Positions 1-64,000 of a stretch of DNA of 64,000 nucleotides are shown here, in pieces; the stretch's first letter is position 1; every line of letters begins with the position of its first letter. The stretch comes from Microthyrium microscopicum (Eukaryota). Below the pieces are notes generated by a model. The model saw nothing but the letters and a program-made list of their open reading frames with translations. It had not been told where the DNA came from and ran no database searches. Where the stretch lies: the NCBI GenBank assembly GCA_010405405.1, contig MU004231.1:3466401-3530400 (forward strand), in the 5' to 3' direction. Made by a program: the position numbers and the translations under genes.

Positions 1-512
1 GTGGTCAGCACAGGCTGGGCAGACATTTGACCAGTTAACTGCCGCCATCGTTGTATTCGTTGTGTCTGAGTCTCCCCGAATAATCGGATGGGTTCGTGAA
101 GCTTTCTCAGATCGTCCACCAGTATGTTCTCATCAACGTCCTCTTCGGCGCCTGACTCATCATCGTTCTTAGGCTGCTCCTTTGGCAGATCAGGTAGACC
201 TAATCTCTTGCGCCGTGCGCGCTCTTCTTGTTCCTGTTCCTGTTCTCTTATCACTTTGCTCTCCTCCGCCAGACGCCGTTTCTTTTCTTCTCGTTCTAGT
301 TTGCGCTCGGCTTCGTCTTCTTCGGCTTTCCGTTTTCGGTCGAGCTTTTCGCGGCGCTGTTTCTCTATCGAGTCTTGACTGGCGCGATAGGCAGCTTCTC
401 GTTGAGCTTCAATCTCGGCGCGTTTGAGAAATTTCTTGTCTCTGGGTTCTGATTTGGAGGGAGTTTTGCTGGAGGCAGCAATTTGCGATTTCATTAGAGA
501 CGCAAAGTCCAT
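1..512 (-). CDS. PRP18: Pre-mRNA splicing factor Prp18, N-terminal part; continues beyond the window start
   Basis: Manual translation from ATG at 512: MDFASLMKSQIAASSK...KKFLKRAEIEAQREAAY...LRKLHEPIRLFGET, resembling the fungal Prp18 N-terminus and PRP4-like motif. Absent from the ORF track because no stop codon lies in the window. Confidence 0.85.
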   Translation of the reverse strand, partial: MDFASLMKSQIAASSKTPSKSEPRDKKFLKRAEIEAQREAAYRASQDSIEKQRREKLDRKRKAEEDEAERKLEREEKKRRLAEESKVIREQEQEQEERARRKRLGLPDLPKEQPKNDDESGAEEDVDENILVDDLRKLHEPIRLFGETQTQRIQRWRQLTGQMSAQPVLT

Positions 513-889
513 GGCTGTGGTTGTGGATCGATCCAGTATGATTCTTCCCGGCTTCCGATGATGCCTGATTTTCTGAAAGTCAGTATCGAGGTTTTGAGAG
601 CAGTTCTGAGTCGATGAAGTTGTTGACAAGACCTTCCGAAGAAGTTGTTGGTTGAACAAGTGAGAGGGGCGAGATGCTGGTTGAGGTCGCAGTTTGAGCC
701 AAAGCTCCTTGATGCTTGGGTGCGCACTTTTCGTCAACCACCAAGTTCACTGGCTCTAACTTTACAAATTCTACTCCGTACTAATATCACCTTCATCCCG
801 CCCCTTGAAAAACGTTTAGTCAAGTCTTGCTGAATCCTCTCATTTGACTCATTGCTTTGCCTCTCCATCTACTACGCGTCGACATCATA

Positions 890-1654
890 ATGGCAGAGCT
901 ACCACCCATCGACCGCCAAACAACAACTCCATTTCTCTTGCGACTCTTCTATCGAAATGGCTCCTTTCATCGGTAAGTATTCAAACCTGTCCTTACGTTG
1001 ATGTATAACGTATTACCTGACCACAGTAAGCTAATACAATTCTTCAGTCCCGACGAATTCGCCCCAAACTCATCTCTTCCTCAACACGTCCAAATATACA
1101 CATGGCCAACCTGCAGCCTCAAAGAGCTTACTCAACTGCTGACTACAGCCATTCCGAGTACCCTTCCTTCGCCCTCAGTCGGCACGCGACTCTGTTTTCG
1201 CCTCATGTACCCCAATACACACTCTGTCGGCCAAGGCGCAGGCCGATATCTCATAAAGGAAGTAGGCACTGTCGTCATAGGATCTGAGGACGCGCAGGAA
1301 GACGCGCCCATTGCAGAAAGACTAGAAGGGGATCCAGAGAAGACATTGCGGGATGTGCGCTTTGTCATTGGCGACTACGTGTCGTGTGCTATTTTGCCGC
1401 CTCTCCCTAATGGTGATGTCGCGCCAATACCTGCTCGCGGACCTGGGCCAAGACCTCCTCCGACTGTTCCTCGTGGCGAGAATGGTTTTGGCGGTGGATA
1501 TGGCGGTGGTGGTCGTCGAGGAAGCGGTCGCTTTGATGGCGGGCGTGTTCCGCAAGGAGAATGGAGACGAGGAGACGTGCCACCTCCTTCCATGGGCGGA
1601 TATGGCGATAGGGGAGGGGGTGGCAGAGGACGAGGACGAGGAAGAGGCTGGTGA
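890..1654 (+). CDS. SAP18: Sin3-associated polypeptide SAP18 with C-terminal RGG tail; intron 973-1047
   Basis: Exon 1 MAELPPIDRQTTTPFLLRLFYRNGSFH, then a GTAAGT...CAG intron, then VQIYTWPTCSLKEL and KTLRDVRFVIGDYVSCAI, which are typical SAP18 motifs. Confidence 0.9.
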
Positions 1655-2929
1655 GCTGCCGGTGAACATGATGACTTTGTCTAACCTGCGCGATGCCATG
1701 CGAACGTCGCTAGCTCAACAAGCATCATCTCCATCAGGTCTTGATCGAGAACTGGCTAATGCCTACAACATCCTGAGTCAGGTAAGATGAGCAAAATGCT
1801 TTATTTGGCTGGCTCATTGGTTTCTTCAGATAATAATATGACGACTGAATTCAACAAAGATACGGCGGCTTTAGAAACCATGTCAATCGAGAAGCTTACC
1901 CTTTCCAGGACATCACAAAGTCCAGGACAGATATCTGGAGTCCAGCGTACTAGCGTGTTCGTCTTATGCATTGAGCGAATGCGGGTGGGCAGCCCGGCCT
2001 ATTATTACGTCTGCTTTCGGACTCAGCGGATGAACCATTCCAAAGTCGTCTTACCGACTAGTTTGTCTTTATTATCACTGCCTATGTCGGTGTAGCGGGC
2101 TGACATGGTGGGAGGTTGTCAAGAATATCGAATGAGCCTCAAGATCGACGGCAGCGATGGAACCAAATAGGGTAATCTTGGCGTGGGTACAAGGGTCGAC
2201 CGGATTCAATGGATCAACATGAGCTCAACTTGTCGGAGAATTCTTGGAAGTGCTTTTACAACATGACAGCTTAACGAGCTCTTGACTCTAGAAGGAAACT
2301 ATGTCATGCAAGACCATAAGGCAAATACCCGCGAGATCCGGGCATTAGGGACCAAATGCGCAGCCCGGTTATGTCTCCGCGTTCCTTCCGAAGCAAATGA
2401 ACATGAGAATCAATTGCTAGAGTAATAGACTGGCGAAACTGGACCAGGCATACCAGGACATTAGTAATTTTCAATTGAATCTCACTATCATTACCAGCCA
2501 TATTGAAAATACCAATTCCTATGGTTATCTGCGAAAGAGCTCTTTCCGACCAGGCCGCCCTGTCAGGCTGTCAAATAGCACCTGCATGTGTTCGCTGCAG
2601 TGTTCACGCATTTTACTCTAAACCTGCCATTTCGTACACAGGTACCTGCACCACCTTTCTTGTTGTCGAATATTGCACTGCCTCCAACTTACCATACTTC
2701 TTGCTTACTTTGCCTCCCGAACTGTTTGCTGTTTCAAGATTCTTTGCTGTTTCTAGAATCATAGAGTAAACCCTTCCGAGCACTTCCCTGCCCTCTTCCC
2801 TACTTCTATCCTTTAGTACATTCACGGTACTAATTTGCCAATATAAAGTCAACCCCAATCAATGTTTAAGCACCCCAATCTGCATTTTGCCCCAGTCCGA
2901 TTGTCCGACACCTCGTGGCAATTGACACT

Positions 2930-5537
2930 ATGGCCTCTACTCCACACGAACCGACTCATTTAACTGGCAATCAGCCACATGACAATCGACCCTTGCCCAT
3001 CCAATCTTCATACTCCAGCGGATCTGAGGAAGACAACGACCTACTTCTGGACACTGGTCATATAAGCTCCACAGGAAGCCTAGCAGATCCAGGCGCATCT
3101 TTCATCGGAGTCAGCATTAGCCCCGTTCAGACCAGACTGGCTTCCGCAAAAACACCAGCTGTCGAAAAAGCCGATGCGATCAGAAACGGGGATGGTTATT
3201 TTTCGTTAGATACTCAATTAGAGACTTCCAACTCTGATCTTTCTACGCCTTCTGGGGGAGAGTCAACCTTTGATATCGCGGCTTCAGCTGGCAATGCTCA
3301 AAGTCGCCAACATGAAAGACATTACTTTTCACTATCGAATTATCCTACACAGCTCGACGGCCCAACTTCAGACACACAATCACCTGGAGGATCTGCTCAA
3401 GCTTCAGGTATGAGGGCAGGCTCGGACGATGTCCTGATGGACATGAGGAGGTTACAGCGACCATCAATAGGTAAGTCTATTCAAATATGTAATTGCGCAA
3501 ATCACATCCCCTTCGAAACCAGTCCATACTCTGTATAATTGGCGATATCACAGCTCGATATGCTGATCAAAATCATCTTGTAATATCGCTTGCTGCACGT
3601 TGGCGCAATCGTTATGTTGAACTCTGGCGAATTGCTTGTTTTCACAATTCTCGAATAGACATAGTACTCACTACGATATAGGACTCCGTCGGGTGAGTTC
3701 CGATAGCTCGCTCAATCAATGGCGAGCAATGTCAATTGCCAGCAGTTTGGGAGACGACACGAGATTTTTGAACGTCAGAGAGCAAGTAAACAGCCGTTTC
3801 AAGGCCATCAAAGACAGCTTCCAAGATTCCAATCTTCGCTTGCTATCTATACCGTCTTTGCCACCATTTCCGAATATGTCTAATATCAATATTCCAAATA
3901 TTCTGGCAGTATTCTCGGAACCGCTGGCTAAGGAAGAGGATGTCAAAACCTCGAGCCCCAAACGGAGGAATACTGCCTTTGACATCCGGGAATCAGTCAT
4001 GGAATTGATCAGGAAGAGGACTGGAAGCATACCTAAACCGTTATCCACGATTTACGATCCGTCGACTGACAGAGTTGCTGGCATGAAGCCCGCCGCCGCT
4101 GCTAGTCACCCCTATTTTGTCCAGGCTATTAGCCAACTCACCGGAGACATTGTGATACTGGGCGGCTATCGCGGATCTGTACTGCGATCAACTGACCACA
4201 CACGACTTTGGATCCCGATTAAAGCCGGTCTTAATCTCGCCAAAGTCAATCTTCAAGTTGGTCTCGAGGATGAGGACGAGGAAAGGATGGCAGAATCGAT
4301 TGTTCCTGACGGGATGCTTACACACATTGGACCTATTGATATCTCTCGGCGGCTTATCAAAAGACTACGTGCCTGTCCTAATGCAAAGTCAGGCAAACTT
4401 CGGGTGCATAATTATGGTTACGATTGGCGACTTAGTCCTAGTAGACTGGCCGATGATCTACGCCAATTTCTTGAAACTCTTCCTTGTAATGCTCCTGATA
4501 TACCCCCATCTCAGCGGGGTGCTACAGTCATTGCGCATAGTTTGGGTGGTATCATCACTCGACATACCGTGAACCAAAGGCCAGATCTCTTCGCGGGTGT
4601 GTTATACGCAGGAACACCTCAGAACTGTTCAAACATCCTTGGACCGCTACGCAATGGCGACGATGTTCTTTTCAACTCCAAAATTCTTACCGCAGAAGCC
4701 AATTTCAGCATGCGCACAAGCTTCATTTTTCTACCCCTCAACGGAAAGCTCTTCATCGATGAAACGACCAAAAAAGAACTACACGTAGACTTTTTCGACG
4801 TCAACAACTGGATCAAATACAATCTCTCACCCTGCGTCACCAAACCAGCTCGCAGCAAGCGCCAAAGCCTTCTCGGCTCAATCAAACCAAACCTCCCCAG
4901 CCTCAACGATGCCATGAACAACATCCCAATCTTAGGCCGTCGTCTATCCAGCAGGAAACCCAAAACTACAGCCTCGTCAGACAGCGGAGAGTCCTTTGAA
5001 CAAGTACAGCATACCCATCTTCACAGAACTCACACCGTCTCCCTCGTGCCACAAATGACGGCCACAGGCAACAGATCTCGAGGACCCTCCACCAACCACT
5101 CATCCATCCCATACGAAGCAGCAGTCGCCTATCTTACCCGCACACTAAAACGCAGCAAGAAATTCAAGGAGTTCTCGCTACACAACAATGCCCATGCCGA
5201 AGCCAATGCATACCCGCCATTCGCAGTCATATACGGCAAGTCCGAACCAACCGTCAGTGCGGCACGAGTAGATGGCTACGACTCGATCAAGCGCGCAGAC
5301 GTATACGACAACCTATCATTCGCCAGCGGCGACGGCGTAGTCCTCGCGCGTGAATCAATGCTGCCCACTGGATATAGGGCAGCACGTGGAGGAGTAGTTG
5401 GCAGTGACAGAGGACATATTAGCCTCCTAGGCGATCTAGAAGCCGTTGGTCGCTGCCTGGTAGCCATGAGAAAAGCTAGAATAGCTGGCGTGGGAATGGG
5501 CACTTCAGCAACTCAAGGCGTACATCGCGCGCAGTAG
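2930..5537 (+). CDS. Alpha/beta-hydrolase, LCAT/lipase-like (similar to yeast YJR098C); intron 3471-3681
   Basis: Motifs ILGGYRGS, YGYDWRLS, nucleophile elbow AHSLGG, GDGVV and GHISLL. Two ORFs are joined by a GTAAGT...TAG intron; the N-terminus is disordered. Confidence 0.75.
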
Positions 5538-6885
5538 AACCATTTATATATTGATAGAGGTAAATCACAATAAACGTTTATCGCAAGCCCAAAACTGCAA
5601 CGTATAATTTTACTTGGAAATTGTGAGTAATCCCACAAACGACTGATTGAAAGCAAATTGCGTAGAGAGTATACGACGCGCTGCTTTGCGATGCATGTTT
5701 CTATAATGATCGCATATCTCCTCCATGTCCTTTGATAGGCTAGCGTTCATGCATTCCTTGACGTAATTTTCGTACTCTGAATCGTCATCGTGGAGAGCTT
5801 TTACATTTCGGCATATTAGGTGCATTGAACTATATCATGTTAGAATGATTCAGACTTGAAGGCTTCATGTTATACATTGCCTTTCTTACCTCACATGTCC
5901 TTGAAACCCGTTGAATTATGCATACAGTACGAACAGATGTTTGCTGATAATCAGTAGGTAAAAGATTTCAAGAAAAGCACACGATATCGCTCACAAAGAA
6001 GCTAGACAACAGTATGGTTCACTGGTCAGACCGGAACGAGTAAATCTCCTCATCTTTCATGGCCAATCTGCATATCAGATCCGATCAATACCAGCGGGTT
6101 AACCCATCGACAGACGAATATCGAATACTATTTAAGAAGTCTGGTGGTAGACATCACACTTGATGGCAGTGTGCCATTCTTGTTGTTGACGCACTACAGG
6201 TTGAAGACGAGTAGCCAGTCGAACGCATAGAGTTGCTAAGCTGTTGCAGATTAGACTTCCAGGCGCGAGACAGTGAATGAGACGCAATGTCGTCGGAACG
6301 ATGTCTTTCGTCAACCGAGGAAGCAATGCCAGTGTGTAATTCTGGTAGATAGAATGCTTCATTTCTTCATACAGAAGATGCCAGCTCTTCTAGACTCTCC
6401 GTATTATCAATATCACCCAAGACACATAGTTCATAAAGGTCTTCTTGGAGTAGGACAGCTAAATCCTACATCACATCCAAACATGGCAACAACCGTTCGT
6501 TGCATTTGCTAACATTACCAATATGCTTCCGGTCATTCCGGCATGTGATATCATAATAATAGTTCCCATCACTGTCATCCACAATTACAGGCTCTTTTTC
6601 CATTCATTCTCCATGGTATGCTCGCTCTGTGAGTGGTGGCTGGTTTGGTCTGATTCCATCTGGGTTCCTCCTACATGAGAGGTCCCGAACGAATTGCATC
6701 CCAGCCAATGCATGATATAATAACAAGATGATGTGGTTCCCAACGCACCATGATCGCGCCTTGAGAGTGTTTAAATTAGCCTCGCAAAGCAGGCTCAACC
6801 AGTTCCATATTAGGCCACTACAATAGGATTATGCTGCGAGCCGAGATATTCATATGAAGGGGATGATGTCCTATGGAAGCCGGCG

Positions 6886-9192
6886 TTAGTGTCCATTGGA
6901 TCGATGCGTTTGCTGTAGTTTCTTAGCCAACTTTTGTTCTCGGAGTCTCGCTCCTTGGGATCCGTCGGCATTAGCCAAGGCCTCTTCCTGTGATTTCTTG
7001 GCCAGCTTCTCTTCTCTTATCCTTGCTGCTTCAGTTCCGTCGTCGTTGGATGTCTCCTTGAACCAAGGATGCCGCAAAGCCTGTTTCGCGGTGATTCTTT
7101 TGGCCGGGTCGTACACAAAGATCTTCTTCAGCAGGTCAAGGAACTGCTTGTTGAATTCACTGCCTGGCGATATGGTTTGCTGTAATTGTTAGTTGTGAAA
7201 ATTGATGTGCCATGCTTGAGACTTACATCAAGCTTTTTCATAGCTTTCACATATTTCCTAGAGTTACGAGGAGTGTCAGAATTTGGATAGTCCAGGCGTT
7301 TGGTCTTGGTGAAGTAACTAACAACACGTGAATAACTCTCAGTATGGAATTGGGAGATTACAACTTACTTTGCGGCAGGGTTCTTGGACGACTTGTCCCT
7401 AGCCATGACTTTGGTGATCAACTCTTTATCGATTTTTGCATTGCACACCGGTTCCATCATAGCCAAATGTTCGAGGTTATCGTGCGTTTGGAATAAGGCG
7501 TCACCAGTAAAAAATTCCACCAAAATACAACCTATGCTCCACAGGTCGCAAGGGAAGCTCCAGCCAAGATTCAATATAATCTCTGGGGCTCGGTAGTGTC
7601 GAGTGGAGACAACTGAGGAATGATACTCATCATCGAAAGTGGCAGAACCAAAATCAATGAGGCGAATCTCAGGATTCAAAAGAACCTTACGGTGCCTAGA
7701 CGATCGGCTGGTTGTAGTAGTGGATGAGGGTATGGTTCGATTGTAGGTGAAGGTCTGATAGATGTTGTCGACAAGAAGAATATTCTCTGGCTTGAGATCT
7801 GTGTGAATGAGGTTTAGGTCATGTAGGACTATCTCAGTTAGTATTCTGTAGGTAGCAAGAGCAATCAAGACTTACATGCTACACTGGTGAGCAATTGCCG
7901 AGCAAAGAGTTGAATGTGTGAGTTTGGGAATGGTGTAAAGTTATTACTCTTCAGAAAATCAAACACACTCTGTCCGTAAAGATCGGTGACGATGCAAATG
8001 TGATTTCGATAGTCGAAACAATGCCTCAAGTGAATACACTTATTGCGGTTTGTTTGGTCATTATGGGCGAGGGTCGACAGAACTCGAAGTTCAATTCGAG
8101 AAGCATCTCGGTACTTTTGGACGGAGCGGATGATTTTGATGGCACACTTGCTTTTCTTTTCTTTGTCGTAAGCTTCAACAACCTTGCCAAAGGTACCTTG
8201 GCCAAGTAACTTGTAAATTTTGTCTATAAGAGGTTAGGGCATGCCGGCATTTTGGGTATATGATGAGACTTGCATCGATCTGTCAGGCCAGCCTCTGGAT
8301 CGACGATGTAATGGCCATCAGCATCATCAAACTGGTCTTTCGGTGCCCGGGTCAACTAGATATGTCAGTTTTATAGATGATATGGCCGGTGTCGGCAACT
8401 TACATCGGTGATTCTAGCAACTTTTACCTCCGGAGCTTTGATTGGTGGTCTGGGAGGCGGTACATAGGCACTGAAAGGAGACTGAACATGATCGATTTCG
8501 CGTCTTTTTGATGCTTTGGCATCGTCGGCTCGAGTGTTTCGTTTCCGTTTCTGGCCAACCGTGCCTTCCTCGAGGGGTGCTTGGTATCCGTTAGTCAATG
8601 GGGGGCCTATCGACGAAGAGCCAGTTCCCTTGTAGACTGGAGCGGTTCTGTCCGTGGAGACGGTATGATTAGTCGACGAGTTCTCATGGTATGGGGTTTG
8701 GGTTGTTGAGTACGAGGTAGCAGGATTGTAGACTGGTTCGAAATTGGTAGAGGCACCAGTCTTTCGCTTCTTATCGGCGTGCCCGTCGTTTCGACTCGAT
8801 ATTTGGGGTTCTGGAGAGTCGTCGTCAATAACTATGACCTCGGAAGGTACTCCATTTCGATAAAAGTCGTTCCAATCAACGGTTTTTTTGCGGCCACGCG
8901 AACCCATGTCTTGGGGTGTAGTAGGCTGCTGCGAGGGCGTTTGGAGGGGTGGGAGTTGGTTTGTATGCCTGGACGAGGCCGTCGAGTGTGTAGTGGGCCG
9001 GTGGTAATCAGAATTTGAGGCTATATTGTTGGAGTAATTGTTGTGATATGTGGCTCCGGACAGCCTCGGAGTACCATTGACTAGGGTGGTGCTGATGGAG
9101 TTGTAGGACTGGGGCTGATAATGTCTCGAATATGGATACTGCTGGTGAGGAGCAGGAAGGGTAGCCACGTTGGCAGTCGAGGGCGTTGACAT
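6886..9192 (-). CDS. lkh1: LAMMER (CLK-family) dual-specificity protein kinase, multi-exon
   Basis: Motifs [34 protein letters not shown] and EHLAMME. Introns at about 8357-8403, 8224-8273 (GC-AG), 7829-7875, 7318-7368 and 7181-7226. Confidence 0.95.
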
Positions 9193-12100
9193 ATTTTGGC
9201 GGAGGAAGGATCGAGGGAGGGAGTTTTCGAGATAGGAAGTAGCAAGTGATGTGCCAGGTGGAGTGTGTCAAAATGCTCAACAGCCCAGATCAATCACTGG
9301 AGGAGTCGGAGTCGGTGTCGGTGTCGGTGGTTTGGCACGCAGCACAGATCAACTCACACGGTTGAAGCGAGTCTTGCTCGGGACTGAGCAAAAGACGCTA
9401 GCAAACTACGAAGGCGTGGCGAGCAGCATGCAGCACCTCAACCAGCGGCTCGTGTGTGGTGATAGTGAAGGAAGGCGAAGGCCAGAGACAAACTCGAGCA
9501 GGAGAAGCAAAATATGGGCGAAAAGGAGGATTGAGAAGATGCAGAGGGCTCGCAGCAAAGATGGGAGGGTTTTGGGGTGAAAGTGCTGGGTGCTGGGTAT
9601 GCGCTGCACGCACGTCACGCAGCAAATGGCAGGCCTGAGGCTTGTTTGATGGCTGTACGCGGCCAAGTGAGGTTCGCACGCTGAATTGTAGAGAAGATAG
9701 AGAATCTGGAGCACAGATTTAAAGTGACAAGAATGAGGTGAATTAAGCAGGTGGGAGAGGGCCAAGAGGGCGCGACCGGAGAAGTGGTGGGAAGGTGAAT
9801 GAAGTCTGGAGAGTCAAAGGCGAGATGCGGAAGCAAGATGTTTTAAAGATGGATATTCACGGTGCAAAATCAAATCTTCGACGAGCACACCTGCAACCTG
9901 CAACAATAACCTGCAAGTAAACCAACGTGGTGAGAGACTGAAGATGAAGGAAGGGAAGGACTGCCTCAACCTGTTGCTCTTGGGCACAATCTCAACAACT
10001 TGTGAGCTAAACAAATGTCGGAATAATGAATCAATTGAGGCATCGTCAATAGCATTATGCTGATTCTGGATCACGGCCTATTTTCAGCAACACCATGAAT
10101 GCATACCGTCTATTATTCAATTATACATGACTGAGGTGTGCCTACTAGTACTTCTATTTATTCGTCCTTCTGCTACCTGATGGAGGGTTCTTACCAGTCC
10201 GGTACTCCCACCAGAAGGCCAGCCTTCAAATCAAGATCTGGACATGAATGAGGCTAGGCGGACATGCAATTTATCATTCATTTTACGGCTGTTACTATTG
10301 TTGTCTCACTCATTTAATATTCCCTCTTGCCACAACTCTTTGGGCATCATTTCACTTTTCTATCTTATTTTCAATATACACACAGCAGTAGCCATTACCA
10401 GCCTTTGCAAGTCGTTGATTTTCTGGTCTCAAATTTATGCACAACATTCAAAACCTTCATTCACATCACCATCAAGATATTCCGTACTCTACCAAGTACC
10501 TTCGCTCCGTTCTCGCATATTTGGGCCCGGTATTTGCCTCACCACCTTCGTTTTGTATCATCTTCTTTGTGTACAAAAACAAATCTTCTGTCCCCAAGTT
10601 TATACCGAACAACATGTCCAGGTAGCTTTGCAATTTTCGCCTTCACCGATAATTCACGCTTTCTCCCAATCCCCATTTCCACCATCTTCAATTCTCCGCG
10701 TCTCCCTCAAAAGTATATCCATCCTCATCGTTTGCCTCCTTGCCCATGTACTACCCTGTACCTGACCATCTCCTACTCTTGCCTTGGACCCTTTGTGCAA
10801 CCACGTCCCTCTAAATCTGTCACCCAATTCACAAAAACAACACGCCTCATTATGCTGACTGAGACAACACTCATCCATCAGCCCATAAGGTAGATCTCCT
10901 CACAATATATCCAAGCAGCGAATGCGCCTCCCACTCGCATCAGTAGATGTACGCATACTCCATCAAAACATAGATATCAAAGCACAGGCATCACCTTCCC
11001 AATTCAACATGGCACCAAGCATCCGTGCATGTTCTTTCCAATTGTTGAATTGACATGCATCCCATTCCATTCTTCAACAAAAGTCAACATCTCATGCTGA
11101 TCTGAGCGTCCTTCTACTTGCCCAAATAAATATCCCTTTCCCGCCACTCGCGATATCTTCTTTGTCCTCAGGCCCGAATCACCCTGCGTGTCATCATCAA
11201 CAACAACATTGCATGCACGCCAAAACACACCGCAATCCGCGGTTGATAAAAACCTTTCGCATCTGCAGTTACCGTGATCCTCAACGAAAGGTCAAAGTCA
11301 TTTTATTGTCACCTCAAATCAGCTCCGCCTCAGCCGCGTAGACAGACACCCTGTTCTTAATATCCATCAGAGGCATTTCCAAGTCCCGTGGACTTTGTTA
11401 AATCAGTCCTTACCTTTATCCCTCCATTGCCTCTTGCCAAATCTACTCGGCCCTGCTTCAGAGTTATCCATCCTGATTTTGTTCCCAGCCAATCCGCGCA
11501 AGTTGTAATACGCGCAACATCTCACGTCCAACAAAATCACCTGGGCCTCATTGGTGAGCAGCAAAACAATTTAGCCGCGAGGCCACTTGGGTTGTTTCGC
11601 CGCAAACTTTATCGAGACGTATGTGTCCCCAAAGTTGCCAGCAAAGGCGCCAAATATCAGAATGAAATAGAAGAGGTTGCGCTGCTGAGGCAATATTGGC
11701 TGCAGGTGAAACATTTATCGTTCAAAGGGCTTCGATGCTTCCCCAGCGAGGCACTGCTTTTGGTTGCGCTTGATTTCTTGTTTCAGAATGGGCGGTGCTG
11801 TTCTTTGTGTCGTAGATTTTTGTGGCGACAAGCGATTTTCTTATTTTCAAGGTTTGCAAGATTTTGGGCTCACCTGAGAGGTGCGATGTATGAAAATGCT
11901 GCTCGTTCAGATGCTCTACATTCACAAAATACCTCCGATAAACCTGACATGCAGAGTTTTGGCACAGTAGATTGGCTCTCAATACGCTGTGGTAGCTCTT
12001 CGCCTCAAACTCAACAATTTCTTACGCCATAAAAAAGTAACTGCGATCCTGGCGCTTCTTCACATACTTCTGCATACACAATTGGTTACCCACATCCGGA

Positions 12101-14123
12101 AGCACGAGACGCCACATCTCAGCCTGCAGAAAAACGCTCCCGAGTGGCCTCTCCAACCAGACCAGCGAACGAATAAAAAGTCCGCAAGTCTGCCGAAATG
12201 TGTTGGCTGTTCAAAGAGGCCTCCACCCCTTTCCCTTCCCGATGAGGCACAAGGCTGAGTCTCCAGCTCCAGCTCAGCCTTGTGGTTCCATGAACGCCCA
12301 ACAACCCCAAAGCCAAAGCGTTCAGAAAGCAGTTCGCAGAATGATCGCTGCATACCTGCATATTACGGCCTCGTAGTATCCTGTCATTATATCCGTGAGC
12401 GATTTGCTATTCTTACTTCACGCGGGTGTACATAATATGCTACGATCGACAGGATTTTCCAAGACTAATTCAACATGAGCCTGATACCCGGAGCCCATGT
12501 CCATTTAATATAGCGAACTTACAACTCCCTGGCAACCTGTCACGCCGGACACGTTTTTTAGATTAGCTGGCTAAAACACCAGCCGTCTAAACCCTCTGCT
12601 TGTTTGCTCGGCAAAACCTTATGAGCGGCGTATAGTCCAGCAACGTGTGAGCTAACAGTATAGAATTCAGCAGTAATCATAAATCAAGCTATCATTCACA
12701 AATTTCAAGCTAATTATATGACGGTCCAGTCATTCGGACATATGGCATTATGATCGATGGTTTTAAGCTCGCTCTCATCTATATTATATGCGAACCCCAG
12801 GATCCCTTGGGAACCCTTGGATCGATCATTGAGGTCCTGCCGCAGTTTCTCGGGCCGTGTATTTTTGGTGGACAGGGCAGGGATGTGATGTTTTCCATGG
12901 GACGAGTACGAAACATTCAGACTTAGGCGTTGCGTTTGGAAGCTTGACTTTCAAAGAGTGGGTTGAAACTTTTGAGATAACGTTTGGGTTTCTATGCGAT
13001 GTTGATGTCAAGAGCCGAAGAAGCTTATGGTTGTTTAAACATAGGTAGGGACCGTGTGGCTGCTTGGGGTTCTTGAGATTTTCTAGACATGAAGTTATTT
13101 GGAGGATGATGCGGGTACTTGACGGAATCACTGGGGTTTTATGATGTCTCTTTCGAAAGACTGAGGTCGGTAAACGAAGCTATCTCAGTGATGATATGCG
13201 TCAAATACGATCAATTCATTTGATCGTTCTTTGAAGTTCCTGGGCGGTGAAATGCTCATTCATAGCTGATGGGCACAACTTCGTCACTGAACGATGACTA
13301 GGTACCTAAATTTAGTCCGAACTCAGTGCCAAAACGCAATAGATCTCTGTATCAAGAGCTGGCAGTAGTATATTGGTTACTGAAGTAATTGAAGTGAAGC
13401 GAAGTCAGAATCGACTTGACCTGGCCTGTTAGCCTCATAGCTCTACTGTAACAGCCAAAGTCACCAGCCTCGTTCTCGATAAGGAGTAAGGTGTACCTTA
13501 TATACAAGCTTTCAGATTGTTCTTGTCCAAAATTCGTATCAAAGCTCAACTTATGACGACGAAAACATGTTTGGATATAATTTTATAAGATGGAAGATAT
13601 TCAATGTGGGAGTCTTGTCTTCTCAACACTTTCAGCAAATTTTTGCTCAAAGTATAACAGCGTCCTCTCGAGCACCGTCATGGATATTCAAAACTAGTCA
13701 TAGAGTATTATTTAACACTTTTCGCTGGGAAATTGACGAAAAGTCTGAGATATTGACAATCAACATACAGGTGGGCAACATATGCGTTCCGTCATCAGTG
13801 TCATTTTCGGGGTTATCAAGAAGTCGATTTTCGGAGTTATCGAGAAATTTCGGTTTCGGAGTTATCAGAGAGATACAGCTCATTTTCTAGCAAAATTGGT
13901 CTATATTCGTAGGCTTGAGAGTGCTCCGTCTCATGAAAATAAAGGGCAGCTATCTAACCTCGGCCAGAGTTGACTTGACCCGCTTCATCTGACAACTGTA
14001 CATTTGCTGACCTTCGGCTATATATCTATTGCAAAGTTGACCATACTTAATCATTTCGACCATTCGCATTCGATCAAGTCCTACTACTCACACATTTATC
14101 TCATCCTCAAAAGAATCGACACC

Positions 14124-14547
14124 ATGGCTATCGAACTGATCGCAGTATTCCACCCGGCTCCTGGCAAGACTGACAGAGTAATTGAACTAGCCTAAGCATT
14201 CGTTGAACCTTCTGACTGAGAATAAAGATTGTTGAACTGCTCTCAGGAGTTGCAAAGATCGTAGAGGCCAAAGAGACAGGCACGTTGAGATATGAGATCC
14301 ACAAACAGATTGGCGCCGAAAATCCCAAAGTCTACGTTACAGAAAGGTAAACAGAGTTCGTCTACCAATCTGATCGAAACACATGTTTACAGCTTGTAGA
14401 TATACCGACAAGGCGGCGCTAAAACAGCATGGGAAGTTCCCAGAGTTTGCCGAGATGAACAAGGCTTTCGCGAATGAAGGTCTTTTGGCTGACAATCTGG
14501 AAATACATGTCATGACACCTGCAGGAGGAATGGCAAGCCGACTGTAA
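14124..14547 (+). CDS. Small ABM (antibiotic biosynthesis monooxygenase-like) domain protein with C-terminal SRL (PTS1); 3 exons
   Basis: Spliced exons 14124-14177, 14228-14346 and 14400-14547 give MAIELIAVFHPAPGKTDRIVELLSGVAKIVEAKETGTLRYEIH...ERYTDKAALKQHGKFPEF...GGMASRL*. Confidence 0.8.
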
Positions 14548-14594
14548 GCCTAGAAAGAAGGACGATTGATTAGTTCATGTACATTCATCCTCTG

Positions 14595-15469
14595 CTAGAC
14601 CCAGTAGTAAGAGTATACATCTAGTCCCATGAACGCGTCCTTGTAATGCTCCGCGACGCCATCGCCACCAGCACCAGCGCATACAATCAACGGCATGAAA
14701 TGCTCGCCGGCTTGTGGCGGATGCATCTTCTTGCCGCCTGGCCATTCTCTCCATCCTGTGAACTTTCTGGATCGCTCTTTGAGATCCTGCTCTGTAGCTG
14801 CCGCAGTGACGGCCTTGCTCCATTCTTCGTTGAGTGCTTTGAATGGTGGTTCTTTTATCTCACCGCTGAACATGACACGTAGATTGTGAATTGATGCGAA
14901 TCCAGAACCGATGATTGCAACGTTGGAATCCCTCAGTTTGCTTAATGCCTGTCCCATGGTAAAATGCGTTTCTGGGTCTTCGGAAGAGAGTACTGAGATC
15001 TGTACGATTGGAATTTCGTGTTTGGGATCGATCAGAAGCATGGGAATGAATACTCCGTGATCCCAACCTAAACATGTCAGCCATCAACTTCGTTCATCAG
15101 AGCCAACAAGAAAGTACCTCGTGTCGAGTCCATTCTCGGTCCAAGGCCCTGTGATTTGAAGAGATCAAATACTTCTTTAGCCACCGCAGGTTCACCAGGC
15201 GCTGGATATTGGAGCTTGTAGGCCTCTGGAGGGAAACCTCCATAATCATACAGAAGATTATGTTTCTCGCCATTCGATATAGTAGGTTTAGTTTCCGACC
15301 AATGTGCCGTCACCAAAACAATTGCACGCGGTGCCTCTGGTGTTCCTAATCGAAGTAGTTTCGGTACCTTGTTCTTCAACGACTTGACAATTTCTGCATG
15401 GCCAGGATCGCCCAACACTGGCATAGGACCTCCGCCATGAGATAGAGAGATGACAGCTCCACGGGTCAT
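14595..15469 (-). CDS. Extradiol ring-cleavage dioxygenase, LigB/DODA (4,5-DOPA dioxygenase-like) family; intron about 15068-15117
   Basis: Motifs SHGGGP, VTAHW, LLYDYGGFP, RGWDHGVFIP, GSGFASIHN and HP...EHFMPL. Confidence 0.9.
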
Positions 15470-16622
15470 ATTTTCTGTTAGCTGCGGGATATATTCGTTT
15501 AGTGGTGCTTGATTTGAGAACGGGTTGGAGTAGCCCGGCAGTAGATCTACGCCACGGGCCGGAAAGCTGAGAATGGAAGGGACAAACAATCGTCGAGCAA
15601 GCATTCCCTACCCCGTACTTATACCATTTATTATCAGCCTTTCGAAAGGCCGATTAAGTTTTTAAGTGAGCTTGGAAATGTATGGTCTTGAGAACGTCGC
15701 TGGTCCCATTATTTGTCAGCCTAGTGAACGCGGAAATTCCGCGGGCGCATAAACCTTGCATGAGGCTGAATAATTAAATAATAAGGCTGAAATCATGCTG
15801 GGCAATATCGGAATATTTGGTATGCGATAGCTTAAATTGTATATTTTGTTGGCATTCATTACTTGGCAAGTGGACGAAGCAAATGCAGTATATGTATCAT
15901 TTGCATGCAATTTTGAGCAGTTACTAACACAGCAGATGGCCCAGTGTGGGAATAAGTTTGGCTCCTCAATACCTTACAAGCTTAACCACATTGGGCCAAT
16001 ACCACCATCGTATTGGTTGTTCCTAGGGTGGTCACTTAAACCCATTCATGGACATTAAAAAGAATTGTGACAAAGAAAACTCAGTCAGTCTGGTTTGGCT
16101 TGGATGTCAATCGCCCACTCCGTCGGGAGGGCGATTGGCATCCAAGTTTTTGCTGGATCTGTGGAGTGAAGCCACCAACCTGCTACAAGGCTGTTGGTTC
16201 AATTCTCGGTGAGGTCTTGACTTTAAGTTCCAATTTTTTTCTACTTTCTCTGATTCTAGAGTAGCATGGCACGATGTTTAGAAAGTATGTTCAATAGGTG
16301 TTCAATAAGAATTATGTATGTAATGGAAGAGTATGTACAGCCTCCCATTCTTTTGGTTCCGCAGTTTTGGACGAATAAGCTAAGAACAGCTAATAACAAC
16401 AGTGGTGAAGAGAACAGAAACCGATCAACCGCAAGCTTTCAAGAATTGAACGCCTTGTATGTAGGGTATTGTAGAACATCCCATCTCTTGCTTATCCTGA
16501 GCCACAAATATCCGCAACGCCTTCAATAAGAAAATGAATGACCCGAGTCGTAAGAAACCTTGAGAACGGAAAATGTGCCCAGTTTTGAAACCAGAAGCAT
16601 ACTACGTATGTAATAAGCTGCC

Positions 16623-17609
16623 TCAATGCATTTGATGAAGCGCAACTCCGCTTTTATCCAGCCGACGGTTGACAGCACCTAGGACAACTTTGAGGATGCC
16701 ATCGGCGTTGAGGGTGGTACCAGTCTGCCCAGTCCAGGGGACGGTATCAACCATATCCCGAATTTCTTTGCCATTACGATCGCAGAGATTATCATCGAGG
16801 TACTTGAGATATTCGCGAGCAAGAGGAGACTGGCCGACTTGGAAGAATTGAATGCCCACTTGCCACGCAGGAGCCTCCAGCTTGTCAAGCTTTTTGGCGG
16901 CGGCGATGAGCGGCGAGTCGACATCATCGGTTGCCTCTCCGTCAGTGATGACGATGATGTTGAGAGGCTTGATATTTTCGCCATGCTTCTTGAACTTCTC
17001 TAGGTACTCCTTAAGAATGACATGTAGTCGCTGGCCTGTTGGAGTTGCTCCTCGCGGTGTGACCATGGAGAAGACTTCATGGACAGTCGATGGTAGCTGA
17101 ATGTTGTGGAAGGCTTTTTGGTCTGGTGTATTCAGGAAATAGATATCAACGCCATCAGAATCATGCGCCGTACACACTGGAGTTATTGCTGCAAGTGCCT
17201 CTCGTGTTTGGTTCCAGTTGCTGCCGAGCATGGAAGTTGAATCGTCGATGACAAATATGGTATCGAATTTCGCAAGAAAGCTGAAACGGTTATCTTCTGA
17301 CTCTCGTGCGGTGGCCGGTACATCGGATGCAACTGCGCTATACGCTGGAGGTGCGCCTTGGGCATTGGGCGGCGCGAGGTGTTGACTTCTATTCACCACG
17401 GGAAAGGAACTGCTTTGTGTTGGGCTTGTGGGACTACCAGTTGCCGTTGACCATGAGTTCGTTTTAGATGAGGATGCACTGGCAGCACTGCTAGCTTTGC
17501 TGTGTCGTCGTGAAATCTTCTTGGAGAGCGAACTAAAAAATCCGGAAGACATGTTGGAGTTGATGGAATTGAGGGAAGGGTGCGGAGAAGGTGCTAGTAC
17601 AAAAGGCAT
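16623..17609 (-). CDS. Fungal von Willebrand factor A domain protein
   Basis: MIDAS motif DDSTS, plus TPTG, IVITDG and GIQFFQVG; Ser-rich N-terminus. Confidence 0.85.
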   Translation of the reverse strand: MPFVLAPSPHPSLNSINSNMSSGFFSSLSKKISRRHSKASSAASASSSKTNSWSTATGSPTSPTQSSSFPVVNRSQHLAPPNAQGAPPAYSAVASDVPATARESEDNRFSFLAKFDTIFVIDDSTSMLGSNWNQTREALAAITPVCTAHDSDGVDIYFLNTPDQKAFHNIQLPSTVHEVFSMVTPRGATPTGQRLHVILKEYLEKFKKHGENIKPLNIIVITDGEATDDVDSPLIAAAKKLDKLEAPAWQVGIQFFQVGQSPLAREYLKYLDDNLCDRNGKEIRDMVDTVPWTGQTGTTLNADGILKVVLGAVNRRLDKSGVALHQMH

Positions 17610-18808
17610 GTTGAAAATATTTAAAAGGGTACAGTGAGACTTTCACAAGCGTTTGACTGTTTGTCTGAGAGGCGATTGCTTGATCTGGTAAGTCTGGGTC
17701 ATGAAGTTACCTAGTGCTTTGACTTTGGTAGGAGCTACCTGATAGACTTTTGGCCAAGGCTCTGAGACTTTATACAAAAGTCAGGTGCGATCGTCTACAA
17801 AGACACTTTGAAAGGTTAAACAAGAGAAGCGGCGAAGCACCATGGCCCAACCGCATATCTACAGTAGAGCCGTAGTCTGCCTCATTAGACCGCGGCAAGG
17901 TTGAAGGAACAAATGCTTGCTCCATCTTATGGTTCGATATACAGGCGCCGCATCTCCATATTAGTTTTATAGCTCCTTTGAGGCAGACGTACGGTTCGAT
18001 TGTGGAGTGTCGCGCAGTTGAATGCAACATCTGATGGGGCTGTGCAGACCAATGTGATTGGCTAACAAGACCTGCCCCTTTTCGGGTGGCTGAGCCTTTT
18101 CAAGGCACTTTCATGAGCAAGCGCCGCGGTATATTGATCTGACACTATGTAGGTAGTGTTGAGGTCATTGAAGGCAGAATCGCACAAACCCAGGAGGTAG
18201 AGGGATAGCCCGGTACATTATAGGAAAGGACATGAAATTCTCGTGGAAGAATGATGTACGAGGCAGATCAATATAGACAGTAAAGGTGAGCGTGGAGAAA
18301 CGTCAAATATCCTTGATGGACTCGGAAGAGCTGTTGTTTCCACGCAAACATGTAAATAGAGATGGTCCATGGAGGTGAAAGCGCGATTCATTGATGATGG
18401 TAGATGGGACTCAACGAACGAGCAAAATAAATGGCGCGCTCGCACCAGCTTCGTTGGCTCCCATCCGCTCCGTTCTTCTATTAACTGCTTCGTTTCCATT
18501 TGATGCGAAGAAACACCTGTTGGGCAATGCATATGATTGAGTGTAGAGAGTCTGATGTTTATAAGGTGCGGTGGTTGAGCGCCATTCATTTTGTGAGGTC
18601 TACTAAGGAATTCAAGCCACGCGGCTTTAAAGGTTGATCCGCCGAGATATCTCCGTTATGTTCTTCAACTCCCGACTGATACCTTTCGTTGCCACAATCT
18701 TCTACACCTTCGCGACCTTCTTGCGGCGACATGTTTTGACCTCTGAATCCTTAGCGTAGCGTTGCTTCAAGCCTTTACTTCATTTAGAAGCGAAAGTATC
18801 CACCAGAG

Positions 18809-20120
18809 ATGTCCGCGGATGATGAAGACTCCCCAACAATCATCATCGATCCCGCTGGCGACGTTGTCATAACGATCGCCGACGAACGCTACCCATTGTC
18901 CACTGCATCCTATCGAATCAAATCCGAAAAGCTACAAAATTGCTCACCCTATTTCAAGCGACTTATTGGATCATCCAGTTTTAGCGAAGGTGCCAATATC
19001 CAAGCTCAGCTTGTTCAGCTTCATAAGAAGTATCAAGATGCCAAGGACGCGCCAACCGCAGAGCTTCCATCTGTCAATGTGGACCATATTGGACAGATAG
19101 GAAAAGTCAAAGATATCAGGGGACTGATGACAGACTTCTTCAGAATCAATCATGATTTGGGTATTTCCGGAGGACACCTCTCGGTGCCACTTACAAATTT
19201 AGCAAATTTATGCATTGTATGTGATAGATTTGATAGTCTGGAAATCCTTAAAAGATATGTAATATCCAACAATATATTTGCGGGTACTCAAAGACGCAAA
19301 TCTCTACCAGCTAGGGATACTTGGAACGAAGAAAGGAGCCGCATGAGAATGCTTGTGGCGGTACTCCTGAATCATGCTCCCTGGTTTGAGGATACTGCGC
19401 AGTTAATCGCGAAAGGCTCACGAGTTTGGGCTGAGCCAGAAGATACAGCAGACAGGGCGCTATGGTGGGACTTGCCAATGATAGAAGGTAATGTTTTGAC
19501 TTTTTGGTTTTGAACTTGTTAGGAAATGGCTAACAGACCCACCAGATGAATTGAAGTGTCGGCGATCAGCCATTATCTCGACCATTTCATCACTTCTGAG
19601 CCATTGCGTGTCTCTTTACACTTCCGGAACCTTGCAATGTAAACTTGGTTACTCTAATTCACTGCAATGCGACGTCTACCAGCTTGGAGAGATCGTCAAA
19701 TTCTTCAATCGACTCGGATTGATGACACTCGAGTCCACGATGGCGGGTACTGACGGCCGTGATCCTTTCGATGGGGATATTATCAAGGCCTTTGAGTTGC
19801 TCCGACAAGTGCCAGCTTATCAAATTGATAAGGATCACGCACACTGCGGTCTTCGAAATCGTCTCATACCCTCTATAGATGATATCCAAACTCGCCTGAA
19901 TCAACTTGCAATTTGCGGCGACTGCTGGAGCACGGATCGAGCAGCACTACTATGGACTTCTGCGAAGAAACCTCTCATATTCTCCTCTCAATCATCCCAA
20001 GACGAAACTCGTCGAAGAATTATGAGGACCTCCAAGTTGGGTCATACTTGCACAAAGTCTCATGAGCGTATTAGAGACTTGTGTCTCTCTGTGGATAAGA
20101 ATTGGAAAATTCCCCGCTAG
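18809..20120 (+). CDS. Conserved fungal protein with an N-terminal BTB/POZ-like region; intron 19488-19545
   Basis: IDPAGDVVITI...YRIKSEKLQNCSPYFKRLI...FSEG and LANLCIVCDRFD resemble fungal BTB proteins; the GTAATG...CAG intron joins the two ORFs in frame. Confidence 0.7.
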
Positions 20121-20650
20121 ATGTCTAAGTATGTATAGACTGACAAAGGGTCGGCAAAATCAATGGCGCGCTTCCATCGGCCTCGTTGGCTCCCACACGC
20201 TACGTTCTTTTGTCAAGTGCTCTCTTTGCCAAAAAGGCCGTTCTTACTGTAACGATTCATCGAATACAATGGACAATATAGCACCTGTTGTTTAACAGCC
20301 TTGATAGCTTGCATTAGAGTTGACGGGAGTACGCCATTTATTTCACCATGCCGTTCACTGATTAGTTTGCACTTTTAGCATCATTTGAAGGAGTTTGATC
20401 ATGGTAAACCGCATGTACATATCGTCAGCTGAACTGATTTTACTATAGATCTTAGACATTACACGCAAACTCAGGGTGTCCTTACTAGAGCACTGATTCA
20501 ATTCCACTACGCTGGCAATAGCTATGTTATATCAATACCCATGAAAATACAGGTGTACAAATTTTGTGGCAAGACGAGGACAAGAAAGTCTCTTAGTTTG
20601 GGCACATATATGCCGGCCACTAAATGGAAAGAAGTACTTCGATACTTCTC

Positions 20651-22014
20651 TCACCGACTTGTTTCAGAAACCTCAACCGTCTTTGGTTGTGCCAGGCCTT
20701 CCTTGGTCGTCTCAACGTCGCTGCTACGTTCGCTATCAGCTCGGGTAACAACACCAGCCTCTCTAGTGTTCGTCTTGGCCTTTGCCTTCATCAATGGGTA
20801 TCGGCCGTGTGTTTCACGGAAACGCATGATGACAAATCCGACAATGACAGTGATCCAGTAGAGGTTATATGAGATAACTGATCCATAGGTCGCGGAGTTT
20901 GTCCATCCAAAGAGAGCGTTGAATATGCCCCATCCGCCACCACCGTTTAATTCTGGACTACAGCACTGTCGACGATTAGTTCAGCTGCCATAAATCCCTA
21001 CACCAAGGGAAACATACGTTGACGTGCCAAACACTGGAACGAATGTCATAGGATCCAGGACCATTACCAACTTCGGCGGCATCTCCACCAACGACTTTGT
21101 TCCACTTCGGTTGATTAGCTCGATCCGTATAATCAGAGTGCCAGTCTTACCTTGTTTGCCTCGAAATAGCCAACACCACGAGAAAAGAGTCCAGCCGCGA
21201 CGAGGTACAAGAAACAGGTTGAGATAATCAAGAAGATCTGGAGGGTAGTGCGATTTCCTCCCCTAGTTTTGAAGTCAGTGGGGCGCTGAAGACTTTGTGT
21301 TTCGGACTTACTTATAGATAAGCACACCTACGACTGCACCAGCGAGGAGACCACAGATGACTGCCAAAGGAAAGGCCGTCGCTGGAAGACCAAGACCTAC
21401 CCCACCGATAAAAACCACGGCTTCGAGACCTTCTCTCAAAACTGTGATGAAAGGAAGGAGGAACATGGCATATCTCTCAGTCCACTTCTTGAATCGAGTC
21501 CCTAGTGGATGGCGTTCATGGCTGTAGTCGCGTTTCTCTAGTGCTTTGGCAATCTTCTGGTGCCAATCTGACTTGATTTTGGAGACCCGAAGAAGAGCAG
21601 CGCCCATGATGGTGATGATGATGGTTGCAACCAAGGCAAACACTCCTTCCCAGATGTATTCGGATTTAGAAAAGGCGTCTTTGTTCAGTCCATAAAAGGC
21701 ACCGATCATCCCCGCACCAATGATGACAACTATCACCAAGCCGCTTATTACACCCAGCCAGATCTCGAAATGGTCAGAATGGTTTTTTGGACGAGAAGTG
21801 GAGAACAAGAACCTGTTTTCTGAGCCGTTTGTAGGCAACATCATTCTCCTCCGGCTTAAGAGACTGCTTCAAGAAAGATAACAGTACTGAAACAATAATA
21901 CTGGTTTCAAGACATTCTCGAAAACATATGAAGAACACTTCATTTACGTTAGTCTTCAGCTTGGGTACGATAGAGGACGGGTACCATACCTGGCACAGCA
22001 AAGACGTTGACCAT
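20651..22014 (-). CDS. FTR1: High-affinity iron permease Ftr1, multi-exon
   Basis: Start [25 protein letters not shown], second REXXE motif LREGLE, also GPGSYDI and [15 protein letters not shown]; ends [10 protein letters not shown]. Confidence 0.95.
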
Positions 22015-23523
22015 TTTGGAGGGGCTGGAGCCACTGAATGTCTCAGTACCAACAGGCGCAAGGAAATCAAGTAATTAATGAAAGCCTTTGGGTTACGGCT
22101 ATGTTTACTTTGACTTGAGGGAAAAAGAAGGAGCAAGATTCGATTTCGATTTGATATGATTGATCTGATTAAGGAAAAAAGATAGAGTTGCGGATCAGAT
22201 AACTTTAAAATGACTGCAGGGCGCAGCCAGACCTGGGTAAAACCTTTCCTTCCCAAGTTCTCATGCCATCTTTCCCACCATCTCGCCTCTGAGCGATTTC
22301 GCTGACTTGTTTGATCCACCAAAATGGCTTTCTCCGGGGTCGGCAGACCTGCAGGGTGGACAGCAGAGGCGTATTTCCTTAGGCTCTTTCGACCATCATT
22401 GGTCCACCTCCACCCACCGAATTTGTCAATTCTCAAGGTCAAGGTTTTGCAGGCTGGGCATGGCAACAATTCTGTTTTCTTTTCTGCGCAACGAGGAAAG
22501 GCATGTGTTGATGTTTAAGACATCCTGCAATACCACCGTCTGCTACCAAGTAATTGTCGTACTCGGAAGCTGATTGTTTGCAGGTTCGTCATGGAGTCTG
22601 GACCTATCCACATTGCACATTGCCCACCGACTACCGGTGCGTTGGAGTCTATAACTGACTAGACAATAAACAGGAAGGTGCTTCCCCGCCGGGACTTTTC
22701 AACCCATTGATATTTCGGAAGCTCTGGCCGGAGACCATCTGCTTTACGCAGCTGCGAGTAGGATCTGCAATTTGCGTCTCCAAGACCAGCCAAAGACATC
22801 AAACTTTTTTCTCGTCTGGAGTACCCAGCAGCCTGGTGTTAACGATCAAACGCTTGAATAAGTTTGCTGCAGAGGCATAGCCCACGCTAGTCTCTCCCGA
22901 GTTCCGGGAAGCGAATTCTCCATTCTTCGTCACGAAACTGGTGGTAGCCAAGACACGTTTTTGAGGCCTTTTGATGGTGGAACCTGGTCGGATGTCGCTT
23001 GGCCATGCTGATTATCTTATCAATCGTCCTATCAGATATAATTTTTCGTCTTTAGCGTTCATTCAAGGCGCGTCTTCATCCCGGTGATGACCACAACCCA
23101 GATGCACCAGAGTGGGCTTGGGCGAGTCAATCAATGCAATGGCCTGCAAGCGGCCCTTCTCGCTGGATCTATCGACACTTCAGAAGGCTAATTCCCTGTC
23201 ACCCGAAAATGCCACTCGAAGGGCTTGCAGTAATTGGCGCAGAAAATTCTCGTTTCTCGCGAGTTCAACTTTCAACATCAGGAGAGGTCAACGAGCTACG
23301 GCACTTGCCAGCCGACGATCGGCCCAGATGGCCTTGCAATCGCCTGGTGGCGGGGGGTGTTGTCAGCCAGTCCTGCGCTCTAAATTCCGTCCAATATCTT
23401 TTACCTCTTAGGCTCTTAATCAATCTTATCAAACTTATCAATCTCATCAGCCTTCCGGCGTTTTTATATTTGTCTACAATTGAAGAATAACGCGAAGGCT
23501 TGACGAAAATCAACTCGTTGTTC
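22015..23523. promoter_or_regulatory. Bidirectional FTR1-FET3 promoter with SreA/Sre-type GATA elements
   Basis: Exact ATCAGATAA at 22194-22202; near matches at 22163-22171 and 23031-23039; TTATC clusters at 23012-23021 and 23425-23439. Confidence 0.75.
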
Positions 23524-25479
23524 ATGGGCCTTAAAAGCTTGACAAGCTTAGCGATGCTGGTGCCAATGCTTATTGCAACTCTCTTTCCTTTAACAGTACT
23601 TGCTAGTACTGTCACATATGATCTTGAGGCTTCGTGGATGAGAGCAAGCCCAGATGGATTCGAAAGAAGCGTGATTGGAATCAACGGGGAGTGGCCTCTA
23701 CCAACTCTTTATGCCACAAAGGGCGATACAGTCACTGTGACTCTCAAAAACAGCCTTGGGAATGTTAGCACAAGTCTGCATTGGCATGGTATTTTTCAAA
23801 ATGGTACCACAAACATGGATGGATCAGTAGGCGCCTCGCAGTGCTCTATACCACCAGGATCCTCATTGACATACAACTTCACGGCAAGTCCTTCTCTCGA
23901 ATGTTGAAGAAGATGTGCTAAGAGATATAGCTTAACCAATCCGGCACGTACTGGTACCACTCACATTTGAAGGGGCAATACCCAGATGGTATGCGCGCAC
24001 CTTTTATCATTGCGGATCCAGACATGCCTTTCAAGAACGACTACGATGAGGAGCTCGTAATATCCCTCTCTGATTGGTATCATGATTTCACCATGGATCT
24101 CGCAAAGAGTTTCCTGAGTGTAGGCAATCCAACTGGCGCAGAGCCAGTACCAGATTCTGCACTAATGAACGAAACCCAAAACCTCAACGTCAAAGTTGCT
24201 CCCGGCAAAACCTATCTGATCCGCCTGGTAAACCTAGGCGCTTTTGCGAATCAAAGGTTTTGGATTGAAGGCCATCAAATGAAAGTGGTAGAAGTAGACG
24301 GGGTATGGACGGAACCAAAAGACGCCAGTATTATTTACCTGGCGGTGGCACAGCGCTGTTCTGTTCTTGTGTCGACGACCAACAGTACTGGAGCCAATTT
24401 TCCCATGGTGACCAGTATGGACACGGTTCGTGTTTAGCTTTGCTTGTGCACATTCTACACTGCTAATGATGAGAAGGATTTGTTTGATGCTATTCCAGAT
24501 GGCCTTCAGTGGAACACAACCGGATGGCTGGTCTACGATGATTCAAAACCCAAGCCTGCGCCTAAGGTTCTTGATACTTTCGATGACTTTGACGACTTTA
24601 CACTTGTACCACAAGATCGCCTACCTCGATTCCCCGAACCTGACCACACAATCACTCTCGATCTATACATGGACAATCTTGGCGATGGAGCCAACTAGTA
24701 TGCTTCTCACTCTTCATCCCTTTCGATGCTTTACTGACAGAAAACAGTGCCTTTTTTAGCGGACAAACATACGTTTCGCCCAAAGTACCAACCATATACT
24801 CAGTCATGACTTTAGGCGAAGATGCCGCGAACGTCAGTGTGTATGGCGACAACACAAACGCTTACATCCTCGAGAAAGGACAAGTCATTGAAGTCATCAT
24901 CAACAATCAAGATCCTGGAAAGCATCCCGTCCATCTTCACGGTCATAACTTCCAGGTCGTTGCACGGGAGGCAGCAGATACTGGCGACGCACCAGCAAAT
25001 CTGACTGACGCTGGAACACCTGGTTTGCCAATGCGACGTGATACAATCACTCTATGGCCAACAAGCTATGCTCGAGTACGCTTCATTGCTGACAATCCTG
25101 GTGTTTGGCTCTTCCATTGCCACATCGAGTGGTATGTAGATTAGAACCTATCTCTGTCATATAAAGCTAACCCAAAGACAGGCACACTATTTCTGGTCTC
25201 ATTGCAACCTTCATTGAAGCACCCTTGGAAGTACAGAAGTCACTCAAGATACCAGACGATCACCTCGCAGTCTGCAAAGCTGAAGGCGTCCCAACTGCTG
25301 GAAATGCAGCAGGTAACACTGTTAACCACTTTGATCTGACAGGCGAGAACAAGTCACCTGCCCCGCTTCCAGCTGGATTCACTGCCCGTGGTATTGTAGC
25401 CCTGGTCTTCAGCTGCATTGCTGCCTTTTTGGGCTGTGCTGTTATCGCTTGGTACGGCTATGCCCCATTGAAACAATAA
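23524..25479 (+). CDS. FET3: Multicopper ferroxidase Fet3; 5 exons; start may be 23524 or 23554
   Basis: Signal peptide; copper motifs [17 protein letters not shown] and [17 protein letters not shown]-terminal [16 protein letters not shown]. Introns at about 23884-23930, 24426-24476, 24698-24748 and 25132-25181. Confidence 0.95.
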
Positions 25480-26430
25480 AGCATTCACGTTCTCGGTGTT
25501 TTACTGTTGGACACGATCTTTCGGAAGAAAAGCGGTCTTCGTCATCAATGATGTACATGCCCATATTTTTAATTTAATGTTTCGTTGCGACTGTATTGAG
25601 AAGATGTAAAATGATACCAATGTTTTGTTTTAAAGCAACTACCAATCGCGCAGTGTTGAAATTCTTGGACGTCTCGGATTATTTATAATAAGCGTGAGTA
25701 ATGAGGACAATCTGATTGTGCCCGAAGTTTTCATCTAAGGTCGGTGGCTTGGAATTGCACCAAGGAGCATAACAGAGCTGGTTATGCCTCGCGTTCTGCT
25801 CTGCTGATGCCGTGTGCTGGATCAAAGATATACCAGGTAGCTGAGAGCTAATTTTCTAAGGTCGAGCCATGGGGTTTGAACGAAGTCTTCGATTGCAAGC
25901 AAAATGTCTCTACAAAAACTATTACTTGTCAGCACAATTAGCTTCGGTAATTATATACACAAGCAGTTCCTTCAAATCGGCGCAGACCTAGCTGATTTTC
26001 TTGGTTCGACTACTACTCCAGTAAGGTGTCTCAGTTAGGTGCTTTTCAAGCCCTTCCATATCAGGTTTCCAAGCCCTGCTCTTATACTCTCTACATTATA
26101 GTACTATAGTACTATAGTACAAAGTTATAAGTTTTTAGATCGTGATAAACCGCGGTGGGGCGCAGCCATGCGCAGTGTTTCTAAAGTTGAGGTTTTGAAC
26201 TATCAGTACTGTATCCACGCGAAACACAGACTTATGATGCCCGGTTCAGTCTGTTCTATTAGTCTTCAAACAATTAACATCTAAAGCTGTCAGAAGTAGT
26301 AGGCAACTTCCATAAACACTGGGCCACCCCCGTTTCCATACTTCTACCCTTGCTCTGCTCTATTTTGAACCATATGCTCGTCATCTGTACATCATCCTTC
26401 TTTCGAAACGAATGAAACTGGAAAGACGAC

Positions 26431-27345
26431 ATGCCTGCCATACTCAAAACTGTTTCACTGCTTCTACGAGCTCTTGAGCTCATATTTGCAGTCATCATCA
26501 TAGCTCTTTCTGGTCGAATGATATCAACATCAGTGTGGAATGCTGTCCCGCGCAGGTTGGGCGGCAATGCTGCCGAAGTCAATTTCGCCATGTTTCTTGG
26601 AGTTTTCGCACTTGTCACAACACTACTACTTGGACCTTTAACTTTTCGTCTGCCCAGAGCAGGACTGGCTCTTTACGCCATTGCCGGTCTTGATTTACTG
26701 AACATGTGCCTCAACTTAGGGGGAGGGATTGGATTGGCTGCAGCCATGGATATTCACAGCTGTGACAACAGGAGATATACAAGATATAATCGCATCACCA
26801 ACAGCTCTGCTGACACCAGGGCTCGCTGTATGGAAGCACAAGGCACTACAGCATTCATCTGGCTCAACTTCCTCGCTTTCGCCCTTTCTTTCGGTCTTTC
26901 GATCCAAAGTATCCTCGTGAGGCATGAAGATTCTGCAGTTTCTAACCCAGAGATGGCGTCGAACACTTCAAGGCATAACCACGGATCAAATGGACCAATA
27001 CTTGATCCACCGTCTTCGAGGAGCAATAGACTTCGAGTTCCTGTCCCGGGCTTCGGCAAATCAAAGAACACTCCCACAGCAAGCAATACACAGCCAAATA
27101 TCAGCGAAACTAGGCCAATTCCAGTACGAACTAGTACCGAGAACATCACCGCTCTTCCGCAAATTCATCAACCCGTACCTACCAGACCTCAAAGCCATGG
27201 CCATTTCACAGAAGAGTTCAACAGAAACGACACAGGGGAGAACTACGGACATACTGTGCCAGTTGCTCCTCCAGCACCACCAGTGAGCGACCAAATAGAG
27301 CATGCCGATGGCTCAGGAAGTCGCAAGATCGTCCTCAATGGATAG
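26431..27345 (+). CDS. MARVEL-domain (4-TM) membrane protein with a disordered C-terminal tail
   Basis: LLLRALELIFAVIIIALSG...VNFAMF...LDLLN..LNLGGGIGLAA...RCMEAQGTTAFIW; four hydrophobic helices. Confidence 0.8.
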   Translation: MPAILKTVSLLLRALELIFAVIIIALSGRMISTSVWNAVPRRLGGNAAEVNFAMFLGVFALVTTLLLGPLTFRLPRAGLALYAIAGLDLLNMCLNLGGGIGLAAAMDIHSCDNRRYTRYNRITNSSADTRARCMEAQGTTAFIWLNFLAFALSFGLSIQSILVRHEDSAVSNPEMASNTSRHNHGSNGPILDPPSSRSNRLRVPVPGFGKSKNTPTASNTQPNISETRPIPVRTSTENITALPQIHQPVPTRPQSHGHFTEEFNRNDTGENYGHTVPVAPPAPPVSDQIEHADGSGSRKIVLNG

Positions 27346-28190
27346 TAGCATTGCTGATATAGCAACATTGACGGCGGTTTGAAGCAGTGTGGATGGTTAA
27401 AACGGAAACGATAATGAAATGTTGGTATTCACTTATCACACTTGGGGCTCAATGAGAAACAACGAACTGTTTATATTAACTCCATATTAAGAAACCCTCG
27501 GCCAAGGCACGGTCTCTTATCTTCAACGCTCTTGTTTGTTTCCTGGGATGCACGGATACAAGTGAGGTGATCTTAATGAAACAACTCGATAAATCGGCGA
27601 TGAGAATACTAAACATAGCTAGGAAGTTTAAGACATTACTGATGGCCTGATCTGACACTAGTATGGATTTTGGAAGGAGGCAGGTGATGGTAGTTATATT
27701 TCCGTCGGTTGAGTACCTAATTACCAAAAAGCAATGAGCCAATATGTAGTAGTGTACTCTAAAGAGTTGTTCAGTGATAAATAGGGGCCGCAATCTGGCA
27801 CTCTCTGGTACTCAACTAGAGGATATTGATTCTATAGCAGTATATTCATCTGAATCAAAAGATAGATTACGTTGAATCTACCTTTTAGTAACAGGTAAGT
27901 CGAGAACAATTGAATAGATCGATAAGAAGTAAAGTCTTGTTATTGTACCATGACACTTCGATAAAAGCCTGAAGCCTGAGTGGTATGGGAGAAATTCTCA
28001 TGATAATATAGATACATGCAAATCATACATAACGTCTCCCTACTCTAGTGCGATTGCCTCCCTCCTGAAAGATCTAGGTAAATGACACATATTCTATAAT
28101 GGTTCTAAAAAGGCAAATGCTATGCTGTTGCGTGTCCTACGCAATGCAACCAGAACTCCTCGCTAAAAGCAAATATAAATTCAGGTGGTA

Positions 28191-29939
28191 TCATCGCGGC
28201 CGTGATTGTTGAGAAATATCGACACTCTTCTTGCTCTTCCCGCTCTCGGCATCGCTCGGTCGACCGCCAGTCAGTGGTTCTGCAGTTGGGCTACCTAGCG
28301 GCTCTGTGGCAGGGAATAGATCTGGCAATCGTTCCCATTCCGGCGTTGAGCTCCGGCTATGTGGTTCGTCTGGACTTCTTTCGGGTTTCCGGATTTTATC
28401 TTCGAATCGAAGACCCCATAGTCCTCCGCCCTCCTCAGATCGCCGGTAGGTCCGCTGAGGGCTTTGCATCTCAATGTCAAAGTCGACGCTTTCCGTGACG
28501 CTGACTTGGACATCAACAACTTTGGCGATGCCTGCTGAATCCTCGATAAATGGCCAGATCGCCGCGCGATCACTGTATTCTGCTGAAGCTAATATATCAA
28601 GACTCTTGTTCTTTGACAAATCTCTGGATCCGGAGCCACTCTTCGACCCTGAACTTTGAGATATTTTCAATTCTTTCTCCAGCTGTGATCCTCCAATGAC
28701 AGTGGTGGTGTAACCTTGGGATTCACCAACGGATTCCCATGGGCGAAATATGGATGGTAAGCTTTCGGGGTTATCGTAGATTGGTTGTGGTTTGGTAATG
28801 GATGACTTCCAGTAAGATTTCTTCCCGTCTCCAGTTCGATTGTGAGTAAGATGATTCTTAGTGGAGCGAACCATGCGTTTGAGTAGAGGTCGCATTGTTG
28901 CGAGTGAACCAGCGACGATGCCAGTACCGAGCTCGATGGTTGACCATATTGAGATGTTGACGGCGGCGACTGACATAATTAGCGATGTGCTGGACCATCA
29001 GCAATAGCATTACTTACAGAAAAAGTCGTCGTGAAATCCCAGATTCTTAACATAGAGGAAACGAACGATTGAGCAGATGCTTCCACTTGAATTTGTTAGC
29101 AGGGGATATCCGACGCCAATGAAACAACAACTCACAAGCCTCCCAGACTGAGAATCAAACCCGCCGAGATTTTGGAGCGCATGTCCATAGTAACGTTCCA
29201 AAGGAGATAAATAGGCATAATGGCGAAAATGAGATCGGTTATTGTTGATACTGCAGCTTGTTCGTAGCCCAGTGCGACTGAAACATTGCCACTTGTGCAA
29301 AGGTTCAGTAGTTGGCGATCCGCTTGGTTCTTTGGATTACCACATCGGAAAATAACGTAGAGAATATGATACGAATTGACGAGTGTGCTGAGGCAGCAAG
29401 TGGCGATGACAAATCTCCGAACTCCTTTCTGGATAACAACGCGAAGAAAGAAGTAACCCAGTGAGAGCTTGAGGAATATTTGCGTCGACAAGTAGAACAC
29501 TTCGTTGACCGTCGTCCACTACAAGAGGTTAGACGGACTATGTTGCTATAGTAAATATTAACGTACGTTGATTGCGGCTCTTATTGACGCTGCGGAATCT
29601 GTTAGACTCAGATGTGTTCCACCTCCATTGGCAACAATCTCCATCAACGCAGCATTGTATATGATGAAGTTGACCTATTCTATATCAACATCTACCTCCA
29701 AAAGTGCTGAGTATTTAAAGCCTTACCAAGGCTACGACCATAAAATAATCATCGGCTCCAAGCGAGTTTGACATTGCTTTTCGAACCCATAATCGCACAA
29801 TGACCGATGGAATAGCAAGCGCGAGAAAGACAGTGGTAACCGCTATTTGATATGGCTGGCGGTTATGTATCGACATGTCGCTGTGTATGCCCTTGAGCGG
29901 ACTGCCCGGCTCGGTGAAGTTTTCTGGAGGGGCGTCCAT
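28191..29939 (-). CDS. PTH11-like integral membrane protein / putative GPCR (no CFEM domain), multi-exon
   Basis: VIVRLWVR...LGADDYFM, FLKLSLGYFFLRV, TDLIFAIMPIYLLW, ICSIVRF, WSTIELGTGIVAGSLATMRPL. Confidence 0.85.
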
Positions 29940-32394
29940 TTTAGTTTAACGACTCTTATGGCATCGTGACGGGTGGGATGGGGGTGGATCTTGGAGGTTG
30001 GGCTTGGTAGGAAGACGCACCTTAAACCTTATTGTTCAAACTACACCATAGATAACCCAGCTCTGAACAGTGTATGGGCCTAGTTACTACGCGTGGGACA
30101 ACTTGCGCAAAGACCATGCCTTGGTAATTGAGCCGGATTGATCGGAATGATAGTAGATTGGAAAAGCTCCGTGGGTAGTCAAGCTGGACCCAAGCTTATA
30201 TCATTCGTTGACTCGGGCTCTTCTTGACCGGGCAGCATGGGGGAAGAGAGAGACAAAGCTCACCGAAGACACTCTACCTAGCTCTATAGTTGAGTAAGGT
30301 GCTCGAGGAAGGTTAATTAATTTGCAAGCATGGTCCTAGCAGATTGAGTACAAGGAGAAGCACATATCTGAGATGAAGACGCACGTCACATTCTGAGGAC
30401 GTGCGTTTCTTCCACAAGCAGCTTCGCCTGGTCTCTCTCGCACGTTTTGAACAAGACTCCCAGTGAGGCGGATACATACAAATGCTTGTTCTAGTGCGGT
30501 TGCAAAACCATGGCACAGCGTGGCGAAAAAACGACAGATGCAGGAAGGTTACCTCGCTCCTGAGTCGCGACATGCGTTGCCAAGAAGTTCCACAAGGCAA
30601 ATCTAACCTTGTGCTTACACAGGGGGAATAAGAAATGGCACTGACTATATAATTCGTCGCACTGGCTGTGGAAACAGTCACTCTGTTTCTAGAATAGGAA
30701 CGTCCTTGCACAGCGTCTGTGCCTATGAGCTTATTTAACTGTTTTAGTCTGAGAGATGTTGTGTGTATAGGGTTTAGAACTTGACCTCTTGAGCGTCAAG
30801 ATAAGTGAGCCGTTCAGACCAATAGTGCCATCGACCATCCCTTGTCATCGAGTGCTTTATTTTTCACTAAGCGTTCAATTGTTGAAGAGTTATCGAACAG
30901 GATGTGAAATATAGCATCTTTTCATTGAAAAGTGCTATAGCAGTCATTGTAGTTGATGGCAATGTCCGTCTACATGGCTCACTTATTTTGACGGCCGAGA
31001 GGCTGATATCCCAACATAACGCCAGCCATAAAATTGTCGAGGCCTCAAGCATCGACTGTATGTTTTTGCCAAAGTGACAACAGTGTCGTGTGATTCGATC
31101 GCTGTACGTCCGTCGGTATTCTTGAGACAACGTATGATCCCTGAAGGCCGAGGAGCCCATGATCGATTCTAAGCTCTTACTGGACGTGGTTCGCGAGTAT
31201 TAGCTCAGAACCACACGATTGGATGGGAAATAATTCCTCGGCCTGTAGGGTCGTAGTGAAGAAGCACCATGGAAGGACGTGTCGAACCAGTAACAATCAA
31301 CCGTAGGCAAGGATTGGTCTGTAGGTCGTCGTATCCTTCTAGAAGGTATCCTTCTGTAAAACCCTGCGGTCCTCCTCCCGTACCACACGCTAGAACACGC
31401 TAACACAAAATTTATGGTGAGGCGGTATCTGGCCGATTGTGAATGAAAAGATGAATGCCTGTTTAGACCGCTATAATTAGTAATCCGTGAGGACCAAATA
31501 GCGGAATAACAATGTCATGTCCAAATTTGACCAAGACTCTAGGGAATTGCTAGAGATTGGAGCACATATCTTATGTTGCAAGGTACTCATGGAGCTGTGA
31601 ATATAGAGAATATGTATATGAAGAGGAGTAGGCGGGATAAATGAGAAGCGGAGAAGCACGATGTTCACGAAGGCCCTGCAATACGTAGGGCCCGCTAGAT
31701 TGAGCAATGATTCCGTCCAATCGGGTGATGGCGGCGCAAAGTGGATCGAGATTTTAATCTCAAATCAAAGTCCGGTGAGAAGCTCGATGATGAGATGGAA
31801 GTTTGGAACGTACACAAATAATGAAGCCAGAGGCCTAGAGAGAAATCTCAGAAGATCTAAGGCAAGCATCTTATCATATCTCTACTGTAGCTCTCTTAAT
31901 TGGCTGTCGTATCCGAGGATCTACCCGTATCCGAAAAACCACGCGCATCTTATCGCGATCGGATCTTGCTTTGTTTACATCCGACTTCAGTCCCAATTTA
32001 TTCAACCTCTACCTGCAAGTATCAGACAATTGCCCTGCAAGGTGCTGTACACCGGCCTTTCTCCTACTATCCGTACTCTCCTTTCCAATCCAACAGCAGC
32101 CCCTCGGATCGACTGTGCCGTACTCCGATGTTAATGTCGCGTTCCTGTCATACTGGATCAGTCTTCCGCCTCGAGTTTCACCCTGTCTGAACCTGGGCTG
32201 ACTTTCGAAACCGCATTGTTTGATACATTTTCTTGGCTCTGTACTTCTGTGAATCCACCACTTGCACCGCTGCTACCACACAGTGCCCCTGTTGGCTGAA
32301 CAAACGCCTGCAGGTCCGTCGAGCCGCCAGAAACGTGTTTCCATTGTCGAGCAGCAAATCAGTTCTGTCGTGAAATAACACGCGTCGCATCAAC

Positions 32395-33528
32395 ATGCCT
32401 AACGGTGCTCGACGCCAAGCGCGTGCTGCTACTGCTCCTCCGTTCGATGAGCCTGTCGCTGAGAACCCTGATTACTCGGATGACGCGGCCCAGGTATCTA
32501 TGCCATTCGTCGAAGATGACGAAATGTTAGAGGAAGAGGCTGATGTTGTCGATGGTGACGAGGAAGACGATGAGGATCAGATTGGTGAGTTTGATTGAGC
32601 CCTTAAGTCCGCCGAACACATATTACAGCCACCTTCTTCACTGAACTTGATACGCTGCAGTGGGGGTGATTCCCTTAACCAAGTAAGTCACCTGCCATTG
32701 CGACTCCAGCCTAACCTGGATAACTTCAATGTTTCTATACTTGGGTTCGTTGCCTTAGTTCGCTACTAGAGAAGATCCACCAACCTTTCGGTAGGCAGCG
32801 ATCTCCTGCTATCTCGGCTTCTTTAGTAGTTTCGGCACCCGAGCCATGCGATATCATTCAGTATAATACATCTAACGGCTGTTATAGACTCTGCGGAACC
32901 AGCATCTACGGTTCCTCCACCCCCGCCTCCAGGATTAAAAGAAATATCATCCCTTGCCTGCTGGACCGTATCAAGCAGTAAACCAGGATGCTCTGTGGCT
33001 GCATTGCGGGCACCTACGACAAGCCAGTTCTGGCAGTCTGATGGGCCTCAGCCTCATCACCTAAATATCCATTTTTTCAAAATGGTGGCTATTACAGCTA
33101 TGCGAATCTATTTAGATTTTGACCTTGACGAATCATATACCCCGACTTTGATTCGTTTCGCAGCCGGAACGGGTTACAATGATCTGCAGGATTTTAGCAC
33201 CATGCGGTTCGATCAGCCAAAAGGATGGATCGATGTTGACTGGGAGGGTGTCGGCGACCCTATTGATGACGATGATGAAACAGAAAGCGGTCCTGTTTTA
33301 CGGTGCATGCTTGTTCAAGTTAGAATATGCGAAAACCACCAAAACGGGAAGGACACACATCTGCGTGGTCTGCAAATCTTCTCCAGAGACAATACAAAAC
33401 CAACGGCAGACCATCAAGGCACCAATGGACACATTTCGCTTCCCACGAGACTCAACGCTGAAAGAAAGAAGAAACGCCAGTCATGGTCTGATCTTGGTGA
33501 GGGGATTGAAACACCAATATTACGTTGA
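32395..33528 (+). CDS. APC10: Anaphase-promoting complex subunit 10 (Doc1); intron 32585-32887
   Basis: LKEISSLACWTVSSSKPG, FWQSDGPQPH, DESYTP and NHQNGKDTHLRG; C-terminal LR resembles the IR tail. Confidence 0.93.
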
Positions 33529-33671
33529 ATCAAAGGATTTCATTCAGTGACATTCATTCAAGGACCAGAACAAACCATTCAGTTTCCAATAACGAGTTAA
33601 AAATACAGATTGGCAGGTTTCTATTATTATGCATAAATCCTAGAGATCCTAAGGTTGTTTCATTACTCTTT

Positions 33672-34876
33672 CTATGCTTTGAGGATTTGAGTCAACTCTG
33701 CAGCAACAGCATCTCCCATTTCCTTGGTGGAAGCCTTGCCTCCAATGTCGGCTGTTCGAGTGCCCTTCTCAATTACGTTCTCCACGGCTTTATCGATAGC
33801 TGTTGCAAGTTCAGGCAAACACAAGGAGTACTTCAGCATCATACTAATGGACAATATCGTTGCCACTGGGTTGACAATACCCTTTCCAGAAATATCCGGA
33901 GCAGACCCTAGAAGTATGTCGTCAGTATACGTATCAATGCAACCATTTCGAACAACTTACCATGGATTGGTTCATAAATTCCATTAACTCGTTTTTTGCC
34001 ATCGGGCAGAGCAGAAAGACTAGCACTTGGCAACAATCCAAGACTACCAGGAATCACACTCGCCTCATCACTGATAATGTCGCCAAATAGATTGCTTGTC
34101 ACAATGATGCCGTTCAGCGATGTAGGGTTCTTGATCATGATCATGGCAGCCGAATCGATCAGTTGGTGCTCGAACTTTAGTTGTGGGAATTCCTCTGTCA
34201 TGACATTGGTGACTGTCTTTCTCCAGAGACGACTGGTGGCGAGAACATTGGCTTTGTCAAGACTCCATACCTTTGCGGGCGGGTCCTCTGCTAGAGCAAG
34301 ATAGGCCGCTAGACGTGTGACACGTTCGATCTCTGATCTCGAATATGGTTCTACATCGAAGGCGTAACCATCTCCATCGTCTTCTTTCTTCTCGCCAAAG
34401 TATAGACCGCCAGTGAGCTCTCGTACTATGGTGAAGTTGGTTCCGCGGGCTACATGGTCTTTGAGTGGAGAGGATGAGAGAAGTGAAGGTGCAGCAAAGA
34501 AGCATGGTCGAAGATTGCCGTATGTGTCGAGTTCTTTGCGGAGTTTGAGGATTCCTTGTTCTGGACGAACTGCGCCTGTTCCCCATTTCTACTTCTGTTA
34601 GACTCGATGCAAGAGATACTAGAAAATCTGTTAACTTACTGGTCCGCCAATAGCACCTAGCAGGATAGCATCAGCCGACTTGGCAGCATTGAGCGCTTCA
34701 TCTGTGATTGCAGTTCCATGCGCATCTATCGAACAGCCTCCAAGGAGATGTTCTTGAAAGTTGAATTTGAGGTCTGGTCGCGCTTGTTCGATAGTCTTGA
34801 GGATTTTGATCCCCTCTGCAGTCACTTCAGGACCACAGTGATCACCAGCGAATACGACAATGTTGAAGGACGACAT
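33672..34876 (-). CDS. LEU2: 3-isopropylmalate dehydrogenase; introns at about 34590-34639 and 33908-33960
   Basis: [65 protein letters not shown]. Confidence 0.97.
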
Positions 34877-35338
34877 ATTGCTTGCTATCAGAAAGAAAGT
34901 TTTGAAAGGGAAAAGTTGGTGGCATATCAGCTCCGATGATGGAGTCTAGAGGTTTATTTGGAAAGCTTGATGTGCGACATCGGGCTAGCTTTTTTTAATG
35001 GTGGCATGTAAGCAATGAATCTGGTTCCACCCCACTGGCATCACTACAACATAGGACTTTCTACTTTTGCTACTTTTGCTCCTCCTCTTTTCCGATACTG
35101 TTTCCAAAGGATTGGGACTCTGTTTAGAACACTAGCCCGCGTTGCGCAACATGTGGTATCTATACCTTGATGACCGAGGCCTGTGATGTGATGCACGACA
35201 TAATTTGGTCTTCCCCGCAATGCCGTCTGTCGCTATCCGATGATGGCATCCCTTCCTAGTGGTTGTAATCTTTATGTGTTGTGCATTGTATTTATTTCTG
35301 GCTCTATACTGCCTTCGAGTTAACAACTTCGATTCGAA

Positions 35339-37056
35339 ATGGCTTCGACCTGGCAGGCAATTGCGAAACGAAAGAAACAAGAGCAATGGAGTCGAATCCC
35401 CGCCGAATATAGACTACAGTCCGATTTCAAGAAAGATCCAGTCAATGTACTTGATGTACCACGAACATGTGGTCTATTGAGTGCTATCGAACTAGACATC
35501 ACAGAAAGCTACGACGCCACATCTCTCGCTGATGCGATAAGAGCCAGGAAACTATCTGCCGTCCAAGTAACAACAGCTTTCTGCAAAAGAGCCGCAATTG
35601 CTCACCAGCTGGTCCGTTTATATCATCTATCAGAATCACCAACTAACCCTTCCAGACGAACTGCCTAACCCAAATCTTCTTTGACCGCGCTCTCGCCCGC
35701 GCAAACGAACTAGACGCCTACCTCACGAAACACAAAAAACCCCTCGGTCCCTTCCACGGAATCCCAATCTCCCTAAAAGATGGTTTCAAGATCGCCGGCC
35801 TCGACGCTACAATCGGCTACGTCGGACTCGCCTTCAAACCCGCCAGCATCAATAGCCCACTGGTTAATCTCCTCCTCGCCGCCGGCGCAGTCCTCTACTG
35901 CAAAACGAACATCCCGCAAACACTGTCCGCACTTGACTCACACAACAACCTTTTCGGCCGAGTGCTCAACCCGTCAAACTTAGCTCTCACAGCTGGCGGG
36001 TCCTCCGGCGGGGAAGGTGCATTGATCGCGATGCGTGGTAGCGTGTTGGGCGTAGGCACAGATGTTGGTGGGAGTATACGCATACCGGCATTTTGTAATG
36101 GTGTTTACGGTATCAAACCTAGTGCTGGGAGAGTGCCATTTGCGGGACAGGAGACGGGGAAGGCGCTAGGGTCGGATAAAGTTGCATTGCAGGCGAGTGC
36201 TGGGCCGTTGGCGGGGAGTCTGAGGGACTGTGAGTTGCTTTTAAGAGTGGTGGCGGATATGCAGGCATGGAAATATGATGTAGATGTTGTCTTTGGGGAC
36301 TGGCGATCGCAGGGCGAGTGTCCGCCAAAGAAAGAGATGGTGGTTGGCGTGGTTAGGAGAGACGGGGTGATTGACCCCTTACCGCCAGTGCATAAGATAC
36401 TGGATGATACAGTGAGGGCGCTCAAGGCGGAGGGCATTAAAGTCGTTGAGATGGATATAAGCTCTCTGTTTTCGCAGTGTCAGTCGCTTGCTAATGCGCT
36501 TATGGGCGTTGAGGGAGGCAATTCAGGGTTCGATATTATGGAATCCACGGGCGAACCGCTGTCTCCATGGTTGCAAAGTCGCATGAAGCGCAAGGCCCCG
36601 TTGACACTGGAGCAGACGCGGGATTTGCATGGAAAGAAAGCAAAGTTGTGTGAGCAGTTCTTGGAAATCTGGACACAAGCGAACGGGACAGCTATCGACG
36701 CCATCATATGCCCAGTTGCGCCCCACCCGGTTCCTCCGATTGATGCTTGGAATGGGGTATCATATACATCCACGTTCGTGTTATTGGACTACCCAGCAGG
36801 CTATCTTCCAGTACGCAAGCTTCAGCATTCTGATTTGGAAGGCTCATTGCCTCAGTCAAAGCCTATTGGATCGTGGGATCAGCGTAATAGGGAAATTTGG
36901 ACTGGAACGGATCATAGCACTTTTCTGGGGTCGTCTTTGGGAGTTCAGGTAGTTGTTCCAAGATTACAAGAGCGAAGGCTGTGTCAAGCTATGGCAGTAA
37001 TTGAGGATAGTATCAGAAGGCAGGGAATAGGAGAGCAAAGTGGTCCAAAGCTATAA
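35339..37056 (+). CDS. Amidase-signature family enzyme (acetamidase/general amidase type); intron 35612-35655
   Basis: PISLKD (catalytic Lys), GGSSGGE and GTDVGGSIRIP (Ser-cisSer-Lys triad). Confidence 0.92.
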
Positions 37057-37343
37057 TAATGCAATGTCTAAGATAGGGTCCATGATTTGTCTCCTTAACA
37101 CATCTCAAAATCTATTTACAAGAACAGAAGTAATACGGCTTTTGGTCTCAGACCTGCAGCATAAAGCTATTCCTGATATGATAACTGGTCAATCAATCTT
37201 CACAAGCCCGCTTGGGCGGCTGCTGGTCAAGATGTTCCTGTAAAAGCTCATCCTTCGCTGGCTGGATGACAGGCGTCACCCTCTTTCAAGGGTTTTCAAT
37301 ACATTCTCTGCCTTGCGCGGGCTTGTGAGGAAGATGACCAGAT

Positions 37344-37431
37344 AGGAACAGGGATATCTGGACTGGTACTAACCGCGACATGTTTCTCGGATCGTCTTTG
37401 GAGCTCAAGTTATCGTTCCAAGATTGCAAGA
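37344..37431 (+). pseudogene. Degenerate relic of an amidase 3' end
   Basis: Reads RNRDIWTGTNRDMFLGSSL(frameshift)QVIVPRLQD, versus RNREIWTGTDHSTFLGSSLGVQVVVPRLQE in the adjacent amidase (about 36883-36972). Confidence 0.75.
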
Positions 37432-37878
37432 TTCAACTCTTCCTGAAGAAGAACAATTTGAAGATGATCTTATTTTCTAGTCGTCTTTGATTGGCTAAGT
37501 AACCATAAGGCTCAGCCTTGTCAGGGGCAGGGATCTGCAAGGGCTTACATCGTAAGGTAAAATGGGCTTGAAATTAAGTGTGGACTATCACCAATTCCCA
37601 TCTGCATATTAGTCTAGGACATAAGTTCCTTCTTAGATAAATTTATGTGAATCTCCATAGAGTCCACTCGTACACTGAACACGAGCATACCTGCGATCGA
37701 AAACTGTCCTCATCATCATTGGCCCTAATACAAATACTCAGATCTTATCTTCTCATTTGGATTGAGCGGGTCTGGCTGTGAACTCCTACGCGCCGAAACC
37801 CAGTAGTACATCACATTGCAATTCTCCAACGCTAAACAAAACGCTCTCCCACCACGACTGTGCATACATCACGATACA

Positions 37879-38700
37879 ATGAGCGACAGCGCAGTGCGCC
37901 GGCGGACGGCAGCAACAAGCAATGACACCAAACAAGAGAAAGCAGCGAAAGGCTCACCAAGTCAAGCTGACGAACCCATCCGCTTCGGCGTTCTCGACAT
38001 CCTACGCATCCTGCTAGGCCTCTTCGTCCTAAGCTCCGCAATGAGCTGGTTTATAAACGGCGACTCCATGCTCTGGGGCTGGAAGCCATGGTTCACGCGT
38101 ATAGGTCCCATATCTACCTGGCTAGTAAGCTTCCACCCTTCTCCACCTCTATTGCATCACCCTTTGCTAACAAACATACAACAGAAAGGACCAATCGTTC
38201 TCACCGATGCCGAACTCCTAGCCTTTGACGGTTCAGATATCAACAAGCCAATCTACGTAGGCCTTAATGGCAGTATTTACGACGTCTCCTCGAATAGAGG
38301 GACGTATGGGCCGGGGGGATCATATTCGTTTTTCGCGGGGAGAGATGCAGCGAGGGGATTCATTACGGGGTGCTTTAAAGATGATTTGACGCCGGATATG
38401 AGGGGCGTGGAGGAGATGTACATCCCTATAGATCAGGATACAGATCCAGTGCTGTCGAAGGGGCAGATGAAGATTAGGAGGGATCAGGAGAGACGGGCGG
38501 CGAAGAAACGGGTCAAGGATGGGATTGATGGGTGGGCTGATTTGTTCAGTGGTGGCACTGGGAAGCCATATTTCTACGTTGGATATATCAAGCGTGAGGA
38601 AGGTTGGCTGGAGAAACTGCCAAAGAGGGAATTGTGTGAGTCAGCAGTAAAGTCACGACCTGCGCGAGATCCAGCTCCAGACCCTGCGGCAGAGAAGTGA
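37879..38700 (+). CDS. Cytochrome b5-like heme/steroid-binding (MAPR) protein with N-terminal TM; probable 60-nt intron 38125-38184
   Basis: ELLAFDGSD...IYVGLNGSIYDVS...YGPGGSYSFFAGRDAARGFITGCF. Confidence 0.9.
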   Translation: MSDSAVRRRTAATSNDTKQEKAAKGSPSQADEPIRFGVLDILRILLGLFVLSSAMSWFINGDSMLWGWKPWFTRIGPISTWLVSFHPSPPLLHHPLLTNIQQKGPIVLTDAELLAFDGSDINKPIYVGLNGSIYDVSSNRGTYGPGGSYSFFAGRDAARGFITGCFKDDLTPDMRGVEEMYIPIDQDTDPVLSKGQMKIRRDQERRAAKKRVKDGIDGWADLFSGGTGKPYFYVGYIKREEGWLEKLPKRELCESAVKSRPARDPAPDPAAEK

Positions 38701-38915
38701 GCTCACTAGCACATTGTAAATGAAATAAGAGAACAGTATACACTTGATACAGTTGAATTTGGGTTTCAGATGATTCGTCGTGAATCGTGTATTTGAGAGC
38801 AACCGACCGGGCCGATCACGAATTGAGCTTTGTTATGCCTAATCACGACGCCGAGTATAAACTCCAATCCAGTGCCATTGACCCGAACAACTGCATGCAA
38901 TTTTCCTTCAACCGC

Positions 38916-39439
38916 TTAATCCGCACCGCCAACCGATCGAGCTAAATGACGCGTGTCAGATATATTGCGTACCCAGCGCGGCGCAGTTGTTGAACTTACT
39001 GTACACTTGCATCTTGGAGTGATGAACAACCTTCTTGATCAAACCCTTCTCTTCAAGATCCTTCATGGCCGCGCGAGCAACCGAGCCATTAATCTTTAAC
39101 CGATCGACGAGGACGGCAACGGTGATGAGACGGTATGATTGCACATCCTTCTGGAGCTTGTCGGAGGTGGCCTTGTCGAGAACGACGGCGTGGTTGGCCT
39201 TGTCCTTGACTAAAGGGAGGAAAACGTCAGTTCAGGCTCGTTGGTCTTGATGGGCGGAGTAACAATGCATTCAGTGCGGTTTGTCAGATTGGAGGGAGGG
39301 TGCTGTGGTGGGAGGAGGCGTCATTTACCCTTTCCTTTGGACCACTTTTTCTTTGCTTTCTTGCCTCCTGCTGCTGGTGCCTGTGGTGATAGATTAGCGA
39401 TTAGTCGGCGACATGCGGGCAATGATGTAGGCGTACCAT
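38916..39439 (-). CDS. RPS25: 40S ribosomal protein S25 (eS25); 4 exons, the first only the ATG
   Basis: M|APAAGGKKAKKKWSKGK|VKDKANHAVVLDK...YRLITVAVLVDRLKINGSVAR...VY|TRSVGGAD*. Confidence 0.97.
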
Positions 39440-40852
39440 TTTGATTGATGGATATGGAGTTGTTTGGAGTGGCAGTCGGAGGGGTTGTTCTTGGTGGTGT
39501 GGAAAATGGAAGACCCAGAATGTGCGATGGTTTAAGCGCCGCGTGATGAGAAATAGGCGCGCGTTCTATCTCAGCCAATAAAAATCGTTTTATCTGCAGA
39601 GTCGGAGGTTTTGGTGGAGGCACAGCGTAACATTTTCGGACTGCATCATCTTGATTTAGACTTTCAAACACTGATTCAAGGCAGACTTCTTAAAATATCT
39701 CAATTGAATTTATCTCTACTGACACAATTTGAAATATGTTTGCCTTGTCCGTAATACCACTCACGTCTTGTTGACATCTGTGGAATATTCTACAGCAGGC
39801 TGTCAGCAGTAACGAAGTGACAAAATAACTGGCACTCTCGAGTCTCTCTTCGTCCCCAATGGCTACCATCGCACTCCATAACGAGAGCATACTTATTTTG
39901 CCATTCTAAACGCTAGTTTGATGGAGTGTTCCATTCATTTTGTCGACTTATTGAGCAGCAAGAACTCAAGAATCATTAGTAGCACGATTAACAGATCGTA
40001 AGATGATGTCTGACAGCCAACGCAGATGTTTTTCTGATATCGCTCGACATTGACCACTTCTACTCTAGCCGCGAGGATGTTCGTTCACTCTATCATCTTG
40101 AGGTTTCAACGTGGCGGAGCTGCGGAGCGCATACCAGTATGCGTCTCTTTCTGAAAAGTGTATGTATGTATGGCGCATGAAGAACCACTTGCACTTGCGA
40201 ACTGCAAAGTTGGGAGCAATCGAATTGAATCACCACAACGCAGCGCGACTTGCGCTTGAAGGAGTTCGGACAATGCAAATGCGGCTGAAGGCCTGAATAC
40301 GATTGATGGCCGGATACTTTAGTTTTCTAGGATTGTTTGTTGGCTGAGTGGCCAACAGCCAGGCCACACTCCCAAAGTCCAGGTCCATCCGTTCTCACAG
40401 CCTCCCCAGCTCTCAAAAGTCCCATCTGTTGGCTGCCACTGTTACACTCAACCATTTCCTCTGGTCGTATGCGCTATCCTGGCCACTTTTCTTAATCTCA
40501 TTCTATGCCACTACCCGAACCATCCTTAGCTGGTTTCCTACATCCTTCCTGACATCTTTATGCGCGTGGTGCCTCTCTTGTCTTTCCCAACTTCCAAACA
40601 CGCGGTCACTGTCAGCCCAGCCCCTCGTGAAGATCATATTAGACCCACTCCAAGTCCCTCGTTGAGCGTCATTTCACTTTATTCGAAATAGCTGCTTAAC
40701 TCACCTTCTTTATCCTTATATTCGCCGAGCTGTGACACTAAATCTTTGGATGCTGTTTGCCATTATTCTTAGTAGGGCGGTTGTTCCGCAAGGCCCTTGA
40801 GCTCCTTCATCAACACTTTTGCGATCGTCCAACTACACTTGACCTTTCTCCA

Positions 40853-41959
40853 ATGCGCTCAAAGGCCGTCAGGTATCGAAGCTTGGATGATCTAAAGCAA
40901 GAGCAGCAAGCAATTACAGTGAGCACAACCACACGCCTGAGCACTCACTTGAGATCAGCTAGGCTAACCAACTTCAGCCTTATTGGAAAATTGTCGCTCA
41001 CCTAGGAATATGGATGCTTCTAGGCGGGTATGTTTCGCCGGCGACAACAAGCCAGGCATAGCGCTGACATATTGCACAGCTTTCTCATTCTTCCGAGTAC
41101 CTACGATAAAGACCCTCAACTACGCTTCGCAGACGGCGTCATAACAATAGTAATCGTCGCTCTCTTAACCGGCGGCTACAGCCTCACAGTCCTTCTCTGG
41201 TTCGCCTGTCCTTCTCCCCTCTTCCGCCTCGAATCGATATTCATCCCCGCCGCATCCTACTCCGCGTTCGGTTTCCTCGCGTCCATTTGGCCTATCATCA
41301 CGAGTACCCGCTCCGACCCCACACAGCCTTCATGCGCACTTACAATCGTTCTCACCGGCGTATCATGTACAATATACGGTGCGCTGGCATTCTGGCAATC
41401 ACGGTCAGTCAAGAAAACCACGAAGCCCGCTATATGGCCGGTATCAGGACAGTGGCAAGAGACTAGTCCCTGGCAGGAGGGCAATAACGGCTACTATAGT
41501 CCGTATGCGGGAAGCACGTATCCGTTGACTGCGAGATCGGATAGTGCGAGTTTTGTGTATCCGCCGCCAGCGGCTGAGCCGATAGAAGAAGATGCGGTTG
41601 GGCAGCAAATGGCATCACTACTGAGGAAAGATCCTGGTCCGAGCCCAGATCCAACACAATCAACTTTCCACCTAGAATGGCCAATTGATGATGAAGGAGA
41701 AGATGGGAACGCCCAGAGTCGACATAATCGAGCGCGAACACTCAGTGGTGGACCTACACATCTTTCACCAGGCGATGCAATACGGCATGGCCGACACAAT
41801 AGTGATGCGGGCGGAGCCTTGGCTAAACTGGGAAGAGCGATACGTTTTGGCGATAGCAGAGGCAGGACAGAGATCCGGGAAGAGAGGGAAAGAGCTGAAC
41901 GAGCACGGAGTAGAGATGAAAGAAGGCGTGAGATTGAACTGGGCTCGTTGGGCTCGTAG
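40853..41959 (+). CDS. Hypothetical multi-pass membrane protein; introns at about 40919-40977 and 41028-41079
   Basis: Canonical GTGAGC and GTATGT introns join MRSKAVRYRSLDDLKQEQQAIT|PYWKIVAHLGIWMLLGG|FLILPSTY...; about 4 hydrophobic helices and a polar tail. Confidence 0.65.
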
Positions 41960-42904
41960 TGTTTTTATGGATGAATACCCTTGCAGTTTACGAATATGGA
42001 TGCACGATTATAATGTACAAATAGCGGATATCAAGGGTGTATTTGGGATAGCGGAGGCGATTTTGCGAATTGAGTAATTGAACTAAACTACCTACTAGGA
42101 CTGTATACAGTTCCATCAGCTCTTCCAGTGTGTATAGAGAGGTACGAGGTTCACATCTTGGATTCGGTGTCGGATCAGGTTATGTTGTCTGGACTGAGAT
42201 GCTGTGATGTGGAAACAGTGGTCAGCTAATCGTTGGTAGCCTTCCCTTTGCGGATAAGACCTGACAGGATGGCGAAATAAAGTATGATCGCTGCCATAAA
42301 CGCTGCTAAATAGAAGATGCTGTATCTCCCACCGCATTCGATGGCAAATAGCACTTATAAAATAGTGTAGCATATGGGAGCAGGCAATGCTAATGGGTCT
42401 ACGCCATTTGCTCTGCCAGCTGGTTATAGACCAATGTCTCAACTTATCATGTCTTAAATGCCCAATACTGACTCCTGAGGTTGAAGAAATGAATAGAAGA
42501 ACAAAGGGCGAGCAAGACACTTGATGCAAGACAAAACAAGCACTTTTTTGATGCAGCCCCCCACCCCCCTCCCCCACATCAGAGCAGGAAGCACGATCTA
42601 ACTTCTGTCGTGCTTCTTGCTTCTCCAAACTCTCCACTCCACCTCAATACCCATCTTCTCAATTGCGCCTGGCCATATTTACACCTCTCGACTTTCTAAA
42701 ACCTTCACTTGGTGACATCTTCTGTTTGATTCTCTCCTTCCTTGCTCGTACTTGTTCTTCTTGGCAGTCACTTTGGTCCAGGCCTTACCTTGGTACCAGG
42801 AGGAGGCAGCAGCGTTCCGCACCATGATCAACTCAATTACTTGATCTCTCCCTTACTTCCTTCTTGTTTTCTTGAAACGAGCCAGCCCACAGTCAATCGC
42901 AACC

Positions 42905-45900
42905 ATGGAAGCATGGAATATCAACCAAGATGTCGGCTCTAATGAATCTTCAGACAACAACAACCGCACAGATCCTCCCCGCACATCCGACACTGCGCGA
43001 TTCCGACGATATCTTAGTCGCACCGCAGAACCCGATACTGTAGTGATATCCGACTACCTCGATGCCGCACTTGCTCAAACAGACTCAAATACCACTATAA
43101 TACCCCCGACCAATCGACGCGCAAACGACTCAAGCCGTACTCGTGCTACAACTCGCGCCACCTCCAGTCAAGCCGTCGCTCAGGTTGTTGACAATCCCTT
43201 TTCAGATCCCACTGCCACTACTGCAGATGCGGCTGATTCCACACTCGCAAACGGTGTCGGCGCTAATATAAGGAGTGCGTTGTCTTGGTCGCAATACCGA
43301 ACATTACGACATCAGGATCGTCTTGCCAATGGTCTGCCGCCGTTGGAAGGACCTCGACGTTTACAACCACTGCTCCAAGACCAACAACAAACTCTTCTTG
43401 CTTCCGAAGAACAGGCCATCCTTGCTGGTCTGATCGGCCAAGACGATACAGTGAATATGTCGAGTGATGGCGCCAACTCAATCATCTCCAGTATGCGGAA
43501 CAGTGGGGGTGATAATCTGACACTCCTGGCCAAGTTGCATCTACTTTCGCTGCGTACGAATCTAGGAGCTTCATATGATGCCGATACTATAGCGCACGCT
43601 CTCTCCGGCCTCAATCCTCGAACTTGTTTGCTATATGTCTTGGAACCTTCGCCCACTGGAAGTGATGTCTGGCCTGATATTCGAGACTTTAGCAAAACTC
43701 CTGCCCGTCTTACCGCGATGTCAAGCCACTGGCTTAGTAGCCAGGCACGGAGAGCTGGAGATGCGCGACCCAGTGCCAATGCCATGTTTGACCAGGAAGC
43801 CAACAATATCGATGAATCGATCCGCTCGACCCGCGCTTCGGCCCCTCTACTTCGCGCAGCGATGGCTCAGGTTCCCATTCTTAGACAACTCTTAACTTCT
43901 AACGACAATAACGCTCAGTCTGAGCCAATGTCAACTCATGTCGACATGTCAAATGCCCAACCAATGATGATTATTCCCAATGATCCTGCTCGACGACCAA
44001 CCTGGCCTCAGGATCAACCCCTACTCCCGAACGAGATGTATTCAATGATACTATCTCACCTTTCTCGAGACGACATCAAATCCCTACGCTTGACCTGCAA
44101 GGAAATCGAACTCCGCATTTCGAGCAAACTCTTTGAAACTGTTGTAGTTCCATTCAATACTGAAATATATGGCATGTTACAAGGCATCAAGTCTTTTCCT
44201 AGCAAGAAAGCTCCTGGCAAAAACAAAGGCAAGGGGAAAATGAAAGAAACCGAAGAGACAGAAGGCATTGAAGGCGGCAAATTGGTATGGAAGAATCTAG
44301 CCACCAATGATGTGTACAATGGCCACGGCATTGATGTTTTCCGAGGCTTTGGTCCACACATGAAGAAATTTGGAATGAGCTTTGAAGTTGATGAAGAAGT
44401 CTTGTCTGCTTTACCACGGAAAGAATTACTACAACTTGTCAAAACTTATTGGGGCGAGTACGAATGGCCATATCCGGACTACCAGCGCTTCAAGGAGATT
44501 GCACGATTAGAAAACACTGCTGATGAAACCCCTCTAATGGTCAAAGCATTCTCATATCTTACCATAGTGGAGGAACTTGCAATATCAATCGACAGTGGTT
44601 TGGGCTGGTTACATGGTCCGGATACTTCTCTACATACACGGATTTTCAAAAAACCACCACCAGTCTTTGGGAACAGATTTCCGGTACCAGATCGCCGAAG
44701 TGAAGCACAGAAGCGTCTTTGGGAGTTACTTCACAAACTCTCTCCGACACCTGATGGAGACAGCATTGCTGGTTCAGTTGTGCGCCATCGACTTGTCCCA
44801 TTCTCGAAGGAAGCTTTTGAGCTCATACATAGACGGAATGTTGCACTTGAGGTAGAGCCCCCAACTACACCTCTTTTCGAACTCAGATCACTCCTGGATT
44901 TTGACCGTCATCATGACGAGCTTGGGCAGTTGTCGGACATTATACACAGTGGCGCGCATAATCCTTCGTGGGACACTTCTGGCAAGCGCTACAAGCCCAA
45001 GCATGCTACCGGAATCTTGTCTTTCGAAGATGCTCCTACACCAGAAGACTCTGCCAATACCATCTCGCCTCTTCAGCCCAACAATTTAACCAAACCTCAG
45101 AAGGAATGGCTTCTTGAGACAGAGTGGGCTCAACGAGCATTCATCTCGTCTTATATGCTTGCAATCATGGATAATGCATTCGCGTTCAAGAACGTCCACA
45201 CTTTCAACTTTTCACGTATCTCGACACATTACATCTCGCAGTTCTTTCGCGACGACTTTTGGGATAGTATTCCCAATTTGAAGAATCTCACTGTTCTTGC
45301 TATTCAAGAATGGCAAATGGTTGTCAAAGACGAGGCTGGATACGTTGACATGAAGAAGAAGACACCATCTACTGGATGCTGTATTCTGGAAGAGTTGCTC
45401 ACTGACTATATTGCTCCTCGACGAAACATCAAGTACTTGAATATCGGCTGGGCGGCAGGCGGCGAGCACGAATCTGGAGCATATGGGCGAAATCAACAGC
45501 TTGCGCCTTGTCCATTGATGCCATGGGCTTGGCTAGATGGCGGACTTTCGGATCTTCGCCTCTTGAAGAAAGAGATGATTCTTCTGCCTTCAGTAGAACA
45601 TCTTACCCTCACAAACTGCTGGATTGCTGGAGTGGTACTACAACTGCTAGTAAAGAAACAATGCGCCGTTGCGCTGCAAAAGCTCACGCTGGATTCCGTC
45701 TCACTTTCTGGTCACAAGAGTGGATGGGAGGACGTTCTATCTGATACCAATCTACCAGATCCGCCTGCTCCAGGCAACGTGCCGCCAGCACCACCCCCAC
45801 CTCCTCCTCTTGGCCATGTCCCTGGTATGCCATTGCAGTTCGGCCATCTTCCAGCACAAGCAGGAGCAGCAAATCCAGTGCCCGGCCAAGTCCAAATGAC

Positions 45901-46666
45901 CGCCCAAGCTGCTCAAGCTGCCGGCATTTTCGGCGCCAACGCGATGCAACTCGCCCAAGCCCTCCAACCCAATCTCTTCGCAAACCAACCCGTCCAAAAT
46001 CATATGCAACACCGCGCCCAAGCACTCGCAGCCAATTTCAACGCCATTGTCGCCGCCGCACCACTCAATAACGGCCAACAGCCGAACGCCAACAACAACC
46101 CCAGGGGCGTCTGGCCCCAACGTCGCGCCGCCCACCTCGCCGCCGTCCCACCAGCCGCTGCAGCAGGTGAAGATGCAGACAGCTGGAAGGGTCCCCATCG
46201 CACCGGCTCCTGGCCCTATGTCATCGACTCCATCTCACCAGGCCTAACCCTCGCGACTGTCCCCAACGCACACCCAGCACGTACTGTCCTACCAGCCGAC
46301 CACCACCTCACTATCATTGAGTTCAAATCATGTGGCTACGCACATTTAGTTGTGCCAAATGTAGATTTCGACATGGCCGAGACTGTCGTTAATAGTCGCG
46401 CGGGCTCGGCACTGATTAGACGGGCTATGACATACTGTACTGAGATGATGCCTGGCAATCGCGATCACTTGTTGGGACAAGTTAGCCAGTATTTGCCGTG
46501 GGGAGAGGATCATGTGTTGAGACACTTCTGGGGGTTCAGAGTCGGTTGGGAGGACCAGCAGGAGAGACTGGCGGCTTATTATGATGGCTTTCAGTACGGT
46601 GGGACCGGGAGATTTTCTGGGGTTTTGGAGAAAATTGAGACGGTGGTTGGGGATGAGGAGGAGTAG
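42905..46666 (+). CDS. Large F-box domain protein (~1250 aa) with an LRR-like central/C-terminal region
   Basis: F-box LLPNEMYSMILSHLSRDDIKSLRLTCKEI; LRR-like LKNLTVL, VEHLTLTNCWI and LQKLTLDSVSL; single intronless ORF. Confidence 0.8.
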   Translation: MEAWNINQDVGSNESSDNNNRTDPPRTSDTARFRRYLSRTAEPDTVVISDYLDAALAQTDSNTTIIPPTNRRANDSSRTRATTRATSSQAVAQVVDNPFSDPTATTADAADSTLANGVGANIRSALSWSQYRTLRHQDRLANGLPPLEGPRRLQPLLQDQQQTLLASEEQAILAGLIGQDDTVNMSSDGANSIISSMRNSGGDNLTLLAKLHLLSLRTNLGASYDADTIAHALSGLNPRTCLLYVLEPSPTGSDVWPDIRDFSKTPARLTAMSSHWLSSQARRAGDARPSANAMFDQEANNIDESIRSTRASAPLLRAAMAQVPILRQLLTSNDNNAQSEPMSTHVDMSNAQPMMIIPNDPARRPTWPQDQPLLPNEMYSMILSHLSRDDIKSLRLTCKEIELRISSKLFETVVVPFNTEIYGMLQGIKSFPSKKAPGKNKGKGKMKETEETEGIEGGKLVWKNLATNDVYNGHGIDVFRGFGPHMKKFGMSFEVDEEVLSALPRKELLQLVKTYWGEYEWPYPDYQRFKEIARLENTADETPLMVKAFSYLTIVEELAISIDSGLGWLHGPDTSLHTRIFKKPPPVFGNRFPVPDRRSEAQKRLWELLHKLSPTPDGDSIAGSVVRHRLVPFSKEAFELIHRRNVALEVEPPTTPLFELRSLLDFDRHHDELGQLSDIIHSGAHNPSWDTSGKRYKPKHATGILSFEDAPTPEDSANTISPLQPNNLTKPQKEWLLETEWAQRAFISSYMLAIMDNAFAFKNVHTFNFSRISTHYISQFFRDDFWDSIPNLKNLTVLAIQEWQMVVKDEAGYVDMKKKTPSTGCCILEELLTDYIAPRRNIKYLNIGWAAGGEHESGAYGRNQQLAPCPLMPWAWLDGGLSDLRLLKKEMILLPSVEHLTLTNCWIAGVVLQLLVKKQCAVALQKLTLDSVSLSGHKSGWEDVLSDTNLPDPPAPGNVPPAPPPPPPLGHVPGMPLQFGHLPAQAGAANPVPGQVQMTAQAAQAAGIFGANAMQLAQALQPNLFANQPVQNHMQHRAQALAANFNAIVAAAPLNNGQQPNANNNPRGVWPQRRAAHLAAVPPAAAAGEDADSWKGPHRTGSWPYVIDSISPGLTLATVPNAHPARTVLPADHHLTIIEFKSCGYAHLVVPNVDFDMAETVVNSRAGSALIRRAMTYCTEMMPGNRDHLLGQVSQYLPWGEDHVLRHFWGFRVGWEDQQERLAAYYDGFQYGGTGRFSGVLEKIETVVGDEEE

Positions 46667-47153
46667 TCTTTGTGCGATAGGTTTTGTTTGTACTGGGCGG
46701 TGTTGTATGATATTGGTGTTTCAATAGGAGGTATGCACTATGGGGATATGGATGGCACATGGACATGACACATGGGCATGGTTAGGTGGTGTATGGAGAT
46801 ATCTGCATCATTTGAAGGACCGGGAACGGCATAAGAGATGGATTCATTGTTTTGGAATCGCATGGCATTCGACTTTTGTATCTGGCTTTGAGTAGCTGAA
46901 GCGTTGCGACGCTTTGGCGATGATCAAATGGTCTGTTTATGAGTGGAGTTATTGCCTATCGCAAGGGGAATTGTCTTTGCTGATTGCATGGTTTGACTTA
47001 TTCAAGGGTCATTACTGAGGAGGAAAAGGGGTTTTGTAAACAACTCCAAGATGAATGGTCAATATCATTACATAACATTTTACGCTTCCTTCTGATTATA
47101 CTGTGATAAAGTTTTCTTCTGTCAAGGGAGCCTGCTGACCATAGCACTGTTCC

Positions 47154-47611
47154 CTAGAACTCTTCTTGTATATGATTTTGCTTGTAATCGCATCCACGAT
47201 TCGATCGCCAACAATTTCGACACATTAGGAGCACGCAGATTTTGCATTCTGTTTCTCTATCATCGGTAGGCTACCCCTGATTTAGGATGCACTTAACTTA
47301 CTCCAATATTTCTCCTTGCATCCATCACCACATATGTAGCATGTCTTCGCAAGGCTGATCGTAAACCCTCCGTCTTTCGCGGGCGTGAACGTTAGAGCAC
47401 CACCGCTTTCCAGTTTGTCGGCGGCGTATTGTTGAAGAGGGTTGATGACGGCGTTTTGGTTTCCGGATTGGACTATCTCACCAACCATGTTGAACTGCTG
47501 AAGTGGTGGTGGTTGTGCAGAATGGGTTCTAAGGTTGAGTTGATAGCGGTCACAAATTGACTGAAGTAGATCGGCGGCTTGACCTTCGGATATCTTATCA
47601 TGAAGTGTCAT
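47154..47611 (-). CDS. Small ZZ-type zinc-finger-like protein, paralog A; intron 47249-47301; start uncertain (47611 or 47488)
   Basis: Spliced C-terminus CYICGDGCKEKYWK|CKICVLLMCRNCWRSNRGCDYKQNHIQEEF*. Confidence 0.7.
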
Positions 47612-48457
47612 GCAGGTAAGGCTCAACAGATGTAACGATTGGTGTGGAGAACAATCTGAAAGTTAAACTGTTGGGAAGGAAGTTGGTATACAGCCTAGCG
47701 AAGATGGTAGATAGGTAGCAGGTCAGGAGCCGGAACACGGAGAAATTGGGGCGATATATACCGACACCCCTAGTCTCGGTGAAGAATGAGTTGTTTTTCT
47801 TCTGACGTTTGCCCTGCTTAAGCGATCCTATAAGAAAGATGGGTACAGTCATGGGTGTAGCGATACGATGCACTAGGTGGTTGTTCCAATCCTTGTGTAG
47901 AGATCGAAGCTAGGTACTCAGCCTGGTGGTTCGTATCAACGTCTACTCGCATATACACTGTAGAGAGAAGAGGAGCTAGCATTACCTCAGCGTCTGTGTA
48001 TTTCAGATTTGAGGGCGAGAATAAGACCATAAGTTAACAAGACGGCCGTGTCCAATTGTCTACCAGGCTGTCATCACTCTACCTACCAGTACAGATGTCA
48101 GAGATACCAAACCCGAAGATATGATCTGAAGGCTCTATTGGTGGCCTCGCTGCCAGGCCTACCTAGGTAGGTACTCATCAATGCGATGATGTATCATGTA
48201 GCTTATCATGTAGCTCTGTTCTCCGTCGTGCCATAACCAAATGGAAACATTGAAGAACTCCTTATCAAGAATTTATACTTCCTCCCCCCTAAGATATACG
48301 AAACCCTTACACGTCCACAGATTATCTGATCATATGTCTGATGTAAACGCCTTCATTCCTCATCAGATACTTCGTTTCTGAGAAGCAAAATTGGAAGCAA
48401 TACTCATCAAGGTCATTTCATTTCCAAATCACGACTAAAACTGACAAAGTCACCTTT

Positions 48458-49004
48458 TTAAACCTCTTCCAACGTATGGTTTTTCTTCTTATCGCATCCT
48501 CGACCACTCTTAAAGCAAGCTTTACAAATTTGGAGCACGCATTTTCTACAGCCTATTTCTATGTTAGCTCCTGCGTTGACTAACAATCGAGTTCTTGATG
48601 AGAAACTTACTCCAGTATTGCAGCTTGCAGTCTTCACCGCATATGTAACAAGTCCTGGCAACACTGACAGTAAAACCGGGACCTTCAGTGACTGGTCTTA
48701 TAGTCAAGGCGCCGCCATGACTGAGCATCTGGTCTGCATATTGCTGGAGCTGATACATGGGATTATACATGTTGTTCTGGTCTTGATATCTCGCTAGCTC
48801 GCCTGTTGGAGGTTGATGTGTAGAGTTTGAGGCAGAGTGGTATGATGGTGGTTGATATGGCATCCATTGGTTCGATTTTGGCTTGTAAGGTGCTGGTTGG
48901 TATTGTTCTCTATTAATCCATGTCCCGTTTGTTTTACCATTGCGGTATTGTCGAACTCTTTGGTCCAACGCGAGAGAGTATTCAGGGGGCGGCTCGAAGG
49001 GCAT
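48458..49004 (-). CDS. Small ZZ-type zinc-finger-like protein, paralog B; intron 48553-48610
   Basis: Spliced C-terminus CYICGEDCKLQYWS|CRKCVLQICKACFKSGRGCDKKKNHTLEEV*; same intron position and phase as paralog A. Confidence 0.72.
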
Positions 49005-49831
49005 GTCGACAAGTGAAGCTCAGAATCTAGGAGTAGATATAGCAAGATTGAGTAATTGACGAGCCCAAAGTTCGAACGGTACAAGTGATAGAAGATGTGA
49101 CAAAAATCCCAAAGCTGGGCATCAAAGGAAGCGATTATCTGCACTGAGGGTGATGGTTTTTATACCACTCTGGCCATGTACTTTATCGTGTGAGCCTTTC
49201 CCACCCAAATCGCGCTGTTAGATAATGTGCAGTAAAGATCAAAAAGGCTTTTTTGAGGCCGGCACTCGCCTAATTGATTTGACTCGGCAGTTGGGCATCC
49301 AATAGGCCCGAATGTATATAAAGCTGAGAGATGATTTGGCTCAGCCTGATGGTTCATATCACTAAATGGCCGCATATGAACAAGCTTGGAGGTTGTGGAA
49401 CGACAAAATCTTTTACCAGGTGAGCAAAGCAGCTCGTATGCCACGTCGATTTAATCCTGTAAGATAATGGATGGCACACTGCGAAGACTCATTGGTCGCC
49501 AAGTGGTGGGCGTCACGATCAGGCTGAAGATTTTGATGCCCAAAGCTGCGCGGACAAGAGTTCATTGAGCCCAATTTAAAGGCATCAATGCAATGCTTCA
49601 TGCCTCAAAACTTGTATGGATGTATCAATTGCGGTTGAAACTGATTGTTGAGATTCAATTGCTTGTTGGTAGTAAGGAAATAATGATGGTATAGCATTGA
49701 ACTTTGGAAATCATGGAGACATTAAAAATGGTTGCTTGTTTCTAAAACTAAAGAAAACCCAGAACAGTCGCTTGAACAACCCAGAAGAGTACCTTATTTA
49801 ACATGACCCATAATCGACCGCGCCAGTTCCA

Positions 49832-52453
49832 TTACATGTCTTCATGCTCATAGCCCACATCCCCATCGCCATCATTCAAGTCGTCGTTCGGATCGTCGAG
49901 CTCATCCTCACCGCCCTCATCCAGTTCAGCCTCTGCATGAGGGTCGTCGAGTTCAGCCTCGGGTTCAACCTCATGCCCAGCCTCAGCGCCGACTTCCTCA
50001 TCAGCAGGATCATATTCACCAATCTCTTCATCATCGACCTCTACATCGCCTTCGTTGAACTCTTCAATGTCATCATCCGGCTGCGCTGCCTCGACTTCTT
50101 CACCATCGGCGGGTACTTCATCTTCGTCGACAATCTCATCATCTTCATTCCACTCCTCAATTTCTTCACCTTCAGCAGGTTCTTCCACTGGCTCCTCATG
50201 TCCTTCAGTGACGGCTTCATGCTCCTCAGCTGGCGCAGCGTCATGGCTGGCCTCGAGTTGTGAGTCGTGAGGGCCTTTCTCGTCGACCAGTTCGCCATCC
50301 ACTTCAGGATCATACTCAACTACTTCATGCTCCTCTTCAGTGGGCTCGTGGTCGGCAGCTTCGTGGTCTGCTTGCTCGTGTTGACCATCTTGCTCGTGTT
50401 GCTCATCCCCTTCGTGATATTCTTCATCCATGGAAGGATCCCATTCATGAACTTCTTCTGTGCCGTCGTGATGCTCTTCAGTGCCCTCATGGTGCTCTTC
50501 GTGCGATGCAGCTTCAGTGTGAGCGCCATCTTGGCCATTGGCGTGTTCTTGCTCGTCCCTTTGAGCGTCGCCGTTGTCTACGCCTGCATGTCCATTGTTA
50601 TGAGCATCATTTTGAGCATTGTCATCTTGAGCACCGGCATGGCCAGATTTGTGCGCATCTTGAGCGTTATTGTCATTTGAAATATCACGAGACTTGTCCT
50701 CGGGAGAGCTATTGGATCCCCCTTGGTTGCCCGTATTGCTCGATGGTGCAGGGGTCGAGTGGGACGCTGGGGCGGCGGTGGGCATTAAGTTGAATAGACC
50801 TGGTTGTCCGCCTGCGTTCAGCCATGACTGAGCAACAGGTGCTGCAGTAGGGGCTGGCGCTGGTTGCACAGCTGCTGGCTGAGCTGCGGCAGTTAGGACT
50901 GGAGCTGGCGCCTGTGCGGTCGGCTGAACGGCTGCGAGCATGACTGGAGCCTGGCCTGGGACATTGCTGGCAATCATGTACACAGGGGCGCTGGCAGCAG
51001 CTACAACTGGAGCCGCTGGTGCCGCAGCGACGCCGGCCGGGGCAGCAGGTGTAGGAGTGCCAGCGGCAGCGGCAGCGGTGGGAGCCGGTGCTGGAGTGGT
51101 CGTAGCAGCAGCAGCAGCAGCAGCAGGAGTTGGTGGAGCAACGCCATTGATCAAGTTGTTGAATGAGGTCGCAACTCCGGCGGCTCCTTTATTAACAGAA
51201 TCGATGTGATTTGCGACGCCATTGAGTACGGTCCCAATAGTCACGGTCCCTGTGGCAACAGCAACCGCAGCTCCGCCGGCTTTGAGAACGTTGTCCATTG
51301 TAAGGGCGCTTGCTGCTGTTGGCGCTGCTGGGGCCGCGGGAGCTGCTGGTGCGGCATCTGGTGCTTTAGATATGGGATCGGCTGGTTTTGGACCTGGTGC
51401 GGCATCTACTCCTCTTGTTGCAGGAGCTGCTGGCTTTGGAGCTGGAGCATCTACAGATTTGGGGGTAGCTTTAGCGTCCACAGGCTTCGCGGGAGCATTG
51501 GCTTTTGGTGCCACGGCTTCAGCTTTCTTTGGTGCTGTGCCCGCTGCTGGTTTTGCTGCCGGCGGCGTGGCCTTCTTTTCTGTCGGCTGAGCAATCTTTA
51601 CTTGAGTAGTGGCAGGTGCTGATGGAGCAATAGCAGCAGGAGCGACAACAGATTTGGCAGGAACTGGTGTAGTAGTAGCTGTCTTTGCAGCATTGGGACT
51701 CGTCTGAACCAGTATCACCGTGGCAGGAAGTGCTGCCGTTGCAGGCGCTGGAGCAGCAGATGCCGCTGGAGCTGCTGGTGCTACTGGTGCTACTGGTGCT
51801 GCTGGTGCACTTGTAGTAGGCTGTATTTGTTGAAGCGTAACAAGTTGTACTGGAATCGCTGTTGCGGTGGAAGGAGGAACGACTGGTGCGGCTGTCGCGG
51901 CTTTTGCTGCTGGCTTCGGCGCGGCTTTCGCTGCTGGCTTTGGCTTAGGGGCCTCTGACTTCAGAACCACAACGATAGGAGATGTCTTAGAAGCAGTTGC
52001 TGCTGTTGGTTTGGCTGCTGCGGGCTTCGGCGCTGTGCTAGGAGTGGATTTGGGAACATCTTTGGCGGCTCCCGCTGGTGGCGGATTGATGCGTCGCTTC
52101 ATCTTTACCAATGTACCATCTGGTTTCCGTACAGTCACAATTTTGAATTCGGCATCTTTTGGTGCATTTGGTGCCTCTGGTTTCGCGGGAGCGTCAGCGC
52201 TGGCGACTGGACCATCTTGAGCTTTGGCAGGTTCAGTTGATTTGACGGCAAGATCAGTATCAGCTGGCTTTGCTGTTGTAGTTATGCTGTCGGTTTTCTG
52301 CTCGATTGTTTCGACGACTTTGGCTGGAACAGGAGCGTCGTCTTTGATTTCAGTGACAGTAACGGTTGTGGCCTTAACAGCGTCTTTGACTTCGACGGAA
52401 TCGACGCTGGGGGCAGGCACGTCAACGGGCGAAAGTACTGCTGTGGAAGCCAT
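49832..52453 (-). CDS. 873-aa low-complexity protein: Ala/Pro/Lys/Thr-rich body, very acidic His-containing C-terminus, RKPDGT motif
   Basis: Long uninterrupted ORF with no obvious signal peptide; motif FKIVTVRKPDGTLVKMKRR at about 52091-52147. Confidence 0.8.
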   Translation of the reverse strand: MASTAVLSPVDVPAPSVDSVEVKDAVKATTVTVTEIKDDAPVPAKVVETIEQKTDSITTTAKPADTDLAVKSTEPAKAQDGPVASADAPAKPEAPNAPKDAEFKIVTVRKPDGTLVKMKRRINPPPAGAAKDVPKSTPSTAPKPAAAKPTAATASKTSPIVVVLKSEAPKPKPAAKAAPKPAAKAATAAPVVPPSTATAIPVQLVTLQQIQPTTSAPAAPVAPVAPAAPAASAAPAPATAALPATVILVQTSPNAAKTATTTPVPAKSVVAPAAIAPSAPATTQVKIAQPTEKKATPPAAKPAAGTAPKKAEAVAPKANAPAKPVDAKATPKSVDAPAPKPAAPATRGVDAAPGPKPADPISKAPDAAPAAPAAPAAPTAASALTMDNVLKAGGAAVAVATGTVTIGTVLNGVANHIDSVNKGAAGVATSFNNLINGVAPPTPAAAAAAATTTPAPAPTAAAAAGTPTPAAPAGVAAAPAAPVVAAASAPVYMIASNVPGQAPVMLAAVQPTAQAPAPVLTAAAQPAAVQPAPAPTAAPVAQSWLNAGGQPGLFNLMPTAAPASHSTPAPSSNTGNQGGSNSSPEDKSRDISNDNNAQDAHKSGHAGAQDDNAQNDAHNNGHAGVDNGDAQRDEQEHANGQDGAHTEAASHEEHHEGTEEHHDGTEEVHEWDPSMDEEYHEGDEQHEQDGQHEQADHEAADHEPTEEEHEVVEYDPEVDGELVDEKGPHDSQLEASHDAAPAEEHEAVTEGHEEPVEEPAEGEEIEEWNEDDEIVDEDEVPADGEEVEAAQPDDDIEEFNEGDVEVDDEEIGEYDPADEEVGAEAGHEVEPEAELDDPHAEAELDEGGEDELDDPNDDLNDGDGDVGYEHEDM

Positions 52454-53387
52454 GATAGCTGCTGGTAAGATATGATACTTGGGTGACTAGAGCGGATACT
52501 TTGAGTGAGTGTGAGTTTTGGAAAGATTGGTAGCAACTAGCAAGGCCTTGAATTTATCTATGAACTCTATGAAAGCTGCAGAGATACAGCCACCACCCTG
52601 CAAAAGGTCGAATTGGAACTAGAATCAGCAAGCAACACATTGCTAGCGCCATGGCTGATACAGAATCACGAGCAAGACTCTCGATCCCAATTGTGGATTT
52701 GACCAGAATCCTTGAATGGGAGCGAATTGAATGATCTAGCGCCTAGGGTCGGCCTAGCCGGTGTCTGGATGTATAATTTGTCCAAAACCGGATATTGGAC
52801 AGATGTTGTGGCTTTTTAGTCATTTATCATTGCGTGGCTCTCAAACCCAATTGATAACGCAGAGTCCCAGACCTGAAAGCGGTTTAACAAAAGAGACATA
52901 TGGAATATGCACAAGAGACGGGATGGATAAATAGTTCAGGTTGGCACATGCATAAGGCTGAAGCAAAGCTTGATTTAGATTAGCCTGGTTCCTAAATTGA
53001 TCGCTTGACTCTATGTGGTTAGCTTTTCGGGAGATCAACGAATCAGAAAGCTTGATTCGGCAAGACCGTCCGGTTCGGCTCCAGTCCAGATTCCAGGTTT
53101 AGCGATAGACCAAGTGATTGACAGGGGCACGAAAGCCACGATGCGCAACTACAACTGCCTCGACCACTCACGATGCCCAAGCCAAACCTCCTCCAACAAC
53201 AAACAGTGTTGGCTTTCGGTCTGGCCGTACCATCGCGTGCTTTCCTGAATCAAGCTTTTACGCTTAACTACAAGATCAGCTTAACTCGTCAATTAGTTTG
53301 AAAAGGCTTGTTTGGCTTGCTTTAGCCTTGCCCAGCCCACCTATCCGTATCAACTGACAACTCTTTTTTCAGCTCTGGTATTCTTGA

Positions 53388-53444
53388 GAAGAGAAGTCTT
53401 CAGACCCCCCTTCTTTAGACCCCCCGTCCTATAGGGGACCCCAA
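53388..53444 (+). repeat. Left terminal inverted repeat
   Basis: GAAGAGAAGTCTTCAGACCCCCCTTCTTTAGACCCCCCGTCCTATAGGGGACCCCAA. Confidence 0.92.
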
Positions 53445-56400
53445 CGCCTATTTTGGGCGTTTAATAGAGGTAATAGCGTAGCTACTAAATTTATTAGTAG
53501 ACGCTATTTTAGGCCTAATAGGGACGTATTTAATAGTAGAACTAGTAAGATTAAAGGGCAAGATCTTAATTAATTCTTAGCTAGTAGGGATTAATTTAAA
53601 GCTAAGATTTTAGTTAAAATATTAAATTTTAGTATTAAAGTTTAATACTACTATATAGATAGAAATAAAGGAAAGAAGTAATAGTAAAGACAAAGGAAAG
53701 AATAGATTTTAAAGTACCTATAATTCTTTACTATTCTTCTAGGTTATTATAGAAAGGATATAATATAATATTATGCTCTTTTTTACTATATCTTAAATAA
53801 TGCTAATTAATAGGAGTTAGCTTATAATAGCCTATACTTACCTCTTTCTACTTTTTAGTATCTAGGCTCTACGTAACTATAGACTTTAGTAGAATTAGAG
53901 TATTATTATCTATAATTTATAAATTATTAATAGAGATTAATATTATAGTATACTAAGTAGGGGTATTAAAGACTTTGTTATTATTAGTACTATTAAGATA
54001 GGCCTATTATAAATTATTAATAAACTAGAAGTAGTAGATAAAGTTAATTAGATTAATACTAATTCTAGGATCTTAAAGAATAGCAAACGTATATACGTAG
54101 AGGAAGAGATTATCTTACTAGTAATAATAGCTATAGCTATAAGTAGTAACGTTAATATAGTATTTAGCTTTATAATAGTAACCTTTATTATTACTAAAAT
54201 ATATAATAATAGTAGTAACTTTTAAGGTATCTTTAAAGGTATTAAAGTTAATAGTATATTTAGAAGCGTACTTATAGAAATCTTTAAGGTAAACCTTTTC
54301 TTAAGCTATAAAATGTTATATTAAGATCTCTTATCTTTAAGATAATCTTAAAATCTTTAAGTTTATAGCTTATAGCTATTCTATACGCTTCTTTATTACC
54401 TAATTCTAAATATAAATTAATAGTTTAATAAAATACTTATAGTACGCTTTCTTTATTACTAAGTTAGTAATCTTACTAAAATTAGATATAGTATAACTAT
54501 ATTTTAACGTAGAGAAGTATTAAAAGTTTTAAAGAGCTTTATTCCTCTAGGTCTTAATATAGGTCTTAAAGATTAGATTAATCTATAACCTTTCTTAAAT
54601 TACTTAATTATAGTAAACGTTACTATTAGTATAAGTAAGTTAGTATATAAGTTATTTATAAAGCTTATTATAAAAGTGCTTCTTTATATTCTATACTAAA
54701 TAGAAGACATAATAGCTTAGTATAAATTAAGAAAAAGTAGAGAAAATAGTATTCTATAAGTCTTTATTATAATTAGAAATAATTACTATTTAGTAACCTA
54801 TAAATAGGTTAGTTAAAGTAGTAGAAATAGTATAAAGTTATATTATAGTAAAGCTATAGAAAGGTCTTAAAGATATAATATTAATTTAATAGAGTAAATA
54901 GAATAGAATAACTAGCTCTAGAAGAGTCTTAGCGTTATATAATATTAAAATCTTACCTTTAAATATTATATTAACCTTTAGTATTACTATCTTATAGTTC
55001 TTATACTACTATAACTACGTATTATTATTCTTACTCTTAATAATTCTTTATATATAAATAACTAATTTATCCTTAGAATTAAATCTATAGGCTATAATAA
55101 GCTTTAGACTATACCTAATTTAATAATATATAGTATTAAAAGTTAAGTATTTAAGTAAGTACTTCTAAGTTGTTTAACTAATAAAAGAATAAATAAAGAT
55201 ATATTTATAGTACTCCTCTTTAACCTTTAGATACTTTATAATAGTTATAAGATTATAATATATTAACTACGCAAGATAAGAAAGAAATAACTTAAAGTTC
55301 TTCCTAAAGTTGTTTATAAATTTACTAAAAAGCTTATACTTTACTCTAGTAACTTACTAGTTACTTATATTTATACTTATAGTATACTTTAATATTATAA
55401 TAATATTTTTAGGTATAGTTTTAGTAGTAATATACGTATTCTATATAATAATCTACTTTAATATTAGCGTTTAAGATATTTACGCCCTTAATAAAGTAGA
55501 TATAGTAATATAGATATAGTTCTCTATAGAATTTAGCTTTATATAGACCTATACTATATTATTAGTATTTTTTAAGTGCTTCTTTAAGGTTATATATGCG
55601 CGCTATTTATATCTCGTAATAGCATAGTTATAAATCTATTATTTAGTTATATGCCCTAAACTAGTATTCTTCTTTAAATTATACTTCTCTTTTAATACGT
55701 ATAATTATACTTAATTATTAAAGTCTATAAAAGTCTTAAAAACTATACCTTTAAATAGCTTTTAAGGGGCATAAATGCTATAGAATAGCAGGCTAAATTC
55801 TATATTAAAATAGTAAAGATTAGATAAGAATAGGTAAAGTTAAATAGGTAAAGTTAAAAAGCAAAATTTTAGTATTTATTACTAATATTAGATATAGATA
55901 TTTATATATTTATACTAGAATTACTATTAAATACTATTTAGCTATATTTTCTTACTAAATCCTATCTCTTTATAATATTCTAATTAATTTTATAATATTA
56001 ATAGATATTAATAATAATAAAGCTATATTAATAGAGATTTTATAATATTTAGTATAAAATTAAACCTATATTATATATAGATATAATTTAGGTATATTTC
56101 TTTATAGATTCTTATATCTATATTATCTTCTTATATATTTTAGACTTAATATTAAGAGATTTTAACTCTTTACCTTTATAATCCTAAGCAATAATAATAT
56201 TAACGCTAAAGTTAAGATCTCTTAACATCCTATTCTATAAATACTTTAGTAGTATAATTTATTAACAAAAGCTATATTTTAATAGGAAATTTATAAAGCT
56301 ATAGCTATATATATATTAGTATATTTTAGTAAAGTTATTAAGCGTAATTTAGACTTAGAATTTAATGCGTCTAGAATCCTCTAGTAGTAAGTTCTTCCTA

Positions 56401-56500
56401 GTAAAGCCCTTTAATCTTACTATAAGATACTATAGGGTTATATATTTATATAGCGCGCTAGTACTAATTTTTAATAAGGAATATTTAAGGCTAGACGCCT

Positions 56501-56557
56501 TTGGGGTCCCCTGCAGGACGGGGGGTCCAAAGAAGGGGGGTCTAAAAACTTATCCTC
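56501..56557 (-). repeat. Right terminal inverted repeat
   Basis: Reverse complement GAGGATAAGTTTTTAGACCCCCCTTCTTTGGACCCCCCGTCCTGCAGGGGACCCCAA. Confidence 0.92.
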
Positions 56558-57293
56558 TATTCTTGAGGCTCCCACGCACCTGGGACTGGACCAACTGATC
56601 TGCTTTCCAATTACCACTTTAGGATTTTAGGACATGCCATTCCTGACATGGGATGATGGGACCAGAACTTCACGATACTTGCTTCGCCTGCAGCTAGACA
56701 TCGCACTTCGCTCAACCCCGGAGTTGGAATTAGTAAAAGAAATTGTAAGTTCCAACCACCGAGTCATCGACTACATGTTTGCTGGATTGGATTCATGGAT
56801 AGCCATTTTGACATGAGTACGACCCAAAAGTGGACTTGTCGAACCAGTATCTAGGTACATCGCTGTAATGACTTCAATGAAAACGGGGCGTCGTGGACTC
56901 ATGGATTGTCATTCGATATCTCTCATAACGCGTGAATATGAAATAAGAATGTTTTATAATCCCCACTACTGCCTATCTCTCGCCGCCTCTGCAAAGCGCC
57001 ACATGAACTATCATACGCTATGGCCATCTAGAACCTGTCCATCCACTCGGCTGGAGTACATGCATTTGAGGCGTATTGACGATCCGCAGAAAGGGTCCAT
57101 GCAAATGTATATCTACAAATTTCTGCCGAAATCGTTCCGACGCGTCCTCTTTAACAACGCGATTCGACTGGGCCCGCCCACCTCTTCATGCTAAGCTTTT
57201 GGCTGATTTTAACATCCCCCTAGCCAGTCTCTTGACCCTGAGACCAGTTTTGTGATACTCCTGTCAACCAAAGTTGTTAGATTTTGAATCGTC

Positions 57294-60200
57294 ATGGCAT
57301 CTTCTCCAGCTACAGATGCTACTACTAGCATGCCTACATGGCCACTTGGGGAACCTACAACTCCTACAACGCCTTCGACCGAAGCAAAACCAACTCCAAA
57401 AGTAACGACCGCAAAGGTGGCAGCTCGACCACCTCCAGGTTACAAGTTCGCAAAGGTTCGGAAACCGGATGGAACGATCGTTACAGTGAAACGAAAACTT
57501 TCTCCTGAGGAATTAACAGCTGCTGCTACAGCGGCTGCCGCTGTCGCAGAGACACAAGCTCAGAATACTGGAGAAAAGTCAACCGCAAAATCGCCAGTGA
57601 CACCTGATTCTCCAACAATAAAGGAGAGCACGCCAAGCTCTGCCAGTGTCGCCAGTCCTAGTGTCGCCAGTCCCGTAACACGCTCTCCAACACTGACAGT
57701 TCCTGGAAGCCCAATGACTGATAATGGAGAACCATTGTCGCCCGAGATGCAACAAGCCCTCGAGGCTCAAGGATTGCATCATCGAGAGAAGAGAATGTCT
57801 CGTTACCGATCTTCCATGATCCGAGGCCTTACGAACATGGTCGGCCATGCGTTGCCATCAGTCGATATTGGTGACTGGCATCATGGGGACGAACAGGTCG
57901 ATATAAATGATTCGGACAATGACATGGATGATGACGACGATGATAACGATCATACACTCCATGACGAGCATGGGCATGAGGACAATCATTCAAATGAACA
58001 CCACGACCCCGGTGAGTAGAAAACCACTTAATGCCATCCTTGACTAATTCTTGATAGCTGGCGATCAGCATATTCAAATGAAAACGGCTCCGCTTCTCAG
58101 TGCAGCTGCCGCTGGATTAGCAGGACCAGCACCAGGTCCACCACCTCCAATTCCTGCACAGTTAAACAGATCAGCTGCCTCAGAAGCAGATCCGAAGGCT
58201 GCTAATGAGAAAGAAACATATGGCTTGAAGATCAAGGAGCTCACCGAGATCGAACAAAAACGAGAGGATAGAGAAAAGCGATTGAAACATCATTGGGCCA
58301 ATGTGTCATTTTATATAATGGCTAGTCTGAGCATCATTCTTCCTTTGCTATTCCTCAGTAAGTCATTTTATAAGATAATTTCATCAAACAAGTGTAGGAC
58401 TAACGGTATGATAGTTCTCGCTATCTTCATCGGCGCCATGAAAGGCAAATCCGTCAACTCTGGATGGGGCAAACTACCAGATGCGATCATCTTCGCCATT
58501 TCCGCTTGGCCAATTGTGTTTGCTGCTGTAGTGGCTCAAGGTAAGAAATAGAATCATGATAAACCTGTGAATAAAGCTAACGATTCTTAGTGTTCAAATC
58601 CTATGCGACATACAAAGTCGAGAGAGGCATCAAGCTCATGGAACTTGAGCAGCTTATTGGAAGCAACTCATTTGGAGCCGCCATGAAGCAACCATTCCTC
58701 CTCCGTCGACTTGACGTACTTACACTTTTGCTCTTCTTAGTTTGGTGCCTTTCGCCTCTTGGATCACAAGGTTTACAACGTTGCTACAAACGCGAGGTCA
58801 CCATTAAAAACGTTACGGGTCCCGCCATTTCTGATGTATCCAACTTCACCAATCACGTCGCCTACGTTGATATGACTGGTCCTAACCCAATGTTTGGTGG
58901 CAGTGCTGTTACTTTCAGCGATCCAGTCAAAGGCGCGAAATTGCAGCTCATGTCAGCATACTTCGTCTCTGCCTTCTTGCCAAAGTCAGAACGTGACCTT
59001 GAAACGCAGGATAATGGCAACGACCAGGATCGATATGATAACCCTGCTATCTCACTCCCTGACGACAACGTTCCGGATGAGTTTTTCTTCGACGCGCCTT
59101 ACGCTTCCGCATACGGTGTAGCATTCGAATTACCAAACACTACATTCCCTGATTTCAAGCCAGCTGCGGCTGATAGTCATCAGACCAATACAAACATCTA
59201 CACCGACTACAGGACCTTCAACATGTCAGCACCTTATTATAACATCTCCTGTGGAGACTGGAAAATTGTTCATTTCAGCGATATCAAGGCTGACGGATGG
59301 AACTCGGCCGGCAATGATGGTACAATCATGCGAATGCTAGATCCAGACTTCACTGCGAATCAAACAGGCTTCCGTCCCAATTATATTGCTTTCGCTTCAC
59401 ACAATATTCTCCCGACGACATCATCGACAGAGGGAAATGCTCAAGATAACTGGGAGTACTCCATGATCGAATGCAAGTACAACCGGCACATTGTTTTGAA
59501 CGAAGTACAATGCATGCGAAACTCGGCAACTAATTTCGCTCCTTGGTGTTGGAATGACATGACCAACTACACTTCAGTCGATGACGATGACGACTCTGCT
59601 TTGGATGATTTTACAGCCGACTGGCTTGATGGAACATCTGGGCTCGGAAAACCTCTATTGCAATCAGCAAGTAAGTTCAACGTTTCTCGATTTCAATACA
59701 GTTACTAACGAACTATAGTCGAGAAATTCGTCGATGGTGGTATCATTCTAGATGATCCATTTCACAGAGGCGTTAACTTCAGCACATTCAACCTCAGCAA
59801 TTCCACTCCCCCAAAACAGTTCGAATACCTCTTCGGCTATGTCTTCACCACCTGGGTCAATCTAGCCTACTGCCCTGAATGTATTGACGCCGGCGGCTAC
59901 GGCTTCCTTCCTCCAGGTCGATATGACCTCTACAAGAACGTCACCGCCATCCACGAAATCAGCGATGAGGAGTTCAATCTTCGCGTGGGCTGGTATGTCC
60001 TATACCTTGCGTGTACCGTTATTCTACTCGTCGCTGGTATTGTCAGCACGATCTTGGAGTCTCAGACCGTTGCGCCTGACGTTCTAGGATACGTTAGTAC
60101 TGTTGCACGCAACAGCAAGTACCTTCATCTGCCGAAAACGAATTCGGCAATGAATGGTGGTGAGCGTTTACGCAAGATGGGTGGCGTCGAAGTAATGATG

Positions 60201-60296
60201 CAGGATGTTAAAGGAAATGCGGACATTGGCCGTATTGCGCTGGGTATGAAGCATGATCAAGCGAAGAGGTTACAGCCTGATAGACTTTATCGGTAA
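57294..60296 (+). CDS. Multi-pass membrane protein of an uncharacterised fungal family (W-x-LSPLG-x-Q signature) with an N-terminal RKPDGT motif; 5 exons
   Basis: Introns at 58012-58057, 58358-58414, 58541-58590 and 59671-59718 give one frame. It has N-terminal TMs, LEQLIGSNS, VWCLSPLGSQGLQR, a large loop rich in N-x-S/T sequons, a last TM, then PDVLGYVST...RLQPDRLYR*. Confidence 0.8.
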
Positions 60297-61143
60297 TGGT
60301 GGTGTCTGATTTTAAACATACTATTAATCGTAGATGTTCCTCTCGCGTATGTTTGTAATGATAACAACTATCTCAGATTATTTTGAGTAATCTTTGCTTC
60401 CTGAAGCCAATTTTAGCTACTAGCAAATTACTTCGACTTGTCAGCCACTTCAGATTGTGATTCTTCATACCAGGTAGGTTGATACTGACTGTATACTCTA
60501 CATGATCATAACCTTCTCATGACAATGTGCTCTCAGAGCTTACTCTAACTAAACGTACAGTTCAATCGGCAGAATACTCGTGATCTGTTGATATTGAGAT
60601 GGGATCTCAGCAGGAAGAGCATGGAAACTCATGGAAATATACCTGGTTGCCAGTCACAGCCTTACACGTTGAACCAAGGCGTACAAGGCTACAGCAACCC
60701 CCCAGTAAAGATCTGGACCAGTTCTTCAGTCTCAAAATGCTATTGCAATTCTGAATATTGATCATCTCAGATGTGTTGATGTTAAATCTACGAAGGATTT
60801 CATCATGTCAATGTAAGTGACTCGATTGTTTTCAATGGCCCTTGTGCTAAATGTATCAGCATTTTTCCTTGCTCTGATTCGGTCGAGAACGACCAGCGAA
60901 GATTATTACGTGAATTCCTCTTCCGAGTCCATTCAGAGAAAGCGTTCACAAAGTCAAGTTCTTTCGGCAGCTTTGCATTTGAAGCTCACGGTATCTTTGA
61001 TATCACCGAAGAGCTCAACGAAACACGACTTAAGCGACATCTCGAGTGGGGAGACAAAATACGTCCCCCGTCATCCTTTATTTCATTCTTTGATTCACTT
61101 GGTTAATTGACACCATCCCACCATTTCAAGGCCAGAAGCTAAT

Positions 61144-62013
61144 TTGAACACAGGAGCGGCAGAGGTTCGAGCAAGATTTCAGTACCACAATGCCCCTCCA
61201 GCATATTTAGCAACAGACGTATCGGTCACACGAATCAAGACTTCTGGCATGAGGAAAGCAGAGTATCATCCCGCAGATTCCGATGAAGTTATCCCACTAT
61301 GGGTTGATACAACGAATCTAGATGAAGATACCATGTCCATGTCCATAGAGAGCCTGCAAAAGATTCCGGTTACAGTATGGATCAGCATTGCTGAAGTCCG
61401 GCTAGTGTTCGACATACCGCATTGGAAAGGCCAGGATGACGAGTGGCTTGCATGTGGCCATATACTCAAGGCTAAGGTTGATCGAGTTATGCATTACGAC
61501 GGAGACAACGGTGAATGGAATCTCGTTACGCCGCATTGGAACAGCATCGGTGAAGCGGATGCCTTTGCAAATGTTGAAGTGGAGGCTCACTCCAAGGAAG
61601 ACAGCATACCTGTCATCTTTGAAGAAGATGAAGAAGAGGCTCATTCTAAGGAAGGCAAGATATCTATTATCTTTAAAGAAGATGAAGAAGAGGCTCACTC
61701 TAAGGAAGTCGAGATATCTGTTATCTATGAAGAAGATGTTAAGGAAGACGAGACGTCTTGTACCATTGTAGAAGATGAAGAAGAAGCGCAGTCCCTAACT
61801 GGTGGCATACCCGTTACCTCAGAAGAGGACGAAGAGGGGGTCCAGCGCAAGGAGGTTAACTCTACTACTTCACAGGTTACAGAAGTAGCAGATGAAATAC
61901 AGAAACTCCGGCTTGCGCTGGAAGAGAGTGTAGCCGTTTTGGACGATTGGTCTAAAAGCTGCACGGAGCACACAATAGCATTTATGGCAGCGGTAAGGAA
62001 GGCTTCTAGATAA
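61144..62013 (+). CDS. Hypothetical protein with acidic 18-aa tandem repeats; start uncertain (first in-frame ATG at 61249)
   Basis: Open frame of 289 codons with repeats EAHSKEDSIPVIFEEDEE / EAHSKEGKISIIFKEDEE / EAHSKEVEISVIYEED. Confidence 0.55.
   Translation: MNTGAAEVRARFQYHNAPPAYLATDVSVTRIKTSGMRKAEYHPADSDEVIPLWVDTTNLDEDTMSMSIESLQKIPVTVWISIAEVRLVFDIPHWKGQDDEWLACGHILKAKVDRVMHYDGDNGEWNLVTPHWNSIGEADAFANVEVEAHSKEDSIPVIFEEDEEEAHSKEGKISIIFKEDEEEAHSKEVEISVIYEEDVKEDETSCTIVEDEEEAQSLTGGIPVTSEEDEEGVQRKEVNSTTSQVTEVADEIQKLRLALEESVAVLDDWSKSCTEHTIAFMAAVRKASR
61582..61850 (+). repeat. Coding minisatellite, ~54-nt unit, 3 good and about 2 degenerate copies
   Basis: GAGGCTCAYTCYAAGGAAG...ATCTTTRAAGAAGATGAAGAA recurs at 54-nt spacing. 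Confidence 0.75.
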
Positions 62014-62673
62014 CTGCCGACTCAGCCCACAGAGGTAGCTTTGGAAAGTCATGGAATCTGGCTGCCTCCCAACTGCGGAATCTGTGGCTATTGGGATGCT
62101 ATTAAGTGAACACGGTACTAGCGGCTCACGGAATATCATGTCTACCTACCTGATACTTGTAAAGCTATGTCTGCAGTTGACTCGAAACAACTAACGACTA
62201 TGCAAGTTCTTCCAATCAAGTGCATTCATACCTATACCTTCCCTCGATTCTCATTCCGAACAAGAACGAGTCTTTATGACCTTGTCCCGATTTAGAGACA
62301 CGGATGACGACTGTTACAGGTCAATTTCTAAGAAGCAAATTAGCAATACTATCCCAAGAAAGAGCAACTTGTCGTGCAACTTGTCGTCTCCCCTCTTTGA
62401 GTGGCAGTTGGTATCCGGCGCTTCATACTTGGCTACTGTTACGGATAGAATTGGTTCAAAGAACTTTGCACTACATTCTAAAACCTGAAATAAGAGTATT
62501 TCTTGATCGGTATGCAGGGTAATAGTGAAGAATAGTTCTATAGATATGGTTTGTGCATGGATTTTCATGGAACGGTACGACTATCAATTATTGACCTCTG
62601 CACGTTGCTCAATTATTCGCTCCATCTTCCTATTCGGCTACCATTCGCATACTCGGTCCACACCGCTTGCGTA

Positions 62674-63991
62674 TTACAGAAGACCCTCAAAGTATCCTTC
62701 GCTCTCGAGATCATCAATAAGTCGGATATACTCCTCATCTAAATGTTCCCAGCCCTCGGGCTTATCAAATACCAGAAAACGAGGTTGCATCTCAAAAGGG
62801 TCTTGATTGCCGATCAGCCGCTTCCTCTCTGAAGGTTCTAATGCCCACAGCTGTGCTAGGGTAGAACGGTCCATCCTTGCTCCGAACTTATAGTTGTGGG
62901 CGAAAGTGTACTCATAGCGTAGGACATTTGAGAACCAGAGCGGCGCTTCAATCCGGAAGGCACTGGTACGCTCAAAGTCCCTCCATGTCTGCTCAAGACC
63001 TACAGGACGCGTAGTGACTTTGAATTGACAATATTCTAACACAAAATCAGGTCGCTCTGGCGGGTCGACCCAGTGGGTATCCAGGCTCATCTGCCAGGCC
63101 ATCTTGTCACCCATCCTCCGGTAGCCATCTAACTCTGGGGACAAGTCTTCCTCCTCTGGGAGTGTTCTCGATGACCACCCACGATGTGTATATTTGGAAT
63201 GTAGTTGGGCGTAGTAATCTGTTAACCGAGCCAGTGGATACGCGTCGTGCTGAAGAAAAGTGGTTCGTGGAAACAATGCGAATGCCTTATTCCATGTAAT
63301 GACGTTCATAACTACAGTAGAGTAAAACGACCTGAGGATCATCCGAATTGGTGGGCCGTCTGCCGCTATGACTTGTATTTTCCGATTGTCCTTTGTGAAT
63401 GTAGCGATCTAGAAGGGATCAGAAGTTGCTGATAACGCGGTTTTGCGTCCTGAGGACTGATGACAGCCAGGTTTAAAGCAAAGTAGTGTAACAACACTCA
63501 CTATGAAGGCCACAGGTACCGTACAAATTGCAGCGACTTACCATTGTGAGATCAATATCGATGTAACCTATTCGTCCCTTCTCCTCTCCTTGAATATAAC
63601 CTTCTTCTTCGATCAGGTATTCGCACATGCACTCTGCGTCTACACCATCCTCAACGAATATATCCAGATCCGACTCAGGCCATGTGACGCGCTCGAGAAA
63701 TTGAAGCGCGAAGCTCCCGGAGATCAAGCCATTACATAGAGCGAGTTGGTTCCGAAAGCCAACTGGGTCACAAAGGAACGGCCGGAGCTTTGAATTGATG
63801 TTCCACTCTGATTCGTATATAGCGTTTCGGGCAGTATGACAAGTGCTAGCCAGTTGAAGAAGATCGGCAGTAGAAATATAAGATGTGAATGCTGTACGTA
63901 TTGGTCGAAAGCGGTCCGTGAGGAAGAGATCTAAAAATGTCGGCGTGGTGGGACGGTCCAGCTTGAGACGTTTCCGAGGCGGAGACAACAT
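62674..63991 (-). CDS. F-box-like protein with a nucleotidyltransferase-like (GS...DLD) motif; intron 63409-63541
   Basis: YISTADLLQLASTCHTAR (F-box-like), LISGSFALQFLERVTWPESDLDIFV, spliced to IATFTKDNRKIQVIA...ILRSFYSTVVMNVI...KYTHRGW. Confidence 0.7.
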
Positions 63992-64000
63992 ACTCAGAAT

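Follow-up and report, generated by a model that had tools for sequence, protein, structure and literature searches.

Two neighbouring genes in a 64,000-nucleotide stretch of the Microthyrium microscopicum genome (the window) point away from each other and encode a soluble and a membrane protein that carry the same short segment, which raises the question of whether the two products work as a pair. The segment was found where the first-pass annotation had placed it, as EFKIVTVRKPDGTLVKMKRRINP in the soluble protein (S; aa 102-124, positions 52082-52150, within the 873-aa open reading frame at 49832..52453 on the minus strand) and as GYKFAKVRKPDGTIVTVKRKLSP in the membrane protein (M; aa 49-71, positions 57438-57506, in a plus-strand gene that begins at 57294). 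In one BLASTP comparison of the two products it was the single significant segment (12 of 22 residues identical, 18 of 22 positive, E 3e-6), with 12 identical residues over its full 23, and a six-frame scan of the whole 64 kb with four loose patterns matched these two places only. Eight of the 12 identical residues use different synonymous codons and four the same codon, and 40 of 69 nucleotides are identical, in agreement with the earlier proposal that conservation lies at the protein level and does not reflect recent DNA copying. Net charge is +5 for the S segment and +6 for that of M.

A 36-column profile of the motif (A1), a search that the annotation had suggested, matched 161 of 1.84 billion representative proteins at E<=1e-3 and 46 at E<=1e-10. 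The consensus, PPG[FY]K[ILV]VKVRKPDGT[IL]V[KT]VKR[PK][IL], is basic and roughly 25 residues long, and its non-basic positions (P-D-G-T and the alternating hydrophobics) are conserved as strongly as the basic ones. An AlphaFold2 model of M from 76 sequences agreed with the predicted beta-hairpin with a PDG turn, placing strands at residues 50-56 and 62-68 (pLDDT 77-88) and leaving the rest of the arm at low confidence. First hairpins start at a median of residue 38, and where two occur in tandem (slots A and B) they are spaced by a median of 49 residues (range 35-65, n=33). Among the 150 matches listed, 88 belonged to the M family by HMM (57 with one hairpin, 31 with two) and seven to the S family (five with one, two with two), the latter assigned by eye; the S class of the HMM is circular, having been built from those same seven members. 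S and M were the only two classes recognised; 55 matches were unclassified, including six long repeat proteins with a partial profile match, one of them from Tritrichomonas. We conclude that the segment is an unannotated, conserved, basic element of roughly 25 residues, modelled as a beta-hairpin and found singly or as a tandem pair near the N-terminus. Judged from sequence, its carriers form two Pezizomycotina-specific families without Pfam cover: M, membrane glycoproteins with four helices that account for most of the matches, and S, soluble proteins rich in Ala and Pro. The match between the two window genes is therefore real, yet it is no private code of one pair, as the annotation's notion of a selectively shared motif implied, because the hairpin is a widespread building block of both protein families and the M proteins among the matches, at least 88 of those listed, usually show no sign of an adjoining partner.

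The 933-aa M gene was read from its splice sites as join(57294..58011, 58058..58357, 58415..58540, 58591..59670, 59719..60296) on the plus strand, with an open translation, and one contig of public run X1 (57169-60361) joins exactly across its four GT..AG introns. None of its exons matched a Pfam family at E<=1. The hairpin is of slot-A type (57438..57506; 64.5 bits with profile A1), preceded by PPGY (aa 47-50, 57432-57443) and followed by LSPEE. The remainder of the conserved, putatively cytosolic arm (57741..58010) comprises a predicted helix at aa 150-186 (MQQALEAQ..RSSMIRGL, pLDDT about 93), VDIGDWHHGDEQV at aa 190-202 and an Asp/His tract at aa 203-239. Hydropathy and the columns of alignment A4 then place TM1 (aa 322-340), TM2 (aa 360-381), a loop bearing KVERGIKLMELEQL and TM3 with WCLSPLGSQ (aa 420-440) at 58303..58766, and family conservation marks TM4 (aa 830-852) and the conserved, presumably cytosolic tail APDVLGYVSTVARNSKYLHLPKT...RLYR at 59982..60293. 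Between them, the large loop (aa 441-829, 58767..59981) holds 10 N-x-S/T sequons and seven Cys, four of which are nearly invariant across the family; it is probably extracytoplasmic, much as the annotation had supposed in calling it extracellular. Since four helices flank a sequon- and Cys-rich loop in this way, the N-terminus of M would be cytosolic, and the hairpins of S and M would then lie in the same compartment.

Membership of the window gene in the M family was supported by homology and by conserved motifs. Three of its exons matched the M HMM (E 5e-74, 4e-72 and 9e-34), and exon 4 had 15 homologs (E 2e-38 to 1e-16), 11 of which carry at least one hairpin, the N-termini of the other four starting just before TM1. 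The family core of SAWPIVFAAVVAQ, KVERGIKLMELEQL, WCLSPLGSQ, a Cys-bearing loop and the tail APDVLGY..ARNS.YL.LPKT..GRLYR is present in the window protein, and the nearly invariant columns of A4 are W114 P115 .. V134 E135 R136 G137 .. S179 P180 Q184. Ahead of TM1, M proteins have a cytosolic arm of 250-450 residues, predicted to be disordered and headed by the hairpins, with the consensus ..R..RFK..L..G....P.....D..DGDE..SDDD (alignment A5). Its hallmarks are one or two hairpins, R..RFK..L..G, IEIGD..DGDE and an Asp/His tract, which appear in the window protein as one hairpin, MSRYRSSMIRGL, VDIGDWHHGDEQV and the D/H-rich run that makes up the rest of aa 190-239. By these sequence features the 933-aa gene is a member of the M family that has the first-slot hairpin only. 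P0105 and P0108 exemplify a group of relatives that likewise have slot A only, so the loss of slot B is not tied to the window locus. M is a multi-copy family, with at least five copies in Xylariales sp. PMI_506.

The S gene (49832..52453, minus strand) is intronless, and one contig of run X1 spans 49767-52906 without a joint. Its product contains 22% Ala, 12.5% Pro and no Cys, matched no Pfam family at E<=1 and, by composition and hydropathy, showed neither a start resembling a signal peptide nor a clear transmembrane helix, as expected of a soluble protein. The hairpin (52082..52150), recovered by BLASTP, by the six-frame scan and by profile A1 (55.9 bits), is of slot-B type. A possible decayed first slot, PAKVVETIEQKTDSITTTAKPA (aa 43-64, 52262..52327), is a weak assignment: the hhalign register puts it opposite the first slot in the profiles of both families, and profile A1 detected no hairpin there. 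A central Ala/Gly/Val-rich segment (aa 383-437, 51143..51307), where hydropathy peaks at 1.56 over 19 residues, resembles by eye segments of other S members in alignment A2 and in the L001, L002 and L005 translations. The tail (aa 560-873, 49835..50776) is 38% D+E with 26 His and contains aromatic-acidic repeats (VHEWDPSMD, IEEWNEDDE, IEEFNEGD, IGEYDPADE); together with the D/H run of M it bears out the earlier remark that both proteins have His/acidic tracts.

P0030, P0061, P0103, P0119, P0126, P0134, P0143, L001 and L005 share this layout: one or two hairpins occur within roughly 130 residues of the N-terminus, low-complexity sequence links them to the tail, and the tail is acidic with [WFY][DN]P repeats. 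BLASTP aligned the window protein with the Coleophoma member P0061 in two distinct, collinear regions, the tail (aa 568-798, E 5e-9 with composition adjustment) and the hairpin (E 5e-5). No significant segment was found against the L001 protein (best E 2.2). When nine other S members, stripped of their hairpins, were made into an HMM, the window protein scored no better than block-shuffled versions of itself (-70.1, with the best shuffle at -49.5, and 2.0 compared with 4.0). Homology outside the hairpin is thus thin, and the 873-aa gene is placed in the S family, on its hairpin and architecture, as a member with a second-slot-type hairpin only. The double-hairpin regions of the S and M profiles aligned with a probability of 98.4 (E 4e-15, 74 columns), a match with some circularity in it, the motif having been used to collect both alignments. 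Since hhalign found nothing beyond the hairpins, the acidic tracts of S and M may resemble each other in composition only.

The description of the two genes as a divergent pair holds for their head-to-head orientation and needs qualifying for their distance. Their start codons are 4.84 kb apart, and 3.17 kb of this is a degraded DNA transposon (53387..56558) with 58-nt terminal inverted repeats (53387-53444 and 56501-56558) that are 88% complementary. The transposon interior (3056 bp) has a GC content of 21%, and its TpA/ApT of 1.57, compared with 0.68 in flanking DNA, and (CpA+TpG)/(ApC+GpT) of 0.10, compared with 1.33, are values that we take to indicate RIP. With this element subtracted, the original spacer between S and M was about 1.7 kb.

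Pairing of this kind, whose recurrence the annotation had proposed to examine, was seen at some loci and not at others. Metagenome contig L002 carries an S ortholog of those in L001 and L005 and a divergent M-family gene, with start codons about 0.9 kb apart, and this M has its own degenerate hairpin, KTVKVKMPDGTFKVKV. Three independent metagenomic S loci had usable sequence upstream, and L002 alone among them had M beside S. In L001 no M was found within 9.9 kb upstream of S, and the sequence lying beyond M in L002 there adjoins S directly upstream; in L005 no M was found upstream, and an unrelated ORF lies about 0.9 kb away instead. The 9.7 kb upstream of the L003 M gene showed no second hairpin gene. 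In Myriangium duriaei a single M copy was found, on another contig (1,536,155 bp) than S (1,479,541 bp). As pairing was seen in one of the three metagenomic loci and was absent from the other two and, for the single M copy found, from Myriangium, linkage of S and M appears to be facultative and kept by some lineages. The two S-adjacent M genes fall in different clades of the M tree, with that of L002 at the end of a very long branch, so the two pairs need not derive from one ancestral pair.

Among known systems, the annotation had likened the locus to NWD2/HET-S. Pairs of that type combine an NLR with an N-terminal motif and an effector with a C-terminal motif, the motif adopts an amyloid fold, and the genes are adjacent. 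The window pair has in common with them adjacent genes, one short common motif (about 20-25 residues) and otherwise unrelated architectures, and membership in that family was rejected. Neither an NLR partner (NACHT or NB-ARC plus repeats) nor an effector partner (HeLo, HELL or SesA) with a C-terminal motif was present: S and the M exons had no Pfam match at E<=1, seven homologs had none at E<=0.1, and the motif is N-terminal in both proteins (aa 49-71 of 933 and aa 102-124 of 873). With S and M adjacent only in the window and L002 among the loci examined, the adjacency of NWD2/HET-S-type pairs in most genomes is also missing, and linkage is optional. The analogy fails on the missing NLR and HeLo domains and on a motif that carries charge and does not look amyloid-like; both this charge and the predicted two-stranded hairpin argue against an amyloid fold. 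That the motif templates a prion-like fold between the two proteins agrees only with the gross layout of a short motif common to two adjacent genes and is scarcely credible, given also that the hairpin is family-wide and that most of its 161 carriers have no partner gene in view.

Other comparisons concerned M. The nearest ESM Atlas clusters of homolog P0001, whose loop is beta-rich in the model, are Ascomycota hypothetical proteins (0.97-0.99 by features, TM 0.63-0.67 by structure), of whose members 10-81% carry DUF3176 (PF11374) or CLZ1_N (PF28351), fungal membrane protein families of unknown function. None of 27 M-family sequences matched either at E<=1 (hmmscan), and such a link would add only a name because neither family has a known function. 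No convincing match to a solved structure was obtained for the large loop with Foldseek or a second comparison. The top Foldseek rows were class II membrane fusion proteins (EFF-1, flavivirus E and bunyavirus Gc; E 0.09-1, probability <=0.13, TM about 0.1, with the ectodomain folded as part of the protein), and no such protein appeared in the second comparison (VIA) of 990 chains, where the best hit (Z 6.5) was a helical bundle. PPxY motifs dock WW domains of Rsp5/Nedd4-type ubiquitin ligases, and the PPGY of the window M, set directly on the first strand, is a candidate site of this type, PPxY being found in 22 of 81 first-slot M hairpins. However, 12 of the 81 have PPxF, no second-slot hairpin has PPxY and the window S hairpin lacks it, so the Tyr may merely be the first hydrophobic residue of the hairpin.

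We consider it most likely that the hairpin is a shared docking module and that S is a free-standing version of the cytosolic arm of M. The hairpin would act as a small docking unit on this arm, through which the arm and S reach a common partner or surface. Its net charge makes an acidic target the probable one; by a guess from that charge, this could be an anionic membrane, an acidic tail or a patch on a protein. S could then serve as a co-factor or a competitor of the arm, and the divergent arrangement would be a facultative linkage with no obligatory two-gene system. Taken as a whole, with the hairpin module of both families, the docking role and the facultative linkage, we judge this explanation to have an even chance of being right. 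It is also possible, if fairly unlikely, that no functional link exists, the hairpin being a generic module of disordered cytosolic arms and S and M neighbours by descent or chance that act separately. The missing linkage in L001, L005, L003 and, for the single M copy found, Myriangium, the multi-copy nature of M, the lack of evident orthology between the S-adjacent M genes of the window and L002 and the transposon of 3.2 kb now in the spacer would all fit separate action. Chance is harder to reconcile with the same divergent orientation in L002 and with the recognition of only S and M as classes among the listed matches; moreover, by a rough estimate that was not computed, a genome of about 10,000 genes with a few M copies would show M beside a given S in about 1/1000 cases, compared with the one in three independent S loci seen.

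A closer relationship along the lines of the annotation's proposal, in which the hairpins of S and M pair by beta-sheet extension or many copies polymerise and so tether a soluble scaffold to the membrane protein, seems unlikely to us. The 33 M and S proteins with tandem slots at a fixed spacing fit hairpins that work together, both hairpins would be cytosolic and the divergent pair occurs again in L002; a variant holds that, as the window M keeps slot A only and the window S a slot-B type only, the two lone slots complement each other in trans as they do in cis elsewhere. Yet the positive charge of both hairpins disfavours self-association without counter-charge, at least 57 M and five S proteins carry one hairpin only, S and M were unlinked at most of the loci examined, and the group of slot-A-only relatives of the window M speaks against a tie between this locus and the loss of slot B. 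The RK ... KR clusters could instead form a bipartite nuclear-import signal that, with the disordered arm, would direct S into the nucleus and place M in its inner membrane. Inner-nuclear-membrane sorting signals of the Heh1/Heh2 type consist of a strong bipartite NLS and a long disordered linker, and M likewise has basic clusters near its N-terminus and then the 250-450 disordered residues between hairpin and TM1; a VRK-x8-KRK/KRR pattern occurs in both S and M. We nevertheless regard sorting as very improbable, since the equally strong conservation of non-basic positions and the predicted hairpin suggest a fold beyond charge alone, and the large loop, of glycosylation type and with conserved Cys, is in keeping with a protein of the surface or the secretory pathway.

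The hairpin is thus widespread in the M and S families, yet undescribed as a building block. On a bolder reading, which we think doubtful, tandem basic hairpins would constitute a new cytosolic coupling module through which the soluble acidic scaffold S is recruited to the arm of M, a hitherto undescribed group of surface glycoproteins with four helices, or competes for it. S and M would then make up a membrane-to-scaffold system specific to Pezizomycotina and arranged as a divergent gene pair in some lineages. If this were true, the hairpin slots would be split between the two window genes, and a complete module would form only when S meets M.

Two window genes, an 873-aa minus-strand open reading frame (49832..52453; S, a name used also for its soluble, Ala/Pro-rich family with an acidic tail) and a plus-strand gene starting at 57294 (M, likewise the name of its family of four-helix "WCLSPLGSQ" membrane glycoproteins), shared one short basic segment in this fungal window. 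It read EFKIVTVRKPDGTLVKMKRRINP in S (52082-52150, minus strand, aa 102-124) and GYKFAKVRKPDGTIVTVKRKLSP in M (57438-57506, plus strand, aa 49-71), the places named in the first-pass annotation, and was the single significant segment when the two products were compared by BLASTP (E 3e-6; 12/22 identical, 18/22 positive). Four loose patterns, run in six frames over the whole 64 kb, matched at these two sites only. Across the 23 residues, eight of the 12 identical residues were specified by different synonymous codons and nucleotide identity was 40/69, so the match has been kept at the protein level, as that annotation had argued. Acidic and His tracts were likewise present in both products. Homology between the acidic tracts was considered and rejected: BLASTP of VEAAQPDDDIEEFNEGDVEV against VGHALPSVDIGDWHHGDEQV gave E 0.53, hhalign was silent there, and we treat their likeness, as judged from sequence, as one of composition.

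Four short GT..AG introns were recognised in M, giving join(57294..58011, 58058..58357, 58415..58540, 58591..59670, 59719..60296) on the plus strand, an open frame of 933 aa. Contigs of one public sequencing run, whose type is unrecorded and which contained 54% of the words sampled from the 10-kb stretch, covered both genes: a 2992-nt contig on 57169-60361 bridged exactly the four M introns, and a 3140-nt contig on 49767-52906 covered S without a joint. Spliced M and unspliced S (with about 450 nt before its ATG) thus exist in the run, which is what cDNA gives; the contigs were used for coverage and joints only, as one depth figure per contig cannot rank genes. The two start codons lie 4.84 kb apart, and a transposon relic sits between the genes (53387-56558), with 58-nt terminal inverted repeats (88% complementary) around an interior of 3056 bp at 21% GC. 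Its TpA/ApT index was 1.57 vs 0.68 in nearby DNA and its (CpA+TpG)/(ApC+GpT) index 0.10 vs 1.33, values that we take to indicate RIP. Without the relic the distance is about 1.7 kb, and the insertion probably splits a shared promoter region of about that length. Directly downstream of M, an open reading frame (61111-62013, plus strand) with repeated ..EEDEEEAHSKE.. units had no Pfam family. Elsewhere in the window, Pfam identified genes with a VWA domain (16623-17642) and a MARVEL domain (26416-27345), an amidase (35647-37056, E 2e-89), a cytochrome b5-like gene (37807-38700) and, in a 1273-aa open reading frame (42845-46666), a weak F-box-like match.

The first-pass annotation had presented the segment as a motif of this gene pair. 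The motif is real, conserved as protein and predicted to form a hairpin, but it is not private to the pair: a 36-column profile built from 13 copies (A1), searched against 1.84 billion representative proteins, matched 161 at E<=1e-3, 46 of them at E<=1e-10. Classes were counted among 150 of the 161. At least 88 of the matches listed belonged to M, as recognised by HMMs built either on the M core or on the hairpin-free part of the M arm, and many of these were first-exon fragments ending in the first transmembrane helix (TM1); at least seven were S, assigned by eye since the HMM check is circular. The other 55, placed in neither class, were mostly fragments of <200 aa. Six of these 55 were long repeat proteins that covered the profile only in part, one of them from Tritrichomonas, and three of the remaining five resembled beta-propeller repeats by sequence. 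The Tritrichomonas foetus protein (P0050, 1824 aa), a parabasalid coiled-coil protein, had eight stretches matching the profile (for example AVRNEDGTIQKVIRPI), either by convergence or through distant use of the same hairpin beyond fungi. Four matches (P0085, P0088, P0090 and P0109) had the reversed order, with an acidic tract (SADWDDDDD..GDEPL) first and the hairpin at residues 255-300; three of the four had a TM1-like terminal helix, and P0085 weakly matched the M-core HMM (E 2e-5), whereas the other three fell in neither class.

Among the same 150 matches, the hairpin occurred once in 57 and twice in 31 M proteins, and once in five and twice in two S proteins. The first hairpin started at a median of residue 38, and where there were two their spacing was 35-65 residues (median 49, n=33). 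The two slots differed in pattern, frequently PPG[YF]K..KVRKPDGT.VTVK[RK]KL[ST]PEE in the first and.[EQ][FY]KI[IV]TVR.PDGTLVKV[KR]RP[IV] in the second. First-slot M hairpins had PPxY in 22/81 and PPxF in 12/81 cases, with [ST]P[EDG][ED] following in 24/81, whereas among second-slot hairpins [RK]P[ILV] followed in 20/29 and PPxY occurred in 0/29. Window M had a first-slot hairpin only, and the window S hairpin was of the second-slot type. In window M the hairpin is flanked by PPGY (57432-57443), a PPxY pattern, and KRKLSPEE (57495-57512), which has the look of a basophilic, proline-directed, acidic Ser site; on sequence grounds these flanks may be a putative ubiquitin-ligase docking or phospho-regulatory site, or mere capping of the hairpin. 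An AlphaFold2 model of the M arm (76 sequences) placed strands at residues 50-56 and 62-68 (pLDDT 77-88), in agreement with the hairpin around a PDG turn proposed earlier, followed by a helix (71-89), a disordered stretch and a long helix (150-186, pLDDT about 93). Pfam did not cover the motif, the profile gave nothing meaningful against PDB sequences (best E 0.062), and literature searches with motif strings returned no paper on the hairpin, M or S, for which other names are possible.

No Pfam family was found for the M product. A search with exon 4 gave 15 homologs (E 2e-38 to 1e-16, identity 29-42%), and the 12 with an organism name were all Sordariomycetes (Coniochaeta, Schizothecium, Podospora, Xylariales, Sporothrix and Paramyrothecium); later matches added Lecanoromycetes (Xylographa, Lambiella) and one Dothideomycete (Myriangium). 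M is a multi-copy family: Xylariales sp. PMI_506 has at least five members. A long N-terminal arm was present in 11/15 homologs, and all 11 carried the motif, at least six of them twice; the four without the motif start just ahead of TM1. In the conserved core, TM1 and TM2 (SAWPIVFAAVVAQ) are followed by a KVERGIKLMELEQL loop and by TM3, which contains WCLSPLGSQ; a large loop, about 390 residues long, then leads to TM4 and a conserved tail ending in GRLYR. With 10 sequons and seven Cys, four of them nearly invariant across the family, the large loop is of glycosylation type, and together with the four helices it suggests that both ends of M are cytosolic. The AlphaFold2 model of homolog P0001 (27 sequences; pLDDT 73, pTM 0.63) was a four-helix bundle with a beta-rich loop. 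Foldseek found no match to this model at E<=0.001, and a wide structure search, run with the whole model, was filled by four-helix bundles matching the TM helices. In the model (m13f7f040812f) the loop, at residues ~190-580, consisted of very long strands of 17-23 residues. A class II fusogen was considered for the loop and dropped, as the top Foldseek rows, all of them class II fusion proteins, were weak (E 0.09-1) and neither VIA-align nor the wide search bore them out. The nearest ESM Atlas clusters were Ascomycota hypothetical proteins, of which a minority to a majority of members, depending on the cluster, carried DUF3176 or CLZ1_N, and none of the 27 M sequences reached E<=1 for either domain in hmmscan; a distant relationship between M and proteins of the DUF3176 type, likewise uncharacterised, is possible. 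The record of one M homolog (P0010, Paramyrothecium foliicola, 1281 aa) runs on into a FAD-binding domain after GMKHDSAERLKTG, hence its annotation as 'FAD-dependent monooxygenase OpS4'; it looks like a fused gene model rather than a true fusion.

Ala made up 22% and Pro 12.5% of S, which lacked Cys and any clear TM helix. Proteins of the same layout among the profile matches were P0061 (Coleophoma cylindrospora, 821 aa), P0143 (Myriangium duriaei, 926 aa), P0134, P0030, P0103, P0119 and P0126. The layout opens with a ..VTVTE.. stretch at the N-terminus; one or two hairpins come next, then a lengthy low-complexity linker, and [IV]E[DE][WFY][DN]P.. repeats recur along the acidic tail. These repeats read VHEWDPSMD, IEEWNEDDE, IEEFNEGD and IGEYDPADE in window S, and the Coleophoma protein had [DE]W[DN]PSME five times. 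BLASTP aligned window S with P0061 significantly in two collinear regions, the tail (E 5e-9) and the hairpin (E 5e-5), and gave no significant segment with the S of metagenome locus L001. Against an HMM built from nine other S members with their hairpins left out, window S scored no better than block shuffles. Homolog searches with S residues 88-135 (21 candidates, 0 at E<=10) and with alignment A2 of S proteins (0 of 7998 scored candidates at E<=0.01) were empty, the latter probably through relatives being crowded out by low-complexity words. Aligning the M arm with S by hhalign, a comparison that is partly circular, matched the double-hairpin region only (probability 98.4, E 4e-15, 74 columns). 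By this register alone, S has a decayed-looking first slot at 52262-52327 (aa 43-64), and the second-slot place in window M (57558-57614) is ordinary linker, so that decay seems complementary, the first slot decayed and the second intact in S, the first intact and the second absent in M. The birth of S in place, by inverted duplication or fission of M exon 1, was rejected, because the S family is old, spanning Leotiomycetes, Dothideomycetes and several metagenome lineages, and because M relatives with the first slot only exist elsewhere.

A metagenome scan with a tight 8-row motif alignment matched 86 stretches, from which seven loci (L001-L007) were confirmed. At L002 an S gene adjoined a divergent M-family gene, their start codons ~0.9 kb apart; the big exon of this M (1022..2962, minus strand) matched at E 3e-87, and its upstream exon held a degenerate hairpin (KTVKVKMPDGTFKVKV), an IGSD..DE..HHSD segment and TM1. 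L001, L002 and L005 are mutual orthologs (~68-71% DNA identity). M was absent from 9.9 kb upstream and 8 kb downstream of S at L001, an unrelated open reading frame lay ~0.9 kb upstream of S at L005, and the mere 1.45 kb of upstream sequence at L007 held no M. Sequence beyond M at L002 (340-560) had its L001 counterpart (8703-8924) ~1 kb upstream of S. Upstream of two M genes with both hairpins, 9.7 kb (L003) and 3.2 kb (L004) held no further hairpin gene, and the Myriangium S was on a different contig from the only M found there. On the 1350-bp contig L006, an M-type TM4 segment (2-283, minus strand; E 5e-12 to the M HMM) overlapped a hairpin-bearing S-like open reading frame on the opposite strand (117-908, plus strand), a geometry at odds with two intact genes. 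A maximum-likelihood tree built from 27 M cores placed window M in the Sordariomycete-type clade (92/90) and the L002 M, on a very long branch (4.0), with a Lecanoromycete clade, so the M genes beside S in the two loci are not evident orthologs. The S and M families are thus sometimes divergent neighbours. The head-to-head pairing described in the first-pass annotation recurs at L002, but adjacency is not constant, as L001, L005, L003 and, for its single detected M, Myriangium show. With the discovery case left out, the pair was present in one of three S loci with usable flanks, the three being related; if a genome has, as we roughly estimate, a few M copies among ~10,000 genes, this would be far above chance, though n is tiny.

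We favour a reading in which the hairpin is a docking module and S a free-standing arm, to which, taken as a whole, we give about an even chance, and rather less to its mechanism alone. The conserved basic hairpin, predicted to be structured, stands at the head of M's disordered, probably cytosolic arm and at the N-terminal end of S, and would bring both to one common, probably acidic, partner or surface, with S acting as a helper or competitor. The strongest competitor is that S and M have no functional link; the loci at which either gene stands alone are consistent with this and the divergent pair at L002 speaks for a link, and we consider it possible, at roughly half the weight of the docking reading. 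Direct coupling of S to M, hairpin to hairpin, appears unlikely; a complex prediction for M residues 40-239 and S residues 88-140 scored 0.00 against a mark of 0.34, which, run without controls, is evidence neither way.

Two further readings concern what kind of signal the motif might be. Its basic character would suit a bipartite import or inner-nuclear-membrane signal, which we regard as improbable. The first-pass annotation had compared the pair with NWD2/HET-S, with which S and M have nothing in common beyond their layout, adjacent genes that share one short motif. The analogy fails on the features that define that system, since there is no NLR and no HeLo-type effector, the motif is placed differently and adjacency is not constant, and an amyloid signalling pair is the least credible of these readings, very nearly to be dismissed.

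The novelty lies in a compact module that links two uncharacterised fungal families; no described family was found for S or for the hairpin. S and M are sizeable families of filamentous ascomycetes without a Pfam model, and they have in common a small, well-defined, structure-predicted module, which offers a concrete handle on both, as its 25-residue peptide can be deleted, mutated or made into a bait. Even if the hairpin is not a docking site, it provides a clean annotation for two genes and a new conserved motif. If it is one, it would define a short, new recognition element for the disordered cytosolic regions of fungal proteins, and S would be the first candidate partner or regulator of M proteins.
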